Shown here: positions 1 through 64,000 of the stretch, one piece after another | Layout: each line of letters begins with the position of its first letter | Position numbering within the stretch: position 1 is the stretch's first letter | The notes under the pieces: generated by a model | What the model saw: only the letters and a program-made list of their open reading frames with translations | The model's database searches: none | What the model was told of the DNA's origin: nothing | Assembly: GCA_018402725.1 (NCBI GenBank) | Contig: JAGYII010000005.1 | Location: 11,308 to 75,307 of the forward strand | From: Candidatus Izemoplasma sp. | Lineage (GTDB): Bacteria > Bacillota_I > Bacilli_A > Izemoplasmatales > Izemoplasmataceae | DNA: 64,000 bases | Reading direction: 5' to 3' | Translations under genes and position numbers: made by a program

Positions 1-503
1 AGTTTTAAAAGACTCATCTAATAAAGACTGTAAAGTTTGATTTTGATACCTTTCAAGACCCTCAATATATATTCTTTCCCTGGTTTCAAAAAAAGTGTTT
101 TGGGCTTCGGCCCAAACCTTATATTCTTGATGGCGATCTTTAAACCATTGATTAATAGCTTGGTGTTCTTGAGGGAAGTGTCTTAATAAATAGCGCTTAA
201 GTTTTGCCTTTTCATTCGAACGAGTTAAAACTCGCCCATCACTTAAGATCTCCACATATGATTTCACTTCATCTTGGATAAATCCGGTTAATTTAGCCTG
301 ATCAAGTATTTTTTTACTGATACCGTTACGCCCAAAAAACGTCGGTTCAAAGGTCACCGTCTCGTTTTTAATAACCGTTTGATTCAGTTGGGGTTGATCA
401 GGAAATACGTGGGCCACTTCGTAGCCTTTTTGACTCAATAAAGCCGCTGCATAAAAGGCGCTGACGTCGTTTCCAATGACCAAAATATCATAGATTTTCA
501 TCG
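1..503 (-). CDS. Partial CDS whose 3' end runs off the window. The N-terminus (MKIYDILVIGNDVSAFYAAALLSQKGYEV...) looks like a Rossmann-type dinucleotide-binding oxidoreductase.
   Basis: My own translation of the minus strand from the ATG at 503, which is open to the window edge. The beta-alpha-beta N-terminal motif resembles FAD/NAD-binding proteins. The family is not identified. Confidence 0.4.
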
Positions 504-540
504 CTCTATTATAGCATATGAAAAAAAGCCTTTCGGCTTT

Positions 541-1275
541 TTATTGTTTGAAATATTGGTTGAGATAAAGCATTAAGGATTCTTTGGAAATATCGAGATC
601 TAGCTTACCATCTAAGGCCACACTCACTTCTGAGGTTTCTTCCGAGATGACGATGGTAAATGCATCCGTTATTTCACTAATCCCGAGGGCCGCTCGGTGT
701 CTTGACCCTAGTCGTTTAGGAATCGCTTGAGATTCTGAAGTCGGAAAGTAGGCGCCGGCACAAACCATGGTTTGATCAACAATAATCAAGGCTCCATCAT
801 GAAGCGGGCTTTTAGGGATGAAAATAGAAGCAATAATATCAGCATTGATGGGAGCTTTGATCGAGGACGCTTTTTGAATATAAGCGGATAGATCATCATC
901 GCGTTGAATCGAGATAATCGCGCCGTATTTGTGATCGACTAAATACTGAATCCCTTCAATTAAAGCATTTTGAGATTGTTCATATAAGTCAACCCCAAGT
1001 AACCGTCGTATTTTTAGTTTTTGTAAGAACCACTTAACATCGGATTGATGAACGATAAAAAGTAAAAATACAATAGGGATAATAATAACGATATCTAGAA
1101 CTAACTGTTGTGAAGAGGCTATATTTTGACCAAAATCAACAAAAGCAAACACGATCATCGCTAAAAGGGTTATTTTTAATAGTCGATAAATCACCGTATG
1201 GACTTTTAAACGCACTAAAGTCGTAAATAATGCGTACAAATAAATGTAAATGAGCAAGCTATCAAATTGGGCCAT
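541..1275 (-). CDS. cdaA: Membrane-anchored diadenylate cyclase CdaA (DisA_N/DAC domain), the c-di-AMP synthase.
   Basis: A 244 aa ORF with three N-terminal TM helices followed by a DAC domain carrying the DGA and RHRAALG motifs. Confidence 0.85.
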   Translation of the reverse strand: MAQFDSLLIYIYLYALFTTLVRLKVHTVIYRLLKITLLAMIVFAFVDFGQNIASSQQLVLDIVIIIPIVFLLFIVHQSDVKWFLQKLKIRRLLGVDLYEQSQNALIEGIQYLVDHKYGAIISIQRDDDLSAYIQKASSIKAPINADIIASIFIPKSPLHDGALIIVDQTMVCAGAYFPTSESQAIPKRLGSRHRAALGISEITDAFTIVISEETSEVSVALDGKLDLDISKESLMLYLNQYFKQ

Positions 1276-1535
1276 TGGGTCTCCAAAATTTTAGGGTATT
1301 TTCCCTTATAAACAGTGTAACGTATGATAGAGTATTTTTAACCACCCTTTTTATGAAATAATTATTTTTTTTTGGTTAAAAAATAAGAAAAATTACGTCT
1401 TTAAAAGGTTTTTAACATCTTAATTTTTGAAACCCGTATTTTAGTTAGCGTTATCACTTTAAACCGCATTTGTTTTCATATATAATATAGGTTAAACACT
1501 CTAAAAAATAGTTTGTTTAATTTCAGGAGGAAGTT

Positions 1536-4058
1536 ATGGCCCATTACTCTCAGAAGCAAATTGACCGCTTAAATGAAGATATTAAACAACATTATCCTCA
1601 TTTAACGTTAATTGATAGTTCGATGAAATTAGTCCTTGAAGGGGTTTCGCGACTTGTTATGATTGACCGCTATACCCAAAAAGATCTCACCTTAAAAACC
1701 CTTAAAGAGGGTGACTTGGTCATTACGATTGTTCGTCATGATCCTAAGTTCCCATCGAGGGGTATTGGTAACGTGGTGAAGGTCAATGGAGATATTGTTC
1801 ACATCAAAGTTGAAGATGAGTTTTTAGCAAGCTCTGAAGACGCGGATTCCAATGGGGTTATTAAAAGAACACTTCGTGAGATTGACAAGCCATTAGAACT
1901 CTTTTATGAGCAAATTGCTCGGCGTTTAGCCAATCATCTTGGTGAAGATGAGAGTGATGAGATGAAAGAGCGCTTCTTCCAAGTCGTCGCTCAACAAAAC
2001 TTAGTCCCCGCTGGCCGGGTTTTATTTGGGGCAGGTTCCCAAACTAAAGTGACTTTTTTCAACTGTTTTGTTATGCCTTTTGTTCATGATTCACGCGGTG
2101 GAATCTCTGATCACCGTAAAGAAGTTATGGAAATCATGAGTCGTGGGGGAGGGGTTGGGACCAATGGTTCTACGCTTCGTCCTAAAAATGCATTAGCTCG
2201 CGGGGTCAACGGTAAATCAAGTGGCGCCGTCAGCTGGTTACATGACTTATCTGAATTGACCCACCTCGTTGAACAAGGCGGCTCACGCCGCGGCGCTCAA
2301 ATGATCATGTTAGCCGATTGGCACCCTGACATTGTGGAGTTCATTATCTCTAAAATGCAAAATCCTAAGATTCTTCAATTCTTGTTAGAATCTTCCAATG
2401 ATCAAAGAATTAAAGATGCCGCTAAAAACAAATTAAAATTTACACCGCTTTCTAACGACGAAATCGAAATCAATGAGTACATCTTAGAAGCCTCTAAGAA
2501 AAACCCAGATTTATTTAGTACTAAAATTGTCGATACCGCTTTTGATCGTTTAAATAAAGGCGGCAATTATTCCGTGAATAGCTCTGAATTCCTTTCTGGA
2601 GCTAATATTTCAGTGGCCATTACCCAAGACTTTATGGATGCCGTTGAGAATGACGCTGACTACACTTTAAGATTCCCTGACGTGGATAACTACAATCCTG
2701 AACAAAAAGCTGCCTATGACCAAGAATGGTCAAAAATAGGAGACGTCAGAGAATGGGAAGCAAAAGGTTTCCCAATTAAATCGTACTACACGATTAAAGC
2801 CAAAGAATTATGGAATCTGATTAATATTTGTGCGACTTATTCTGCTGAACCCGGTTTATTCTTCCTTGATAACGCGAATGAACAAACCAACGCTCGGGCT
2901 TACAATCAAAAAGTAGTCTGTACGAATCCGTGCGGGGAACAACCCCTTGCTCCTTATTCCGTGTGTAACTTAGCGGCGATTAATTTAGCAAACTTTGCCA
3001 ATGAAGCGGGCAATGATGTTGATTGGGATAAACTCCACCAAACCATTGAAACATCCGTTCGTTTACAAGATAACGTCATTGATAAAACGCATTACTTCTT
3101 AGACAACAATAAAACCCAAGCCCTTGGTGAACGCCGAGTCGGACTTGGCGTCATGGGACTACATGACTTATTGATCTGGACCAATCATCGCTATGGCGAT
3201 AAACGGAGCTTGGTCTTTATTGACAAAATCTTCGAATTCATCGCAACTACTGCGTATGAAACAAGTATCAAAATTGCTGAAGAAAAAGGATCATTCCCTT
3301 TCTTAGATTCTCAAGAAGCCAGAGAACGGATGATTCAAACTGGCTACATGAAAAAACTGCCTGAACACATCCGCCAAGGGGTCTTGAAACACGGAATTAG
3401 AAACTCTCACCTCTTAACGATTGCCCCTACGGGTTCAACTGGAACCATGATCGGGGTTTCAACCGGGTTAGAACCCTACTTCGCATTCTCTTACTTCAGA
3501 AGTGGTCGCTTAGGGAAATTCATCGAAGTGAACGCTCCGATTGTTGAAGAATATTTACTCAAACATCCTGATCAGGATAAAGATAAACTCCCAGACATAT
3601 TCATCAGTGCGATGGAACTCAGCCCTGAAGAACATGTAGACGTCCAAAACACGATTCAAAAATGGGTCGATTCAAGTATCTCTAAAACTGTAAACGCTCC
3701 AAAAGGCTATACCGTTGAAGAAGTTCAAGAAGTCTATCAACGTTTATACCGTGGGGGCGCTAAAGGGGGAACCGTGTATGTCGATGGTTCTCGAGATGCT
3801 CAAATCCTCAGTTTAACCAAAGATGATAATGACCAACCCAAACAAGTGAGAATGGCTGAGTTTGGCATCGACACCCCCGAACAAAAGAAAGCACCTAAAG
3901 AACTCAAAGTCGCCGGGGCTCGTAGTGATCGCCAAGACCGTAATATCGGTAATGAAGTCGGAGACTTGTGCCCAATTTGTCTTGAAGGGGTCGTTGAAGA
4001 ATTTGGTGGATGTAACACCTGCACCAACTGTAACGCTCAATTAAAATGTGGTTTGTAA
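1536..4058 (+). CDS. nrdJ: Class II adenosylcobalamin-dependent ribonucleotide reductase (NrdJ-type) with a C-terminal Cys-rich tail (CPIC...CNTCTNC).
   Basis: An 840 aa ORF with the conserved RNR core (NPCGEQPL active-site Cys loop, TIAPTGST) and no ATP-cone. An RBS (AGGAGG) sits 8 nt upstream. Confidence 0.8.
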   Translation: MAHYSQKQIDRLNEDIKQHYPHLTLIDSSMKLVLEGVSRLVMIDRYTQKDLTLKTLKEGDLVITIVRHDPKFPSRGIGNVVKVNGDIVHIKVEDEFLASSEDADSNGVIKRTLREIDKPLELFYEQIARRLANHLGEDESDEMKERFFQVVAQQNLVPAGRVLFGAGSQTKVTFFNCFVMPFVHDSRGGISDHRKEVMEIMSRGGGVGTNGSTLRPKNALARGVNGKSSGAVSWLHDLSELTHLVEQGGSRRGAQMIMLADWHPDIVEFIISKMQNPKILQFLLESSNDQRIKDAAKNKLKFTPLSNDEIEINEYILEASKKNPDLFSTKIVDTAFDRLNKGGNYSVNSSEFLSGANISVAITQDFMDAVENDADYTLRFPDVDNYNPEQKAAYDQEWSKIGDVREWEAKGFPIKSYYTIKAKELWNLINICATYSAEPGLFFLDNANEQTNARAYNQKVVCTNPCGEQPLAPYSVCNLAAINLANFANEAGNDVDWDKLHQTIETSVRLQDNVIDKTHYFLDNNKTQALGERRVGLGVMGLHDLLIWTNHRYGDKRSLVFIDKIFEFIATTAYETSIKIAEEKGSFPFLDSQEARERMIQTGYMKKLPEHIRQGVLKHGIRNSHLLTIAPTGSTGTMIGVSTGLEPYFAFSYFRSGRLGKFIEVNAPIVEEYLLKHPDQDKDKLPDIFISAMELSPEEHVDVQNTIQKWVDSSISKTVNAPKGYTVEEVQEVYQRLYRGGAKGGTVYVDGSRDAQILSLTKDDNDQPKQVRMAEFGIDTPEQKKAPKELKVAGARSDRQDRNIGNEVGDLCPICLEGVVEEFGGCNTCTNCNAQLKCGL

Positions 4059-4086
4059 GATGCACGCAAGTGCATCTTTTTTTTGA
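4059..4086 (+). terminator. Rho-independent terminator after nrdJ: GATGCACGCAAGTGCATC followed by T8.
   Basis: A perfect 7-bp stem hairpin and a T-run immediately after the stop codon. Confidence 0.75.
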
Positions 4087-4107
4087 TATACTACCTCTGA
4101 GGTCGCG

Positions 4108-5352
4108 ATGATTCCTATCTTATTGGTCCAACTTTCAACCCCCGCCCAACCCGCTCATGCGTATGATTTAGAAGAGCTTGCTGCTTTAGCTTTACAAGTC
4201 GGACTTGATCCAGTTCAGACCATGACGCAGCATCTATCTAAACCCAGTCCGTTTAGTGCCATTGGTAAAGGGAAGCTTGAAGAACTTAAAGTTTTATGTG
4301 AAACCACTGACATTGAAATGGTGGTTTTTTATAATGAACTTTCTCCGACGCAAATGCGAAACTTAGAAGAAGTTTTAGAAATCGAAGTCATCGACCGAAC
4401 GATGTTGATTTTAGAACTCTTAAGCCAAAGGGCTTCTTCTAACATGGGTAAACGTTTGGTCTCTATTGCCCAAATGAAATACCTCCTTCCGCGGTTATCT
4501 TCCATCAATGAAATGACGGACCGCCAACAAGGGGGCATCGGACTCAAAGGACCCGGTGAAACTAAACTTGAGCTTTCTAGACGTAACTTAGAGCAATCTA
4601 TTAAGCATGAAGAGAAGATGTTAAGACACGACCTTAAAGTTCGGCTTCAAAACCGTAAACAACGCAAACGAAACGATTTAAAAACTGTCGCTATCATCGG
4701 TTATACCAATGCGGGTAAATCAACATTACTCAATACTTTATCGAGTCTTGGGAAAGAAAAGGATAAACAAGTTCTTGCTAAAGACCAAGTCTTTTCGACC
4801 TTAGACACCGCTTCACGAAAAATTACTTTACCTCATGCCCCAAGTTTTATCGTCACGGACACCGTTGGGTTTGTTTCTAACATGCCGGCTCATTTGAAAG
4901 CCGCTTTCAACGCCACTTTTGAAGAAACCGTGGATGCTGATTTAATCTTGTTAGTGCTTGATGCTTCAACTCCTTATTTAGATGCTCACTTAAAGGCCAC
5001 TGAAGATCTCATTGATCAACTCGGACTAACTTATAAACCAAAGCTTTATATCCTTAATAAGATGGATCGATTAACTTATCCAGAACACTTTATCTTCCAT
5101 CGTTTCCCTTATCTAAAAGTGTCTTTGACTCAAGGGCATGATGTAAAAAATTTGATTGATACCATCGTCACGATGGTCTTTGAAGAAGATGTTGTGAAGC
5201 ACTATTTAATTCCTTATGAAGAAGATCATCATCGCGCTTATTTAAGAAATTATAGTGTGGTGGTGGCTGAAACCCATCATGCTAAAGGAACCCTCATTCA
5301 AGCTAAAGTATCGTCTAAAGTTGCAGAGCACTTAAAAGCCTTTGAATATTAA
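4108..5352 (+). CDS. hflX: GTPase HflX.
   Basis: A 414 aa ORF with an HflX N-domain and G-domain (GYTNAGKSTLLN, DTVGF). Confidence 0.85.
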   Translation: MIPILLVQLSTPAQPAHAYDLEELAALALQVGLDPVQTMTQHLSKPSPFSAIGKGKLEELKVLCETTDIEMVVFYNELSPTQMRNLEEVLEIEVIDRTMLILELLSQRASSNMGKRLVSIAQMKYLLPRLSSINEMTDRQQGGIGLKGPGETKLELSRRNLEQSIKHEEKMLRHDLKVRLQNRKQRKRNDLKTVAIIGYTNAGKSTLLNTLSSLGKEKDKQVLAKDQVFSTLDTASRKITLPHAPSFIVTDTVGFVSNMPAHLKAAFNATFEETVDADLILLVLDASTPYLDAHLKATEDLIDQLGLTYKPKLYILNKMDRLTYPEHFIFHRFPYLKVSLTQGHDVKNLIDTIVTMVFEEDVVKHYLIPYEEDHHRAYLRNYSVVVAETHHAKGTLIQAKVSSKVAEHLKAFEY

Positions 5353-5382
5353 AAAGACTCTCCCTTTTTGGAGAGTCTTTTA
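5353..5382. terminator. Bidirectional terminator between hflX (+) and the ATPase (-): AAAAGACTCTCC-CTTTTTG-GAGAGTCTTTT.
   Basis: A 9-bp inverted repeat flanked by an A-run and a T-run, placed between convergent genes. Confidence 0.7.
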
Positions 5383-7239
5383 TATTAATAATCGTAAACT
5401 ATTAAGAATCACGATGATGGTTGAAAGTTCATGCACTAAAACACCAATCGGTAATAAGACCCACCCTACGGTATTAAATAATAATAGGATCGCAATAACA
5501 CTGACTGAGAAAATAACATTCATCGTAATAATTCGTTTCAATCGTTTGGCAATATTAAAGGTAAACTCAATGCCTTTTAAGTCACTATTTATTAATACGA
5601 TGTCACTCGACTCTAAGGAAACATCAGTCCCACTTCCCATCGCAATTGAAACATCTGCTAAGGCCAAAGCTGGGGCGTCATTAATCCCATCACCGATCAT
5701 CATTACTTTCTTATATTGGGATTGATAATGTTTCACCCATTTCACTTTATCTTCAGGTAAACACTCAGCGTGAACATCATTGATATCGAGTTGTTTTCCA
5801 ATCTTTAAGGCCGCGAATTTTAAATCGCCTGAAACCATAACGGTATGAATTTTTCGGGTTTTTAAATATTGAATTAAGTCCTTAGCTTCTCTTCTAATTT
5901 GATCACTGAGTCCGGTCCATCCTACCAATTTTCCATCCTCATAAAACGAGACGATCGACCAGCCTTCTTTAGACCTATTTTGAATCGATTCTTGAATCTC
6001 TTTTGGAACATCATGATCAAATTTACCCACCTGATAAAGATGATTTTGATAAGTGACTTCAAGACCTTTTCCAGGAATTTCTTGAGGCGATAGTTCGACC
6101 GGTTTTATTTCTAAATGGGCAGCAATAATCGCTAAAGCTAATGGGTGATTAGAGGCTTTTTCCATCCCAATAAAAATCGGAAGAAGGGCTTCTTTTCCTG
6201 GAATCATAAACTGACTTTGGACGGTCGGTTTCCCTTTAGTTAGAGTCCCGGTTTTATCAAAAATGACACACTCAATGTCGTTGATAACTTCTAATTTTGA
6301 GCCCCCTTTAATCAGCACTTTTTTTCTTGAAGCGTTTGATATACTTGCTAAAACCCCGGGGGTAATTGAGGCCACTAGAGCACACGGAGAGCCTACCACT
6401 AAAACAATGATTCCTCGGTAAAATGCGTCTTCTTGTGTCCACCATCCAAATAACGGGGGAATCACCATAAATGCAATCGCAAGTAAAATAACAACATAAA
6501 CATAGACTTTTTCTATCGTATTTATCCGGCTTTGAATCTGCGGTTCATCTTCTTGCGCTGACTTCACAAAATCGATAATTTTTTGGACAGTGGATTCTGT
6601 CGGACTTTTATCACAACGAATTAAAACAAGGGCCGTTTGATTGAGGGTTGAGGCATATACAAAGTCATTTTTTTCTTTATCAACCGGCATGGCTTCACCG
6701 GTTATAGACGCTTCATTAAGGGTGGTTTTTCCCTTAATTATGGTTCCATCTACAGGCACTTGTTCGCCTACTTTTACGCTTACAATATCTCCAATTTTTA
6801 AACTTGCGACACTCACCACTTTTTCTCCTTGATCGGTAATCAGAGTCGCTTGATCTGGAGCCAGTTGAAGAAGGGCCGTTAAAGCTTGTTTACTTCTTTG
6901 AGTCGTATACGACTCTAAGGCTCCGCTGATTGAAAAGATTAAGATTAAGATGGCTCCTTCAGAAAAGTTTCCAGTGAAAAAGGCACTTAATGCGGCGAGT
7001 ATCATTAATATTTCAACGTTCAGGGCTTTGTTTTTTAGCGTACTGGTTACCCCTTCAACAGCCTTGTGGTAACCGCCAATTAAAAAAGAGAGTCCAAAAA
7101 GAACACTGATAATAGCAGCATCTTTACTTAAGATAGCTTGAAAAATAAATCCAAGGGCAATGAAGATACCACCCACAGTGGCTAAGATTAATTCTGATTT
7201 TGCGGAAGGTTTAAATAATTGAATGAATGCGTTCGTCAT
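5380..7239 (-). CDS. P1B-type heavy-metal translocating P-type ATPase. The SPC motif suggests the P1B-4 subtype (Co/Zn-like), and there is no N-terminal metal-binding domain.
   Basis: A 619 aa ORF with DKTGTLT, the SPC transmembrane motif, GDGINDAP and TGES. Confidence 0.8.
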   Translation of the reverse strand: MTNAFIQLFKPSAKSELILATVGGIFIALGFIFQAILSKDAAIISVLFGLSFLIGGYHKAVEGVTSTLKNKALNVEILMILAALSAFFTGNFSEGAILILIFSISGALESYTTQRSKQALTALLQLAPDQATLITDQGEKVVSVASLKIGDIVSVKVGEQVPVDGTIIKGKTTLNEASITGEAMPVDKEKNDFVYASTLNQTALVLIRCDKSPTESTVQKIIDFVKSAQEDEPQIQSRINTIEKVYVYVVILLAIAFMVIPPLFGWWTQEDAFYRGIIVLVVGSPCALVASITPGVLASISNASRKKVLIKGGSKLEVINDIECVIFDKTGTLTKGKPTVQSQFMIPGKEALLPIFIGMEKASNHPLALAIIAAHLEIKPVELSPQEIPGKGLEVTYQNHLYQVGKFDHDVPKEIQESIQNRSKEGWSIVSFYEDGKLVGWTGLSDQIRREAKDLIQYLKTRKIHTVMVSGDLKFAALKIGKQLDINDVHAECLPEDKVKWVKHYQSQYKKVMMIGDGINDAPALALADVSIAMGSGTDVSLESSDIVLINSDLKGIEFTFNIAKRLKRIITMNVIFSVSVIAILLLFNTVGWVLLPIGVLVHELSTIIVILNSLRLLI

Positions 7240-7459
7240 CTGAATCTCCTTCCTTCATTGTAAGGGGCATACCCGAGTCATTCAATAGACTAGATTAGAA
7301 TCATTATAATCATTAATTTAAAAAAATTTAATAAAGAATTTAATGGGATCGATTTAAGGCATTGATTTGAGGGGCACCCATCCTTCTTTTTGAGACCCTC
7401 TGTAGCTTTTGAAACCCGTGAAGATAAATCATTATGTTATAATATTTTTCGGAGATATT

Positions 7460-8344
7460 ATGACAAATCGATTAATAAAAGCGTATGCATTTGAGAAGAT
7501 GGCCCGGGTCTATGTAGCGGATACCACTGAAATCGTCCAACGAGCCAAAGACATTCATGATTTATGGCCCACTGCGAGTGCAGCGTTGGGCCGTTTTTTA
7601 ACCTCGAGTGTCATCATGGGTGCCATGTATAAAGGGGCTTTTAACCGGGATGACGCCGAGCTTACTTTAAGGATTGATTCGAACGGTCCGATCGGGGGCA
7701 TGGTGACGACCACTAATACCCACGGTGAGGTGAGAGGTTATGTCGGAAATCCCCATGTTTTCTTACAGTATGATTCCGGAAAACTCAATGTAGGCCAAGC
7801 GGTGGGTGAGGGCCATTTACACATTACAAAAAACTTAAAAATTAGGGATATATTTACTTCAAGTGTTCCCTTATTTTCTGGGGAAATCGCTGAAGATTTT
7901 GCCTATTATTTTAGAGCCTCTGAACAAATCCCATCGGTGGTTTCCCTCGGCGTCAAGGTCAATGAAAACAATGATATCATCGCCGCCGGAGGCATCATCT
8001 TACAAATGTTGCCGGGTTATAAAGAAGAACACCTTCAAGCGGTGGAAAAAGCCTTTAAAGAATTACCTCATATATCCTTTTTAATAGAGGAAGGAAAAAG
8101 CTTAGAAGATATCCTTGCCCTAATCACTAAGGACCATCAACTCCTTGAAGAGTTACCTTTGAAATATCATTGTGATTGTAGCCGTGATAAATTTGAACGC
8201 GGTCTGATGAGTTTAGGCATTGAAGAACTTAGAAACTTGATTGAACAAGACGGAAAGATTGAAACCAGTTGTCACTTTTGTAACCAACAATATCTATTTG
8301 ATGAACTAGACATTAATCAACTCATCGACGAAATTAAAAAATAA
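7460..8344 (+). CDS. hslO: Redox-regulated chaperone Hsp33.
   Basis: Hsp33 fold with a C-terminal CxC...CxxC zinc centre (HCDCS...CHFC). The start was moved to ATG 7460, which has a GGAGAT RBS. The ORF track starts at 7409. Confidence 0.85.
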   Translation: MTNRLIKAYAFEKMARVYVADTTEIVQRAKDIHDLWPTASAALGRFLTSSVIMGAMYKGAFNRDDAELTLRIDSNGPIGGMVTTTNTHGEVRGYVGNPHVFLQYDSGKLNVGQAVGEGHLHITKNLKIRDIFTSSVPLFSGEIAEDFAYYFRASEQIPSVVSLGVKVNENNDIIAAGGIILQMLPGYKEEHLQAVEKAFKELPHISFLIEEGKSLEDILALITKDHQLLEELPLKYHCDCSRDKFERGLMSLGIEELRNLIEQDGKIETSCHFCNQQYLFDELDINQLIDEIKK

Positions 8345-8368
8345 AGTGCGACTCACGTCGCACTTTTT
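8345..8368. terminator. Bidirectional terminator between hslO and glyA (AGTGCGAC-TCAC-GTCGCACT, then T-run).
   Basis: An 8-bp perfect stem between convergent genes. Confidence 0.7.
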
Positions 8369-9580
8369 CTAAGGGAGAGGGAACGGTGTTACCAGTTTAA
8401 GGACATCTTCTTTAATTTGGGGTCTTTCTTCGGGCGTTGATTTTAAGGCTCGGTCAATCAAGACCGCGATCTGTTCCATTTCTTTTTCTTTCATCCCACG
8501 CGTCGTTAAAGCCGGGGTTCCTAATCGAATCCCACTTCCTACAAATGGACCTTCATCATCAAAAGGCACGGCGTTTTTGTTACAGGTAATATTGATCGAT
8601 TCTAAAATACTTTCTGCGTCTTTTCCAGTCATTCCAATCGACTTTTTCACATTCACTAAAAGTAAATGATTATCGGTTCCACCTGTTAAAATCACATAGC
8701 CTAAATTCTCTAAGGCTTTGGCTAGAGCCGCTGCATTTTTAATGACTTGTTTTTGATACTCAACAAATAAAGGATCCATTGCTTCTAAAAAAGCAACGGC
8801 TTTAGCTCCGATAATATGCATCAAAGGACCGCCTTGTATCCCTGGAAATATTTTTGAGTTAATGGTTTTAATTAAGGCGGAATCATTGGTGAGGATTAAA
8901 CCTCCCCGTGGGCCTCTTAAAGTCTTATGCGTCGTAGTCGTGACCACGTCGGCATAGGGGAATGGATGGGGATGAACCCCCGCTGCTACAAGACCTGCAA
9001 TGTGAGCCATGTCCACCATCAATTTTGCGCCGACTTCATCAGCAATTTCTCTAAACTTGGCAAAATCAATGGTTCTTGGATAAGAACTATATCCGGTAAT
9101 AATGAGTTTAGGTTGATGTTTGATGGCGAGCTCGCGAATTTCATCATAATCAAGTCGATACGTTTCCGGATGGACTCCATAATGAACAAAGTGATAATCT
9201 TCTCCACTAAAACTCATGGAGTGACCGTGCGTTAAATGACCCCCATGGTCAAGTCCCATACTTAAAACGGTATCTTGATACTTTAATAACGCTCTAAAGA
9301 CGGCTTGGTTTGCATTAGAGCCTGAGTGAGGCTGGACGTTAGCAAACTTCACACCGAAGAGTTGTTTGGCGCGTTCAATGGCTTCGGTTTCAACCTTATC
9401 AACGACTTTACAACCGCCATAATAACGACGACCCGGATACCCTTCAGCATACTTATTGGTGAGGATACTTCCTCCGACTTTACGGACATTTTCACTCGCA
9501 AAGTTTTCACTCGCAATAAGCTCTAAATGCTCATGCTGTCTGATTGCTTCTTCTTCTATAAACGCAAAAATATCATCCAT
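8369..9580 (-). CDS. glyA: Serine hydroxymethyltransferase.
   Basis: A 403 aa ORF with strong SHMT similarity, including the PLP-lysine region [14 protein letters not shown]. Confidence 0.95.
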
Positions 9581-9670
9581 CCGTCATCGGCTCTTTTCTA
9601 TTAAATTTTAGTCACCTTTATTGTATATAAAAGCCTTTTAAAAGTAAACGTTTACACCTCGGAGATTTAT

Positions 9671-10273
9671 ATGAAAATTACGTATGATTTAAACCATCCG
9701 AATATTGTCTATTTATGCGAAAAAGATCCTAAACTCATTCCATTATTTGAGCGGGTCGGGGCTTTGACGGTGGAATTATTTCAACCTTATTTCCCTTTTT
9801 TTATATTTACCATCATCGGCCAACAACTCTCCACCAAAGTCGTTGATGTTTTATATCAACGTTTAGAAAAACATCTCGGAGCTTTGACACCGGTTCATCT
9901 CATAAAAGCCGATGATGATGCCCTATTTAAGCTTGGGCTTTCTAAACGTAAAATTCAAACCATGAAAATAGTCGCAGCCGCTGCCATCAATGGAGACTTA
10001 GACCCCCATCATTTTGAGGGTCAAACCCCTGAAAAAATTAGCCAACACTTAACCGCCTTTAAAGGGATTGGACCTTGGACCGCTGATATGTTTATGATGT
10101 TTTCACTGGGCCACATGGATCATTTCTCAACCCTTGATTTAGGACTGGTTAAAGCCTACCAAAAATTATTTGGAGACGCTTCTTTAGAAGACATAAAAAA
10201 AGACGCCTTAAATTGGCGTCCTTTTAGAAGTATCGTTGCCCATTATCTATGGGCGTACTGGGATCATTTTTAA
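9671..10273 (+). CDS. HhH-GPD superfamily DNA glycosylase (3-methyladenine glycosylase II-like).
   Basis: A 200 aa ORF with the helix-hairpin-helix GIGPWTA motif and a downstream catalytic Asp. Confidence 0.65.
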   Translation: MKITYDLNHPNIVYLCEKDPKLIPLFERVGALTVELFQPYFPFFIFTIIGQQLSTKVVDVLYQRLEKHLGALTPVHLIKADDDALFKLGLSKRKIQTMKIVAAAAINGDLDPHHFEGQTPEKISQHLTAFKGIGPWTADMFMMFSLGHMDHFSTLDLGLVKAYQKLFGDASLEDIKKDALNWRPFRSIVAHYLWAYWDHF

Positions 10274-11649
10274 AGCGAGACTAAGACAAATCTTAAAATA
10301 AATAAGACGGCTAGGATATACATCACTGGATTCACTTCTTTACCTCGTTTAGACGCTAACATGGTAATCGGGTAGAAGATAAATCCGACCGCAATCCCTT
10401 CCGCAATAGAGAAGGCTAAGATCATGAAAATAATCGTTAAGAATGAGGGCACGACAATCGCTTTATCTGACCAATCTAACTCTTTGAGTTGACCAATCAT
10501 TAACGCTCCCACCATAATCAGTGCCATTGATGTCACCGGCGAATAGACAATCGGATCGCCAAAGGCATCAAAAGCAACAACGACTCCATTCACGATGCTT
10601 AAAATCGGGAAGATTACAATCGAGACTAAGAATAAGATGCCAACCGTGACCGCGGTTAAACCGGTCCGGCCTCCTTGTTCGATCCCGGTGGTGGATTCTA
10701 CATAACTCGTCACCGTGGAGGTTCCTAAAACAGCCCCCACGACGGTTCCCACAGAATCAGCAAGTAAAGGCCCGTTGCCGCCCATGAGTTCTCCGTCTTC
10801 GTTCATTAAATTGGCTTGTTTACCGACCCCAATTAAGGTGCCTGCGGTGTCAAAGAAATCGACAAATAAGAAGGTAAAGATAATTAAGAAGGCTTCAGGG
10901 GATGCGAATAATTCACCAAACCCACTAAAGAAAGCAAAGAATACTTCAGAAAATCCTTCACCGAGTCCGCCGACACTTCCTGGGTTAAATGAAGGCATGA
11001 ATTCAACGCCTACTAATCCTAAGATGAGTCCGACTACCGCGGTGGTAGTGATGGCGATAATCAAACTGAATTTGTTTCCAGCTGCATAGAGTGCCACCGC
11101 CACAATTAAACCAAATACCCCAAGAATAACTGCTGGATTTGAAAAGTCACCAAGTCCGACAAAGGTCGGAGGGTAGGCGACAATAATGCCCGCATTTTTA
11201 AGACCGATAAAGGCGATGAAAAATCCTATCCCGGCCCCAACAGCAATCTTTAATCCGGCGGGAATCGCTTCAATGACTTTTTTACGTAAGCCTGAAAGAG
11301 AAATGACCACGAATAAAACCCCGGAAATAAAAACAGCCGCTAACGCTGCTTGGTAAGATAAACCATAACCGAAAACGACCGTGAAAGTGAAAAAGGCGTT
11401 AATGCCCATTCCAGGAGCTAATGCTACCGGATAATTCGCCAATAAACCCATCATTAAGGTGGCAATGGCGGCGGAGAGTGCGGTGGCTAAAAAGACCCCA
11501 CTAAACGGCATTCCGGTTTTAGAAAGTAAATCCGCATTGACCGGTAAAATATAGGCCATCGCGAGGAAGGTTGTTAAGCCCGCAAGCAATTCAGTTCTGA
11601 GTGAACTGCCCCGTTCTTCAACCTTGAAAAACTGAAGAATCTTTTCCAA
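10270..11649 (-). CDS. pbuG: NCS2/AzgA-family hypoxanthine/guanine permease (PbuG/GhxP-like). It apparently uses a TTG start.
   Basis: A 459 aa polytopic membrane protein whose N-terminus (RTELLAGLTTFLAMAYI) is typical of PbuG. A guanine riboswitch lies upstream. An AGGAGG sits 9 nt before the TTG. Confidence 0.8.
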   Translation of the reverse strand: MEKILQFFKVEERGSSLRTELLAGLTTFLAMAYILPVNADLLSKTGMPFSGVFLATALSAAIATLMMGLLANYPVALAPGMGINAFFTFTVVFGYGLSYQAALAAVFISGVLFVVISLSGLRKKVIEAIPAGLKIAVGAGIGFFIAFIGLKNAGIIVAYPPTFVGLGDFSNPAVILGVFGLIVAVALYAAGNKFSLIIAITTTAVVGLILGLVGVEFMPSFNPGSVGGLGEGFSEVFFAFFSGFGELFASPEAFLIIFTFLFVDFFDTAGTLIGVGKQANLMNEDGELMGGNGPLLADSVGTVVGAVLGTSTVTSYVESTTGIEQGGRTGLTAVTVGILFLVSIVIFPILSIVNGVVVAFDAFGDPIVYSPVTSMALIMVGALMIGQLKELDWSDKAIVVPSFLTIIFMILAFSIAEGIAVGFIFYPITMLASKRGKEVNPVMYILAVLFILRFVLVSL

Positions 11650-11699
11650 AATAAAAAACCTCCTATTTTTTGGTCAGTATCATGAACGCAAAAAAAGAA

Positions 11700-11790
11700 G
11701 ATTTGCGGGTATCATAGTCCCTTTGTTTACGGTAAAGGGGTAGAGACAGCTAAACCGTATTTTTAGCCATATATGATACTAACCTACTTC
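11700..11790 (-). ncRNA. Purine riboswitch (G-box) with a guanine-type discriminator C, located in the pbuG leader.
   Basis: The minus strand reads GUAUCAUA-UAU-GGCUAAA-AAUACGG-UUUAGCU-GUCUCUACC-CCUUUA-CCGUAAAC-AAAGGG-AC-UAUGAUAC. This gives an 8-bp P1, P2 and P3 stems, L2 GG and L3 CC for the loop-loop contact, and the conserved J2-3 UCUACC and CCGUAAA. The AC in J3-1 matches the xpt-type riboswitch. Confidence 0.8.
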
Positions 11791-11826
11791 TATTAAATCA
11801 AAAAGAATGAAAAAAATCATCTATTT

Positions 11827-12477
11827 TCAGAAAATTTTTTCATTCTTTTTTAATTGACGGCCCCAGGCATAAAATATGGCCTGACTTAGAAGTAAAAAAA
11901 CTAAGATAATGAGCGCGCTAGTAAACCAAAAATTAGAGGGCAACAACTGAATCAAAACATCATCTGATCTTAGGATCCAATCATCATTTGAAAAGAATAA
12001 CTCATGAAAGCGAGTAAACACTCGGTTAAAATCAATCAACATCCATCCCCCGATAAAGAGGGTAAAAAATAAGGGAATGATAAACATCGTTTCTAGTGTT
12101 TTAGAAAACTCTTTTTTATTTATTTTAGATAGGTAAACCAATCCACCGATCGCGACTAAACCGGATAATCCTGCCACCACTCTTAACACGGTATAAAGAT
12201 TTTTAACATCCACCATGTGTCTGATTTCAATCTCACGCATTAAAGTGGATTCATCTAAAGCATTTGCCCCAAAGGTTAAATCATCGTTCCGGTAATTTAA
12301 ATAATCAATCAACTGATGGGCCACATAACGATGGTCATAGGTGATTTCTTGATGTAAGGCATAACGCCCTTCTGAAAGGCTCATATAAACCCGGCTTGTG
12401 AGGAGTTGTGCAAACGTCATCAATAGAAATACCAACATCAATAATTGAATCGAGATACGGATTAAATTACGCATCAT
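11827..12477 (-). CDS. Hypothetical integral membrane protein (possibly DUF1461-like). It overlaps the purB stop by 11 nt.
   Basis: A 216 aa ORF with about 4 TM segments and no catalytic motif. It is co-directional with and overlaps purB. Confidence 0.4.
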   Translation of the reverse strand: MMRNLIRISIQLLMLVFLLMTFAQLLTSRVYMSLSEGRYALHQEITYDHRYVAHQLIDYLNYRNDDLTFGANALDESTLMREIEIRHMVDVKNLYTVLRVVAGLSGLVAIGGLVYLSKINKKEFSKTLETMFIIPLFFTLFIGGWMLIDFNRVFTRFHELFFSNDDWILRSDDVLIQLLPSNFWFTSALIILVFLLLSQAIFYAWGRQLKKNEKIF

Positions 12478-13768
12478 GAATGCCTAGTCTTGTATAGATG
12501 GCGTCCACATGTTTCATTGCTTGTAGGGGATCAAAACAGGCTTTGATTTCATCGGGTTTTAAGACGGCTCCGATGGTTTCATCTTTTAAAAGGATAGTTT
12601 GAAAATGGGTCGATTCTTCTAAGGCTCTAAAGGTTAAGGGTTGGATATAATCATAGGCTTGTTCCCGGGTCCAACCTTTTTGAATTAGGGCATGAAGGAC
12701 ATATTGAGAGAAGATAATGCCGTTAGAAGCTTCAATGTGTTCCCGCATCTTATCTTCATAAACTTCAATGCCTTCGAGGACTCGTTGGTACCGGTCCACC
12801 ATGTAATCGACTAAACTGACCGCATCAGGAATAATGATTCTTTCTACGGATGAATGGGAAATATCTCGTTCATGCCATAAGGCAATATCTTCATACGCAG
12901 GACTCACATAGGAACGGACCACTCTGGCAACCCCCATCATGTTTTCAGAGGCAATGGGATTTCTTTTGTGGGGCATCGCCGAAGAGCCTTTTTGACGGAA
13001 TCCAAACGCTTCTTTAACTTCTGAAATCTCACTTCGTTGTAAGTGTCTCACTTCTAACGCCATTTGTTCAATCCCGGTCGCAATAAGAGCTAAGACGTGA
13101 AGATAATTTGCATGGCGATCGCGGCTAATAACTTGGGTAGAAATCATCACCGGTTTCAGATGAAGAATCTTACATACCTCTTCTTCTAATTCTAATCCCG
13201 TATGAGCATACGTGCCGACGGCCCCACTGATTTTCCCGACTTCAATTTCTTTACGAGCTTCTTTAAAGCGGGCGAGATGCCGATTCATGATGTCATACCA
13301 AAGTGCAAACTTTAATCCAAAGCTTGTCACATCCGCATGGATTCCGTGGGTTCTTCCGATGATTGGAACGTGCTTATATTTCAAGGCTTGTTTTTTAATC
13401 GTTTCAATCAGTTTCACAAGGCCTGCTTCAATCCCTTGATTGGCGGATTTAAAAGCAATCCCTAAAGCGGTATCGACAATATCTGTACTGGTCAATCCAT
13501 AATGAAACCATTTCTTTTCTTCGCCTAAATTACGCGTCACACTTCTTGTAAAAGCGATGACATCATGGTGAACTTCTTCTTCTGTTTTTAAGATGTCTTC
13601 AACATCAATCGAAACACCCGCTTCGATTTTATCCACGTCTTCTTCGGGAATCAACCCGAGTTTAACGTAGGCTTTTAAGGCGGCTATTTCAACTTCTAAA
13701 AATCGCTCAAAACGTTCTTGATCAGAGAATAAGGCTTTTAACCAAGGGCGTTGGTATCTTGAAATCAT
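12467..13768 (-). CDS. purB: Adenylosuccinate lyase.
   Basis: A 433 aa ORF from the fumarate-lyase family with the PurB signature region (GSSAMPHKRNP). Confidence 0.9.
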   Translation of the reverse strand: MISRYQRPWLKALFSDQERFERFLEVEIAALKAYVKLGLIPEEDVDKIEAGVSIDVEDILKTEEEVHHDVIAFTRSVTRNLGEEKKWFHYGLTSTDIVDTALGIAFKSANQGIEAGLVKLIETIKKQALKYKHVPIIGRTHGIHADVTSFGLKFALWYDIMNRHLARFKEARKEIEVGKISGAVGTYAHTGLELEEEVCKILHLKPVMISTQVISRDRHANYLHVLALIATGIEQMALEVRHLQRSEISEVKEAFGFRQKGSSAMPHKRNPIASENMMGVARVVRSYVSPAYEDIALWHERDISHSSVERIIIPDAVSLVDYMVDRYQRVLEGIEVYEDKMREHIEASNGIIFSQYVLHALIQKGWTREQAYDYIQPLTFRALEESTHFQTILLKDETIGAVLKPDEIKACFDPLQAMKHVDAIYTRLGIHDA

Positions 13769-14598
13769 AAGGTTTCTTCCTTTCGAAGAACAGCTTCATA
13801 GGTGTTTTCTAATAAGGCATAAATCGTCATCGGACCGACTCCTCCAGGAACGGGAGTCATCGCTTCTACAACATCTTTTAAAGCTTCAAAATCAACATCT
13901 CCGACCAGTTTCCCATCGACTCGGTTAATTCCGACATCGATGATGATTACGCCTTTTTTGACCATGTCTGGTTGAATCAAATTAGGTACACCCACCGCTG
14001 CAATTAAAACATCTGCGGGCAAGGTGAGGGCTTTTAAATCTTTTGATTTAGAGTGGGCCACTGTGACACTCATATTTTCTTTGAGTAATAGATGAATGAG
14101 CGGTTTACCCACGATCAAACTTCGACCCACAATCACGACGTGCTGACCTTTTAAATGAATATTTGATTCCTTTAAAAGACGAATAATTCCTTTTGGAGTT
14201 GCCGGAACAAATCCCTCCCGGTCTTGCACTAACATTGCTAAATTATGGGGGTGAAATCCATCCACATCTTTGGTTGGATCAATTCGGTCAATCACCTTAT
14301 TTTGATCAAACCCATCTGGTAAAGGAAGCTGCACTAAAATACCATCCACTTCACTATCTTGATTCAGTTCATCAATGCACTTTAGTAACGACGCTTCAGT
14401 AAATTTATCTTTGATAATTCGACTCTTAAAGCCGACCTCAATGGCGGCTTTTTCTTTGGCCGTCACATACGATAAAGACGCCGGATGATCGGTCGCTAAA
14501 ACCACCACTAAATGCGGTTGTTTTTTGAGGGTTTGAACCCGGTCTTTAAGGCTGCGTCTTAATCTAGACGCGATGGCTTTACCGTCGATTAAATGCAT
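13765..14598 (-). CDS. folD: Bifunctional methylenetetrahydrofolate dehydrogenase/cyclohydrolase.
   Basis: A 277 aa ORF with strong FolD similarity (GRSLIVGKP, PVPGGVGPMT). Confidence 0.9.
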   Translation of the reverse strand: MHLIDGKAIASRLRRSLKDRVQTLKKQPHLVVVLATDHPASLSYVTAKEKAAIEVGFKSRIIKDKFTEASLLKCIDELNQDSEVDGILVQLPLPDGFDQNKVIDRIDPTKDVDGFHPHNLAMLVQDREGFVPATPKGIIRLLKESNIHLKGQHVVIVGRSLIVGKPLIHLLLKENMSVTVAHSKSKDLKALTLPADVLIAAVGVPNLIQPDMVKKGVIIIDVGINRVDGKLVGDVDFEALKDVVEAMTPVPGGVGPMTIYALLENTYEAVLRKEETL

Positions 14599-14601
14599 GG
14601 A

Positions 14602-16095
14602 TTACACTCCTAAATAAAGGGACCCGTATTTCTCTTTTAAATACTGAATATAATATTTTACATTAAAAGGTTCTTGCGTGACCTCTAAGATAAGTTCATC
14701 TGGAGTTTTGGTTTTCCCAAATTGGTGAATTTTATCTTTTAACCAGCCATTAACATGCGCGATATTATTCGAGCGTATCACATCGTCTAAATCAAACTCT
14801 TTAAGCATTGCATAATAAATTTGTGCGGCATAAGCACTTCCTAATGCGTAGGTTGGAAAATACCCAAAGGCCCCGCCACTCCAGTGGACATCTTGAAGTA
14901 ATCCATCCGCATCATTTTCAACATCAATGTTTAAATATTCTTTCACTTTTTTGTTCCATAATTGAGGCAGATCTTCCATCGATAATCCTTCATTAAAGAT
15001 CGCCCGCTCACATTCATATCGAACCATAATATGAAGGGGATAGGTAAGTTCATCGGCTTCAACGCGGATGAATGATTGTTCGACCCAGTTGATCCCTAAA
15101 TAAAAGGTATCGACATCGACATCTTTAAGGGGTTCAGGAAAGATGGATTTGAGTTTAGGATAATGGACCTCCCAAAACGCTTTAGACCGACCGACAACAT
15201 TTTCATAAAACCGGGATTGAGATTCGTGGATTCCCATCGAAGTTCCTGATTTTAAATTGGTCGACGTCAAGGCGTCATTGATTTGCATCTCATAGGTGGC
15301 ATGACCGAGTTCGTGAATCCCCGCAAAGATCGATGAAAACATAAAGTTTTCTAAATACCGGACTGTGTATCTGACATCCCCGGGATGGGTATTCCAGGTG
15401 AACGGATGAACGGATTCTTTTAAGAGTCCACGGTCTAAATCATAATGGAAGACTTCATTTAAATACTCGACAAATTCCTTTTGACCCGCTTTAGGGAAGT
15501 GACGATCAATGAACGCTGGTTTTTTAGGACGGTGATTTAAAACCTCTTTCACAAACGGCACTAAATCTTTTCTTAAAGCGTCAAAGAAGGCATCGTATTT
15601 TTCCATGTTCATGCCTTTTTCATAATCATCTAGTAAAACATCATACGGCGCTTTTTCTTGATTCCGGTAGGTAATCATCTGACGGGCTTTTTTGATAATC
15701 TCCCCTAAGGTATCTTTAAAAGCCGCATAATTATTTTCTTTTTTAGCCCCTTCCCAGGTGCGCTGTGCTAAAGAAAGTAATTTTTGATAAGCAGCGTACT
15801 CTACGGGAGGAATGTTGACCATTTTTTGAAGGGATTCATGCGCTCTTTCGATTTCTTGACGGTCTTGTTTAGGGAGTTGGTCTTTGGTTTCAAATAACTC
15901 CTTAACGACTTCTTGGTACTCTTTAGAAAGCATCAAAGAAAAAGCTTCTTGGCTAATGATACTTTGCATCTCTGCCCGAAAGGGAAAAGCGTGTTTTGGC
16001 GCTTCAGTATTAGAATCCCACCCCAAGACATTTAAAACATATTGGTAGGCTTGTTGTTTCTTTTGGAGTGCTTTAAAGGTTTCAAATGAATTCAT
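14602..16095 (-). CDS. M32-family carboxypeptidase (carboxypeptidase Taq-like).
   Basis: A 497 aa ORF with HELGHA (HExxH), HESQS and GYFPTY motifs characteristic of peptidase M32. Confidence 0.8.
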   Translation of the reverse strand: MNSFETFKALQKKQQAYQYVLNVLGWDSNTEAPKHAFPFRAEMQSIISQEAFSLMLSKEYQEVVKELFETKDQLPKQDRQEIERAHESLQKMVNIPPVEYAAYQKLLSLAQRTWEGAKKENNYAAFKDTLGEIIKKARQMITYRNQEKAPYDVLLDDYEKGMNMEKYDAFFDALRKDLVPFVKEVLNHRPKKPAFIDRHFPKAGQKEFVEYLNEVFHYDLDRGLLKESVHPFTWNTHPGDVRYTVRYLENFMFSSIFAGIHELGHATYEMQINDALTSTNLKSGTSMGIHESQSRFYENVVGRSKAFWEVHYPKLKSIFPEPLKDVDVDTFYLGINWVEQSFIRVEADELTYPLHIMVRYECERAIFNEGLSMEDLPQLWNKKVKEYLNIDVENDADGLLQDVHWSGGAFGYFPTYALGSAYAAQIYYAMLKEFDLDDVIRSNNIAHVNGWLKDKIHQFGKTKTPDELILEVTQEPFNVKYYIQYLKEKYGSLYLGV

Positions 16096-16113
16096 ATCGT
16101 ATCTCCTTTGTTT

Positions 16114-17784
16114 TTAAAATAGTCCTTCAACACTGCCGTCTTCATTGAGTCCCATGTTGACGGCTGAAGGGACTTTTGGAAGGCCTGGCATGGTCATAAC
16201 ATCGCCCGTTAAAGCGACAATAAATCCTGCCCCAATCGAAGGTCTTAGTTCGCGGATGGTGATGGTAAAATCTTCGGGCCGGCCGAGTTTAGTCGGATCA
16301 TCCGTGAGTGAGTATTGGGTTTTAGCCATACAGACTCTTAGTCGATCCCAACCCAGTTTCTTATAACTTCTAAGTTGGCTTAAAGCTTGAGCGCTAAACT
16401 CAACATGAGTCGCCCCATAAGCTTTGGAAGTAATGGCTTTAATTTTGTTTTCTAAGGAGTCTTCTTTTTGATAAAGCGGTTGATAGTTGGAAGGTTGTTC
16501 GATGGCACTAAGCACTTTTTCTGCCAAGGCCACCCCACCTTGTCCTCCGTTTTTAAAGACTTCAGATAAGGCAAAGGGATGGTTCTTTTCGTCGAGTAAT
16601 TCGTGGAGAGTATCAATCTCCTGTTTCGTATCTGAATCAAACGCATTGATGGCTACGACATAAGGGAGTCCAAAGTTTTGAATCGTTTCAATGTGCTTTT
16701 CTAAATTTTTAAATCCATTTTTAAGGGCCAAAACATCTTCTTCTTTGAGTTGATCTTTCTTAAGGCCTCCATGCATTTTAAGCGCTCTAATGGTCGCAAC
16801 AATCACGACAACACTGGGGGTTAAATTCCCTTCTTGGGCTTTAATATCTAAGAATTTTTCAGCCCCTAAATCAGCACCAAAACCTGCTTCGGTAATGACA
16901 TAATCTGCCATCTTTAAGCCCAGTTTAGTCGCAATAATCGAATTGCATCCGTGCGCGATATTCGCAAATGGGCCACCGTGGACTAGGACTGGGGTGTGTT
17001 CAAGGGTTTGCACGAGGTTGGGTTTAATCGCGTCTTTTAAGACCATCGCAACGGCCCCTTCAATCCCTAAATCTCCTACCGTGACTGGTTCTTTATTGAG
17101 ATTATATCCAATCACCATCCGTTTTAAACGTATCTTTAAATCATTGACATCTTCTGCCAAGGTTAAGACGGCCATGACTTCTGAGGCGACCGAGATATTA
17201 AATCCTTCTTCGCGAGGAACAGAGTGGGCTTTTCCTCCTAATCCAATCGTAATATTTCGAAGCGAGCGATCATTCATATCAAGCGCTCGTTTCCAGGTTA
17301 TGTTACGGATATCAATATTAAGTTCATTCCCTTGATGCAGGTGATTGTCGATCACCGCACTAATTAAATTATTAGCAGTAGTGACCGCGTGAATATCGCC
17401 CGTAAAATGCAGATTTAAGTCTTCCATCGGAATGACCTGGGCATAGCCTCCACCGGCCGCGCCTCCTTTAACCCCAAAGACCGGACCTAAGGAAGGTTCT
17501 CTTAAGGCAACGATAGCCTTCTTATTTAGAACTCCGAAAGCTTGACCTAATCCTACAGTTGTGGTAGATTTACCTTCACCTGCAGGCGTTGGATTAATCG
17601 CAGTCACTAAAATCAACTTACCTTCTTTTTGATTTTTAAAACGGCGAATCCCTTCGGCACTTATCTTGGCTTTAAAAGGACCGTATAATTCTAAATCATC
17701 CCCGGTTAATCCGAGGGACGCTCCTATTTCAATGATGGGTTTTGGAGTCGTTCGCTTTGCAATTTCTAAATCGCTTAATGGCAT
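16114..17784 (-). CDS. fhs: Formate--tetrahydrofolate ligase.
   Basis: A 556 aa ORF with FTHFS signature regions ([12 protein letters not shown], glycine-rich loop). Confidence 0.95.
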
Positions 17785-17838
17785 CTCTAGCTCCTTTTTT
17801 AAGTCAATCGAAATCTGGTTATGCTATACTATTTTTAG

Positions 17839-18378
17839 GTGAATTCCATGAACAAAGAAAAAATTCTTAGGTACAGTGAACCGGTCACGATGGTTCTCAG
17901 TTTCATGTCCTTAATCGGGATTTTTTTTACCGTTCAAGGGGAAAGTGGATTTTACTTAATCTACTCCAATACTATGTTTATTATAACGCTCTTTATCTTT
18001 CCTGGGTTGATGGTCTTTTTTGGCCGGCTCATCTTATTAAGAGCCACCCCTAAAAATATGCCACCTCTGCTTTATCCTTTATTATTCTTATATACCTTTA
18101 TCCCGACGTCTTACGTCTTAATCCCTTATTTATTCCAAGGGTTTATGGACGGCTCTGCGGTTGAAATCTTATTTGTTATCTTTGAAGGGTCGGTTTTTAT
18201 TGGAGGCATTATTTTCTTCTTTTACTTCTTTAATAAACGCGTCAAAGGGAGAATTCGCCGATTTGATTTAAGATTGTTTCTTCATTATTTAGTCGGTGGG
18301 CTGGTGTACTTTTATTTCATCCGGCTCTCGTTTGTAGCGACTTTTCTCATCCAAATTGCGTTTGAATCTGTCAACTAA
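17839..18378 (+). CDS. Hypothetical aromatic-rich polytopic membrane protein.
   Basis: A 179 aa ORF with 4-5 predicted TM helices and no recognisable motif. A terminator follows it. Confidence 0.4.
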   Translation: MNSMNKEKILRYSEPVTMVLSFMSLIGIFFTVQGESGFYLIYSNTMFIITLFIFPGLMVFFGRLILLRATPKNMPPLLYPLLFLYTFIPTSYVLIPYLFQGFMDGSAVEILFVIFEGSVFIGGIIFFFYFFNKRVKGRIRRFDLRLFLHYLVGGLVYFYFIRLSFVATFLIQIAFESVN

Positions 18379-18402
18379 GCATCCTCCGGGATGCTTTTTT
18401 TA
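18379..18402. terminator. Bidirectional terminator GCATCCTCCGGGATGC followed by T7, between the hypothetical gene and purA.
   Basis: A perfect 6-bp GC-rich stem and a T-run between convergent genes. Confidence 0.7.
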
Positions 18403-19644
18403 TAGAATGTTTGTCATTCTCAAGGTCTGTTCGCGGTGCTTACCAACTGAAATCATTCCCACGGGGATGCCGGTGTGTTTTTCAATCGCTTTTAAATACA
18501 ATTTAGCGGCTTGCGGGAGTTGATTATAATCGCTCAGCGTTGAGAGGTCTTCATCAAAACCTTCAAGGGTTTCAAAGATCGGGGTGCATTCCGCTAAGAT
18601 TTCTGGTTCAGCTGGGAAAGTGTCTAAACGGGTCCCGTGATAGTCATAGGCGATCACTAATTTTAAGGGGTGGATACCACTTAAGACATCAAAAAGAGTC
18701 AAAATCAAGGCATCAAATTGATTGACGCGGTGCGCGTGTTTTAAGGCGACTAAGTCTAGATATCCAATACGGCGAGGACGGCCGGTGGTCGTCCCGTACT
18801 CATTGCCTTTTTCTCTGATTTGATGAGCGAGTTCTTCGTTCATTTCACTGACTAAAGTTCCCTCACCGACCCGGGTAGTATAGGCCTTAACAACGCCTAA
18901 AACTTTTTGAATTTGTTTAGGTGAAACCCCGGCACCTTGAGGGATACCCGCAGCACTGGTGGCTGAAGAGGTCACATATGGATAGGTTCCGTGATCGATA
19001 TCTAAAAGCGTCCCTTGAGCCCCTTCAAATAAAATGAATTGGTCTTTCTTAAAGGCTTCTGATAATAGATATGACGTATCTTGAACCATGGGCGCAAGTT
19101 CTTTTTGGAAGGGGGCATAGGTATCTAATAATGCTTTAATCTTTTCTTCCGTTAAATCATGCGTTTGGTCGTTTCTTAAATACGCTTCAAAAAGCGCTTC
19201 ATTCACAAAAGCACCCATTCTTAATCCAGTCCGACCCACTTTATCCATGTAAGCCGGTCCTATTCCTTTTAAGGTGGTCCCGATATTTTGGGTTTTTTCG
19301 TTTTCTTTATCTTTTTCAATATGATGGGGCAAAATCACATGGGCCCGGTTTGAAATCGCAATGGTCGGAGTGAGACCCACACCTTTAAGGGTTTTAATTT
19401 CTAGACTTAAAGAAACGGGATTAATCACCATTCCGTTGCCTAATATATTCAGCGTATGGGGTCTGATCGATCCTGAAGGTAATAAATGAAGGGCAAATTT
19501 ATGCCCGTTGGCATAAATCGTATGACCCGCATTGTCTCCGCCTTGAAAACGCACCACAACATCGGCTTTTTCGGCTAAATAATCGGTGATTTTTCCTTTT
19601 CCTTCGTCGCCCCATTGGGCGCCGATAATTGCATATGATGGCAT
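18400..19644 (-). CDS. purA: Adenylosuccinate synthetase.
   Basis: A 414 aa ORF with the N-terminal QWGDEGKGK P-loop and GGDNAGHT. Confidence 0.95.
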   Translation of the reverse strand: MPSYAIIGAQWGDEGKGKITDYLAEKADVVVRFQGGDNAGHTIYANGHKFALHLLPSGSIRPHTLNILGNGMVINPVSLSLEIKTLKGVGLTPTIAISNRAHVILPHHIEKDKENEKTQNIGTTLKGIGPAYMDKVGRTGLRMGAFVNEALFEAYLRNDQTHDLTEEKIKALLDTYAPFQKELAPMVQDTSYLLSEAFKKDQFILFEGAQGTLLDIDHGTYPYVTSSATSAAGIPQGAGVSPKQIQKVLGVVKAYTTRVGEGTLVSEMNEELAHQIREKGNEYGTTTGRPRRIGYLDLVALKHAHRVNQFDALILTLFDVLSGIHPLKLVIAYDYHGTRLDTFPAEPEILAECTPIFETLEGFDEDLSTLSDYNQLPQAAKLYLKAIEKHTGIPVGMISVGKHREQTLRMTNIL

Positions 19645-19653
19645 CGATATCTC

Positions 19654-22600
19654 CTATAAACTCTCGAGTAGCATCATGCCTATCTCAGAGAGGGGTCTTT
19701 GGATTTCAAGGTGGGGAATGGTGAGCGTGATTTTTTTTTGGCGATAGGCCAGTTTAATCTTGGGCGAAATTTCATTCGCTCGTTCAAAAAGTTTATCCCC
19801 TTGAGCTTGATCCGATACTTTTTCTGAGAGGGTTATTGTCGTTTCTAGGGGGTTTTTTCTGAACCGCTCGACTTGATGAATCGCGGCGAGATGTTCATAC
19901 ACTTTCGAACACATATAATCATATACGTTTGGCGGCAGTTTTCCAAATCGATCTTCTAAACTTTCTTTCAACTGAATCACTTCAATCGAGGAGGTAAGCG
20001 CAATGATTTCTTTGTGGACATTGAACTTCTCATCCTCATCCGCGATGTAATCATCAGGGATCGCTTTACTGACGTTCATTTTCGCTTCTTTAGCGGCGAT
20101 GGGCGAAGCCGCCTCTGGGTGTTCGATGGCTTTGATTTCATCTTGAATCATCTGCATAAACATATCGATGCCCACTGATTGAATAAACCCAGATTGTTCA
20201 GCCCCTAAAACATCGCCTGCTCCGCGGATGGCTAAGTCTCTTGCTGCAATCTTATAACCACTACCTAGGGCTGTAAAATCTTTTATGACGTTCAGCCGTT
20301 TCGAGGCGTCCTCGGAGAGGATTTTATGCGGTTCTACCATCATATAACTATAGGCAATTCGGTCACTTCTTCCGACCCGGCCTCTAATTTGATAAAGCTG
20401 AGAAAGTCCTAAACGGTCGGCTTCATGCACAATCAAGGTATTCGTATTCGGAATATCTAATCCCGTTTCAATGATCGTGGTTGAAACTAAAACATCATAT
20501 TTTTGATCGACAAAATCTTGAATGATGCTTTCAAGCGTATTTTTATTCATTTGACCATGGGCATAGACCACCCGGGCTGATGGGACCAACTGATGGATTT
20601 CGGCAGCGACCCGGTCAATCATCTCGACCCGGTTAAATAAATAAAAGACTTGACCGTTGCGACCGAGTTCTCGTTCAATCGCGTCTTTAATCACAGTTTG
20701 GGACCGTTTTAAGACGTATGTTTGAATCGGATGTCTGTTTTTTGGAGGGGTATTTAAAATACTCATCGATTTAATCCCTGATAACCCCAGTTGTAAGGTC
20801 CTTGGGATGGGGGTGGCCGTCAAAGTAAGCACATCGATGGTGTTCCGCATCGATTGAATCTTTTCTTTGTGGCGAACCCCAAATCGCTGTTCTTCATCGA
20901 TGACTAAGAATCCTAAGTCTTTAAAGACCACGTCCTCAGATAAAATCCGGTGGGTTCCAATTAAGATATCTACCGTTCCTTTTTTTAGCTGTTCTAAGAT
21001 TTCCTTGGTTTCTTTGGTGGACGTAAAACGATTTAATAGTCTGACTTGAATACCGTGTTTATTTAGACGGTCATAAAACGTCTGATAGTGTTGTCGCGTT
21101 AAGATGGTCGTCGGGGCTAAGTAGGCGACTTGTTTACTATCTAAAACAGCTTTAAACGCTCCTCTTAAAGCGATTTCTGTTTTTCCATATCCGACATCTC
21201 CACAGATCAACCGGTCCATCGGATAAGGCGACTCCATGTCTAACTTCATCGCTTCAATCGCGTCCGCTTGATCGGGGGTTTCTTCAAAAAAGAAATCCGC
21301 TTCAATCTGGGCCATCAGTTCTGTATCTGGGCTGTACGCAAATCCAAGCGTACTTTTTCTTAGGGCGTATTGTCTTAAGAGATTAATCGCGATTTCTTTC
21401 GCTTTTTTAACGGCTCTTTGTTTGGTTTTTTGCCACTCTGAAGAGCCCAGTTTTGATAACTTAGGAATCAGACCTTCATAGACATCATATTTTTGAATGG
21501 CGTAGACGTTTTCAACGGGAATATATAACTTATCATCCCCTTGATAGGCAATCACCATGTATTCATTTTCTAGCTCTTTGAGTTTCATCGTTTGAATCCC
21601 CAAAAAGCGACCAATTCCATGGTCAAAATGAACAATGTAATCCCCGCGTTGTAAAGATTTCGCAGAATCCACAGGGCGAGTTTCTTTAAAGACGCTTTGG
21701 TATTTTGCTTTTCTTTTTTTAGTCGGTTTTAAGATATGGGCATCGTCGAGCCAAACGAGTTTAGCGTCCAACCATTCAAACGCTAAGGGAACATTAGTTT
21801 GAACGAGATTAATCCGGTTCTCAACAGGAATATCTGACGTTGAAATCCGGATTGGAAGACCCCCTTTGTCTTCTAAGATGTCTTCAAACTGATCAAGCGT
21901 CTTTTTCTCAGTGCTATAAATAACCACGGTTTGGTAGTCTTGATACTTTAAGACGTCTTTAAAAAACATATTCATGTTTTGAAGGTAATTCATGCTTTCT
22001 TTCGCTCTTAAAGTGAGGGTTGGGAGGTCTTTGAACTCATCAAAAGCGGATAAATAAAGGTTTTGAGTGTTAATCTTTTCTTTAAACCCTTTTAAGTTTA
22101 AGGCTTTAAATCCAGGTTTTCCCACCATGCTTTGGATCATGTCATTGACCATGGTTTGGACCGAGCGATCACAGGCTGATTTATTCAAATAGATGACAAA
22201 CGGATCTTCAAAATAATCCACTAAGGTTGCTGGCGTTGCATCTAAGTATGGTAAATACCGGCCAAACGTATCGGTGTCCTCGTTGATATACAGTTGGTCC
22301 ACATCGTGCATGACTTCATCTAAAGCAGTGGGGCTCAGTTTAATTTCACGGGCTTTGGCGGCCACCTGTTTTTGAATCTTATCCATCTCATCCGTCGACC
22401 AAATGAGTTCTTTAAAGGGGATCAGGGTGATTTGTTTAAGGGTTTTGATCGAGCGCTGTGTTTGCGCGTTAAAGACCCGAATCGAATCTATCTCGTCATC
22501 AAAAAAGTCAATTCTGACGGGGTGTTCATATTGGATTTGATGAATATCAATGATGGACCCACGATGTGAAAATTCACCGACTTTACTGACCGCGTGGACC

Positions 22601-23082
22601 GATTTGTAGCCTGTTAGCGCTAAATAATGAAGAAGTTTTTCTTGAGATAAAAGGTCCCCTTTTTTTAAGGGTTTGATAAACTGATTAAATTCTTTAGGGT
22701 TCATTCGGTACTGTAAGAGGGCCACGGGATGGGTAATCACCGTCTTCAATTGGGCCTGGACGATTTGTGACAAGGTGTAAATCCGTTCAATTTTTAAGGT
22801 ATCACTAAGGGCAATTTGGTCAAGTGTAATAAATTCATCTTGGGGATAAAAACCGACCGGTTCAATGAAGCTACTGAGTTTTTGATAAAGCATCTCTGCT
22901 TGAAATAGATTATGACTCACGATGACGAATGGCCGGTTTGTCATCTGCCTTATCATCCCTAAAACAAACGCAGTAAAATCGCCCTCTGGGAGAGAGATCT
23001 GATAAGGCTTTTTATTTTCTAAAGCCTTGATAAGGGGTTCAAATAGAGGCATTTCACTGTAATGCTTGAGTATTTTGTCCAT
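19654..23082 (-). CDS. mfd: Transcription-repair coupling factor.
   Basis: A 1142 aa ORF with a UvrB-homology N-region and superfamily-2 helicase motifs (GDVGYGKTE, DEEQRFG). Confidence 0.95.
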   Translation of the reverse strand: MDKILKHYSEMPLFEPLIKALENKKPYQISLPEGDFTAFVLGMIRQMTNRPFVIVSHNLFQAEMLYQKLSSFIEPVGFYPQDEFITLDQIALSDTLKIERIYTLSQIVQAQLKTVITHPVALLQYRMNPKEFNQFIKPLKKGDLLSQEKLLHYLALTGYKSVHAVSKVGEFSHRGSIIDIHQIQYEHPVRIDFFDDEIDSIRVFNAQTQRSIKTLKQITLIPFKELIWSTDEMDKIQKQVAAKAREIKLSPTALDEVMHDVDQLYINEDTDTFGRYLPYLDATPATLVDYFEDPFVIYLNKSACDRSVQTMVNDMIQSMVGKPGFKALNLKGFKEKINTQNLYLSAFDEFKDLPTLTLRAKESMNYLQNMNMFFKDVLKYQDYQTVVIYSTEKKTLDQFEDILEDKGGLPIRISTSDIPVENRINLVQTNVPLAFEWLDAKLVWLDDAHILKPTKKRKAKYQSVFKETRPVDSAKSLQRGDYIVHFDHGIGRFLGIQTMKLKELENEYMVIAYQGDDKLYIPVENVYAIQKYDVYEGLIPKLSKLGSSEWQKTKQRAVKKAKEIAINLLRQYALRKSTLGFAYSPDTELMAQIEADFFFEETPDQADAIEAMKLDMESPYPMDRLICGDVGYGKTEIALRGAFKAVLDSKQVAYLAPTTILTRQHYQTFYDRLNKHGIQVRLLNRFTSTKETKEILEQLKKGTVDILIGTHRILSEDVVFKDLGFLVIDEEQRFGVRHKEKIQSMRNTIDVLTLTATPIPRTLQLGLSGIKSMSILNTPPKNRHPIQTYVLKRSQTVIKDAIERELGRNGQVFYLFNRVEMIDRVAAEIHQLVPSARVVYAHGQMNKNTLESIIQDFVDQKYDVLVSTTIIETGLDIPNTNTLIVHEADRLGLSQLYQIRGRVGRSDRIAYSYMMVEPHKILSEDASKRLNVIKDFTALGSGYKIAARDLAIRGAGDVLGAEQSGFIQSVGIDMFMQMIQDEIKAIEHPEAASPIAAKEAKMNVSKAIPDDYIADEDEKFNVHKEIIALTSSIEVIQLKESLEDRFGKLPPNVYDYMCSKVYEHLAAIHQVERFRKNPLETTITLSEKVSDQAQGDKLFERANEISPKIKLAYRQKKITLTIPHLEIQRPLSEIGMMLLESL

Positions 23083-23105
23083 AACGTCCTAAGGCGACGC
23101 TCCCT

Positions 23106-23666
23106 TTAAAGGGGGGCGTCGCTGATTTGAAATTCATTCATGAGTACTTCTAAGCTGTGACCTTCTAAAAAGGCTTCTAGCGCAATCACTGACATGTCAA
23201 AGGCTTTTTGATATAAGGGGTGTTCGGCTTTTGGAATCGGGCCTAATACATAATGTTCGACTAACGTGCCGTCTTTTCCAATCCCAATTCGCATCCGGGG
23301 AATATTTTGGGTTTGAAAGTGTTGAAGGATGGACTGGATTCCTTTATGTCCCCCTGCTCCCCCACTTTTTCGAATTCTTAATCCCCCTGCCGGTAAATCT
23401 AAATCATCATAAATGACCAAGATATCTTCCGGTTCAATCTGGTAAAAATCAGCGGCTTTCCTGACCGCATTACCCGATAAGTTCATGAAGGTTTGAGGTT
23501 TTAAAAATAGGGTTTTCTTATATTCAAGCCAATGACTTTGAAATTTACGAGTTTTAAAGGTAAGGTCGTGTTTTTTCGCAAATTGATCTAGCACCATGAA
23601 TCCGACGTTATGTCGCGTGGTTTCATAGGTAGGTCCAGGGTTGCCTAAGCCGACAACTAATTTCAT
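23106..23666 (-). CDS. pth: Peptidyl-tRNA hydrolase.
   Basis: A 186 aa ORF with the Pth N-terminal MKLVVGLGNPG and the catalytic His region. Confidence 0.95.
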   Translation of the reverse strand: MKLVVGLGNPGPTYETTRHNVGFMVLDQFAKKHDLTFKTRKFQSHWLEYKKTLFLKPQTFMNLSGNAVRKAADFYQIEPEDILVIYDDLDLPAGGLRIRKSGGAGGHKGIQSILQHFQTQNIPRMRIGIGKDGTLVEHYVLGPIPKAEHPLYQKAFDMSVIALEAFLEGHSLEVLMNEFQISDAPL

Positions 23667-24277
23667 CCTTTGGGCTTAATCACAAGGGTCCGGTTCGGTT
23701 CTTCCCCTTCTGATGTTGTAGTAATATCACGCCACTCAGACAGTTTAGCGTGTACAATCCGGCGTTCATACGAATTTAAGTCTTTTAAGGTTGCGGCGAT
23801 TTTTGTACGAGCGACTTCTTTCGCAGTTTTTGTGGCTAGTATTTCGAGTTGGCGATTCCGGTTTTCTTTATAATCCCCAATATCTAATACCACTTTTACG
23901 TGCTCATCACTATAGGCAGACAATAAATTTCTTAAGTAGGTTTGAAAGCCTTGAAGGGTTTTTCCGCCCCGGCCAATTAAGAGGGGATTATGGGGGGAAT
24001 CGATTTTAAACTTATAGGTTCCAGTTTCGGTATCTTGTTCGGCTTGTACTTTGGATTCTATTTCTAAGTCATTCAGGGTTTCTTGTAAGAATTTGTATCC
24101 AAGATCTAACAAATTAACATTGACGGTTGCGGTAAATACCGCTGATTTTTTGAGTCCCAACATACTTTTTTTGTCTTCTTGTGAGAGGGAGATATATTGA
24201 GGATTAACTCTTAATTCAGCGGCCGCCATTTTTAAGGCTTCGGTGGAATCTTTAGCTTCAAAAGTGGTTTTTTTCAT
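23663..24277 (-). CDS. jag: Jag/KhpB-like RNA-binding protein (KH plus R3H domains).
   Basis: A 204 aa ORF sitting downstream of yidC, as in the Firmicutes origin cluster. It has a C-terminal R3H motif. Confidence 0.75.
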   Translation of the reverse strand: MKKTTFEAKDSTEALKMAAAELRVNPQYISLSQEDKKSMLGLKKSAVFTATVNVNLLDLGYKFLQETLNDLEIESKVQAEQDTETGTYKFKIDSPHNPLLIGRGGKTLQGFQTYLRNLLSAYSDEHVKVVLDIGDYKENRNRQLEILATKTAKEVARTKIAATLKDLNSYERRIVHAKLSEWRDITTTSEGEEPNRTLVIKPKG

Positions 24278-25137
24278 TAAGCAGCCTCCTTCATTTTTTC
24301 CATTTTCAAGGCGGTTTTTCTACGGTTTACATACGTTTGGAGGAATTGGAACCCATTTCCAATCACCCAGTAATAAGCAATGCCTAAGCTGGTATATGCC
24401 ACAGTCATAATCATAAACGTTAAGAAATAAGTCATGTACTTCATGGTGTTTTGGGTTTGGTTTTGAACGGCTGTTTCGTATTTTTTGTTTTTCGCAAATT
24501 CAGGTTTTTTCATTGAATAACGTTGCGAGAAAAACATCGTTAATCCGACGATAAGCGCAAACAATAAGAACGGCCAATTCGCAGCAATATTAAATCCTTC
24601 TTCTGGAATCGAAAGTAAATCTAATCCAAAAAAATTAAAGTTTAAATCCGGATTATTTACATAAGCATCGGTTAAAGGAATTCTTCTTACGGCTTGATAC
24701 ATCGCAATAAAGATAGGAAGCTGTAAGAACGGTAAGAAACATCCTAAAGGATTAATGTCATACTTCTTATAGATCTTCATTGTTTCAAGTTGCATCGCCC
24801 GTTTTGAAGCTTCATCGGTCTTACCTTGGTATTTTTCTTGAAGCTTGTTAAGTTCGGGTTGCGCAAATTGCATATTCGTACTCATCCCCGTGGTTTTTGA
24901 GTAGATGGGCCAACCTACCACCCGGATAATTAAAGTAATGAGAGATAGTCCTATGATGTAATAACCACCGATACTCAAGGCTAGAATACCTTCAGCAAGA
25001 CGTTCCACAATCCATTGGACCCAGCCCACCCCAATATCAGGTTGACCGATCGGTGCATCATATACTTCGGTACAGCCCACTAAGACGGTCATCATTAAGA
25101 CGATAACGCCGAGTGAAATCCATTTTTTCTTATTCAT
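24277..25137 (-). CDS. yidC: Membrane protein insertase YidC/SpoIIIJ (a lipoprotein).
   Basis: A 286 aa ORF with a lipobox (LVGC) and the 60 kDa inner-membrane-protein core. Its position next to rnpA supports the call. Confidence 0.9.
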   Translation of the reverse strand: MNKKKWISLGVIVLMMTVLVGCTEVYDAPIGQPDIGVGWVQWIVERLAEGILALSIGGYYIIGLSLITLIIRVVGWPIYSKTTGMSTNMQFAQPELNKLQEKYQGKTDEASKRAMQLETMKIYKKYDINPLGCFLPFLQLPIFIAMYQAVRRIPLTDAYVNNPDLNFNFFGLDLLSIPEEGFNIAANWPFLLFALIVGLTMFFSQRYSMKKPEFAKNKKYETAVQNQTQNTMKYMTYFLTFMIMTVAYTSLGIAYYWVIGNGFQFLQTYVNRRKTALKMEKMKEAA

Positions 25138-25480
25138 GTTTTTCTCCTTTGTTTAATCCGAGTTGGTGTAGACATTGATGAATATGTTTTTCTAATTCTT
25201 GAAAACTATATAAGTGGGCTGCCGGTTTGATTAAAACAAAATAATCAATCCCTGAATTTAACTCAAAAGCTCTGAGGATTTCTCGGATCCTTCGTTTGAC
25301 TTTGTTTCTTTCAACCGCGTTCCCTAATTTTTTGGGAACGCTCATCGCAATTTTAAAAATACCGGGATTTTCTTGTGGTCGCACGTAAATCGTGACCGCT
25401 CCTGATATTTTCTTTTTTTGATAATCAAGGACTTTCTTGATTTCAGCATTCTTTTTTAAACTGTGATTACGATTCATCAC
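25130..25480 (-). CDS. rnpA: RNase P protein component.
   Basis: A 116 aa basic protein immediately downstream of rpmH. Confidence 0.9.
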   Translation of the reverse strand: MMNRNHSLKKNAEIKKVLDYQKKKISGAVTIYVRPQENPGIFKIAMSVPKKLGNAVERNKVKRRIREILRAFELNSGIDYFVLIKPAAHLYSFQELEKHIHQCLHQLGLNKGEKHE

Positions 25481-25492
25481 GCCTCTATTTCT

Positions 25493-25528
25493 AAAAAAAA
25501 CACCTAAAAACGAATTCGTTTTCAGGTG
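25493..25528 (-). terminator. Hairpin plus U-run (an attenuator-type terminator) between rpmH and rnpA.
   Basis: CACCTAAAAACGAATTCGTTTTCAGGTG forms an inverted repeat, and A8 on the plus strand reads as U8 on the minus strand. Confidence 0.55.
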
Positions 25529-25548
25529 TTTACGGGTTTACAACGAGA

Positions 25549-25683
25549 TTATACGGTGAGACGTTTACGTCCTTTTTGACGACGTCTTGAGAGGACAGCT
25601 CTGCCAGTATGAGACGCCATGCGCGCTCTAAAACCATGAGTCTTAGCACGTTTCCGTTTATTCGGTTGATAAGTTCTTTTCAT
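25549..25683 (-). CDS. rpmH: 50S ribosomal protein L34.
   Basis: Not in the ORF track. My translation gives [44 protein letters not shown] (44 aa), preceded by a GGAGG RBS. Confidence 0.95.
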
Positions 25684-25782
25684 GGAGGCACCTCCTCTTC
25701 AACATTGTTAACTTGCTAGAAGATTATATATAATCTGTCTCTTTATGTCAACAATCATTTAAAATTCAAAATATTTTAGTTT

Positions 25783-25974
25783 TTTTCCACAATAAAATTT
25801 CGCTAATTATAGGCGTTTCCACATTTTGAATGGGGAAAAGGGGATAAGGGGATAACTCAAAATGGGTAAATGGGGAAAGCTACTTTTTTGCCTTTAACAA
25901 AGGGCTTTAGTAATTTTTTTAATGGGGATAACCCTGGTGGATTTAAAAAGTTTTCCACATTTTGTGGGGATAAA
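25783..25974. promoter_or_regulatory. oriC DnaA-box cluster upstream of dnaA.
   Basis: At least six matches to TTATCCACA in both orientations: TTTTCCACA at 25783, GTTTCCACA at 25815, CTTATCCCC/AGTTATCCC at 25840-25856, TTATCCCCA at 25923, TTTTCCACA at 25951 and TTATCCCCACA at 25964. Confidence 0.8.
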
Positions 25975-26037
25975 AAAACGTTTAACTCCCAAAAAAGTTG
26001 TGATAGACTTATTTCACTTAAGGTCAAGGAGGTCACG

Positions 26038-27402
26038 ATGGAATCAACTCATATGTGGAGTGAGATTAAAACTCAACTCGAACACGAAATTGAACCCGAT
26101 ACCTATCAAGAAATCTTTTCATCCATTGATTCTATCTATGAAGTTAAAAATAACTTTATCTATTTAATTGTGGCCAATGACTTTATTAAGCGTCGTGTTG
26201 AAATGCTTTATTTAAAAAAGATGAATCGACTCCTTGAAACATATGTCGAAGAAAAACATGAATTTCGTTTGATCACTGAAACCCAAGTCAATGAAAAGAT
26301 GAAGGCGAAGTTTGAATATGATGAAGGCGAAATTGATTCAGAAGAAGGCTACCAATCAAACTTAATCACCTCTTATACCTTTGATAACTTCGTGATTGGA
26401 AATTCAAACCGACTCTCTTATACCAGCGCTTTAAAAGTAGCCGATCAACCCGGAATTGTTGCAAACCCTCTATATATTTTTGGGGATGTGGGTCTTGGCA
26501 AAACGCATTTAATGCATGCCATTGGTAATTATATCTTAGAAGGAAACATTCACTCGAAAGTTTTATATTTAAAAGCGGATCAATTTGTTGAAGATTATGT
26601 CCGGCACGCAAACCGTAAAAAATATGTCGAATTTACGCATTTATACGCCAACATTGATGTTTTACTCGTCGATGACATCCAATTCTTATCTAAAAAAGAA
26701 AAATCGCAGGAAGAATTTTTTAAACTTTTTGAAAAACTTTATCAACAACAAAAACAAATTGTTATCTCCTCAGACCGAAAAGCCACGGATTTAAAAGATA
26801 TCATGGCGCGTTTAACTTCCCGGTTTGCTTGGGGAGTCAACGTTGATATCAACCGCCCAGAACTCGACCACCGAATTAAAATCCTTGAAAAGAAACTGAA
26901 TGCCGAAACCAGTGATCAAGATTTAGTTCCTAAAAAGGTTTTAGAGTACATTGCTTCCGTCTTTGATAACAACGTCAGGGAACTTGAAGGGGCCTTAAAA
27001 AGAGTTTTATTTTATTGCACGGCATTTAACCTTGAATTTACGATTAAAAATGCTGAAATGGCCCTTGAAAATCTGGTTAGACCGAAGGCAAACCATCGGG
27101 ATTTCATGAAAGATAAAATTAACCGAGTCATGAGTGTAGTCGCGGAATACTATAAGATTTCAGTGAGCGATTTGATTAGTAAAAAAAGAACCCGCAACTA
27201 TTTATATCCACGCCAAATGGCTATGTACTTAGTCAAACACTTATATGATGTTCCTTTTAAGCGGATCGGTGATTATTTTAACGGCCGCGATCATTCTACA
27301 GTCATGCACTCCGTTGAAAAAATTTATAACGACCAAACCATCGATTCAAACGTTAAAATTGATGTGGAAAAACTCTCTATAAAATGTGGAGAAAGTGATT
27401 AA
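26038..27402 (+). CDS. dnaA: Chromosomal replication initiator DnaA.
   Basis: AAA+ motifs (GDVGLGKTHL, VDDIQF) and a C-terminal DNA-binding domain. The start is placed at ATG 26038 behind an AAGGAGG RBS. The ORF track's 25870 start would run through the DnaA boxes. Confidence 0.95.
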   Translation: MESTHMWSEIKTQLEHEIEPDTYQEIFSSIDSIYEVKNNFIYLIVANDFIKRRVEMLYLKKMNRLLETYVEEKHEFRLITETQVNEKMKAKFEYDEGEIDSEEGYQSNLITSYTFDNFVIGNSNRLSYTSALKVADQPGIVANPLYIFGDVGLGKTHLMHAIGNYILEGNIHSKVLYLKADQFVEDYVRHANRKKYVEFTHLYANIDVLLVDDIQFLSKKEKSQEEFFKLFEKLYQQQKQIVISSDRKATDLKDIMARLTSRFAWGVNVDINRPELDHRIKILEKKLNAETSDQDLVPKKVLEYIASVFDNNVRELEGALKRVLFYCTAFNLEFTIKNAEMALENLVRPKANHRDFMKDKINRVMSVVAEYYKISVSDLISKKRTRNYLYPRQMAMYLVKHLYDVPFKRIGDYFNGRDHSTVMHSVEKIYNDQTIDSNVKIDVEKLSIKCGESD

Positions 27403-27522
27403 TTAACTCCTAGTTATATCGCGCTAACATGGTATAATATTAAAGGTTAATAAGGGTTATAAACATTTCCACAACCCCTAACAATAACAAGTATTAAATA
27501 AAAAGATTATAGAGGTGACATC
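27403..27522. promoter_or_regulatory. dnaA-dnaN intergenic origin segment: one DnaA box (TTTCCACAA at 27465) plus an AT-rich putative unwinding element.
   Basis: The box sits next to a run that is more than 75% AT. This spacer is where the DUE lies in Firmicutes. Confidence 0.55.
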
Positions 27523-28647
27523 ATGCAGTTTCAAATGAATAAAGACAAGTTACTCTATCATTTAGTCATTGCTCAAAAAGCCTTATCGAATAAAACTCCA
27601 AATCCAGCCTTAACAGGAATTAAAGTAGATGTCTTTAAAGATCGAATTTTATTAACAACCAGTAATGGTGAAATATCAATCTTAAAAACCATTACCGATC
27701 CTTCCTTACAAGTTGAAAAAGAAGGAACTGTTTTAATACCAGGTCGCTACTTCGTTGAAATCATTAGGAAGCTAGATGGTCAAAACGTTTTATTATCGGC
27801 CCACGAAAACAATTTATTAAAAATTGAAGCGGATCATTCAGACATTACGTTAAATTTATTGGATGTTGAAGATTATCCAAAATTATTATTTAAAGAGAGC
27901 GCCGAAAGCGTTAAAGTTAATGTTCGTGTTTTTAAAACCTTGATTCGCCAAACGGCTTTTGCAGCGAGTGGCGTTGAAAATCGTCCGATTTTAACCGGGG
28001 TTTACTTCAAACTTGACGGTAACCAATTAACTGGAATTGCCACCGATAGTTACCGCTTAGCTAAAAAATCGATTGAGCTTGATCAAATTTATGCCCCGAT
28101 GGATGTTATTATTCCCTCAAAATCCGTCGAAGAGCTTGGCCGAATTTTAGAAGATAATCAAAAAAGTGTTGAACTCCATTTTAGTCCTTCAAGCATTTTA
28201 TTTAAATATGACGATACCTTACTCTTATCTCGCTTATTAGAAGGAAATTATCCAGAAACATCGAAATTAATTCCCTTAGAATTTCCCCATGAAGTGACGT
28301 TCAATAAAGAACAACTTCTGATTGCCATCGAGCGGGCCAGTCTTCTTTCGAGTAGAGATGGTCAAAACGCCATCGTTAAACTTGAAATCAGAAATGATGA
28401 TGCGGTTGAAATTTCTTCATCATCCCCTGAAATTGGCCGGGTCTTAGAGGAAATTCAACCCGTTGCTGAAGTGAAGGGTAATCCTTTAAAAATAGCGTTC
28501 AGTTCTAAATTTTTATTAGACGCCCTCAAAGCCTTCAATTCTTCGGAAATTAAGGTTGGATTTACCGGTGAAATACGCCCCTTTGTGATGACGGGCGAGT
28601 ACGATCCAGACATGCTTCAATTAATTCTTCCCGTTAAAACAGATTAA
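27523..28647 (+). CDS. dnaN: DNA polymerase III beta sliding clamp.
   Basis: A 374 aa ORF at the conserved position. A hairpin plus T7 terminator follows at 28648-28671. Confidence 0.95.
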   Translation: MQFQMNKDKLLYHLVIAQKALSNKTPNPALTGIKVDVFKDRILLTTSNGEISILKTITDPSLQVEKEGTVLIPGRYFVEIIRKLDGQNVLLSAHENNLLKIEADHSDITLNLLDVEDYPKLLFKESAESVKVNVRVFKTLIRQTAFAASGVENRPILTGVYFKLDGNQLTGIATDSYRLAKKSIELDQIYAPMDVIIPSKSVEELGRILEDNQKSVELHFSPSSILFKYDDTLLLSRLLEGNYPETSKLIPLEFPHEVTFNKEQLLIAIERASLLSSRDGQNAIVKLEIRNDDAVEISSSSPEIGRVLEEIQPVAEVKGNPLKIAFSSKFLLDALKAFNSSEIKVGFTGEIRPFVMTGEYDPDMLQLILPVKTD

Positions 28648-28742
28648 GGCCTAGAAATAGGCCTTTTTTTATGCCATAAAAGTTTGCACAAACCCTCTAA
28701 TTTTGATATAATTTGCCTATATATAATATAGAAAGGCTCCCT

Positions 28743-28950
28743 ATGCAGACTGTGGTAATAACGACCCCTTATATCACCTTAGGACAACTTTTAAAATTTG
28801 TTGGGGTAGCCGCGACGGGCGGGGATATAAAAGAGCTCTTAAGGTCGCTTAAAATAACCGTCAACCAAGAACGAGATGAACGCCGAGGCAAAAAATGTTA
28901 CCCCGGTGATATTGTTGATGTCCCTAACTATGGGACATGGAGAATCACCC

Positions 28951-28961
<11 letters not shown>
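28743..28961 (+). CDS. yaaA: S4-domain RNA-binding protein YaaA.
   Basis: About 72 aa with an S4 fold, in the conserved dnaN-yaaA-recF position. The start was moved to the internal ATG 28743. Confidence 0.7.
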
Positions 28962-31934
<2,973 letters not shown>

Positions 31935-31942
31935 GAGAAAAC

Positions 31943-34537
31943 ATGGACGATCAAATTAAAGACCCCATTGAAGTGACCACAGACCGAATCAACGACATTA
32001 ACTTGACCGACGAAATGCGGACGTCCTTCTTATCCTATGCGATGAGTGTCATTGTCTCAAGAGCACTCCCTGATGTGAGAGATGGGTTAAAACCCGTCCA
32101 CCGAAGAATTTTGTTTGGGATGGAAGAACTCGGCGTTCAACCGGATAAAACCTATAAAAAATCGGCCCGGATTGTGGGCGATGTTATGGGTAAATACCAC
32201 CCCCACGGCGATAGTGCGATTTATGAGGCGATGGTCCGTTTAGCGCAACCTTTCTCAACGCGATACCCGCTTGTTGATGGCCATGGAAACTTTGGATCAA
32301 TTGACGGAGACGGTGCCGCTGCGATGCGTTACACCGAAGCTCGGATGGCAAAAATAGCCGCTGAGATGCTCGCAGACATCAAAAAAAATACGATTGATTT
32401 TGTCGATAATTATGACGGAAGTGAGAGAGAACCGTCTGTTTTACCGTCTAAATTTCCCAATCTTATCGTCAATGGAGCCACCGGAATCGCGGTTGGGATG
32501 GCCACCAACATTCCCCCCCATAACCTAAAAGAAGTCATTAATGGCTTACTTTTAATGCTCGATAACGCAGAAGTCACCCTCGATGAACTGATGGCGGTGA
32601 TTCCGGGACCTGACTTTCCTACGGGAGGTATTTTACTCGGACGGGCGGGGTTAAGAGAAGCCTATGAAACCGGAAATGGATCGATAAGAATCCGTGCGAA
32701 AGCGAACATTTCAGAAACCAAAACCGGAAAACAAATGATCACGGTCACTGAAATCCCCTACCAAGTTAATAAAACCCGATTGATTGAGAAAATTGCCGAA
32801 CTTGCTAAAGAAAAACGACTCGATGGAATTACCGATTTAAGAGATGAATCAAGCCGTGAAGGCATCAAAATCGTGATTGAGTTAAGACGGGACGTCAATG
32901 CGGAAGTGACATTAAACAACTTATACAAATACACCCCGCTGCAAACCAGTTTTGGAATCAATATGCTTGCCTTAGTCGATCAAAAACCGGAAGTCTTAGG
33001 GTTGGCCGATGTTTTAAGACACTATCTAACCCACCAATATGAAGTCTTAGTGAGACGAACCACCTTTGATTTAGGCAAAGCCGAAGAAAGAAAACACATC
33101 TTGGATGGGTTAGTGATCGCCCTTGAAAATATCGATGCGATCATTGAAATCATTCGAAATGCCTATGATGATGCTGACCAACAAATCATCGAAGCGTTTA
33201 AACTATCAGACGAACAAACCAAAGCCATTTTAGAAATGCGCTTAAGACGACTGAGTGGCTTAGAACGTGAAAAAATTGAAAACGAGATCAAAGAACTCGT
33301 TGTAGATATTGAAAATTTTAGCGCCATCTTAGCGTCGAAAGAAAAACAAACTGAAGTCATCAAAGAAGACTTAATCGCCCTTCAAAGTAAATATGACGAT
33401 GGCCGCAGAACTGAAATTTCCCTCGCCATCGATTTAGACATTGATGATGAGGACTTAATCCCGGTTGAAGATGTCATGGTCGTTATCACTCAAGGGGGCT
33501 ATTGCAAGCGGATGAACACCGACATTGCGAAGTCACAAAACCGGGGTGGGGTCGGCATTACGGGCCTTAAAACGAACGAGGATGATGCCCTTGAACACAT
33601 CATTATGACCTCGACGCACGATTACCTCTTATTCTTTACGAATAAAGGAAAAGTTTACAAGATGAAAGCCTACAAGGTGCCCAGTTATGGAAGAACTTCT
33701 AAAGGGCTTCCTATGGTCAACTTGCTCCCATTTGAAGAAGATGAATATCTCCAATCAGTGACGAATATTCAAGATTTTGATAGTGAAGAATACCTCTTCT
33801 TTACCACCAAAAAAGGCCGTGTTAAACGGACGGCAATCAATGCCTTTAAAAACATCCGTGCCAATGGAATTAGAGCGATTGAACTCAAAGAGACGGATGA
33901 ACTCCTAGCCGTTCGCCATACCAAAGGCGAACAAGAATTGATATTAGGGGCGTCTAATGGGAAAGCAATTCGTTTTAAAGAGACCGATGTTAGACCGATG
34001 GGCCGTACCGCTGCCGGAGTCATGGGGATGCGAATTAAGGCCGGAGATGAAGTGATTGGAACGGCCCTCATTGAAAACGATGAGCAAACCATTTTAGCCG
34101 TGACATTAAATGGCTATGGTAAGCGCTCAAAAGCATCCTTATATCGTCTCCAACAACGAGGAGGACAAGGGGTTAAAACGGTTCAAGTGACCGAAAAAAA
34201 TGGTCCGCTTGTCAAACTTCGCGGGGTAAACTTAGAAGATGATTTAGTCTTGTTGTCCAACAAAGGAATGATGATTCGCCTGCCACTTGATCAAATCTCA
34301 GAAACCGGAAGAGCCACCCAAGGCGTCCGTTTAATGCGTCTTCAAGAAGGCCATCAAATTGCGAACATTGCCATTGTTCCAAAAGAAGAGGAAAAAGACG
34401 AACAATTGACGTTTGTAGAGGTGACTCCACCAAAAGAACCTTTAATCGTTGAAGAAACCCCACTAGAAACAGAAACCCAAGAAACAGAAACCAAGAAAAA
34501 ACCAGAAAGTCTATTTGACCTACTCGACGAAGAGTAA
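31943..34537 (+). CDS. gyrA: DNA gyrase subunit A.
   Basis: An 864 aa ORF with the active-site Tyr region (AAMRYTE), the QRDR ([10 protein letters not shown]) and an acidic C-tail. Confidence 0.97.
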
Positions 34538-34574
34538 TTGCAATTTAAAACAGTTTTTGATACGCTTTAATTAA

Positions 34575-34770
34575 CTTAGAGGCTAAGTTTATCACGGCTT
34601 TTATAGAGACCTAGTGGATGGTGAAAACTAGGAAAGCAGGTAAACGTTCCCCCTCTTAAAGAAGTTACGATTCATCTCGTTATCGATGCCAAAGTGAGCG
34701 AAAGCTAACCAGGGTGGCAACACGGGTATAATCACTCGTCCCTATTTCCAAGGGACGAGTGTTTTTTATT
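34575..34770 (+). ncRNA. T-box leader upstream of serS.
   Basis: Stem I carries AGAGA and GGUGAAAAC elements with candidate Ser specifier codons (AGC or UCC). The T-box core AGGGUGGCAACACGG has a UGGC that matches the tRNA-Ser discriminator G. A perfect 10-bp terminator follows (CACUCGUCCC-UAUUUCCAA-GGGACGAGUG, then U6). Confidence 0.65.
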
Positions 34771-34782
34771 AAGGAGGATTCA

Positions 34783-36054
34783 ATGTTAGATATTCAGTTA
34801 TTAAGAAGTGACAAAGAAGCCGTTATTAAGCGCTTAAATCAAAGAAATGAGGACTTCACCGAGCGGATTGAAGCCGTCCTAACAGCCGATCAAAAAAGAC
34901 GTGAAGTTTTACAAAAAGTCGAACAACTGAAGATGGCGCGGAATCAATTATCAAAATCGGTAGGAGAAGCTAAACAAAGAGGCGAGGACGTTAACGCTAT
35001 TTTAGCGCGAGTCGAAGATTCTAAAAGCGAGATTCAAAGCTTAGAAAAAGAAGCCATCCATGCCGAAGAAACAATTCGTGAAATTTTACTTAGAATTCCA
35101 AACATGCCTCATCTTAAGGCTCCATTAGGAACGAGCGAAAACGATAACGTTGAAATCAAAACAGTAGGGAACAAACCAGTCTTTAAATTCCCCCCTAAAG
35201 CCCATTGGGATTTAGCCGTTGAACGGGACTTTTTAGACTTCGAAAGAGCCGCTAAAATCAGTACCTCTCGTTTTGTCATCTATAAAAATGATGGAGCCCG
35301 CTTAGAACGTGCTCTGATTCAATTTATGATGGATATGCATGCAGATAAAGGGTATCAAGAGTTGATGCTTCCATATTTAGTGAACGCGACTTCAATGACC
35401 GCAACGGGCCAGTTTCCTAAGTTTAAAGAAGACGCTTTTGAGGTAAAAGACGACCGAGAGCTCTATTTAAATCCCACCGCAGAGGTCCCTGGAATAAATA
35501 TCTACCGGGATGAAATCCTTAAAGGGGAAGATTTACCTTTAAAATACGCCGCTTTTACCACCGCGTTTCGGCAAGAAGCAGGCAGTGCAGGAAGAGATAC
35601 CCGTGGCATCATCCGCCAACATCAATTTAATAAAGTTGAACTTCTTAAATTTTCTAAACCTGAAGATTCTTATGCGGAACTGGATGACATGTTAGCAGCT
35701 TCAGAAGCAATTCTAATTGCCTTAAAGTTACCTTATCGTGTGATTGAACTATGCACCGGAGATATTGGTTTTGCGATGGCAAAAACATATGATATTGAAG
35801 TCTATTTGCCGGCCTATGAAGATTACCGAGAAATAGGCAGTATTTCTAACGCTGAAGACTATCAAGCCCGGCGAGGCAATATTCGGTTCAAAAGAACGTC
35901 GGACGCTAAACCCGAATTTGTTCATACCCTTAATGGATCTGGACTTGCGGTCGGGAGAACGTGGATAGCGATTGTTGAGAATTTCCAAAACGAAGATGGA
36001 TCGATCACCGTGCCTGATGTACTAGTTCCTTATCTTAAAAAAACAGTCATATAA
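34783..36054 (+). CDS. serS: Seryl-tRNA synthetase.
   Basis: Class II aaRS motifs. The start is placed at ATG 34783 behind an AAGGAGG RBS. The ORF track's 34759 start lies inside the terminator hairpin. Confidence 0.95.
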
Positions 36055-36088
36055 AAAAACTCTGGGGAATAACCCCAGAGTTTTTATT
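36055..36088. terminator. Bidirectional terminator between serS and the HIT gene (ACTCTGGGG-AATAA-CCCCAGAGT flanked by A and T runs).
   Basis: A perfect 9-bp stem between convergent genes. Confidence 0.75.
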
Positions 36089-36494
36089 TAAGTTGTTGAG
36101 TCACTTTATCTTTTAAGCTTAAAAAATGATCATGATCAATCGTTCCAGGAGCCTTATCTAGCCCTATATACATTCCGTCATTTTCATAGCGAGGAATGAG
36201 ATGAACATGAAAGTGAAAGACGCTTTGTAAAGGACGGTCGTTGTTGTTAATCATATTTAATCCAATCGGATTAAAGGCTTTTTTAAGAGCGGTTGCAATC
36301 TTAGGAATGGCTTTAAATAAAGGAATTGATTCTTCTTCTGTCAATTCATAGATATTAGCCACATGTTTTTTAGGAATCACCAAAGTATGTCCTACGGTGA
36401 CCTGTGAGATATCTAAAAATCCTAAAACCGCTTCATCTTCATAAAGGATATACGCTGGAATTTCTTTGTTGACGATTTTACAAAAGACACACAT
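36084..36494 (-). CDS. HIT-family nucleotide hydrolase (Hint-like).
   Basis: A 136 aa ORF with the histidine triad HFHVHLIP. Confidence 0.85.
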   Translation of the reverse strand: MCVFCKIVNKEIPAYILYEDEAVLGFLDISQVTVGHTLVIPKKHVANIYELTEEESIPLFKAIPKIATALKKAFNPIGLNMINNNDRPLQSVFHFHVHLIPRYENDGMYIGLDKAPGTIDHDHFLSLKDKVTQQLK

Positions 36495-36495
36495 A

Positions 36496-37152
36496 TCAAG
36501 CTCCCATTTGAGACTTCACCAACTGAACGATTTCGTCCATGGTGTTAAATAAATGATCGGGATTAGATTGGGCGAGTAAAGAAGCTCCTTTAATGCTCCA
36601 AGCGACTCCGCCCGAGAGGATACCAGCGTTTTGACCGGCTTCGATATCACCTGGATTATCACCAATCATAATGGCCCAATCCGCTCCACCTAAACGTTTT
36701 AAGGCTATTTCAACAGGTTCTTTATCAGGTTTAGGATGTTTCACATCATCTAAAGCGACAAAAGCATCAAAATAGGGTTCTAGACCAAATTTTGTAAAAC
36801 TATACCAAGCGCCATCTTTATATTTAGAAGTAACTACCGATAACTTAGCCCCAAGTTCCTTTAAGGCTCTAAGTCCCTCAACAACACCGGGATATAAGGC
36901 GATGGTTTTATCTTCGTTTGCTTTATAGTGCACCCGGTAGTCCGCAATCATTTGTTCAACCACCTCAGGATCTCGATACTTTAAAAAGACTTGAGACAAG
37001 GTGGGGCCGATAAATTCAATGATTTGCTCCCGAGAAAAAGTTTCTTCAGGGATGTACTTAACTAAGACAGAACGGTAACTTTCAATAATAATTTCGTTGG
37101 AATCAATTAAGGTTCCATCTAAGTCAAACAAAACGGCGCAATCTTTTATCAT
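36496..37152 (-). CDS. HAD-IA family hydrolase (PpaX/phosphoglycolate phosphatase-like).
   Basis: A 218 aa ORF with FDLDGTLIDS motif I and a C-terminal GDNPGD motif. Confidence 0.75.
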   Translation of the reverse strand: MIKDCAVLFDLDGTLIDSNEIIIESYRSVLVKYIPEETFSREQIIEFIGPTLSQVFLKYRDPEVVEQMIADYRVHYKANEDKTIALYPGVVEGLRALKELGAKLSVVTSKYKDGAWYSFTKFGLEPYFDAFVALDDVKHPKPDKEPVEIALKRLGGADWAIMIGDNPGDIEAGQNAGILSGGVAWSIKGASLLAQSNPDHLFNTMDEIVQLVKSQMGA

Positions 37153-37243
37153 AGAGATACCTCACGCTTATTTTATCAAAGAATGAAGTAACATTGAAAT
37201 ATCCTTAAAAAGCCTTATAATTAAGTACGAATAGAGGTGCATT

Positions 37244-38194
37244 ATGGCAAATATTATTGAACAACTTAAAACGCAAATAACAGGTAAAAATGTAAAAATC
37301 GTATTCCCTGAAGGTCAAGACGAACGGGTTGTCACTGCAATTAATCAATTGGCTAAAGAGGGCTTAATTACGCCCCTTGTGGTAGGCCCAGTCTTAGAAC
37401 AATTAGACCCAAGTGTCAAAGTCTATAATCCTAAAACTGATGATCTAAAAACCTCGATGTTAAAAGCTTTTCAAGAGAGAAGGCCAGGGAAACATAGCGA
37501 CGCTGAAGCAATTCAATTATTAGAAGATGAAACGTACTTCGCTACTATGATGGTCTATATGGGCCTTGCTGACGGTCTAGTCAGTGGAGCGGCTCACTCA
37601 ACAGGAGATACGGTCAGACCCGCCCTTCAGATTATCAAAACAAAACCCGGTATTTCTCGTGTTTTTGGCTACTTTTTAATGATTAGAGATGATGAGAAGT
37701 ACTTAATGGGTGACTGTGCAATTAATCCAAATCCTTCATCAGAAGATCTTGCCCAGTTTGCGTTAGAGCTTTATGAGGTAGCCCCAACATATGGGATAAA
37801 GCCTAAGGTTGCACTTTTATCCTTCTCTACCAATGGGTCAGCAAATACTGAAGAGACCTTAAAAGTCAAAAAAGCTAAAGAAATAGCATTAAAAATAAAC
37901 CCAAGCGCATTGATCGATGGTGAGATGCAATTCGATGCTGCCTTCGTTCCTAAAGTGGGTCATAGCAAGTATCCAGGATCTCACGTTGCAGGACAAGCCA
38001 ATGTGTTTATCTTTCCAACCTTAGATGCAGGAAATATCGGTTACAAAATGGTCGAGCGTTTTGGAGGTTTCGATGCAGTCGGGCCAATCTTGGCAGGACT
38101 TAATCAACCGGTTAACGATTTGTCACGAGGTTGCAGCATCGAAGATGTTTATTCATTAAGTATTATTACGGCTTCACAAAGTTTGAAAAAATAG
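37244..38194 (+). CDS. pta: Phosphate acetyltransferase.
   Basis: A 316 aa ORF. PTA_PTB family similarity runs across the full length. Confidence 0.85.
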   Translation: MANIIEQLKTQITGKNVKIVFPEGQDERVVTAINQLAKEGLITPLVVGPVLEQLDPSVKVYNPKTDDLKTSMLKAFQERRPGKHSDAEAIQLLEDETYFATMMVYMGLADGLVSGAAHSTGDTVRPALQIIKTKPGISRVFGYFLMIRDDEKYLMGDCAINPNPSSEDLAQFALELYEVAPTYGIKPKVALLSFSTNGSANTEETLKVKKAKEIALKINPSALIDGEMQFDAAFVPKVGHSKYPGSHVAGQANVFIFPTLDAGNIGYKMVERFGGFDAVGPILAGLNQPVNDLSRGCSIEDVYSLSIITASQSLKK

Positions 38195-38229
38195 GCGATT
38201 AAAGCCTATTTTTATAATAAGGGGACTCC

Positions 38230-39132
38230 ATGAAACGCTGTACAATTATCTATAATCCCAACAGTGGAAAAGGAACATTTAAAAAACATCTTGTTGAAAT
38301 ACAAGATCATCTAGAGTCTCAAGGTTTCACGTGGAACATGGCTGAGACTGAATATCCTAAACACGCCGTTAAACTTTATGAGCAAGCAGCAAGAGAAGCT
38401 GTTGATCTTGTGATTGTAAGTGGGGGCGACGGAACCATGAATGAAGTCACTCAAAGCATTCCCTTCATAAAAAACCCACCTCCTATTGGATACATTCCAA
38501 GCGGAACAGCAAACGATTTAGGTAAAACATTAGGTTTAAGAAAAAAAGTAAGTAAAACGCTACAGATATTTGAAAAAAACCAAATCAAATATATGGACAT
38601 CGTTCAAAGTAATTTTGGTGTTTTTAACTACATTGCTGCAATAGGAAATTACGTTGACATTAGCTATAAAACGACAAAAAAAATGAAAAAAGTATGGGGG
38701 TTTTTAGCCTATATTCTTTTTGGGATTAAAGCCTTTTTTACCACTCCAATGATACAAGCAAGTATTAAAACCGATCAAAAGTCTTATTCAGGTCGTTATT
38801 CACTGATTATGATTCTGAACTCTCAATATGTCGCTGGATTTAACTTGAATCCTCAAGCTAAACTTAATGATGGAAAATTTGAACTTATCTTAGTTCCGTA
38901 TGTCCCCATTTTTAACAACGTCTACTTCTTTGCAGTCTTTTTGCTAAAGAATTTTAAACTTCCAGGAATTGTGAAAGCCCAAGCGAGCGAAATTAAAATT
39001 AAAACAAATCATTCAAGAGCTTGGAGTTTAGATGGCGAAGTTGCTGAGTCAGGAAAGTTCGAGGCTCACATTATTCCTAAAAAACTTCCTGTGATTATCA
39101 ATCCCAAAATGACTGCAGGAATGCTAGATTGA
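38230..39132 (+). CDS. DgkB/YegS-family lipid (diacylglycerol) kinase.
   Basis: A 300 aa ORF with a DAGK catalytic domain (NPNSGKG, SGGDGTMNEV). Confidence 0.8.
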   Translation: MKRCTIIYNPNSGKGTFKKHLVEIQDHLESQGFTWNMAETEYPKHAVKLYEQAAREAVDLVIVSGGDGTMNEVTQSIPFIKNPPPIGYIPSGTANDLGKTLGLRKKVSKTLQIFEKNQIKYMDIVQSNFGVFNYIAAIGNYVDISYKTTKKMKKVWGFLAYILFGIKAFFTTPMIQASIKTDQKSYSGRYSLIMILNSQYVAGFNLNPQAKLNDGKFELILVPYVPIFNNVYFFAVFLLKNFKLPGIVKAQASEIKIKTNHSRAWSLDGEVAESGKFEAHIIPKKLPVIINPKMTAGMLD

Positions 39133-39665
39133 AACCCGTCTTATATGTGGTAGAAGGAAGACACGATTCCGCCAAACTTAAACTAATTGATGCTCAAATA
39201 GAAACGTGGATCACGAATGGCAGTCATTTCAATCAAGAGCGGATACAACAATTAGTTGAGTTGAGCAAAAAGTATGAGCTTGTCCTATTGTTAGACCCTG
39301 ATGGCGCAGGAGAAAGAATCAGAAAAAGAATTATAGAACATCTTCCCAACATCAAACAAATCTTTGTTCCTCAAAATTTAGCCCACAGCCCCCAAGGAAA
39401 AACAGGCATTGAGCACATGGAAGTTGAGGTATTAAGAGGATATTTGAGTCATCCTAAACAAACTCATGTTTCACGTGAAACATGGAAAGTCCAAGATTTA
39501 TATGATTTAGGCTTAGCTGGAACCCATAACGCTCAGATTCTAAGGGAAAAAATGAGTGTAAATTTAGGTTTACCCTATGCCAATGTAAAGTCCTTTTGTC
39601 GCTTACTTAATCAATTTGGAATAGACAAAAAGACAGTAGTGGAGAAGGTAAATAATGAATCTTAA
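39129..39665 (+). CDS. rnmV: Ribonuclease M5 (Toprim domain, 5S rRNA maturase).
   Basis: A 178 aa ORF with an N-terminal Toprim (VVEGRHD, LLLDPDGAGERI). The TTG start overlaps the upstream stop. It sits next to ksgA as in Bacillus. Confidence 0.8.
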   Translation: MKPVLYVVEGRHDSAKLKLIDAQIETWITNGSHFNQERIQQLVELSKKYELVLLLDPDGAGERIRKRIIEHLPNIKQIFVPQNLAHSPQGKTGIEHMEVEVLRGYLSHPKQTHVSRETWKVQDLYDLGLAGTHNAQILREKMSVNLGLPYANVKSFCRLLNQFGIDKKTVVEKVNNES

Positions 39666-40473
39666 AGCGAAAAAAAAGTGGGGTCAGAATTTCTTAGTTG
39701 ACAGCACAATTCGAGAGAGAATTGTCCAACAAGCCAATATTAATCCAGAAACTTTAGTGATTGAAATTGGCCCAGGGCAAGGCTCAATTACAACGTTAAT
39801 GGTGGATCATGTGGCCCATCTACTTGCCTATGAAATTGATCCTGATTTGGCTCGAGTTTTAAAAGGTCAATATCAAAGCTATAAAAAAGTTGAAATTATC
39901 GAAGGTGATTTTTTAATTCGAGATGTGAAGCAAGACATTAAAAATGTTAAAACCCCTTATAAATCGATTAAAGTCGTAGCAAATCTTCCTTACTACATTA
40001 CGACTCCCATCATCACTAAATTGATGTTAGAACTTGATAATATTGATGAATTAATCATCATGGTTCAATATGAGGTCGCCCTTAGATTGACCGCAAGTGT
40101 AAAAGATTCTGATTACAGTGCACTCTCTGTCATCACTCAATATTATTCAGAGCCAGAATTTTTATTTAAAGTACCTCCTCAAGCCTTTCGACCGCAACCC
40201 AAAGTGGAGTCAGCAGTTATCAAACTAATACGCTTAAATAAGCGGTTAGTCCCCTCAAACCTTGAGAGTGAATGGCTGGAATTTATTCGGTTCGCGTTCC
40301 AACAACCTAGAAAGACCTTGGTCAACAATTTAACTAAAGCTTATAATCTAACAAAGGATGATGTTGGAGAAACTTTAGTTAGTCTCGGGTTATCACTGAC
40401 CAGTCGAGCGGATAGTCTTAGGATAGAAACCCTGGTGAAAATTTTTGACATTATTAGACTTAAAATGATATAA
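39655..40473 (+). CDS. rsmA: 16S rRNA (adenine1518/1519-N6)-dimethyltransferase.
   Basis: A 272 aa ORF with the KKKWGQNFL N-terminus, SAM-binding motif EIGPGQG and NLPY. Confidence 0.9.
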   Translation: MNLKAKKKWGQNFLVDSTIRERIVQQANINPETLVIEIGPGQGSITTLMVDHVAHLLAYEIDPDLARVLKGQYQSYKKVEIIEGDFLIRDVKQDIKNVKTPYKSIKVVANLPYYITTPIITKLMLELDNIDELIIMVQYEVALRLTASVKDSDYSALSVITQYYSEPEFLFKVPPQAFRPQPKVESAVIKLIRLNKRLVPSNLESEWLEFIRFAFQQPRKTLVNNLTKAYNLTKDDVGETLVSLGLSLTSRADSLRIETLVKIFDIIRLKMI

Positions 40474-40591
40474 AATTAAGTTCTACCGCACCATCAAGCG
40501 TTTTTTATTATCATAATTGTTTGAAACACAAAGTAGTTTATGATATACTGCAAGCGTATTCATAAAGTCATTCAACGTGGGGTGGTCGATT

Positions 40592-40864
40592 ATGGAAATC
40601 ACGGATGTCAGAGTCAAGAAGTTTAACGGTGAAAATCGCCTTAAAGCGATCGCTGCCATAACGATTGATGATTGCTTCGTAGTCCATGAGTTACGTATTA
40701 TCGATGGCAAAGATGGTCTTTTTGTTGCGATGCCAAGTCGGAAGATGCCGAATGGTGAGTTTAAGGATGTCGCTCATCCAATTAACCAAGAAACTCGCAG
40801 CACGATTGAAAAGATTGTTATCGAGGCATACGAAAACATCGAAGATGAACCAGTTGAAGAATAG
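40592..40864 (+). CDS. spoVG: SpoVG-family regulator.
   Basis: About 90 aa beginning MEITDVRVKK with full-length SpoVG similarity. The start is moved to ATG 40592. Confidence 0.85.
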   Translation: MEITDVRVKKFNGENRLKAIAAITIDDCFVVHELRIIDGKDGLFVAMPSRKMPNGEFKDVAHPINQETRSTIEKIVIEAYENIEDEPVEE

Positions 40865-40877
40865 TTAATTGATAAAT

Positions 40878-40915
40878 AATGCAACTTTTTTACGAGAGTT
40901 GCATTTTATTTTTGT
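40878..40915 (+). terminator. Rho-independent terminator after spoVG (AATGCAACT-loop-AGTTGCATT, then T-run), followed by a sigma-A-like promoter for prs (TTGTCT...TATAAT).
   Basis: A 9-bp perfect stem and a T-run. The -35/-10 hexamers downstream have 17-18 nt spacing. Confidence 0.7.
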
Positions 40916-40956
40916 CTTTTTTCGTTATAATGATACTTAGAACTACAGGAGGTAGT

Positions 40957-41916
40957 ATGGCAACCTTTAATGGTCAAAAAGTTAAGTTGTTTACCCTGAA
41001 TGCAAACCGCCCTTTAGCTGAAAAAATCGCTGAGTATACTAAAATTCCGATGAGCGAACTTGAAGTAAACCGTTTTGAAGATGGTGAGATTCAAATTAAT
41101 ATCGCTGAAACGGTTCGAGGGCACCACGTATTTGTCGTTCAACCGACCCAACCTCCTGTGAACGAACACATGATGGAGCTACTCATCCTAATGGATGCCT
41201 TAAAACGAGCCAGTGCTCAAACCATCAACGTAGTCATGCCGTACTATGGATATTCGAGACAAGATAGAAAAGCAAAATCTAGACAACCGATTAGTGCTAA
41301 ACTTATGGCTGATCTATTGACCGTTGCAGGCGCAACACGAGTCATTGCGATGGATCTGCACGCAGCCCAAATTCAAGGATTCTTTAATATCCCCATCGAT
41401 AACTTCAAAGCCATGCCAATTTTATCGACCTACTTTGAAGAAAGGCTCAAAGGCGAAGAAGTCGTCATCGTCTCCCCTGATCACGGGGGTGCCGTTAGAG
41501 CCCGAGAGTTTGGCAATATTCTCCATGCTCCTATTGCAATTATTGATAAACGTCGTCCGCAAGCCAATGTTGCCGAAGTCATGAACATTGTGGGGGATGT
41601 AAAAGGGAAAATTGCAATTATTGTTGATGACATCATCGATACCGCAGGGACCATTCAAGCGGCCGCCGCTGCCCTCAAAAAAGAAGGCGCAAAAGAAGTC
41701 TATGCAGCTTGTACCCATCCCGTATTTTCCGGAAATGCCATTGATAAGATTAACAACAGTGAAATTAAAGAACTGATTTGTACAGATACCATCCACTTAA
41801 GACCCGATCAAACCTCCCCCAAGATTAAACAACTATCGATTTCAAACTTATTAGGTCAAGGCATCTTAAATATCATTACCAACGAATCACTCAGTGTCCT
41901 ATTCGAAAAAGAATAA
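40957..41916 (+). CDS. prs: Ribose-phosphate pyrophosphokinase.
   Basis: A 319 aa ORF beginning MATFNGQKVKLF, with the PRPP-binding loop. The start is at ATG 40957 behind a GGAGGT RBS. Confidence 0.93.
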   Translation: MATFNGQKVKLFTLNANRPLAEKIAEYTKIPMSELEVNRFEDGEIQINIAETVRGHHVFVVQPTQPPVNEHMMELLILMDALKRASAQTINVVMPYYGYSRQDRKAKSRQPISAKLMADLLTVAGATRVIAMDLHAAQIQGFFNIPIDNFKAMPILSTYFEERLKGEEVVIVSPDHGGAVRAREFGNILHAPIAIIDKRRPQANVAEVMNIVGDVKGKIAIIVDDIIDTAGTIQAAAAALKKEGAKEVYAACTHPVFSGNAIDKINNSEIKELICTDTIHLRPDQTSPKIKQLSISNLLGQGILNIITNESLSVLFEKE

Positions 41917-41939
41917 AACATTCAAAACGGATCGTTTTT

Positions 41940-42112
41940 TAAAGCTCTATATATAGCGACTCTAGGCCGGTGAAAGCTAGAGAGTATCTTTAAAAAACAA
42001 ACACCGTTGTTGCGAATGCGTTCCTTCCCGTTAAGAAGAAGAGTATTAAACTAAGGTGGTACCGCGGAAAATTTCGCCCTTAAATATTTTTAAGGGCGTT
42101 TTATTTTAGGAG
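41940..42112 (+). ncRNA. T-box leader upstream of asnS with an Asn (AAC) specifier.
   Basis: Stem I carries AGAGAG and GGUGAAAG with a specifier region containing AAC followed by A. The T-box AACUAAGGUGGUACCGCGG is canonical. The terminator is GCCCUUAAAUAUUUUUAAGGGCG followed by U4AU4. Confidence 0.85.
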
Positions 42113-42118
42113 AAAACA

Positions 42119-43495
42119 ATGGATATAAGAGATTTATTTAAAGATTGGACAGCCCTAATCGACCAAGAAGTCAGCATCGAAGGATGGGTGAGAAATCACC
42201 GTGATCAAAAGTCTTTTGGGTTTTTAATGGTCAATGATGGGACCGATTTTCGGACGATTCAAGTTGTGTATGAAGAATCAATTCCCAATTTTTCTGACAT
42301 TCAAAAAGTCAGAGTGGGTGCTGCGATTATGGTTCAAGGGGTGATGGTAAAGACACCTCAAAATGCGCAGCCTTTTGAAATCAAGGCAAGAAGCATTACG
42401 GAAGTAGGCTCGTCGCCAGAAGATTATCCGATACAACCCAAACGTCATACCCGTGAATTTTTAAGAACGGTGCCTCATTTAAGACTTAGAACGAATCTAT
42501 TTACAGCCCTATTTAAAGTAAGAAGTATTCTTCACCATTCGATTCACTCCTTCTTCGAAAGCCAAGGCTTTGTTCATGTCGCTGCACCAATCATCACTTC
42601 ATCGGATGCCGAAGGAGCTGGTGAGTTATTTCAAGTCACAACCCTGCCTTTAGATAAGCTTCCTAAAAAAGACGGAGAGATTGATTATAGTGAGGATTTC
42701 TTTGGGAACTTAACGCATTTAACTGTTTCCGGACAGCTTCAAGCCGAAATTTTTGCGCAAAACTTTAAAAGAGGATACACCTTTGGGCCAACATTTAGAG
42801 CCGAGAATTCAAACACAAAGACACACGCCTCTGAGTTTTGGATGGTTGAACCCGAAATGGCCTTTTCTGATCTAAATACGATTATCGAAGTGTCTAAAAA
42901 TATGGTTCAATTTTTAATCAAAGACGTTTTGGAAAAAGCCCCTGTAGAAATGGCCTTCTTTGATGAATTTGTGGAAAAAGGTCTTTTAGATAAATTAAAC
43001 AAAGTCTTGACCTCTCCATTTGCAGTCATGACTCACAAAGAAGCGATTGATACCTTGTTAAAGAGTGGTAAAAAGTTTGAAATTTTACCGGCTCAAGGTA
43101 AAGATTTAGCCACTGAGCATGAAAAAGCTCTGGTCGAGATTCAAGATGGCCCGGTCTATGTGATTGATTGGCCGGAAGAAATTAAAGCCTTTTATATGCG
43201 ACTTAACGATGATCAAAAAACCGTTGCGGCGATGGATCTACTTGTTCCTGGAGCCGGAGAACTCATCGGAGGTTCCCAACGTGAAGAACGTCCTGATTTG
43301 TTAGAAAAAAGAATGAAGGCATTTGGAATTGATCCTAAAAGTTTACAGTGGTATCTAGATTTAAGAAAATACGGATCAACCCCCCATGCCGGCTTTGGGC
43401 TTGGTTTTGACCGGATGTTAATATACTTAACAGGCGTTGAAAACATTAGAGATGTCATTCCTTTCCCAAGAACCCCTAAAAATTGTCAATTTTAA
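42119..43495 (+). CDS. asnS: Asparaginyl-tRNA synthetase.
   Basis: A 458 aa class IIb aaRS with an N-terminal OB anticodon-binding domain. Its size and motifs fit AsnRS better than AspRS. Confidence 0.85.
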   Translation: MDIRDLFKDWTALIDQEVSIEGWVRNHRDQKSFGFLMVNDGTDFRTIQVVYEESIPNFSDIQKVRVGAAIMVQGVMVKTPQNAQPFEIKARSITEVGSSPEDYPIQPKRHTREFLRTVPHLRLRTNLFTALFKVRSILHHSIHSFFESQGFVHVAAPIITSSDAEGAGELFQVTTLPLDKLPKKDGEIDYSEDFFGNLTHLTVSGQLQAEIFAQNFKRGYTFGPTFRAENSNTKTHASEFWMVEPEMAFSDLNTIIEVSKNMVQFLIKDVLEKAPVEMAFFDEFVEKGLLDKLNKVLTSPFAVMTHKEAIDTLLKSGKKFEILPAQGKDLATEHEKALVEIQDGPVYVIDWPEEIKAFYMRLNDDQKTVAAMDLLVPGAGELIGGSQREERPDLLEKRMKAFGIDPKSLQWYLDLRKYGSTPHAGFGLGFDRMLIYLTGVENIRDVIPFPRTPKNCQF

Positions 43496-43512
43496 TCTAA
43501 GATAGGAGCACC

Positions 43513-44847
43513 ATGAAACATCGTAAAACGCTTTTTCAACTGACTTGGCCCACCTATATTGAGTTTTCATTCTTGATGTTGATGATGATTACAGATACGG
43601 TCATGCTTTCTCAATATAGTGACGCATCTGTAGCGGCTGTAGGCAATGCTAATCGCATTGTCTTTTTACTGACCGTTGTGGTCAACATCATTGCGATTGG
43701 GGTTGGAGTGGTCGTCAGTCAGTATATTGGAGCTAAAAAAGACGCTGACAGCCAAAAAGCCCTATTTGCAGGGTTAGTGGGAGGTCTTTTTACATCCTTA
43801 ATCATGGCCCTTCTCCTTCAAGCTGGTGCGAATTTACTTTTAGGTTGGATAAATACACCTCTACTCATCTATCAAGACGCCCTTAGTTACTTAAGAATAG
43901 TCGGGATGGGCATTGTTTTTGTGTCCTTATCGCAAACCTCAGGGGCTGGATTTCGAAGTTTTGGGTTTCCAAAAAGGGTGATGATTGCAGGAGCGCTTGG
44001 GAATATTTTAAACATTGTTTTAAACTTCTTCTTAATTTTTGGAGTTTGGATTTCTCCAGAACTTGGGGTCACCGGCGCCGCCATTGCGACCTTAACGGCC
44101 CGTATTTTTACAGCATCCCTCTTGTTTTTTAACCTATTAAAAGAAAAGATCATCGCGATTCGGATGACCTTAAAAGAACTCATTTATTATTTAAAAGATA
44201 TCTTTAAAATTGGGTTTCCAAGTGCTTTAGAACAGTTTATTTATCAAGTCAGTGAGTTCTTTATCTTGATATTAGTGAATGGGATTGGGACCCTCGCTGT
44301 GACGACTCAAGTGTATGTCTTTAATTTGACCTTGCCGGTGTTGGTCTTCGCCGTCGCCTTATCCCAGGGCAATCAAGTCATTGTCGGTTGGCATATCGGG
44401 GCGTATGAAGACCAAGAAGCCTACCAAAGAACGATTCGAAGTATGTGGATTGGCATAATTACCGTCGTGATTATTTCCACCACCGTGTATCTCAATGCGC
44501 AGTGGATATTAAGAATATTCACCTCAAATCCAGAGATTATTCAAACCGGTAAGAATGTCTTACTTGTCTTTATCTTCTTAGAAATGGGTCGTTTATCAAA
44601 TATCATGGTCATTCAGGCTTTGAGGGCGACTGGAGATGTAAAATACCCGGTGTACGCCGCTTTGATTTCCATGTTTGGAATCAAAGTGCCCCTTGCTTAT
44701 TACCTTGTCATGGTTCAAGACTTAGGACTCGTCGGGGTCTTTATTGCCATTGCCATTGATGAAATCTTCAGAGGATTTTTTGTTTATATCCGCTGGACTA
44801 AAAAACCATGGCTTAAACAACAAAGAATCGTTGAAAAAAGTATTTAA
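43513..44847 (+). CDS. MATE-family efflux transporter.
   Basis: A 444 aa ORF with 12 TM segments and MATE similarity. It is co-transcribed with asnS, since there is no intervening terminator. Confidence 0.8.
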   Translation: MKHRKTLFQLTWPTYIEFSFLMLMMITDTVMLSQYSDASVAAVGNANRIVFLLTVVVNIIAIGVGVVVSQYIGAKKDADSQKALFAGLVGGLFTSLIMALLLQAGANLLLGWINTPLLIYQDALSYLRIVGMGIVFVSLSQTSGAGFRSFGFPKRVMIAGALGNILNIVLNFFLIFGVWISPELGVTGAAIATLTARIFTASLLFFNLLKEKIIAIRMTLKELIYYLKDIFKIGFPSALEQFIYQVSEFFILILVNGIGTLAVTTQVYVFNLTLPVLVFAVALSQGNQVIVGWHIGAYEDQEAYQRTIRSMWIGIITVVIISTTVYLNAQWILRIFTSNPEIIQTGKNVLLVFIFLEMGRLSNIMVIQALRATGDVKYPVYAALISMFGIKVPLAYYLVMVQDLGLVGVFIAIAIDEIFRGFFVYIRWTKKPWLKQQRIVEKSI

Positions 44848-44848
44848 A

Positions 44849-44880
44849 AAGGTAGGACCGAGGCCCTACCTTTTTTTATT
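44849..44880. terminator. Bidirectional terminator (GGTAGG-ACCGAGGC-CCTACC flanked by A and T runs).
   Basis: A hairpin lying between the convergent MATE and SPFH genes. Confidence 0.65.
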
Positions 44881-45836
44881 TATTCAGAATCAGGGGTGGA
44901 ATCTTTTTTAGCCTTAGGTTTAGCTGCTGCATTAGAGGCTGGGCTTAACGCTTCAGCAATGGCAGAGGCCATTCCAATGACACCTTGTAAATCTGATGGA
45001 ATGATGAGTTTTGTCGCATTTCCGTCCGCCACAAGGGCAAGCGCTTTATAGGCTTCTAAACGTAAGAATGCTTCATCTGCTTTCGCATTTTTAATGAACT
45101 CAATCCCTTGAGCAGTGGCTTGTTGAACTTTTAAAATGGCTTCAGCTTGACCTTGAGCTTCTAAGATTCTAGTTTGACGCTCTCCGTCTGCTCTTAAAAT
45201 TCTTGATTCTTTTTCCCCTTCAGCATTTAAAATCGCTGAACGTTTGTTTCCTTCGGCAATTAAGATCGCTTGACGTTTTTCACGTTCAGCTCTCATTTGT
45301 TTTTCCATGGCTTCACGGATATCTTTGGGAGGGATGATGTTTTTAACTTCAACCCGGTTAATCTTAATGCCCCATGGATCGGTGGCTTCATCTAAGATAC
45401 CCCGCATTTTTTCATTAATGATATCTCTTGAAGTTAAGGATTCATCAAGTTCTAAATCCCCGATAATATTACGTAACGTCGTCGATGTTAAGTTTTCGAT
45501 GGCCTTAATAGGTTCATTGACCCCGTAGGTATAAAGCTTAGGGTCAGTGATTTGGAAGAAGACGACCGTATCAATTTGCATAGTGACGTTATCTTTAGTA
45601 ATAACGGGTTGTGGATCAAAATCGACGACTTGTTCTTTGATTGAAACCCGGCTTTTCGTCCGGTCGATGAACGGAACTAAGAAGTGAAGTCCGACGTCCC
45701 AAGTTTGGAAATAACCCCCTAAACGTTCAATCACAAAGCGGTTAGCCTGGGTGACGATAGAGAAGCGTGTTGCAAGGTAACCAAGTACAACTAGTACGAT
45801 GACAATAAGTAAAATTAAACCGAATCCAAAATCCAT
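44880..45836 (-). CDS. SPFH/band-7 domain protein (stomatin/flotillin-like).
   Basis: A 318 aa ORF with an N-terminal TM anchor, an SPFH domain and a C-terminal coiled-coil Ala/Glu-rich region. Confidence 0.85.
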   Translation of the reverse strand: MDFGFGLILLIVIVLVVLGYLATRFSIVTQANRFVIERLGGYFQTWDVGLHFLVPFIDRTKSRVSIKEQVVDFDPQPVITKDNVTMQIDTVVFFQITDPKLYTYGVNEPIKAIENLTSTTLRNIIGDLELDESLTSRDIINEKMRGILDEATDPWGIKINRVEVKNIIPPKDIREAMEKQMRAEREKRQAILIAEGNKRSAILNAEGEKESRILRADGERQTRILEAQGQAEAILKVQQATAQGIEFIKNAKADEAFLRLEAYKALALVADGNATKLIIPSDLQGVIGMASAIAEALSPASNAAAKPKAKKDSTPDSE

Positions 45837-45846
45837 AATGTTCCTC

Positions 45847-46455
45847 CTAAATGGGATATAGTGTATCTTCGTTTATAATGCGCGATTTTGTGATGTAATC
45901 ACGAATCGTTTTGCGTTGAGATGTAAAGGCGATGAGGATAAAATCTAAGAAGATACCAAAACCAAAGGTGAATATCCAGTATAACCCTTTCCAGAAGACT
46001 TCTCTAAAAAGTAAGTTCCACCAAGTGACACGCCCTGTAATTTTGATTTTCAAAGTTTTGCGGCCAATCGTGTAGCCTTTAAATAATAGTTGGTAGAAGT
46101 AATTGACCGTCAAGTATGTGGAAACAAAATAAACGACGCTTAGTAATATATATTCAACAAAAACTTGAGTTTCAGCTTCATAGTTATCGTTATAAAATTG
46201 ATCAATTTCGATGATTCCGTTTTGGTACTGTGTTTCGCTAATCAATCCAGCATCTCTTTCATCCATCAGAGCTAAAACTTGATTCGTCCGTTCAACTTGG
46301 AGATCTAAGAAATCTTGGTAAAGAGGATTGAAGTTTTCAACTTGAGATTGGATGATGTTCTGGGCAAAGACACGGTGAACCAAAGTGATTATTGCTACAA
46401 CGATGATGGTATCGATGATAAAACTGCCTAGTCGTTTTAAGACGGATGCACTCAT
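45847..46455 (-). CDS. RDD-family-like membrane protein.
   Basis: A 202 aa ORF with 3 TM segments. Its N-terminal RLGSFIIDTII resembles the RDD motif. Confidence 0.45.
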   Translation of the reverse strand: MSASVLKRLGSFIIDTIIVVAIITLVHRVFAQNIIQSQVENFNPLYQDFLDLQVERTNQVLALMDERDAGLISETQYQNGIIEIDQFYNDNYEAETQVFVEYILLSVVYFVSTYLTVNYFYQLLFKGYTIGRKTLKIKITGRVTWWNLLFREVFWKGLYWIFTFGFGIFLDFILIAFTSQRKTIRDYITKSRIINEDTLYPI

Positions 46456-46895
46456 ACTAATTTAACGATGAGTTTAACCCCTTCAATGGCTAAAACTTCA
46501 ACCGTAGCATCTTTATTAATAGCACTACCATCTTGAGTAATGGCGGTCCAAATAGCACCGTTGATTTTTACTTCACCGCGGCCTCCTGTTTCGATATCTT
46601 TAATACAAATCGCCTTTTTACCTACAAGCCGATCTGCGTTGGTGGATATGATATTTGTTTGGAAGTATCGTTTAGCAATGGGCCTAACACTAAGTAATAG
46701 ACCAATACTAATAGCGATGAAGACTAAAAATTGAACGGGAATTGAAACGCCAAAGATGGCGAGAATGAAAGCCACTAAAGCTGAGATCGCAAACCAAATA
46801 CTCGTTAAGTCCATGGTCAAGGTCTCAACCACGGCCGCAACAACCACAATTAAAAACCACAAAATAATAAATGCTAAGCTAATATCAATTACCAT
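46452..46895 (-). CDS. NfeD-like membrane protein with a C-terminal OB-fold (the SPFH partner).
   Basis: Two TM segments plus a beta-rich C-terminus, in the typical NfeD-SPFH operon context. The start was moved to an internal Met to avoid overlap with the upstream gene. Confidence 0.7.
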   Translation of the reverse strand: MVIDISLAFIILWFLIVVVAAVVETLTMDLTSIWFAISALVAFILAIFGVSIPVQFLVFIAISIGLLLSVRPIAKRYFQTNIISTNADRLVGKKAICIKDIETGGRGEVKINGAIWTAITQDGSAINKDATVEVLAIEGVKLIVKLV

Positions 46896-47277
46896 TTCTA
46901 GCCTCCTCAGGACGGTTAAAATCAACAATCAGCGCTTTTTCAGACTCTGACCATTCACAAAAGTATTTAAACATTTTTTGATGTTCAAAATCTAAACCTA
47001 AAAAAGCTGCAAGATCATTCATGAAAATTTTATTGCTCACCCGTGAGTAACTTGAACGAACACTAATTCGGTAAAGTTTTTCCCGAGGGATGTCGCCCCG
47101 TTCAAATTCTGTTTTGTTGAGGGGACGAATTGCTAAACGACGACCCACCTCATCTAACCCAAGCATAACAGAATACGCGGAATTAAATTGGACACTCGCC
47201 CCTTTATTTAAAGTAATATTTGAATCGTATAGTGTGACGAGTTTTGAACCTTGGTCTTTGTTGACCCATTTAAACAT
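46885..47277 (-). CDS. Hypothetical protein (130 aa), first gene of the SPFH/NfeD operon.
   Basis: An ORF with no recognisable motif. It is co-directional with, and separated by no more than 10 nt from, the NfeD gene. Confidence 0.45.
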   Translation of the reverse strand: MFKWVNKDQGSKLVTLYDSNITLNKGASVQFNSAYSVMLGLDEVGRRLAIRPLNKTEFERGDIPREKLYRISVRSSYSRVSNKIFMNDLAAFLGLDFEHQKMFKYFCEWSESEKALIVDFNRPEEARNGN

Positions 47278-47347
47278 AGTTTCACCTCATCATTATTATA
47301 CCACTAATTATTTTTAATTCAAAAAAATTATTTTTAATTATTTTTAA

Positions 47348-48700
47348 TTATTTACCCAAACAGAATTGAGAGAATAAAGCATCAATAAGGGCTGTATCTG
47401 AAGTTTCTCCGATGATTTCACCGAGTGTTTCCCAGGCTCCTTTAATATCCATTTCAATCATGTCTACGGGAAAGGCTTGCTGGGCTGTTTCTAAGGCTTG
47501 ATTAATTTTAGTTAAGGCCTCATTGAGTTTTTGAACGTGCCGTGGATTAGATAGATAAAGATTTTGGTCGATTTTGATCATCCCATCTAAATAACGGGTA
47601 TGAATACTTTTTTCTAAGACATCAAGATTGGTTTTCTTTAAGACACTCATTGGAATAGCGTCTTCAAAAGGTTGACCCAGACGATTCGGCAGGTCATCTT
47701 TATTAAGGATGATGATGCGCTCTTTTTTTTCAGTGAGTGCTAAAAGGTCCTTATCCATAGACGTTAAAGGTTCAGACTGATCAAGAACTAATAAAACCAG
47801 TTCAGCTTCTTGGATGGCCTTTTTACTTTTTTCAATCCCAATTTTTTCAATAAAATCAGAGGTTTCCCTGATTCCTGCGGTATCAATTAAGTGAAGGGTA
47901 ATCCCGCCAATGTTGATAAATCCTTCAACGATGTCTCGAGTGGTTCCTTGTACTTCGGTCACAATGGCTTTTTCTTCGTTAATCAAAGCATTGAGTAAAC
48001 TTGATTTACCAACATTTGGACGTCCTACAATCGCTGTTTTAATTCCACTTCGAATGATTTGCCCATAGACGGCTTTATCCAGTATTTTTTCAATCTCTTG
48101 TTTTACTTTTGTCGCTTGTGGAATTAAAAATGAATGGGTCAATTCGGCTACATCATCATATTCAGGATAATCAATATTCACTTCAATTTGAGCAATGAGT
48201 TGAAGAAGATCATGCCTTAAATTTTCAATGAATGAACGAATTTTTCCACTTAAACCTTGGGTGGCTAATTTCAAAGACAATTCACTTCTAGATTCAATCA
48301 TATCCAAGACGCTTTCAGCTTCAGTTAAATCGATCCGGCCATTTAAAAAAGCACGTTCGGTAAATTCACCATTTTCCGCAGGTCGAGCGCCATTATTCAA
48401 ACATAAAGATAAAACTTTTTGAGCAATGTAATGCCCCCCGTGCGTATTAATTTCAACCATATCTTCTTTAGTGAATGTATTAGGGGCTTTAAAAAAACTG
48501 ACTAATACTTCATCAATAAGTTGGTCATCTTCATAAATTTTTCCGTACCGGATCGTATGAGATTTAAAAGGTCTTAAATTACTCGGTTTAAAAAATTTAT
48601 TTAGAATTTTTAAAGCCTCTTCACCACTCATCCGGACAATACTTATGGCCCCAATTCCAGGGGCTGTCGAGATGGCTGCAATGGTATCATTTTGCATCAT
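47348..48700 (-). CDS. mnmE: tRNA modification GTPase MnmE.
   Basis: An N-terminal THF-binding domain (AISTAPGIGAISIVRMSG), a G-domain (GRPNVGKSSLLN) and a C-terminal CLGK. The start is probably MMQNDTIA, though the ORF track extends to 48739. Confidence 0.92.
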   Translation of the reverse strand: MMQNDTIAAISTAPGIGAISIVRMSGEEALKILNKFFKPSNLRPFKSHTIRYGKIYEDDQLIDEVLVSFFKAPNTFTKEDMVEINTHGGHYIAQKVLSLCLNNGARPAENGEFTERAFLNGRIDLTEAESVLDMIESRSELSLKLATQGLSGKIRSFIENLRHDLLQLIAQIEVNIDYPEYDDVAELTHSFLIPQATKVKQEIEKILDKAVYGQIIRSGIKTAIVGRPNVGKSSLLNALINEEKAIVTEVQGTTRDIVEGFINIGGITLHLIDTAGIRETSDFIEKIGIEKSKKAIQEAELVLLVLDQSEPLTSMDKDLLALTEKKERIIILNKDDLPNRLGQPFEDAIPMSVLKKTNLDVLEKSIHTRYLDGMIKIDQNLYLSNPRHVQKLNEALTKINQALETAQQAFPVDMIEMDIKGAWETLGEIIGETSDTALIDALFSQFCLGK

Positions 48701-48765
48701 TATCACCTTATTCAGTATACCATAGGAGGCTTTTTTCATGGTATAATGTCACGTAGGAGACTCAA

Positions 48766-49254
48766 ATGGAAAAAGCAAGTTTAAAACGACAATTTATCTA
48801 TTATTTTGGAACCTTTATTATTGTGTTACTGGTAGTGATTGGGATTGCAATTTATAATCAAATAACGGTTGAAACTCCGTTCTTAGAATCCATGCAGCGG
48901 CTATGGTTTATGCCCATCTTAATTTTAGGCTTGCAGTTTGCCTATGAGTCTATTTTGGGGGCCCTAAGTAAAAAAGCAATGCCTAATAAAAGTGAAGAGG
49001 GCTACGTTCAACACATTTCCATGGTGGCTCGTCAACTGCTCAATTTAACCATGTCAGACTTTGAAGTTTTAAAAGATAATCAGGTTTTCCAACTTGCTTT
49101 AAGTGAAGCCTACCAACGATATAAAGCTAAAAATAAAAAAGAGTCAGACTACCAACTTTTCCTCGAATGGTTTGAAGAGGATACCCTTGAACACAACGTG
49201 GTCGAATTAACCATTAAAGAGACGTTATTTTTAATTAATAAAGAAGCAGAATAG
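48766..49254 (+). CDS. Hypothetical membrane-anchored protein (162 aa).
   Basis: An ORF with 2 N-terminal TM segments and a charged C-terminal domain. No family was recognised. Confidence 0.4.
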   Translation: MEKASLKRQFIYYFGTFIIVLLVVIGIAIYNQITVETPFLESMQRLWFMPILILGLQFAYESILGALSKKAMPNKSEEGYVQHISMVARQLLNLTMSDFEVLKDNQVFQLALSEAYQRYKAKNKKESDYQLFLEWFEEDTLEHNVVELTIKETLFLINKEAE

Positions 49255-49265
49255 AGAGGGTTTTT

Positions 49266-51257
49266 GTGAGCTATACGGCGCTTTACCGTAAATACCGTCC
49301 CTCTGATTTTAAAGAGGTAGCGGGCCAACAACATATTACGCAGACCTTTCAAAATGCGTTAAAACTCGATAAGCTTTCTCACGCTTATCTTTTTAGCGGT
49401 CCTCGAGGAACGGGAAAAACCAGTATTGCCAAAATCATTGCAAAAGCTGTCAACTGTGAAAAAGCTCCGACTGATAATCCCTGTAATGTATGTGAGATTT
49501 GTTTAGGCATTCAAAATAACACGATTAACGATGTTATCGAAATCGATGCGGCCAGTAATAATGGGGTCGATGAAATCCGTGAACTAAGAGACAAGGTTAA
49601 ATATCTTCCCTCTTTAGGACGTTATAAAGTGTATATCATTGACGAGGTCCACATGCTTTCAATTGGGGCCTTCAATGCCCTCCTTAAAACCTTAGAAGAA
49701 CCCCCTAAACATGTCATCTTTATTTTGGCTACCACCGAACCTCATAAAATTCCGGCAACAATTCATTCAAGATGTCAGCGTTTTGATTTCAGGGGTGTCA
49801 CGGAAAAAGAAATCAAAGGTCGTTTAGAGGAAATTGTCTCGCAAGAATCGATTCAAATTGAACCTGCCGCCTTGGATGTTATTACTCGTTCTGTAGATGG
49901 TGGAATGCGCGATGCAGTGAGTTTACTTGATCAAGCGTTAGCGTTCTCTGAAGGAGAAATCAAAGCCGCAGATGTTCATGCTATTCGGGGATCTGTTCAG
50001 GTGGAAGATATTTTCAACATGGCCATCGCTCTTCATGAAAATAACGTTCCCCTTGCTTTAGACCGTTTAGACACTCTTCTTGCTGAGGGAAAAGAAGCAA
50101 GAAGAATTGTGGATGATTTAATCATGTTTTATCGGGATGTCATGATTGACATCAATATCGATGCGATTCAAAGCCATCCTTTGCGGGATTTTGAGGCATA
50201 CCAAACGTGGTTAAAAACACAGACAAATCATGATATATTTTATGTCATTGATCTCCTTCATGAAGCTAAAAATCAGATGCGTTTTACGACTAACCCAAAA
50301 ATCGTAATCGAACTTTTGTTTATGAAATGGGGCGACCAAGTTCGTAAAGAACCGATGACTTTAATGAAAAAACAATCCGTGATGGAAAACGAGATTCAGC
50401 AGTTAAAAAAACAACTTGAAAATCTTTTAGATCGCCCTCTTGTTAAACCCAAATTCAGCGAAGAAGATAAACCTTTCACTCACGTAGAAGCCTTACCTGC
50501 AAGTGACTTAAGTCCGTCTGAAAAGAACGCCTTTAAACCGAAAGAAGAGCAGACTCCTTTTCCTTCTTTCGACAAACCACAGTTAGAAAAACCAGTTGAA
50601 TTTAAAGAAGAAATAATCACTCAAGAGCCGAAAGAATTTGAGCCTCAAGAGATTACGACTGATGAGATTCAACCAGAAGAAAAACCCCTTAAAAAAGAAG
50701 CTACGCAAGAACATCCTTTTAAAGATTTAGAAGACCGTTTCCTCAATAAAAAATATGGAACCTATGACATCAAGTTTGTAGAGGATGTTTTAAATACTGG
50801 GGGGCGTGAAGTTAGAATTGACATGGTCAAAAAGTGGTATGACATGGAAAGAACGAACTCGGGAGAATCATTAAAATACGCAAAACTTATTACCGAAGGA
50901 CAACTCGTCGCCACCAATGGAATCATGATCATTGTTACATATAAAACCGCCTCAACCTGCAACCGGATGATGAAGCCGGAAGTCTATGAAAAGATGGCTC
51001 AAGTCCTCAAAGATTTTTATCAACGTCCTATCCGTTTTTTAGCTCTTCCAGAAGAAACCTGGGAAATTATTTCTGATGAGTTTGTCAGACATTTCAGAGC
51101 CAAAAAAACCAATGATGAATGGATTACATTAAGTACAATTCAAAACACTAAACTAGTTAGTATCCCAGAGCGCGAAGAAACCTACGAAGACACCCGTTCT
51201 GGAGCCGAAAAAGAAGCAATTGATTTATTCGGTGAAGATATCGTCAAAATTAAGTAA
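49266..51257 (+). CDS. dnaX: DNA polymerase III subunits gamma/tau (GTG start).
   Basis: A 663 aa ORF with an AAA+ clamp-loader core (GPRGTGKTS, the SRC region DEVHML) and a Pro/Glu-rich linker. Confidence 0.93.
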   Translation: MSYTALYRKYRPSDFKEVAGQQHITQTFQNALKLDKLSHAYLFSGPRGTGKTSIAKIIAKAVNCEKAPTDNPCNVCEICLGIQNNTINDVIEIDAASNNGVDEIRELRDKVKYLPSLGRYKVYIIDEVHMLSIGAFNALLKTLEEPPKHVIFILATTEPHKIPATIHSRCQRFDFRGVTEKEIKGRLEEIVSQESIQIEPAALDVITRSVDGGMRDAVSLLDQALAFSEGEIKAADVHAIRGSVQVEDIFNMAIALHENNVPLALDRLDTLLAEGKEARRIVDDLIMFYRDVMIDINIDAIQSHPLRDFEAYQTWLKTQTNHDIFYVIDLLHEAKNQMRFTTNPKIVIELLFMKWGDQVRKEPMTLMKKQSVMENEIQQLKKQLENLLDRPLVKPKFSEEDKPFTHVEALPASDLSPSEKNAFKPKEEQTPFPSFDKPQLEKPVEFKEEIITQEPKEFEPQEITTDEIQPEEKPLKKEATQEHPFKDLEDRFLNKKYGTYDIKFVEDVLNTGGREVRIDMVKKWYDMERTNSGESLKYAKLITEGQLVATNGIMIIVTYKTASTCNRMMKPEVYEKMAQVLKDFYQRPIRFLALPEETWEIISDEFVRHFRAKKTNDEWITLSTIQNTKLVSIPEREETYEDTRSGAEKEAIDLFGEDIVKIK

Positions 51258-51263
51258 GAGGTT

Positions 51264-51581
51264 ATGATGAATTTAGCGATGATAAAAAAACTGGAACAAA
51301 TGCAAAAAGAAATGAAAGATGCTCAAGAACAATTGGAAGCATCTACCTTTTATGGTAAGTCTGGTGGAGGAGCAGTAGAAGTTGAATTCACCGGTGCTAA
51401 AAAGATGCAAAAAATTACGATAGATGAAGCCTCTTTTGACTTTCCAGGTGATCTAGATTTATTAAACGAAACCATTCTCGCAGCCGTCAATGATTGCATG
51501 CAAAAAATCGACGATGAAAACGATGAAAACCTCAAACAATTTTCCAATCAAATGGGCTCTTTTTCCGGGATACTAAAGTGA
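51264..51581 (+). CDS. ybaB: Nucleoid-associated protein YbaB/EbfC.
   Basis: A 105 aa ORF in the conserved position between dnaX and recR. Confidence 0.85.
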   Translation: MMNLAMIKKLEQMQKEMKDAQEQLEASTFYGKSGGGAVEVEFTGAKKMQKITIDEASFDFPGDLDLLNETILAAVNDCMQKIDDENDENLKQFSNQMGSFSGILK

Positions 51582-52177
51582 ACTACCCCAAAGCACTTGA
51601 AGCTTTAATTGAACATTTCAGAAAGTACCCGGGAGTTGGTCAAAAGACCGCTGAACGTTATGCTTTATTCACCTTAACGCATCGTGACCAAGTGGATGCA
51701 ATGGGATTTTCTGAAGCATTATCAAATCTTCACACATCAATTAAAACATGTGATTCGTGTGGATACTTTACGGAAAAAGAAACGTGTGATATTTGCGTCG
51801 ATTCAACGCGGAATCGTTCGCAAATTATGGTCGTTGAAGAAGCCAAAGATGTTTTAACCTTTGAAAAGGCTCATAGCTATCACGGGCTATATCACGTCTT
51901 AGGTGGGACCTTATCCCCTTCTGAAGGGATTGGACCAGAAGACCTGAATATTAAAAAATTAATTGAACGCTTGAAAGATAAAACCCATCAAGAACTTATT
52001 ATTGCAACGAATTTAAATGAAGCGGGTGAAACCACTGCTTTATATTTAAAGTATATTTTAAATGAGACAGGTATCTCACTAATGCGGATCGGGTATGGAC
52101 TTCCTGCGGGGGGAAATATTTCATACGCAGACGACATGACTTTGACTAAAGCTTTAGAGGGAAGAAGAAAGATGTAA
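51578..52177 (+). CDS. recR: Recombination protein RecR.
   Basis: A 199 aa ORF with a C4 zinc finger (CDSCGYF...CDIC) and a Toprim domain. Confidence 0.93.
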   Translation: MNYPKALEALIEHFRKYPGVGQKTAERYALFTLTHRDQVDAMGFSEALSNLHTSIKTCDSCGYFTEKETCDICVDSTRNRSQIMVVEEAKDVLTFEKAHSYHGLYHVLGGTLSPSEGIGPEDLNIKKLIERLKDKTHQELIIATNLNEAGETTALYLKYILNETGISLMRIGYGLPAGGNISYADDMTLTKALEGRRKM

Positions 52178-52336
52178 CTCTTACATTTTAGATGTAAAAA
52201 ATTTACATTTAGCCAAAAATCAAGTCATCAAGCGATGCACTGATTTTTGGTTAATTTTTTGAAGGATTTTTCCAAAAATTCAATGATTTTAAGTTATAAT
52301 ATAATGTTGATAAAGCAAGATTTAGGAGATAAAAAC

Positions 52337-53398
52337 TTGGAAATTAAAATTCAGAATTTAACCAAAGTTTTTACGAATAAAAAAATGACCGAAACCGTAG
52401 CAGTTGATCATCTTGATGTTACCATTCCATCAGGAAAATTGATTGGTCTTTTAGGCCCCTCTGGTTGCGGGAAGTCGACCACCTTATATATGATTTCTGG
52501 ATTATTAAAACCTACCGATGGCAAGATTTTTTTTGGCGATGAAGACGTGACTAACGTTCCGCCAGAAGATCGAGGCATCGGTTTAGTTTTTCAAAATTAT
52601 GCCTTATATCCTCACATGACCGTTCAACAAAATATTTTATTCCCATTAGAAAATCTTAAAGTTCCAAGACCTGAAGCAATGGAAAGAGCACAAAAAATTG
52701 CTGACCTTGTAGGTATTGGAGAGTTAATGAACCGTAAACCTGTGCAACTATCAGGGGGTCAACAACAACGTGTTGCTATCGCTAGAGCCTTAGTCAAAGA
52801 ACCCCGTGTTCTATTGTTAGATGAACCCTTATCAAACCTTGATGCTCGCTTACGTTTACAAACACGCGAAGAGATACGTAGAATTCAAAGAGAAACTGGA
52901 ATTACCACGATTTTTGTTACCCACGATCAAGAAGAAGCCATGTCTATTTCTGACGAAATTATCTTGATGGACTTTGGGGTTATGAAACAAAAAGGGGCTC
53001 CTCAAGAAGTGTATGATAATCCAACCAATTTATTCTCGGCCCGTTTTTTAGGAACGCCGCCGATAAATATCTTTAATGGTGAGATTTCTGCCGGTAAAAT
53101 TAAACTTGGAAAGTCGAACTTAGGAACCACCGATGTGAAAAGCCAAAACGTGGTAATTGGGATTCGTCCTGAAGGCTTTAAAGTCGATCCTAAGGGACCC
53201 CTTAAAGTCGAAGTAGAATTTGTGGAAACCATCGGTCGCGATACCACGCTTTTAATCATCGATCCAACGGACCCAACGAAACGTTTCCGTGGAATCATTG
53301 ATGCCGACTATAAAGTCGTAGCCGGCGATACGATTCAACTCTCCGTTAAACCGCACAAGATGTTTATATTTGATCCTGAAACGGGGGAAAAACTATAA
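52337..53398 (+). CDS. CUT1-family ABC importer ATPase (MsmX/MalK/UgpC-like with a C-terminal TOBE domain).
   Basis: Walker A GPSGCGKST, signature LSGGQQQR, Walker B and a C-terminal regulatory domain. The probable TTG start at 52337 sits behind AGGAGA. The ORF track extends to 52247. Confidence 0.85.
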   Translation: MEIKIQNLTKVFTNKKMTETVAVDHLDVTIPSGKLIGLLGPSGCGKSTTLYMISGLLKPTDGKIFFGDEDVTNVPPEDRGIGLVFQNYALYPHMTVQQNILFPLENLKVPRPEAMERAQKIADLVGIGELMNRKPVQLSGGQQQRVAIARALVKEPRVLLLDEPLSNLDARLRLQTREEIRRIQRETGITTIFVTHDQEEAMSISDEIILMDFGVMKQKGAPQEVYDNPTNLFSARFLGTPPINIFNGEISAGKIKLGKSNLGTTDVKSQNVVIGIRPEGFKVDPKGPLKVEVEFVETIGRDTTLLIIDPTDPTKRFRGIIDADYKVVAGDTIQLSVKPHKMFIFDPETGEKL

Positions 53399-54325
53399 AT
53401 GTTAGAAGATAAAAGTAATATTAAAGCCTGGCTTTATTTAGCTCCTGCGCTTATTTTATTGACCATATTTATCTTTTACCCCATTATTAATGCATTATTT
53501 TTAGTGATTTTAAGTGACTATAATTATCTCCAAGGAACGTGGCAAGGATTTACGTTAACTGATAACTTTGTATATGTATTTAGAAACCAAAATTTTATCC
53601 AAGCATTGACTAACACCATGTTAATAACGTTTGTATCGGTACCTGTTTCAGTTACTCTTTCACTGTTTGTCTCGGTGTGGCTGAATTCAGTGGCTAAATC
53701 TAAAGGCTTTTTCCAAACCATCTTTTTCTTACCTTATGTCACCAATGCGATTGCGATTGGGATGGCTTTTGCTTTTTTATTCAACCGAAACTTTGGCCTT
53801 ATCAATACCATCTTAGGGTGGGTCGGATTAAACCCTGTAAACTGGGTTGGACTCGGCGCAACTTGGGGGAACGCGATGTTTAGCTTACTCGTGTATGTGG
53901 TATGGGGATCGCTTGCGTTCAAAATTATGGTGTTTTTAAGTGGACTCCAAAATATCGATAAACAATATTATGATGCAGCTCGTGTTGATTCTACTAAAAA
54001 GGGACGCATCTTTAGACGGATTACCGTCCCCCTCTTATCACCGATGATTTTTTACATCACCATCACTTCGTTTATTGGTGCCTTTAAAGCGTACACCGAA
54101 GTGATTGGAATGTTTGGCGAACGATTAGGTCCCCCTGGAAATGATAAAGCGCTGATTACCGTGGTGGCTCTTGTCTATGATGCCTTAGACCGATCTGGGG
54201 TGCCTGGTGCTTTATCAGAAGCCGCGGCCACGGCCATTGTATTATTTGCAATTACCTTGATTTTTACATTAATTAACACGCGAATTTCAAAGAATCGTGT
54301 ACATTATGCAGGGGGGGCAAAATAA
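53399..54325 (+). CDS. ABC transporter permease (UgpA/MalF-type).
   Basis: A 308 aa ORF with 6 TM segments and the EAA loop region. Confidence 0.8.
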   Translation: MLEDKSNIKAWLYLAPALILLTIFIFYPIINALFLVILSDYNYLQGTWQGFTLTDNFVYVFRNQNFIQALTNTMLITFVSVPVSVTLSLFVSVWLNSVAKSKGFFQTIFFLPYVTNAIAIGMAFAFLFNRNFGLINTILGWVGLNPVNWVGLGATWGNAMFSLLVYVVWGSLAFKIMVFLSGLQNIDKQYYDAARVDSTKKGRIFRRITVPLLSPMIFYITITSFIGAFKAYTEVIGMFGERLGPPGNDKALITVVALVYDALDRSGVPGALSEAAATAIVLFAITLIFTLINTRISKNRVHYAGGAK

Positions 54326-55218
54326 TGGCCGCTCAGGTGCAAAACTTATACGGAAACGAGAAACAATTAAGACGCCAATTCATTCTGCGTCAAACGTATG
54401 TTTTTACGATGTTGATTATATTCTCAATCATCGTCATCATTCCTTTTTACTGGATGATATTAACAGCGTTTAAAACCGAAGCTCAAGTATTTACCTCTCC
54501 ACCCATCCTATGGTTAACCGAACTCAACTTTAGTAATTTTGGGGCCGCCATGAATGCAGCGCCGTTCTTAAGATATATGGGAAATACCGTCGTCGTCTCG
54601 TTTTTTTCAACGATCGGAACGGTGATAACAACAATCTTTGCAGCTTTTGCGTTTGCGAGACTTAACTTCACAGGTCGTGATGCGATCTTCATGTTACTCA
54701 TTTCAACGATGATGATTCCCGGAGAAATATTCGTCATTACCAACTTCTTAACGGTGGTTGAATTTGGCTGGATTAAAGATCAAACCTATACTACCGCTTT
54801 ACTTGCTATGACGATTCCTTTTATGACCAGTATCTTTTACATCTTCTTCTTAAGACAAAGTTTCAGACAAATTCCAAACGAGCTTTACTATGCGGCTAAA
54901 GTCGATGGTACAAGTGACTTCAAATATCTAAGAAGAGTGATGATTCCGATTGCGATGCCGACCATCATTACCATTACTATTTTGAACGCTATGGGAACCT
55001 GGAACGCCTATATTTGGCCAAGATTGGTCACCCAGCGTCAAGAATTTGGACTGGTGTCTAACGGGTTAAGAAATGCTTTTAACGACTTGGCTGGCGTGGT
55101 CGCTTATAACGAACAAATGGCCGCGGCACTCCTGGTGACGTTCCCGCTCTTAGTCGTGTTTTTACTTCTAAAAAAATATATTATCCGCGGGGTTTCCCGC
55201 AGTGGAATAAAAGGTTAA
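54325..55218 (+). CDS. ABC transporter permease (UgpE/MalG-type).
   Basis: A 297 aa ORF with 6 TM segments and an EAA motif (YYAAKVDGTSDFKYLRRVMIP). Confidence 0.8.
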   Translation: MAAQVQNLYGNEKQLRRQFILRQTYVFTMLIIFSIIVIIPFYWMILTAFKTEAQVFTSPPILWLTELNFSNFGAAMNAAPFLRYMGNTVVVSFFSTIGTVITTIFAAFAFARLNFTGRDAIFMLLISTMMIPGEIFVITNFLTVVEFGWIKDQTYTTALLAMTIPFMTSIFYIFFLRQSFRQIPNELYYAAKVDGTSDFKYLRRVMIPIAMPTIITITILNAMGTWNAYIWPRLVTQRQEFGLVSNGLRNAFNDLAGVVAYNEQMAAALLVTFPLLVVFLLLKKYIIRGVSRSGIKG

Positions 55219-55243
55219 AAAAAACTTTAGGAGGATACCTATT

Positions 55244-56610
55244 ATGAAAAAAGTATTAAGTTTTATCGCAGCCCTTGCGATGGTGCTGAGCTTATCGGCG
55301 TGTTTAGCCGGAGGAGGCCGGGAAGAAGCGGTTGTCGACATCCCAAATGAACTCCCCAATGTACCCATAGAAATCGTGATGTGGCATGCGTTTGGCCAGG
55401 CCAATCAAGATTTACTCCAGGAAATGTTTGACAGTTTCCGTTTGATTTACCCTCAAGTCACGATCATTCAAGTGAGTCAAGGAGGCTATGATGGTCTTCG
55501 TGAATCCACGATGCAAGGGATCGTTTCAGGTATTACCCCAGTTATTGTCATGGGTTACCCAGATCATTTTGTAGAGTATTTAAATGGGAATGCTTTAGTC
55601 CCTTTAGATGAGTACATCAATCACCCAGAACACGGGATTGATCTAGAAGATTTCGTCCAAGGGTTCTTAGAAGAAAACCGTCAGTATCTGGACGGTAAAC
55701 AATATTCATTACCCTTTGCGAAATCAGCCGAGATGATCGTTTACAACAAAGACTGGTTTGATACACAAGAGTATTACATATCAGAACCATTCCATTAACA
55801 TGGGCGGAACTTGAAGAGTCCTTGCAGAGACCATGGTGGGTTCAGGACCTAACCAATGTGATTTCTTATTTAACGCGGACTCTCGGCTAACTTCTTTATT
55901 AATTCAACCCGTCAATGGGATGCAGGGTATACCAATGAAGGACAAATCCTCATCGACAACCCTCAAACCAGAGAAATGTTGTCTTACTTTGAAGATTTGT
56001 TTGAACGTGATGTTGTGGCCTTCCCGATTGAATGGGAAGAAAATTACAGATCGATTCCTTTTAAACAAGGAAAAGTGTGTATGTCCCAAGGCTCTACCGC
56101 CGGAACGCGTCATAACGTACCTGGTGCTGATGATGCCTTTACGAATATTGGCATAATTCCTGTCATTCAAAAGGCTTAGACAATCAACACGCGATGCAAC
56201 AAGGACCCAATGTTGCGATCATTTCGAATGCCGATGACAACCAACGTTTGGTATGGCTCTTATTAAAACACATGACTTCGACTGAAAACACGGCTGATTT
56301 TGCGATGGCTACGGGCTACGTTCGGTCGTATTTCAGGTTTGAAACGCCCGAATATCAAACGTTCTTACAACTCGTTAACCGTCATGAAGCGGGTGAAACC
56401 TTAACCCCACAGAACAGTTCAGTTACCCTTCTCAATGGCGGCTAATGTTGCTTTTACGCAAGTGAACGTATCGTTTGACAGCGCCTTTGTCGGACGTGTG
56501 ACTTCATCAGGGGCAAGACGTGAAGCGGGCCTTGCCTTTGAAGCCGATATGCAGGAACTAGAACCGTTGAAAGAAGCCATTAACAGAATGTTAAACCAGC
56601 TCAGACAATA
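55244..56610 (+). pseudogene. Decayed ABC substrate-binding lipoprotein with at least 5 frame disruptions.
   Basis: An intact lipoprotein signal (LSLSACLAGGG) and about 185 aa of SBP-like sequence end at the TAA stop at 55796-55798. SBP-like segments then continue in other frames (TWAELEESLQ..., GYTNEGQILIDNPQTREMLSYFEDLF..., MSQGSTAG..., and the C-terminal ...EADMQELEPLKEAINRMLNQLRQ), broken by stops. Confidence 0.8.
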
Positions 56611-56644
56611 ATCTAGTTAGGATGATTTTAAATGAAAAACGTTC

Positions 56645-57410
56645 ATGATTTTGATGTTCATCCTGATGACTTTTGCCCTGACAGCCTGTCAAGAGACCCC
56701 TGCAGTCGAAGAAGGGCCCACCGTCATTAGTTATCCAGTGGACAGAAGCCTTGACCTCAAGCGGTTGAATATGAAAATCGTGAGTTCTTTAGAAGATGGA
56801 ATTGGGAAGTCACCCTCGACCGGTGTGTCGATGGGGATACGACCTTCTTCCAATCAGGGACCAGTCGCCCCTTCAGTGTTCGCTATATTGGGATTGATAC
56901 CCGTGAGTCCACGACTCGTGTGGATGCGTGGGGGATGCCTGCAAGTTTATTTGTTTGTGAGATTTAGAAGGAGCTACCACGATCGTCTTAGGAGCGAGAC
57001 AGAGGCCGTTGGCAGCAAAGATAACTTCAGTAGCAGGCTTGCTTATGTATGGGTGGATGGCATCCTAATTAATCTACGCTTAGTGGAAAGCTTTACACCC
57101 CGCGGTGGGTGCTGGGGTCTTGAAATACAGCGATGCCTTTTAAGAGCTCAACAACACGCGATGAGTACTGGACGACATTTTGGGGTGAAACCGATCCGAG
57201 CTTTGACGGTGAGCCTTTAAGTATTAATACGATGGAAGAACTCTTTGAGAATAAAGAATTGTATGTCAATCAGTTTCTTAAATATCACAGGCGTGGTGAC
57301 CGAAGTTTCAGGCGCAACAGATTCAGGATCAATGGGGGCGAGGATATTCTTGTCTATGCAGAAATCAAATTCCTGCGACCATAGCCGATGGTTTATACCC
57401 GGAAAAACTT
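56645..57410 (+). pseudogene. Staphylococcal-nuclease (SNase)-like lipoprotein remnant.
   Basis: The lipoprotein signal MILMFILMTFALTAC is in frame A. The catalytic-core motifs VTLDRCVDGDTTFF...VRYIGIDTRE...WGMPAS lie in frame +1 and end in a stop. The C-terminal RLAYVWVDGILINLRLVESF is back in frame A. The catalytic IDTPE is mutated to IDTRE. Confidence 0.7.
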
Positions 57411-57509
57411 TAAAGGCAACAATATTTATAACGAATTTTAACAACCAATGGCAACTCACTAATTTTATTATCAGAGCGTCGAGTTCCTAGGTGTATCCAG
57501 GAGGAAAAA

Positions 57510-60116
57510 ATGAAAAAGTTATTTTTGGCCATGTTAATGGTCATGGGTTTTAATGACTCTCTCGCGACCTGTGGTGGCGAGACTGACAGACCCGTAAATG
57601 AAGGAATCAAACGTTGGTTATTAACGCGAGAGATTCGTTGATTATCCAGTTTAGACAGGGTGGTAGGAAACTTGAATCCTACCTACAGAGTCATGTGGAA
57701 CTACCGTTGTGGAAGCATCATCTAATCAGTCATTTCTAACACTGGGGCTATTTACACGTCAGAAGTAGGAGAAAAGTAATGCAGTGGTAACCGAATTGGC
57801 TTGACCGTTTCCTTTGAATGAAGCAACGGCGACAAGAACCTTTGAAGCTCTTGTTATTGCTCAAGAACCATCCTAACTCGTTTTACAGAATGGCCTGCTC
57901 TTTATGAGGCTTCAAATTATTAATGATCTTATAACCATTGAAGTTGTCTCCAACGTCTTTGACGGCGGATTCTTTGTTTTTGATGGCGCTTATCATCTAG
58001 GTGTTTACATTGGATCAGGCGGAACAGGCGTAGTCACTGTGGGTGATGAAGTGAGAGTCACCGGAACTTATGCCCGTTACTATACGCTACCAACTAGATA
58101 CCATTGAAGAGACCGTTATTTTATCGCAAGGAAATGAAATCCCGACGTTCAGTAACACCGATCATCGAATTTCAATGACTTAGATTTGGAAGACCTCACT
58201 TGTTCATGGGCAATTCTATGAATTGACCGGGACCCTTGTTCAAAAGGAAATAATAGCAACTTATATTTAGAGTAGGAATTCAGACAGAAAGTGCTTGGTG
58301 TACTACTATTCAGATGCGGCTTCGTTAGAAGTAGCAATCCGTTGTGGCAGAACCATTACGATTACGCCCACACTATACCCTTCACAGCACCAACGGAGTG
58401 ATGATGTCATTCCGCGGTGATGGGGATGATGTTCATTTGTTGCTGAATTATCAGAAAACTCAAAATTAGAGCTTGATAAAAACGTATTATTAGGAACTCG
58501 TTTCTTAACGTTTGGCGACGCGATTACCTTACCAGACTGGGGTAAACGGGACCGTATTTAGTAATTGGGCTTCAGTGATGCTACGCTCGTAGGAAATGAC
58601 AGGGCCTATGTTGCGACGCCTGAAACGCCAACTAACGTTACATTCACCGTGACCGCAACTAATGGAGGAAATCTCCGAAGAATTAACAGTAACAGTTCAT
58701 TCATTGGCGGAAATTTCCATTGAAGATGCTTTAAAAGTAGCTCCGGGTGGGTTTATTTATGTTCACTGGTAAAGTCGTTGAGATTATTGCTAGAAACAGT
58801 GGTTTTTATGTCTATGATGGTACCGGTCTTATTTACGTAAGAGATACCGCTTTCTGGGGTGAAAACAATTGAATCTGTCGTCATTGGAATTCTTGGACCT
58901 TTGTCGGTGCAAGAGGCTTATTCCGCGGGTTGCCTCAAGTTGAAGCATTGAGGATTGAGTGGAAACTTCAACTGAAACCTTGCGGACGATCCTTTACTTG
59001 GATTCACACCCTTGAGATATTAGAAAATGGAAACATCATTCCGGGTGGACGTTGCTCAATTTGTGGAACAGCCACCATTGTTGAAGGCCATTCACGGATT
59101 ACCGTGTTCGAAGCAGGAGCTCCTTCACGTTCAACTTCACCATAACGCAAATAACAATGCGATTGCAGACTTTGCGGGTCAAGAAATTCTCATTTGAAGT
59201 GCGCCCCTTCCAATGGGATAGTGAAGCCCCATTTGTAAGCATATACTAAGACCGCTGAAGACGTCAGCGTGAACCTAACTTAAGCTCAAAAGATGAGTTA
59301 GCAGTGGTCACCGCTGCGACGAACGCAAACGTATTTAGAACGGTCAGAGAAAACTTAACATTAGCCACTGCTGGATTATTTGATAGCACTGTTAGCTATT
59401 CATCCAGCAACACCAATGTCGTAGCGAATGATGGAACGGTGACTTTTGGAGCTGAAGCAACCGAAGTGACCTTAACCATTACCGTCGGAAGTTTCTCAAA
59501 AGCATACGTTCTCAACGTGGCTCAAGCTTCTTTAAATGTTAAAGAAGCCATCGAAATTGAAAATGGAGAAGACGTCTTGGTGCGTGGGGTGGTCGTTAGT
59601 ATCGATCCTCATACCAACGGATTCTTTATCCAAGATGCAGACGGGGCCGGTATCTATGTAGGTAATTTTGGAACAGACGATCTTAAATCAAAAGTAAAAG
59701 TAGGAGATTTAGTCTGGGTCTCAGGAGTCAGAGATACCTTTGCCCGCTTTGGTAATAACCAAAACCAAGTATGGACGGCAAGCTTAGTTGAAGTGGTTCG
59801 TTCAGGCGTTGAAGTCTTTGTCTTTGAAGGATTTACAGTGGATCAAATTATTACTGATTATCCAACCAGTGATTCTAAACGTTTCATCGTAGAAGATGTC
59901 ACTATTGATTTTTATGATAACTTTAGCCATGTATTCTTAACGAATTCAGATGATGCTCTAGAAATCCAAATCAAGTTTGACATCCGCCAGGTGGCGGCAG
60001 GATGGGATCCTGAAGATTATCCAGAAGGAACTGTCTTAACCTTAGCTTTCACCACTCAACGGATCGACTTTGACAATTACCGTGTGGTCGATGTCGTCAT
60101 TATCACCGAAGAGTAA
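57510..60116 (+). pseudogene. Remnant of a large multi-domain surface lipoprotein with repeated OB-fold (tRNA_anti-like) and bacterial Ig-like domains. Only the last 270 codons (59304-60116) remain as an ORF.
   Basis: A lipoprotein start (MKKLFLAMLMVMGFNDSLATCGG, RBS AGGAGG) is followed by multiple stops. OB-fold-like blocks in broken frames include FFVFDGAYHLGVYIGSGGTGVVTVGDEVRVTGTYARYYTLP, GGFIYVHW/KVVEIIARNSGFYVYDGTGLIYVRD and GFFIQDADGAGIYVGNFGTDDLKSKVKVGDLVWVSG. Ig-like blocks include TFTVTATNGG and ...VTFGAEATEVTLTITVGSF. A strong terminator follows at 60124-60152. Confidence 0.65.
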
Positions 60117-60195
60117 TCAACAAAAAGGGGCCACTCAGTGGTCCCTTTTTTAAACAGACTCATTGTGGTATGATGGTGTGTTAAAGAGGTGAACG

Positions 60196-61116
60196 ATGTT
60201 TAAAAAAGCGATTATAATTCTCATTCTTTTAACCATTTCAGGCTGTCAATCAAGCGAGTTTAGACTCCCGGATTTAGAAGGTAAAACACGCTCTGAAATT
60301 GAGCTCATTTTCAGTGAGATAGAATTAGATATCGATTTTATCGAACGTACCTTTGTGATTGAAAATCAGTCTAATCTCTTTATTGAATACGGCATGTTTT
60401 TAAATAGTGGTGATATCCTTGAACCCGGATCATATGTACCCATTATTGTCAGTGCTAGTTTAATTGATGACTCAATTTACTTTGTTCCACAGTCCATTCC
60501 TTATGATGGTCCCCGTTTAGATCAGCAATTTTTTGAGCTTGAATTAGCCATTCGAAATGAGACCTCGGTTCGAGGGGTTGGAGGCGCTTTTTATGTAGAA
60601 CTCCAATCGGATGGATGTGTCGATGGAGATACCGCAAAGTTCATCGTCCCAGAAGCCATGGTTACTTTTACGAACAACCCCTATGTCAGAAGTCGCTTTT
60701 TAAATTTTGATACCCCTGAGACATTCTCAGGAGGCGAACAAGAATTTGGTCAACCCGCTTCTCAATACGCATGTGAGCTTTTGATGAACGCTTCTCAAAT
60801 TGTTCTTCAAACCGATCCAGGGGATAATTTATTTGATCGCTATGGTCGTCTTCTCGCCTGGATTTGGATTCAAAACGGGGATGAACCTTTTGAGCTATTA
60901 AACTACATGATGGTAAGACAAGGACTTGGCGTGGTGAGATACTTATTTGGAGCCGGTGAAACCAATGTCACGGTATTTGATGGTTTAACGTATACAGAGT
61001 GGATGTTCCTTGCTGAAGATAGAGCCGTCAAAGATCAACTGGGTCGCCATGGAGACTTCTTAGATTATTATTGGGACTATGATAAAGACGCCCCTAATCC
61101 TTATACATGGCCTTAG
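60196..61116 (+). CDS. Intact SNase-like (thermonuclease family) lipoprotein.
   Basis: A 306 aa ORF with the lipobox LLTISGC and SNase motifs (CVDGDTAKF, FLNFDTPE, YGRLLAWIW...MVRQGLG). Confidence 0.8.
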   Translation: MFKKAIIILILLTISGCQSSEFRLPDLEGKTRSEIELIFSEIELDIDFIERTFVIENQSNLFIEYGMFLNSGDILEPGSYVPIIVSASLIDDSIYFVPQSIPYDGPRLDQQFFELELAIRNETSVRGVGGAFYVELQSDGCVDGDTAKFIVPEAMVTFTNNPYVRSRFLNFDTPETFSGGEQEFGQPASQYACELLMNASQIVLQTDPGDNLFDRYGRLLAWIWIQNGDEPFELLNYMMVRQGLGVVRYLFGAGETNVTVFDGLTYTEWMFLAEDRAVKDQLGRHGDFLDYYWDYDKDAPNPYTWP

Positions 61117-61125
61117 GAGAAAATC

Positions 61126-62067
61126 ATGATTAAAACGATTCAAGAAAAGATTGAAGCCTATTCAACCATTTTGATATTCAGGCATTTAGAAGCCGATTAT
61201 GATGCCCTTGGATCTCAACTCGGCTTAAAAGCTTTAATCCAAGAAAACTACCCGGGCAAACAAGTCCTTGCTTTAGGTCAAGATAATCAATTTGATAGCC
61301 TAGGTAAGATGGATCACCTTCAAGAATTTGAGGGAGATAAGACTTTAGCGATCGTGGTGGATGTCGCTCAAACGCACCGTATTGATGACGAGCGATTCTT
61401 AAAGTGTCAGGAAATTATCGTGATTGATCATCATCAGAATGACAGTGATTGTGCAACGCTATTTTGGCAAGATAAAAAAGCCATTGCCGCCGCTGAAATG
61501 ATTACACATCTTGCAATAAAATTAAACTGGAAATTCAACTCCCAAAGCGCCAAAGCCCTTATGATGGGCCTTGTTTCTGATAGTGGTCGATTCTTATTTA
61601 AAGGAACTCGTGTAGAGTCATTTGAGGCTGCAGCAACCCTATTAAACCAAGGCCTTGATTTGGATGAAATCTATCAGTCCATGTATACAGAAAATATTGA
61701 AATGAAGCGATTAAGAGGCTATGGACTGAGTACATTTACGCTTTTAGATTCAGGCGTCGCTTATTTAAGAAATGCACCAGACATCAAACGTCGTTTTAAT
61801 GTATCAGAGTTTTCAGTGAGCCGTGGATTAGTCAGCGTCATGGGGCAAATAAAAGGGGTTCATGCCTGGGTTAACTTTACTGAAACCGATGAAGGAGAAA
61901 TCCTCGCAGAGATCAGAAGTGCCAGCGTCCCTCTAGATGATGTCGCTAAAAGTTATGGAGGTGGCGGCCATCAACTCGCCTGCGGATGTACATTACATAG
62001 TTGGCCCCAAACGCAAGAACTCATCAACGCCATTGAAAAGAAAGTAGGCACTCATGACCTTAAATGA
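61126..62067 (+). CDS. nrnA: DHH-DHHA1 phosphoesterase NrnA (nanoRNase / pAp phosphatase).
   Basis: A 313 aa ORF with DHH motifs I-III (HLEADYDALGS, VVDVA, DHH) and the DHHA1 GGGGH motif. Confidence 0.8.
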   Translation: MIKTIQEKIEAYSTILIFRHLEADYDALGSQLGLKALIQENYPGKQVLALGQDNQFDSLGKMDHLQEFEGDKTLAIVVDVAQTHRIDDERFLKCQEIIVIDHHQNDSDCATLFWQDKKAIAAAEMITHLAIKLNWKFNSQSAKALMMGLVSDSGRFLFKGTRVESFEAAATLLNQGLDLDEIYQSMYTENIEMKRLRGYGLSTFTLLDSGVAYLRNAPDIKRRFNVSEFSVSRGLVSVMGQIKGVHAWVNFTETDEGEILAEIRSASVPLDDVAKSYGGGGHQLACGCTLHSWPQTQELINAIEKKVGTHDLK

Positions 62068-63017
62068 AAAGTACCAACAAATGTATGAAAAGATTAAAGC
62101 CTATAAAAAGATTATCATTACCCCTCACGCTAGGCCCGATGGTGACTGTTTAGGCAGCGCCCTCGGTTTAAAAGATATCATCCAAAATACGTTTAAAGAG
62201 AAAGAAGTCTATGTCAGCGGGGAATCTACCGGCTACTTAGAATTTTTAGGAGCCCTGGATACCTTAGAGGATGACGTTTTAAAAACGCTTTTAGTCATTG
62301 CGATTGTTACAGCAAAGACCGAATTGCGGAGAAAGATTTGACCAAGGCGTATTTAATTAAGTGGATCATCACATTTTAGTCGATTCCTTTGGGGATTTAC
62401 GAAAGTGTGGATGAATCCTCCCCCTGCCGCTGCTCAAATGGTGGTTGATTTTATTTGGCAGACCAAGACAGCGAAATGAGTCCTCAAGGGGCTTTGGCTT
62501 TATATACAGGGATTCTTACAGATACGGGGCGGTTTAAATACGATGGAGTATCTGCTAAGACTTCAAAGCCGTCGCAGAACTTTATGAACAAGGACTCGAT
62601 CCAAGTATCACCCATAAAGCACTCGATATCATGAGTGAAGAATTGATTCGTTTTAAGGGCTATGTTTTACTCAACATGAAAAAGACCGTAAATGGTGTGG
62701 TCTATATCAAAATCACCGACGAACTTCGTCAAGAATTTAAAGTTACCACCGAAGAAGCTTCAAGCTTAGTTAATGAACTCGGGCATTTTGAAGATTGTCC
62801 GATTTGGGTCTTGATGGCTGAGTACGAAGAAAAGATTGTTAGAGCGAGAATTAGGAGTAAAGGACCCACTATTTCTACCACCGCCAACTTGTTTGATGGC
62901 GGCGGTCATGCCAAAGCATCAGGCGCTAATTTAGGAACTTGGGATAAAGCGGAAGAACTTCTCAAAGCCCTTGATGGTGTTGCTAAAGAATATAAAGAAA
63001 ATCAAAAAGAGGCATAA
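62054..63017 (+). pseudogene. Second nrnA-like DHH-DHHA1 gene split across three frames.
   Basis: Motif I (HARPDGDCLGSALGL) is in frame 2 at 62054-62341. The DHH-domain segment ALALYTGILTDTGRFKY is in frame 1 at about 62491-62640. The DHHA1 C-terminus (DGGGHAKASG) is in frame 0 at 62631-63017. A terminator follows at 63008-63032. Confidence 0.7.
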
Positions 63018-63148
63018 GCCTCTTTTTTTTATGTAAAGATTAGGTTAAGTTTATTAATTGCTTGGTAAGAATCTCTTGATAAGATAGTCGCTATGTTAAA
63101 ATAATGACGGTTATATTTGAATGATATTTAGATTTATTAAGGAGCTTT

Positions 63149-63814
63149 ATGGCAAAGATTCTTGTCATCGAAGATGAAAAAAGCATCCAACAAATGATTG
63201 AGTATGATTTATCTCAAATCGGTTATGAAGTCGATGTTGCGAGTGATGGTTTAACGGGATATCAAAAAGCGTTAAAAGATTCTTATGACATCATTGTGCT
63301 TGATTTAATGCTTCCAGGCATGAAAGGCTTAGATGTTGCAAAGAAACTCAAAGAAGCAAAAATCAAGTCTTATATCATTATGTTAACAGCTATGGATGAA
63401 GAATTTCAAAAGATTGAAGGCTTCGAAAAAGGGGCCGATGATTATATGACTAAACCCTTTTCACCGAGAGAATTATCAGCCAGAATCAAAGCGGTTTTAA
63501 GAAGAGAAAAAGCTTCTGAAAAAATGGAAGAAATTGAATATGAAAATATTCATTTAAACGTATTAAGTTACGAAGCATCTTTTGAAGGGAAGCCCCTTAA
63601 TCTAACCCTGAAAGAATTTGAACTTCTCGCTTATTTATTAAATAACCGTGGACTTGTTCTTTCTAGAGACCAGTTATTAAAGTCACTGTGGGGCTATGCC
63701 TATGATGGGGATACCCGTGTGGTCGATGTTCATATATTTAAGATTCGTGAAAAGATTGATCCTCAAGCTAAACTCATCAAAACCGTAAGAGGGATTGGGT
63801 ACAAACTCATTTAA
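63149..63814 (+). CDS. OmpR/PhoB-family two-component response regulator.
   Basis: A 221 aa ORF with a receiver domain (phospho-acceptor Asp in VLDLMLPG) and a winged-helix C-terminus. Confidence 0.85.
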   Translation: MAKILVIEDEKSIQQMIEYDLSQIGYEVDVASDGLTGYQKALKDSYDIIVLDLMLPGMKGLDVAKKLKEAKIKSYIIMLTAMDEEFQKIEGFEKGADDYMTKPFSPRELSARIKAVLRREKASEKMEEIEYENIHLNVLSYEASFEGKPLNLTLKEFELLAYLLNNRGLVLSRDQLLKSLWGYAYDGDTRVVDVHIFKIREKIDPQAKLIKTVRGIGYKLI

Positions 63815-63893
63815 CAATAAGTTAACAAGACTTCAATCATAAATAAATATTAAATTTATATGATTAATTAAAAAATGATTGAGGAGAATTAAA

Positions 63894-64000
63894 TTGAAAA
63901 AATTAAGCTTATTATTCGTCGCTTTACTAAGTGTATTTGTACTAGCGGCATGTGGTGGAACAGCTGAAGAAGCTTTCGCTGGTTCGATCCGTGTTTATAC
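63894..64000 (+). CDS. Partial lipoprotein (N-terminus only, TTG start).
   Basis: MKKLSLLFVALLSVFVLAACGG lipobox behind a GAGGAG RBS. The ORF runs off the window. Confidence 0.5.
   Translation, partial: MKKLSLLFVALLSVFVLAACGGTAEEAFAGSIRVY

Follow-up and report, generated by a model that had tools for sequence, protein, structure and literature searches.

What does the gene cluster between 52.3 and 63.0 kb of the window (the whole 64-kb stretch of DNA analysed here) do, and has its host, an uncultured member of the Izemoplasmatales, lost part of it? All genes of the original prediction were found where it placed them, all on the plus strand, and the frame breaks that it described are indeed present in the window sequence, affecting the genes of the substrate-binding protein (SBP), SNase1, the 874-aa lipoprotein and DHH2. 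Recoding of TGA as Trp was rejected as their source, since the breaks are frameshifts. The region is a single co-directional operon of about 10.7 kb, which starts near 52300 and ends with the terminator at 63004–63027. The features are as follows.

52337–53398, plus strand: ABC importer ATPase, UgpC/MalK-like (CUT1 type; Pfam ABC_tran, E = 2e-37; weak OB_MalK match)
53399–54325, plus strand: ABC permease 1, UgpA-like (Pfam BPD_transp_1)
54325–55218, plus strand: ABC permease 2, UgpE-like (Pfam BPD_transp_1)
55244–56611, plus strand: substrate-binding lipoprotein, SBP (lipobox LSAC; SBP_bac_1/8, Pfam SBP_bac_8 E = 9e-30)
about 56633–57490, plus strand: SNase lipoprotein 1, SNase1 (lipobox LTAC; frame-broken into ORF fragments, 291 aa in relatives)
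57510–60116, plus strand: 874-aa surface lipoprotein, one gene of 874 codons (three aBig_2 domains, Pfam E = 6e-40, each followed by OB-fold pairs)
60196–61116, plus strand: SNase lipoprotein 2, SNase2 (306 aa, intact; lipobox ISGC; Pfam SNase 39 bits, cut-off 21)
61126–62067, plus strand: NrnA-like DHH/DHHA1 phosphoesterase 1, DHH1 (313 aa, intact; Pfam DHH and DHHA1)
62054–63017, plus strand: NrnA-like DHH/DHHA1 phosphoesterase 2, DHH2 (three fragments; 324 aa in relatives)
63004–63027, plus strand: intrinsic-terminator-like hairpin (10-bp stem, then a T run; overlaps the DHH2 stop codon), likely the operon end
63149–63814, plus strand: PhoB/PnpR-like response regulator, first gene of the adjoining phosphate cluster
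63811–63827, plus strand: TTAACA-N5-TTAACA direct repeat, PhoP/PhoB-box-like, just upstream of pstS
55770–59290, no strand: patch 1, dense small indels and non-coding-like substitutions (starts inside the SBP gene, ends inside the 874-aa gene)
62283–62565, no strand: patch 2, similar in kind to patch 1 (280 bp with 12 indel events; wholly inside the DHH2 gene)

The operon is syntenic with the Izemoplasmatales "DNA-degradation locus" published by Wasmund et al. (2021, Nat Microbiol; PMC8289736, Fig. 6). A DNA-degradation gene cluster of Xianfuyuplasma coldseepsis zrk13 (Zheng et al. 2021; PMC8397711) and a nucleic-acid-degradation locus of Hujiaoplasma nucleasis zrk29 (Zheng 2023, mBio; PMC10470597) have also been published, and in cultured relatives DNA or RNA induces loci of this type (PMC8289736; PMC8397711; PMC10470597). 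The system is thus already known for the order, contrary to the suggestion that it is not a described operon type. We consider it probable that the best explanation of the whole is such a DNA-degradation locus, working by the mechanism proposed below and probably intact, with frames broken by sequence error.

Conservation was counted in 52 species-representative loci, each denominator being the loci with enough sequence on the relevant side. The tandem DHH pair lies 3' of the SNase gene in 37 of 47 loci with enough downstream sequence, the aBig/OB protein is present in 24/30 with enough upstream sequence, SBP and permease are present in 19/23, and PstS is within reach in 18/39. Dozens of species share this order of genes, which puts the co-location far outside what chance would give. 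Homologues of SNase2 are Izemoplasmatales proteins, and the operon neighbours in relatives are nucleases, without sugar-metabolism genes. The SNase lipoproteins, OB-fold protein, CUT1-type importer and two NrnA-like enzymes form one conserved co-directional cluster, which supports the original prediction of a nucleic-acid scavenging and uptake locus in a wall-less, mollicute-like bacterium; its proposed gene-neighbourhood check likewise came out in favour of SNase and tandem DHH co-occurrence.

Among the loci counted are the Ca. Izemoplasma acidinucleici MAG-BB-5 scaffold (L051) and that of Izimaplasma HR2 (L045), both directly syntenic with the window. The published loci come from the same bacterial order and are built from the same parts: several nucleases that are secreted or lipoproteins, an ABC transporter and its SBP, further nucleases and phosphohydrolases (here the DHH pair) and, next to them, a Pst phosphate transporter with regulator. 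The H. nucleasis locus listing contains RecR, a nucleoid-associated protein and NrnA, and many of the locus genes are induced by DNA or RNA (PMC10470597); recR and the nucleoid-associated protein gene flank the operon here as well. The window differs from the published loci in the two indel patches and in lacking an Na/Pi symporter gene between DHH2 and the regulator. Its proteins are only 40–60% identical to those of the published genomes, and the window's species is absent among the GTDB representatives searched.

A looser parallel, compared by description, is the mycoplasma SBP(P80)-SNase-ABC operon (M. agalactiae MAG_5030-5070, M. hyopneumoniae mhp379, M. pneumoniae MPN133-136), in which the gene of a surface SNase lipoprotein shares a transcript with those of a sugar/Ugp-type ATPase, two permeases and a lipoprotein resembling an SBP, and for which import of nucleic-acid precursors was proposed (PMC3585158). 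Both systems group an SNase lipoprotein with a Ugp-type importer. The gene order is SBP-SNase-ATPase-permeases in mycoplasmas, whereas it is ATPase-permeases-SBP-SNase here; an OB-fold capture protein, a second SNase and adjoining Pst/Pho genes, all present here, are unmentioned in that description (PMC3585158).

The intact SNase1 orthologue (L001:372-1247) matches Pfam SNase with 39 bits (cut-off 21) and also an NCBIfam thermonuclease NucI-like model. SNase2 keeps all catalytic residues: Asp143, Asp145, Thr146, Arg167, Asp172, Glu175 and Arg218, which we take to correspond to the Ca-binding and catalytic residues of staphylococcal nuclease, are invariant across 23 homologues. Thr173 is at least 90% conserved. 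Their conservation suggests that SNase2 is an active nuclease.

The frame of the 874-aa lipoprotein gene is broken up to 59288. Only its clean last 270 codons (59304–60116) stand in a single ORF, and ORF 59304–60116 is therefore no separate intact gene. Intact orthologues have 867–874 aa (P0121-P0126). Ig folds apart, an AlphaFold model of one of them (pLDDT 88.9) best matches HIN-200, ribosomal protein S1, RPA and CST, which all bind nucleic acids through tandem OB folds, and homologues bear Pfam tRNA_anti, tRNA_anti_2, BOF and lamin-tail domains; both results bear out the OB-fold assignment made earlier. Profile matches detected no nuclease or lamin-tail domain in the 874-aa lipoprotein itself, and a faint NCBIfam match to ExeM/NucH (21.5 bits, far under the 300-bit cut-off) does not support membership of that family. 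In B. subtilis YhcR and Shewanella ExeM/NucH, OB-fold nucleic-acid-binding modules accompany a surface-attached nuclease for extracellular DNA use; here, binding modules and SNase domains reside on separate lipoproteins. On the basis of the model, we regard the 874-aa lipoprotein as a putative nucleic-acid capture protein. It has aBig_2 and OB folds only, in contrast to the 1,049-aa surface protein described by Wasmund et al. (PMC8289736).

The SBP frame is broken from 55770 onward into at least four frame fragments, and intact orthologues of 460 aa occur in L091, L087, L095 and L096. The best PDB relative of the SBP is the T. thermophilus dinucleotide-binding protein, both by sequence (E = 6e-17, about 20% identity) and by fold (E = 1.6e-25, TM 0.71/0.82), and UgpB, a glycerophosphodiester binder, comes second, including by fold. 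The Thermus protein, whose structure is bound to UpG, belongs to an ABC transporter and was reportedly described by Chandravanshi et al. in FEBS J in 2021 (PDB 7C0F and related entries); the SBP here differs from it in being lipoprotein-anchored and in having extra C-terminal helices. Eight mutated residues of the dinucleotide-binding protein, to which we assign a ligand role from the PDB entry titles, align in the SBP to Y, Y, D, S, Y, S, Y/H and Q. Five are identical to the Thermus protein and three conservatively replaced; across 32 family members, six positions are invariant and two vary conservatively only. By its relatives the SBP is not sugar-specific, and the outcome against which the original prediction was to be checked after frame repair did not appear. 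Since the SBP is closest to a dinucleotide-binding protein, the sequence comparison points to dinucleotides or other small phosphodiester products as the most likely cargo. The SBP also gives a weak NCBIfam match to the mycoplasma P68 family lipoprotein.

DHH1 scores 227 bits and the intact DHH2 orthologue (L001:5825-6799) 235 bits with NCBIfam NrnA, both below the equivalog cut-off of 350, which sets the two paralogues apart from B. subtilis NrnA, a bifunctional oligoribonuclease/pAp phosphatase. They share with it DHH and DHHA1 domains and the DHH and GGGH motifs, visible in the translation of DHH1, whose top PDB match is NrnA (entry 5j21, E = 4e-52). NrnA is the housekeeping nanoRNase of Firmicutes and Mollicutes. 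A duplicated nrnA, which the original prediction counted as part of an undescribed combination, has a precedent in the tandem DHH/NrnA pair Mbov_0327/0328 of Mycoplasma bovis, likewise two DHH paralogues side by side, which acts on cyclic dinucleotides and nanoRNA (PMC7373297).

By analogy with that pair, the DHH enzymes here may do no more than housekeeping work in the turnover of nanoRNA and c-di-AMP. It is possible, if rather doubtful, that they are indeed housekeeping enzymes (for nanoRNA, pAp and c-di-AMP) whose genes just happen to adjoin those of the importer, and that the importer's cargo is nucleosides or nucleobases released by extracellular dephosphorylation or, as for UgpB, glycerophosphodiesters or glycerol-3-phosphate. 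Nucleoside or nucleobase cargo was inferred by Wasmund et al. from gene neighbourhoods (PMC8289736), and Ugp models are the top NCBIfam matches of all four ABC components, in line with the UgpB fold matches. However, every one of these scores is far below its equivalog cut-off (ATPase, UgpC, 350 against 432 bits; SBP, 57 against 411 bits; the permeases, UgpA and UgpE, also below), and the dinucleotide-binding protein precedes UgpB by both sequence and fold, with the eight presumed ligand residues conserved. A housekeeping role for the DHH pair also has to be reconciled with its persistence beside the SNase gene across the order and with the inclusion of NrnA in the H. nucleasis locus with its many DNA/RNA-induced genes. 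Import of dinucleotides that are then finished by the NrnA-like pair would be a putative refinement of the published system.

In the mechanism that we propose, the 874-aa aBig_2/OB-fold lipoprotein would, judging from its fold, hold extracellular DNA or RNA on the wall-less cell surface. The two membrane-anchored SNase lipoproteins, with their conserved catalytic residues, would cut it to 3'-phospho mono-, di- and short oligonucleotides, the products expected from established SNase chemistry. The Ugp/CUT1-type importer with its lipoprotein SBP would take in the small products, and the two NrnA-like enzymes, presumed cytoplasmic, would convert them to mononucleotides and remove 3'-phosphates, as their family suggests. 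From their adjacency, the PhoB-like regulator and the Pst/PhoU/kinase genes may handle the freed phosphate.

All indel events (126 against L002 and 119 against L001 by BLAST, 82 by MAFFT) lie inside the two patches, at about one per 30–45 bp; the two patches are similar in density. No indel falls in the 59.3–62.28 kb interval, and the SBP gene is indel-free over its first 526 bp, the 874-aa gene over its last 810 bp and DHH2, whose frame is broken only within 62285–62562, over about 700 bp. All relatives, with flank identities from 90% up to about 98%, have intact genes. Short-read contigs obtained independently from the same species align to the clean parts without gaps at 99.4–100% identity, and all stop at 55050–55296, just before patch 1, or fall between the patches; SNase2 is covered by contig L007 at 100% identity. 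Since the patches are sharp and ignore gene boundaries while all relatives are intact, local sequence error fits better than pseudogenisation. The contrast in codon-position pattern of substitutions between patches and clean parts, and the enrichment of homopolymer length errors, are further points in favour of an artefact. We infer with good confidence that both patches are assembly or consensus artefacts, most likely resembling uncorrected long-read-like error within an otherwise accurate assembly, and that in the organism itself the entire system is probably intact.

Real pseudogenisation, in which the lineage has lost SBP, one SNase, the OB-fold protein and one DHH paralogue and retains the partly decayed system originally proposed, is in our view improbable. 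The frames are truly broken, and window-private substitutions in the patches are near-equal over codon positions (73/72/88, against 12/10/52 outside), as in DNA that was neutral along the whole terminal branch; the approximately 150 excess substitutions are likewise even over codon positions and transition-biased (about 2:1). Deletions outnumber insertions and 1-bp indels favour homopolymers, as in natural slippage, but these biases occur in real decay and long-read error alike. Decay would, moreover, have to be patchy inside genes, although the indel-free parts of the same genes show a purifying-selection pattern, with third codon positions taking most of the substitutions. There are about 0.5–0.85 indels per excess substitution, and the indels are 1–6 bp long, with none longer among the 82–126 events, a profile unlike that of natural bacterial pseudogenes. 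Intact genes in a relative about 98% identical in the flank, and short-read contigs that break just ahead of patch 1, also argue against decay.

Uniformly random damage to the sequence, whether synthetic or introduced when the data were handled, would account for the sharp on/off boundaries unrelated to genes and the similar event density of both patches, but is very improbable, since the four- to eightfold enrichment of 1-bp deletions in homopolymers of at least four bases, the duplication of the adjoining base in 15 of 21 one-bp insertions and the transition bias are unexpected under uniform random edits and fit polymerase or base-caller behaviour.

Downstream of the operon, the phosphate cluster has the order RR-PstSCAB-PhoU-PnpS/PhoR-like kinase in relatives and is complete in L095. 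The region upstream of the ABC operon yielded no repeat resembling a PhoP box. The TTAACA-N5-TTAACA repeat is the sole perfect match in the window, with a total match count not above chance, and as a PhoP/PhoB box is only suggestive.

The ATPase gene starts with TTG behind an AGGAGA ribosome-binding site, and some gene callers begin at ATG 52283. Permease 1 shares 87% identity with its orthologues in L009-L012. Purine-salvage dependence, which had also been proposed, does not follow from one 64-kb window, which cannot show a de novo pur operon to be absent. On the purine side, purA was not located; purB (12467–13768, minus strand) was found, together with a purine riboswitch (11695–11796, minus strand) ahead of a permease-sized ORF.

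All genes between 52.3 and 63.0 kb lie on the + strand with intergenic gaps of at most ~80 bp, and every gene listed for this stretch in the original prediction was located there. The upstream and downstream staphylococcal-nuclease-like (SNase) lipoproteins are called SNase1 and SNase2, the tandem DHH genes DHH1 and DHH2, and the substrate-binding lipoprotein SBP.

Features of the locus (positions in the window)
52337-53398, + strand: ABC ATPase, intact
53399-54325, + strand: BPD_transp_1 permease 1, intact
54325-55218, + strand: BPD_transp_1 permease 2, intact
55244-56611, + strand: SBP_bac_1/8 lipoprotein (SBP), split over several frames in the window
~56633-57490, + strand: SNase lipoprotein 1 (SNase1), split over several frames in the window
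57510-60116, + strand: large aBig_2 protein of 874 codons, a single ORF for the last 270 codons only
60196-61116, + strand: SNase lipoprotein 2 (SNase2), intact
61126-62067, + strand: DHH/DHHA1 protein 1 (DHH1), intact
62054-63017, + strand: DHH/DHHA1 protein 2 (DHH2), three fragments in the window
63004-63027: strong hairpin followed by a T run, overlapping the stop codon of DHH2

The hairpin is followed by a PhoB-like response regulator, and the window stops there and at the start of pstS. The ORF at 59304-60116 stands as the C-terminal third of one 874-codon gene, but not as a separate intact gene. An Rfam scan of the window returned only a purine riboswitch at 11.7 kb, and no RNA element within the locus.

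Homologues of SNase2 come nearly all from metagenome-assembled genomes of Candidatus Izemoplasmatales or Izimaplasma. By scanning one genome per GTDB species, we confirmed 52 loci from Izemoplasmatales, Haloplasmataceae and related wall-less Bacilli; the best of these is only 59% identical, and the species of the window itself is therefore absent from the GTDB representatives. Reference proteins mapped onto the 52 loci give a common order of (dnaX-ybaB-recR)-ATPase-permease-permease-SBP-SNase (1-2 copies)-aBig/OB protein-SNase-DHH-DHH-(Na/Pi symporter)-response regulator-PstSCAB, the symporter occurring in more distant loci. When only loci with enough sequence on the relevant side of the SNase gene are counted, the tandem DHH pair lies downstream in 37 of 47, the aBig/OB protein upstream in 24 of 30 and the SBP with a permease upstream in 19 of 23, and PstS is within reach in 18 of 39. 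Loci without these neighbours seem to represent additional SNase genes away from the conserved locus; for at least three of them, the syntenic locus of the same genome was recovered as well. A close relative (L095) carries the full downstream cluster, RR-PstS-PstC-PstA-PstB-PhoU-PnpS/PhoR-like kinase. The symporter of the more distant relatives is fused to a PhoU-like domain and sits between DHH2 and the response regulator (L015:12949-14652, L016:12950-14689, L028:12998-14683, L051:12944-14677 and L013:3109-4806); it is missing from the window and its close relatives.

This gene content, the conserved order and the co-occurrence of SNase and DHH genes support the proposed role in nucleic-acid scavenging and uptake. 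The original prediction took the combination for an undescribed operon type, which is wrong, because it has been published in Izemoplasmatales (PMC8289736, PMC8397711, PMC10470597), with kindred arrangements in mycoplasmas and M. bovis. Wasmund et al. (2021) described "conspicuous genomic loci" in Izemoplasmataceae and UBA5603 and noted that SBP homologues also adjoin nucleases (PMC8289736). Two published scaffolds, Ca. Izemoplasma acidinucleici MAG-BB-5 (L051), a MAG of these authors, and Izimaplasma HR2 (L045), are syntenic with the window and have its gene order. Zheng et al. found the same kind of cluster, induced by DNA, in cultured Xianfuyuplasma coldseepsis (PMC8397711). The locus of Hujiaoplasma nucleasis, many genes of which are induced by DNA plus RNA, contains an extracellular ribonuclease, NrnA, ABC transporters, a nucleoid-associated protein and RecR (PMC10470597); the last two correspond to the flank seen in the window. 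A related SBP-SNase-ABC operon is known from mycoplasmas (PMC3585158), and a tandem DHH pair from M. bovis (PMC7373297). The window locus shares with that of Wasmund et al. its nucleases, an ABC system with its own SBP, DHH phosphohydrolases, and a phosphate transporter with regulator. It differs in the large surface protein, which here has 874 aa with three aBig_2 domains and OB folds, and in which no nuclease or LTD domain was found; this is variation in one component and not another system. Published work already covers the locus type, its spread among Izemoplasmatales and the induction by DNA or RNA, and a claim of novelty is not supported.

The original prediction described the system as partly decayed. 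However, every gene is intact in the close relatives L001-L006 (94% SNase2 identity) and in L087, L095 and L096, and the SBP gene is intact in L091, which is ~98% identical in the flank. Alignment of the window to relatives gives 119-126 BLAST gap openings, or 82 MAFFT events, each of 1-6 bp, and all but ~3 of the BLAST gap openings fall within two patches, 55770-59290 and 62283-62565. No indels were found between 59.3 and 62.28 kb in these alignments. Each patch boundary lies within a gene. Indels are absent from the 5'-most 526 bp of the SBP gene, the final 810 bp of the 874-codon gene and ~700 bp of DHH2, where substitutions are biased to third positions, the pattern of genes under selection. 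Decay here follows DNA segments, not genes, and large ORFs elsewhere in the window, outside the locus, are all intact. A TGA = Trp code was ruled out as the cause of the broken ORFs, as the reading frame itself shifts at the breaks and neighbouring genes read through intact with table 11.

Three observations, namely indels clustered in parts of genes, the spectrum of these indels and the intact genes of relatives, lead us to regard the frame breaks as most likely a local artefact of assembly or consensus. Real pseudogenisation, with genuine indel patches, is an unlikely explanation. The frames are disrupted in the window, but a dead gene is expected to decay over its whole length, with some larger deletions; here, the indels are confined to parts of genes, the rest of the same genes keeps its third-position bias, the largest indel is 6 bp and the relatives are intact. 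Substitutions were also compared. A first codon-position test, with one relative, suggested no relaxed selection within the patches. In a finer four-way alignment, substitutions private to the window at codon positions 1/2/3 number 12/10/52 outside and 73/72/88 inside the patches, where ~150 extra position-blind substitutions accompany the indels. A flat spectrum of this kind, like the transition bias, would fit neutral evolution too, so that error and neutral decay cannot be told apart by substitutions alone. Single-base deletions are enriched in homopolymers of at least 4 bases (27% versus 5.8%), and compensating run-length changes are visible. The homopolymer bias and the transition bias make uniform random corruption of the patches highly improbable.

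Five independent short-read contigs of the same species (L088, L090, L097, L098 and L007) match the clean sequence at 99.4-100% identity with zero gaps, covering window positions 47688-55296 and 59991-61267. They either stop at 55050-55296, up to ~700 bp before the first patch, or fall within 59991-61267, leaving both patches uncovered. Contigs from run SRR14300309 are 99.8-100% identical to the window, and those from the SRR313263xx runs 99.4%. Exact-protein look-ups with SNase2, both permeases and the regulator returned same-species contigs, none reaching into the patches, and the look-up with DHH1 gave no match; an exact-pattern scan of JGI metagenome contigs gave 0 matches for the window allele and likewise 0 for the intact allele. 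Short reads seem to assemble poorly in the patch region, with strain variation among the genes for surface proteins as the probable cause. In the simplest reading, a strain-variable stretch was left unassembled by short reads and was bridged, or left unpolished, with an error-rich consensus of long-read type. To call the system partly decayed would wrongly imply that the lineage has lost DNA foraging, and a local assembly-quality problem of this sort matters for genome annotation and pseudogene counts.

Two surface nuclease genes are co-located in the locus, SNase1 at ~56633-57490 and SNase2 at 60196-61116. SNase2 scores 39 bits against Pfam PF00565 (gathering cut-off 21). Its residues D143/D145/T146, R167, D172, E175 and R218 are invariant among 23 homologues, with at least 90% conservation at T173; we take these to match the Ca-binding and catalytic residues D21, D40, T41, R35, E43 and R87 of the staphylococcal enzyme. 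Judged by this alignment, SNase2 keeps the metal-binding and catalytic residues of staphylococcal nuclease and is predicted to be an active nuclease. Its N-terminal domain is PASTA-like, and some homologues are annotated with PF03793; in SNase1, a C-terminal extension of ~100 aa resembles an OB fold by eye.

The intact 874-aa orthologue of the large protein (P0121) contains three aBig_2 domains and OB folds. Apart from Ig folds, the best matches to its model (pLDDT 88.9) are HIN-200, ribosomal protein S1, RPA and CST, all of them tandem OB-fold nucleic-acid binders; the multi-domain build of the protein keeps TM-scores low. More distant homologues contain Pfam tRNA_anti, tRNA_anti_2, BOF and lamin-tail (LTD, PF00932) domains, and domain and fold searches found no nuclease or LTD domain in the orthologue itself. 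Assignment as an OB-fold nucleic-acid binder is well supported by the modelled fold, and the protein would thus be expected to bind nucleic acid. Membership of the ExeM/NucH family was ruled out (21.5 bits against an NCBIfam cut-off of 300). The protein is built of repeated modules (residues ~30-320, 320-600 and 600-874), and its C-terminal 270 aa can be aligned to residues 330-470 and 43-93 (31-45% identity).

DHH1 and DHH2 have a DHH + DHHA1 architecture, and the DHH and GGGH motifs are seen in their translations. Their closest solved relatives are PDB entries named NrnA (E 4e-52); as they score 227 and 235 bits, below the NCBIfam NrnA equivalog cut-off of 350, we call them NrnA-like. The ABC system has a CUT1-type composition, with a MalK/UgpC-type ATPase, two BPD_transp_1 permeases and an SBP_bac_1/8 binding protein. 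By sequence it is Ugp/CUT1-like, with all four parts far under the NCBIfam Ugp equivalog cut-offs (UgpC 350 bits against 432, UgpA 100 against 335, UgpE 116 against 297 and UgpB 57 against 411).

Whether the SBP belongs to a nucleoside, oligonucleotide or sugar family had been raised in the original prediction. The best solved relative of the intact 460-aa orthologue (P0208, from L091) is not sugar-specific; it is the Thermus thermophilus "dinucleotide-binding protein of ABC transporter", crystallised with endogenous uridylyl-3'-5'-phospho-guanosine (PDB 7C0F). The two match in sequence (E 6e-17) and in structure (SBP model of pLDDT 91.6; Foldseek E 1.6e-25, TM 0.71/0.82), and the Thermus protein ranks before UgpB, with maltose and oligosaccharide binders well behind. 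We took the mutant series named in the PDB titles as presumed ligand residues and mapped them by HMMER alignment.

Presumed ligand residues of the Thermus protein and their equivalents in the SBP family
Y56: Y82
F79: Y105
N81: D107
S127: S161
Y224: Y269
T240: S285
Y246: Y/H291
Q274: Q321

Compared with the Thermus protein alone, five of the eight residues are identical and three conservative, which against ~20% overall identity to that one protein would be a notable enrichment. Six of the eight positions are invariant among 32 family members, and Y82 and Y269 change to F only. A sugar importer does not fit this relationship, and uptake of small phosphodiester products does. One 250-bp bin at the 5' end of the SBP gene (55250-55500) differs from L091 by 18 mismatches without indels, in a flank otherwise ~98.4% identical; this may reflect strain-level recombination or a hypervariable segment at the lipoprotein N-terminus.

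Gene content, conserved order, lipoprotein signals, catalytic residues, fold relationships and the published induction in relatives are directly supported, and a working of the locus can be proposed beside them. The OB-fold lipoprotein would tether extracellular DNA or RNA at the cell surface, where the two SNase lipoproteins would cut it. SNase chemistry yields 3'-phosphorylated mono- and oligonucleotides. The Ugp-like importer may take up dinucleotides or other small products; in the dinucleotide case, the surface SNases would yield NpN(p) for capture by the Ugp-like SBP. The NrnA-like pair would then hydrolyse the imported products and strip their 3'-phosphates, and the neighbouring Pst/PhoU/two-component genes would handle the phosphate. 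We tentatively suggest, as a possibility somewhat short of even, that the importer is a dedicated ABC uptake system for dinucleotides or short oligonucleotides and not a nucleoside or sugar importer, with the NrnA-like pair as its obligatory cytoplasmic finishing step. The link to a structurally characterised dinucleotide binder sharpens the published "nucleoside/nucleobase transporter" guess into a testable hypothesis, and import of dinucleotides coupled to the NrnA-like pair bears on nucleotide acquisition by wall-less bacteria, including mycoplasmas, and on DNA turnover in sediments. Since in mycoplasmas, too, an SNase lipoprotein goes with a related ABC system, such dinucleotide or oligonucleotide import could be how wall-less Bacilli ancestrally acquired nucleotides.

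Directly upstream of the pstS start lies a repeat, TTAACA-ATAAG-TTAACA (63811-63827, + strand), which is conserved in L001 and resembles a PhoP/PhoB box by sequence. No other perfect match to TTHACA-N5-TTHACA occurs in the window, where the total of near-matches is not above chance. As the scan of the window found no Pho-box-like repeat upstream of the ABC operon, common Pho control is unsupported beyond adjacency. Just past the recR stop, at 52178-52215, the inverted repeat TTACAT-TTTAG-ATGTAA is followed by TTTACATTTAG and is conserved in L087; L009-L012 have TT(A/T)ACAAAACTT at the equivalent position. It may act as a terminator for recR or as an operator for the ABC operon.

The purine riboswitch (11695-11796, - strand, 76 bits) precedes a 459-aa ORF (10270-11649, - strand), which has no NCBIfam match at E 1e-10 and is presumably a permease. 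Just upstream is purB (12467-13768, - strand), and genes for formate-tetrahydrofolate ligase (16114-17784) and serine hydroxymethyltransferase (8369-9580) lie nearby.

Follow-up and report, generated by a model that had tools for sequence, protein, structure and literature searches.

The window, by which we mean the whole stretch of 64,000 nt that was analysed and to which all coordinates refer, belongs to a wall-less marine bacterium. The host falls within Izemoplasmatales, the best genome-scan matches of its permease being Ca. Izimaplasma/Izemoplasmataceae MAGs at 77-80% amino acid identity. Comparator loci and contigs are designated by L-numbers (L001, L084, L096 and so on), L001 being a Logan contig. 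Between 52 and 64 kb the window carries the usual DNA-scavenging locus of an Izemoplasmataceae bacterium, inherited vertically and already described by Wasmund et al. (2021), with the following features:

52247..53398, + strand: ABC transporter ATPase (MalK/UgpC-like), intact; Pfam ABC_tran (2.1e-37) and OB_MalK; no indels relative to L084
53399..54325, + strand: ABC permease 1, intact; Pfam BPD_transp_1; identical protein in Logan assemblies too
54325..55218, + strand: ABC permease 2, intact; Pfam BPD_transp_1; the exact protein occurs on 7 independent contigs
55244..56608, + strand: family-1 substrate-binding lipoprotein (SBP), 460 aa if intact; clean to 55683, broken from 55782
~56632..57490, + strand: SNase-domain lipoprotein gene A, 291 aa if intact; broken throughout, read from tblastn frames; Pfam SNase (intact allele)
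57510..60116, + strand: large surface lipoprotein, 874 aa if intact (2.6 kb gene); broken to 59287
60122..60151, + strand: intrinsic terminator 3' of the large lipoprotein gene; hairpin of -18.8 kcal/mol (z = -5.2) followed by UUUUUU; conserved in L002
60196..61116, + strand: SNase-domain lipoprotein gene B, intact; Pfam SNase; 100% identical to Logan contig L001
61126..62067, + strand: DHH/DHHA1 phosphoesterase 1 (NrnA/RecJ-like), intact; Pfam DHH and DHHA1
62054..63017, + strand: DHH/DHHA1 phosphoesterase 2 (DHH2), 324 aa if intact; split into ORFs of 95, 59 and 128 aa
63149..63814, + strand: OmpR/PhoB-type response regulator; Pfam Response_reg and Trans_reg_C

In relatives the response regulator is followed by a PstS-like protein and then by phosphate-type permeases (L096 gene table; PBP_like_2); the window ends before these genes would come. 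The SBP carries Pfam SBP_bac_8 and SBP_bac_1, detected on the window fragments and on intact alleles alike, and two genes encode SNase domains with lipoprotein signal sequences, one intact (60196-61116) and the other broken here and intact in relatives (56632-57490). The large lipoprotein is built, in its intact alleles, of three units, each made of an aBig_2 domain (Pfam aBig_2 x3) and a module of ~190 aa. The first-pass annotation had thus named the SBP (Pfam SBP_bac_1/8), the SNase and the Ig-like surface lipoprotein (aBig_2) rightly, and its intrinsic terminator was borne out by the hairpin and U-tract listed above. Its OB-fold (tRNA_anti-like) assignment has sub-threshold support: Pfam detected no such domain in the window's large lipoprotein, and OB-family matches in homologues stayed below the cut-offs (tRNA_anti_2 with 25.6 bits, cut-off 27; BOF with 24.9, cut-off 25.8). 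The best PDB profile match had E = 0.022, the AlphaFold model failed (pLDDT 39.6), and one homologue, P0174, has a lamin-tail domain. This multi-domain surface lipoprotein probably binds nucleic acid.

The same annotation had reported three consecutive genes shattered by frameshifts and stops amid clean flanking genes, and both are indeed present in the record. The SBP gene carries 12 window-only indels (9 frameshifting), SNase gene A 16 (15 frameshifting) and the 2.6 kb lipoprotein gene 33, every one before 59300, and about 50 genes between 1 and 55.2 kb each form an unbroken ORF. The damage had been taken to fill a single block, 55244-60152. It spans only 55684 to ~59300, leaving the gene ends clean, and a second damaged tract lies outside that block, in DHH2:

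55684..59300, no strand: noisy tract 1; 61 window-only indels and clustered substitutions
62286..62561, no strand: noisy tract 2; nine window-only indels (62310-62561), inside DHH2

The first indel of tract 1 lies at 55782 and the last at 59287; the 61 comprise 37 deletions and 24 insertions, all of 1-6 bp, with a net change of -35 bp. Eight of its 18 one-base deletions fall at non-repeated bases and 29 events consist of 2-6 bp of non-repeat sequence. Both tracts begin and end within genes and ignore gene boundaries. None of the 12 events in the SBP gene falls in its first 538 bp (P = 0.002), the clean 5' part spanning 440-540 bp; none of the 33 in the large lipoprotein gene falls in its last 816 bp (P = 4e-6), where the 813 bp of 59304-60116 form an intact ORF; and all nine in DHH2 are packed into 252 of 963 bp (P = 1.5e-4). 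Gene-wide lesions and relaxed selection, as expected of dead genes, were not observed, given the clean SBP 5' and large-lipoprotein 3' ends. Between 59324 and 60450 (the 3' large-lipoprotein ORF and the start of SNase gene B) third codon positions account for 30 of 41 window-branch changes. Within the 3.6-kb tract 1 we found no clean islands, and a comparison with L084 showed the coding sequence at 44.3-55.7 kb and at 59.3-62.3 kb to be free of indels.

The lesions exist in this record and in no other. The seven fragment ORFs on record are confined to a single NCBI contig, 75,307 bp long, whereas 8 of 9 intact proteins encoded nearby have exact copies in other, independent assemblies (Fisher P = 0.0014), and a search of the out-of-frame ORFs in 5.8 billion clusters returned nothing beyond the window's own record. 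Disabling lesions did not recur in independent data of the lineage, a comparison of assembled sequences with limited power. As the first-pass annotation had proposed, sister strains and species were compared, and intact versions of the locus do exist: all other retrieved alleles are intact (L084, L088, L089, L094-L098 and L002, at 88-97% nucleotide identity, and L005 and L006 in sister genera). The SBP gene is intact in L084, L088, L094, L096-L098 and nearly all of 24 cluster members, and DHH2 in L084, L096, L097 and 6 of 7 cluster members. Each comparator shows 0-2 indels, mostly in-frame, as against 61 and nine in the two tracts of the window.

At the 5' border a single mismatch in 287 sites separates the window from intact L088 over 55397-55683 (99.7% identical), and beyond 55683 the window stays L088-like with noise superimposed. 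At the 3' border L095 is the closest allele on both sides of 59300, with 86% identity inside the tract and 97.2%, gap-free, outside. By these similarities the window haplotype is L088-like on its 5' side and L095-like on its 3' side. The alleles of the region are mosaics, so recombination is frequent here and could in principle make sharp borders. Between strains, the surface lipoprotein genes of the locus show unusual mosaicism. Relatives' short-read assemblies are interrupted in the region as well: L085 and L087 end at 55290-55296, and L084 has a 100-N gap where window positions 58979-59310 would lie.

The locus had further been interpreted as a laterally acquired, GC-rich module for nucleic-acid binding and degradation, now decaying, and we consider this hardly tenable. 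It is true that frameshifts are present and that GC is mildly raised, but the 47-57% given for the block was overstated, windowed GC being 43.6% against 40.2% for the window (+3.4 points) and only 31% of its 60-nt samples reaching 47% GC or more. This rise lies within the range of the rest of the window, the block ranking 9th of 237 windows of 4.9 kb and the stretch at 30-33 kb reaching 44-46%. Intact orthologues are, gene by gene, equally mildly raised (SBP 0.445-0.450, SNase 0.45, large lipoprotein 0.42-0.43). The same gene order and position, with intact genes, were found in L005, L006, L007, L029, L084, L096 and L097, and synteny, with undamaged genes, extends to sister genera and throughout Izemoplasmatales and Acholeplasmatales. 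Among 35 species loci, Acholeplasma laidlawii included, the SBP lies downstream of the permease in 35, an SNase in 27 and the large lipoprotein in 15. The window holds no tRNA gene; the block, in which every ORF is accounted for, holds no mobility gene or integrase; and no direct repeats flank it, the sole repeats being short and inside paralogous genes. Conserved synteny, orthologue GC and the absence of tRNA genes, mobility genes and repeats led us to reject a lateral GC-rich island.

We also examined the spectrum of events. Raw window-only substitutions and indel events number 262 and 62, about 4.2:1, which lies within the natural range of 2.8-9.7 reported for mutation-accumulation lines and equals the value of Mesoplasma florum (Sung et al. 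2016, PMC4978911). When events <=5 bp apart were counted as one, 61 indel-containing events, 39 isolated substitutions and 26 multi-substitution clusters remained, and this ratio of ~1:1 between indel and substitution-only events is unnatural against the natural 1:3 to 1:10. Adjacent pairs make up 39% of successive window-only substitutions versus 3-20% in other alleles, the variance-to-mean ratio is 2.5, substitutions lie near indels (P = 0.0005), and many events resemble offsetting indel pairs. In tract 2 window-only substitutions are not in excess despite the nine indels (P ~1e-6 under the lowest natural substitution:indel ratio). Transitions exceed transversions ~1.7-fold in tract 1, and the flanks are similar; GC-to-AT versus AT-to-GC changes number 20:17 and 10:7, like the flanks, with no strand or base signature.

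The lesions might be those of genuine pseudogenes, left by an old loss of the extracellular capture half of the system, with gene ends overwritten by recombination with intact relatives' alleles. We regard this as possible but doubtful, and the same holds for the set that would then have been lost, namely the binding protein, one nuclease, the large surface lipoprotein and one DHH enzyme. The raw 4.2:1 ratio, the transition excess and the preponderance of deletions (37:24) all look natural, mosaic alleles imply frequent recombination, and the four damaged genes share one pathway. The tract's substitution rate also fits neutral change accrued after divergence from the closest intact alleles, the window-branch rate in the SBP part (5.3-6.3%) not differing significantly from the four-fold neutral benchmark of 2.95% (7/237; P = 0.057), and window-branch substitution-only events are 2-4 fold up in the tract compared with other alleles, an increase expected under relaxed selection. 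On the other hand, at least four intragenic recombination junctions are needed, the donor each time being the decayed haplotype's nearest relative, and an unbroken 3.6-kb damaged tract, strong clustering with many apparent offsetting indel pairs, and nine indels in tract 2 unaccompanied by excess substitutions all speak against decay. Deletional bias would be expected in old bacterial pseudogenes, but no indel of the 61 exceeds 6 bp and the net change is merely -35 bp. Around the damage some 50 genes are intact, and no other assembly has the lesions although flanking proteins recur exactly elsewhere. Were the lesions real, the strain would have kept the importer core, the second nuclease and the regulator and lost the surface capture and cutting half, which we think unlikely; equally unlikely, it would be a natural 'cheater' living on its neighbours' breakdown products, with recombination mending gene ends piecemeal. 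Natural localised hypermutation, by error-prone repair synthesis or uptake of damaged DNA, would account for sharp borders, clustered changes and dense lesions regardless of gene borders in two scrambled chromosome tracts, but it is highly improbable, given that the changes bear no strand or base signature and occur in one record only; we know of no bacterial process giving ~2% indels and ~7% substitutions over 3.6 kb.

Taken together, we favour, with a probability of about 0.7, the explanation that the apparent decay is uncorrected noisy sequence in an assembly and not biological. The fallback offered by the first-pass annotation, localised assembly indel errors, is therefore the one that the evidence favours, short of proof; its observations were partly confirmed and its interpretation partly supported. 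From the assembled sequences compared, we infer a sequencing or assembly cause. The two tracts (55684-59300 and 62286-62561) would be uncorrected indel-rich noise laid over an otherwise normal haplotype. These surface-protein genes may differ greatly between co-occurring strains, and short-read assembly or polishing could have failed at them because of this variation; the stretch would then have been bridged by, or left as, noisy long-read sequence of low coverage or a collapsed consensus, with the remaining contig corrected. Indel sizes and contexts fit noise. The raw ratio and the transition excess count against noise in looking natural, and the share of substitutions is above what raw nanopore or PacBio reads, with their usual error profiles, are expected to show. 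The functional links among the damaged genes would also fit a real loss of function.

If the lesions are an artefact, the record wrongly adds four pseudogenes to an organism whose niche these genes define, and false ideas of 'gene loss' or of a 'GC-rich island' enter comparative work; both tracts would then call for re-polishing or masking. If they are real, they represent a rare natural loss of the public-good part of extracellular DNA degradation in a specialist DNA degrader, and recombination patching pseudogenes would be shown as well. Either way, the locus itself was known, and what the comparison showed is the mosaicism of its surface lipoprotein genes.

The damage resembles the residual error patches of unpolished long-read or collapsed-strain consensus in its dense 1-6 bp indels, clustered mismatches, sharp bounds, otherwise clean contig and restriction to one record, but differs from them in its share of substitutions, which is high for raw nanopore or PacBio reads. 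It shares with old bacterial pseudogenes, such as those of reductive genomes, multiple frameshifts and stops, readable motifs and more deletions than insertions; unlike them, it is not gene-wide, includes no large deletions, lies in an intact genome and has a de-clustered spectrum of ~1:1 instead of 3-10:1. The locus itself corresponds to the 'DNA-degradation loci' of Ca. Izemoplasmatales (Wasmund et al. 2021, Nat Microbiol, PMC8289736, Fig. 6). Besides the taxon, the two share secreted nucleases beside further nucleases or phosphohydrolases, an ABC transporter that includes a dedicated substrate-binding subunit (52247-56608: ATPase, two permeases and SBP), two or more co-localised genes for predicted extracellular nucleases (SNase A and SNase B), two DHH/DHHA1 genes and phosphate transport genes (in L096). 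Here, however, four genes are frameshifted in the record, and the large protein has 874 aa and aBig_2 domains, with no nuclease or lamin-tail domain, as compared with the large nucleic-acid-binding surface protein of 1,049 aa in the published locus (PMC8289736). Similar operons, combining an SNase lipoprotein with a sugar-type ABC transporter, occur in Mycoplasma (M. agalactiae MAG_5030-5070 and M. hyopneumoniae mhp379; Cacciotto et al. 2013, PMC3585158), where nucleic-acid breakdown products are proposed to be fed to the importer. From its genes, our locus likewise places a surface SNase (TNASE_3) and a family-1 'sugar-like' binding lipoprotein beside an ATPase and two permeases, but the transporter comes first in the gene order, two nucleases, a large aBig_2 lipoprotein and two DHH enzymes are present, and the host is a free-living organism with the standard genetic code.

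Approximately 50 genes lie as uninterrupted ORFs across 1-55.2 kb of the window. The first-pass annotation had claimed three adjacent broken genes directly downstream, and this was borne out, as only short plus strand ORFs are present at 55.2-60.1 kb and the reading frame switches repeatedly when the block is translated and searched by tblastn with intact orthologues. The three genes are:

55244-56608, plus strand: family-1 substrate-binding lipoprotein (SBP), frame-switching
about 56632-57490, plus strand: SNase-domain lipoprotein (SNase A), frame-switching
57510-60116, plus strand: 2.6 kb lipoprotein with three aBig_2 domains (big lipoprotein), frame-switching

An ABC ATPase and two permeases lie 5' of this block; 3' of it come a second SNase lipoprotein, a pair of DHH/DHHA1 phosphoesterases and then an OmpR/PhoB-type regulator. 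The terminator claimed at the end of the block was missed by a consensus terminator scan and was verified instead by RNA folding, as a hairpin with a U-tract at 60122-60151 (-18.8 kcal/mol, z = -5.2). The chromosomal origin also falls inside the window (24277-34537), with rnpA and yidC on the minus strand and dnaA-dnaN-recF-gyrB-gyrA on the plus strand starting at 25870, and cumulative GC skew reaches its lowest point at about 21-25 kb, near the dnaA-gyrA cluster.

Using exact-protein and cluster look-ups we retrieved eleven contigs from the species complex of the window's organism; nine extend to the damaged genes. Their alleles were aligned segment by segment.

Nucleotide identity to the window of contigs from the same species complex
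L085, L087 (Logan contigs): 99.4%, ending at window positions 55290-55296
L089: 96.3%
L088: 94.8%
L084 (ENA scaffold): about 93%
L095: 90.6% overall, 97.2% in 59326-60116
L096, L097: 88%
L094: 86%
L098, L002 (the latter a JGI contig): further contigs, no identity figure

L085 and L087 come from different runs, and each, at 99.4% identity to the window, breaks off about 50 bp inside the SBP gene. Sequence from runs SRR31326380 and SRR31326366 matches the window at 99.4% as far as about 55290, and a contig from SRR14300309 matches 59991-61267 at 100%. Comparison with sister strains and species, which had been proposed at the first pass, yielded intact versions of the damaged genes, and in every relative covering them SBP (460 aa), SNase (291 aa), the big lipoprotein (874 aa) and the second DHH protein (324 aa) are full-length. 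Of the 24 members of the 90% cluster of SBP nearly all are 460 aa long, and in that of the second DHH protein six of seven members are 324 aa. Intact alleles that are 9-12% apart show 0-3 gaps per several kb between them. The big lipoprotein gene of L002 carries a single 13-bp deletion around position 1172 (window 59787-59799), which leaves the gene product, P0003, ending out of frame; a lone lesion like this is what a young real pseudogene or a short-read error would show.

Against the intact alleles we noticed no coding indels in 44.3-55.7 kb, followed by 61 window-only indel events, absent from the compared alleles, between 55782 and 59287 (37 deletions and 24 insertions, each of 1-6 bp, net -35 bp; 12 in SBP, 16 in SNase and 33 in the big lipoprotein). 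No indels were found in 59.3-62.3 kb or after 62561, and nine lie in the second DHH gene at 62310-62561. Damage is thus confined to two tracts, 55684-59300 and 62286-62561, the borders of which all fall within genes. SBP is free of lesions over its first 440-540 bp, as is the big lipoprotein gene over its last 813 bp (within-gene probabilities 0.002 and 4e-6), and the nine indels of the second DHH gene are confined to 252 of its 963 bp (1.5e-4). The second tract, which lies beyond the coordinates of the first reading, splits this DHH/DHHA1 gene (62054-63017) into ORFs of 95, 59 and 128 aa.

In our view the likeliest explanation, with a probability of roughly 70%, is that two tracts of a single assembly carry noise that was never corrected, superimposed on a normal haplotype of a conserved locus already known. 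Localised assembly indel errors, the fallback of the first-pass annotation, are thus now favoured, and as to their cause we infer that a strain-variable region beyond the reach of short-read assembly or polishing would be the likely setting. The haplotype is continuous over both borders of the first tract: just before 55684 one of 287 sites differs from intact L088 and after it the sequence remains L088-like with window-only changes added, while on either side of 59300 the nearest allele is L095, at 86% with many gaps inside the tract and 97.2% without gaps outside it. Successive window-only substitutions are adjacent in 39% of cases, as against 3-20% in other alleles; they have a variance-to-mean ratio of 2.5 and concentrate near indels (P = 0.0005), and many apparent runs of substitutions are offsetting indel pairs.

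Genuine decay patched by recombination, in which the lesions would be real, appears unlikely to us. The raw substitution:indel ratio of 4.2:1 looks natural and transitions outnumber transversions as they do in the flanks, yet neither ratio separates the two hypotheses. Nor does the direction of substitution, GC-to-AT versus AT-to-GC being the same in tract and flanks. Joining events at most 5 bp apart left 61 events that contain an indel, 39 lone substitutions and 26 clusters of several substitutions, a ratio of about 1:1, in favour of noise; across mutation-accumulation lines of seven bacteria the range is 2.8-9.7 substitutions per indel, with 4.2 for the mollicute Mesoplasma florum (PMC4978911). 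Decay is consistent with the rate of window-branch substitution across the SBP tract (5.3-6.3%), which does not significantly exceed the 2.95% benchmark from four-fold sites (P = 0.057), a neutral-clock comparison that loses force because the alleles are of mosaic ancestry, and also with substitution-only events being up 2-4 fold relative to other alleles and with one pathway being common to the four damaged genes. Since the alleles are mosaic, recombination could have overwritten the ends of dead genes, but at least four intragenic junctions would be required, with the nearest relative as donor each time, and decay leaves unexplained both the clustering and the DHH tract, which holds nine indels without an excess of window-only substitutions (P about 1e-6 at the lowest natural ratio).

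Uncorrected noise is further supported by the indels themselves, the largest of which is 6 bp, nearly half being of 2-6 bp in non-repeat sequence, and by one-base deletions, 8 of 18 of which fall at non-repeated bases. The seven fragment ORFs on record are confined to one NCBI contig of 75,307 bp, and for eight of nine intact neighbouring proteins identical copies turn up in assemblies made independently (Fisher P = 0.0014). When public assemblies were queried for exact copies of the broken ORFs and of DHH1, no record outside NCBI emerged, and the out-of-frame ORFs used as search queries gave no other match. A scan of JGI metagenomes with the intact SNase A protein returned just 37-38% relatives, unhelpful for strain comparison. 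Short-read assemblies of relatives seem to break repeatedly in the block, L085 and L087 ending at 55290-55296 and L084 having a 100-N gap (L084 14696-14795) inside the big lipoprotein gene, at window 58979-59310.

SNase and big lipoprotein alleles are strongly mosaic among strains (56900-58618; L084, L094, L095), L094 and L084 being 99.5% identical in 56900-57500 and 72% in 58101-58618, and the aligned sequences suggest that recombination is frequent in this surface protein, that it is under diversifying selection, or both.

The block had been described as a laterally acquired module of about 47-57% GC, which overstated its composition. We measured 43.6% against a window mean of 40.2%; only 31% of its 60-nt samples reach 47%, and it ranks 9th of 237 equally long windows, 30-33 kb being equally high. 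Intact orthologues match it for every gene (SBP 0.445-0.450, SNase 0.45, big lipoprotein 0.42-0.43). Lateral origin is also contradicted by four sister-genus loci (L005, L006, L007, L029), which hold the same genes in the same order, none broken: SBP (462-477 aa), SNase (288 aa), big lipoprotein (879 aa), SNase, DHH, DHH and regulator. Of the 35 species loci in which 7 kb or more follows the permease on the 3' side, Acholeplasma laidlawii included, all 35 have SBP, 27 an SNase, 15 the big lipoprotein and 13 the DHH pair. No tRNA gene, flanking repeat or mobility gene was found in the block and window, and megablast of the block against a phage collection gave no match. In cultured Acholeplasma, SBP and the DHH pair lie 3' of the homologous permease in A. 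laidlawii (L072) and A. oculi (L077), the former additionally having the big lipoprotein and an SNase; the arrangement is therefore older than Izemoplasmatales. A permease scan of a one-genome-per-species collection placed the organism in Ca. Izemoplasmatales (best matches 77-80% aa identity) and found no conspecific genome. ENA, JGI and Logan contain numerous metagenome contigs that are 88-99% identical to the window in nucleotides.

The big lipoprotein (57510-60116; proteins P0127, P0152-P0206) has three units that each pair an aBig_2 domain with a module of some 190 aa. The module is rare (55 matches in 1.84 billion representatives) and is found in large multi-repeat surface proteins, one of which has a lamin-tail domain. 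The lipoprotein is a tentative candidate for a nucleic-acid binder, the OB-fold support for its modules being sub-threshold matches in homologues. The best PDB profile match was to the N-terminus of an EEP nuclease (E = 0.022), a Pfam search of the C-terminal module at E up to 10 found nothing, and AlphaFold2, run on the intact C-terminal ORF of 270 aa with an alignment of three sequences, gave an unusable pLDDT of 39.6.

Judging from domain content and the cited literature, extracellular nucleic acid would be cut by the surface SNase lipoproteins while probably being held by the large aBig_2 lipoprotein, the products would be taken up by the family-1 binding lipoprotein and ABC importer, and short oligonucleotides would be finished intracellularly by the DHH/DHHA1 enzymes, the Pho-type regulator and phosphate transport genes coming next in this predicted scheme. 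The OmpR/PhoB-type response regulator lies at 63149-63814, and in relatives a PstS-like binding protein and permeases of the phosphate type lie beyond it (17962-21383 in L096). Because these genes adjoin the locus in relatives, there are hints that DNA scavenging is coupled to phosphate supply. The gene arrangement is the 'DNA-degradation locus' of these bacteria (Wasmund et al. 2021, PMC8289736), and it resembles the SNase-lipoprotein and ABC-importer operons of mycoplasmas (PMC3585158).
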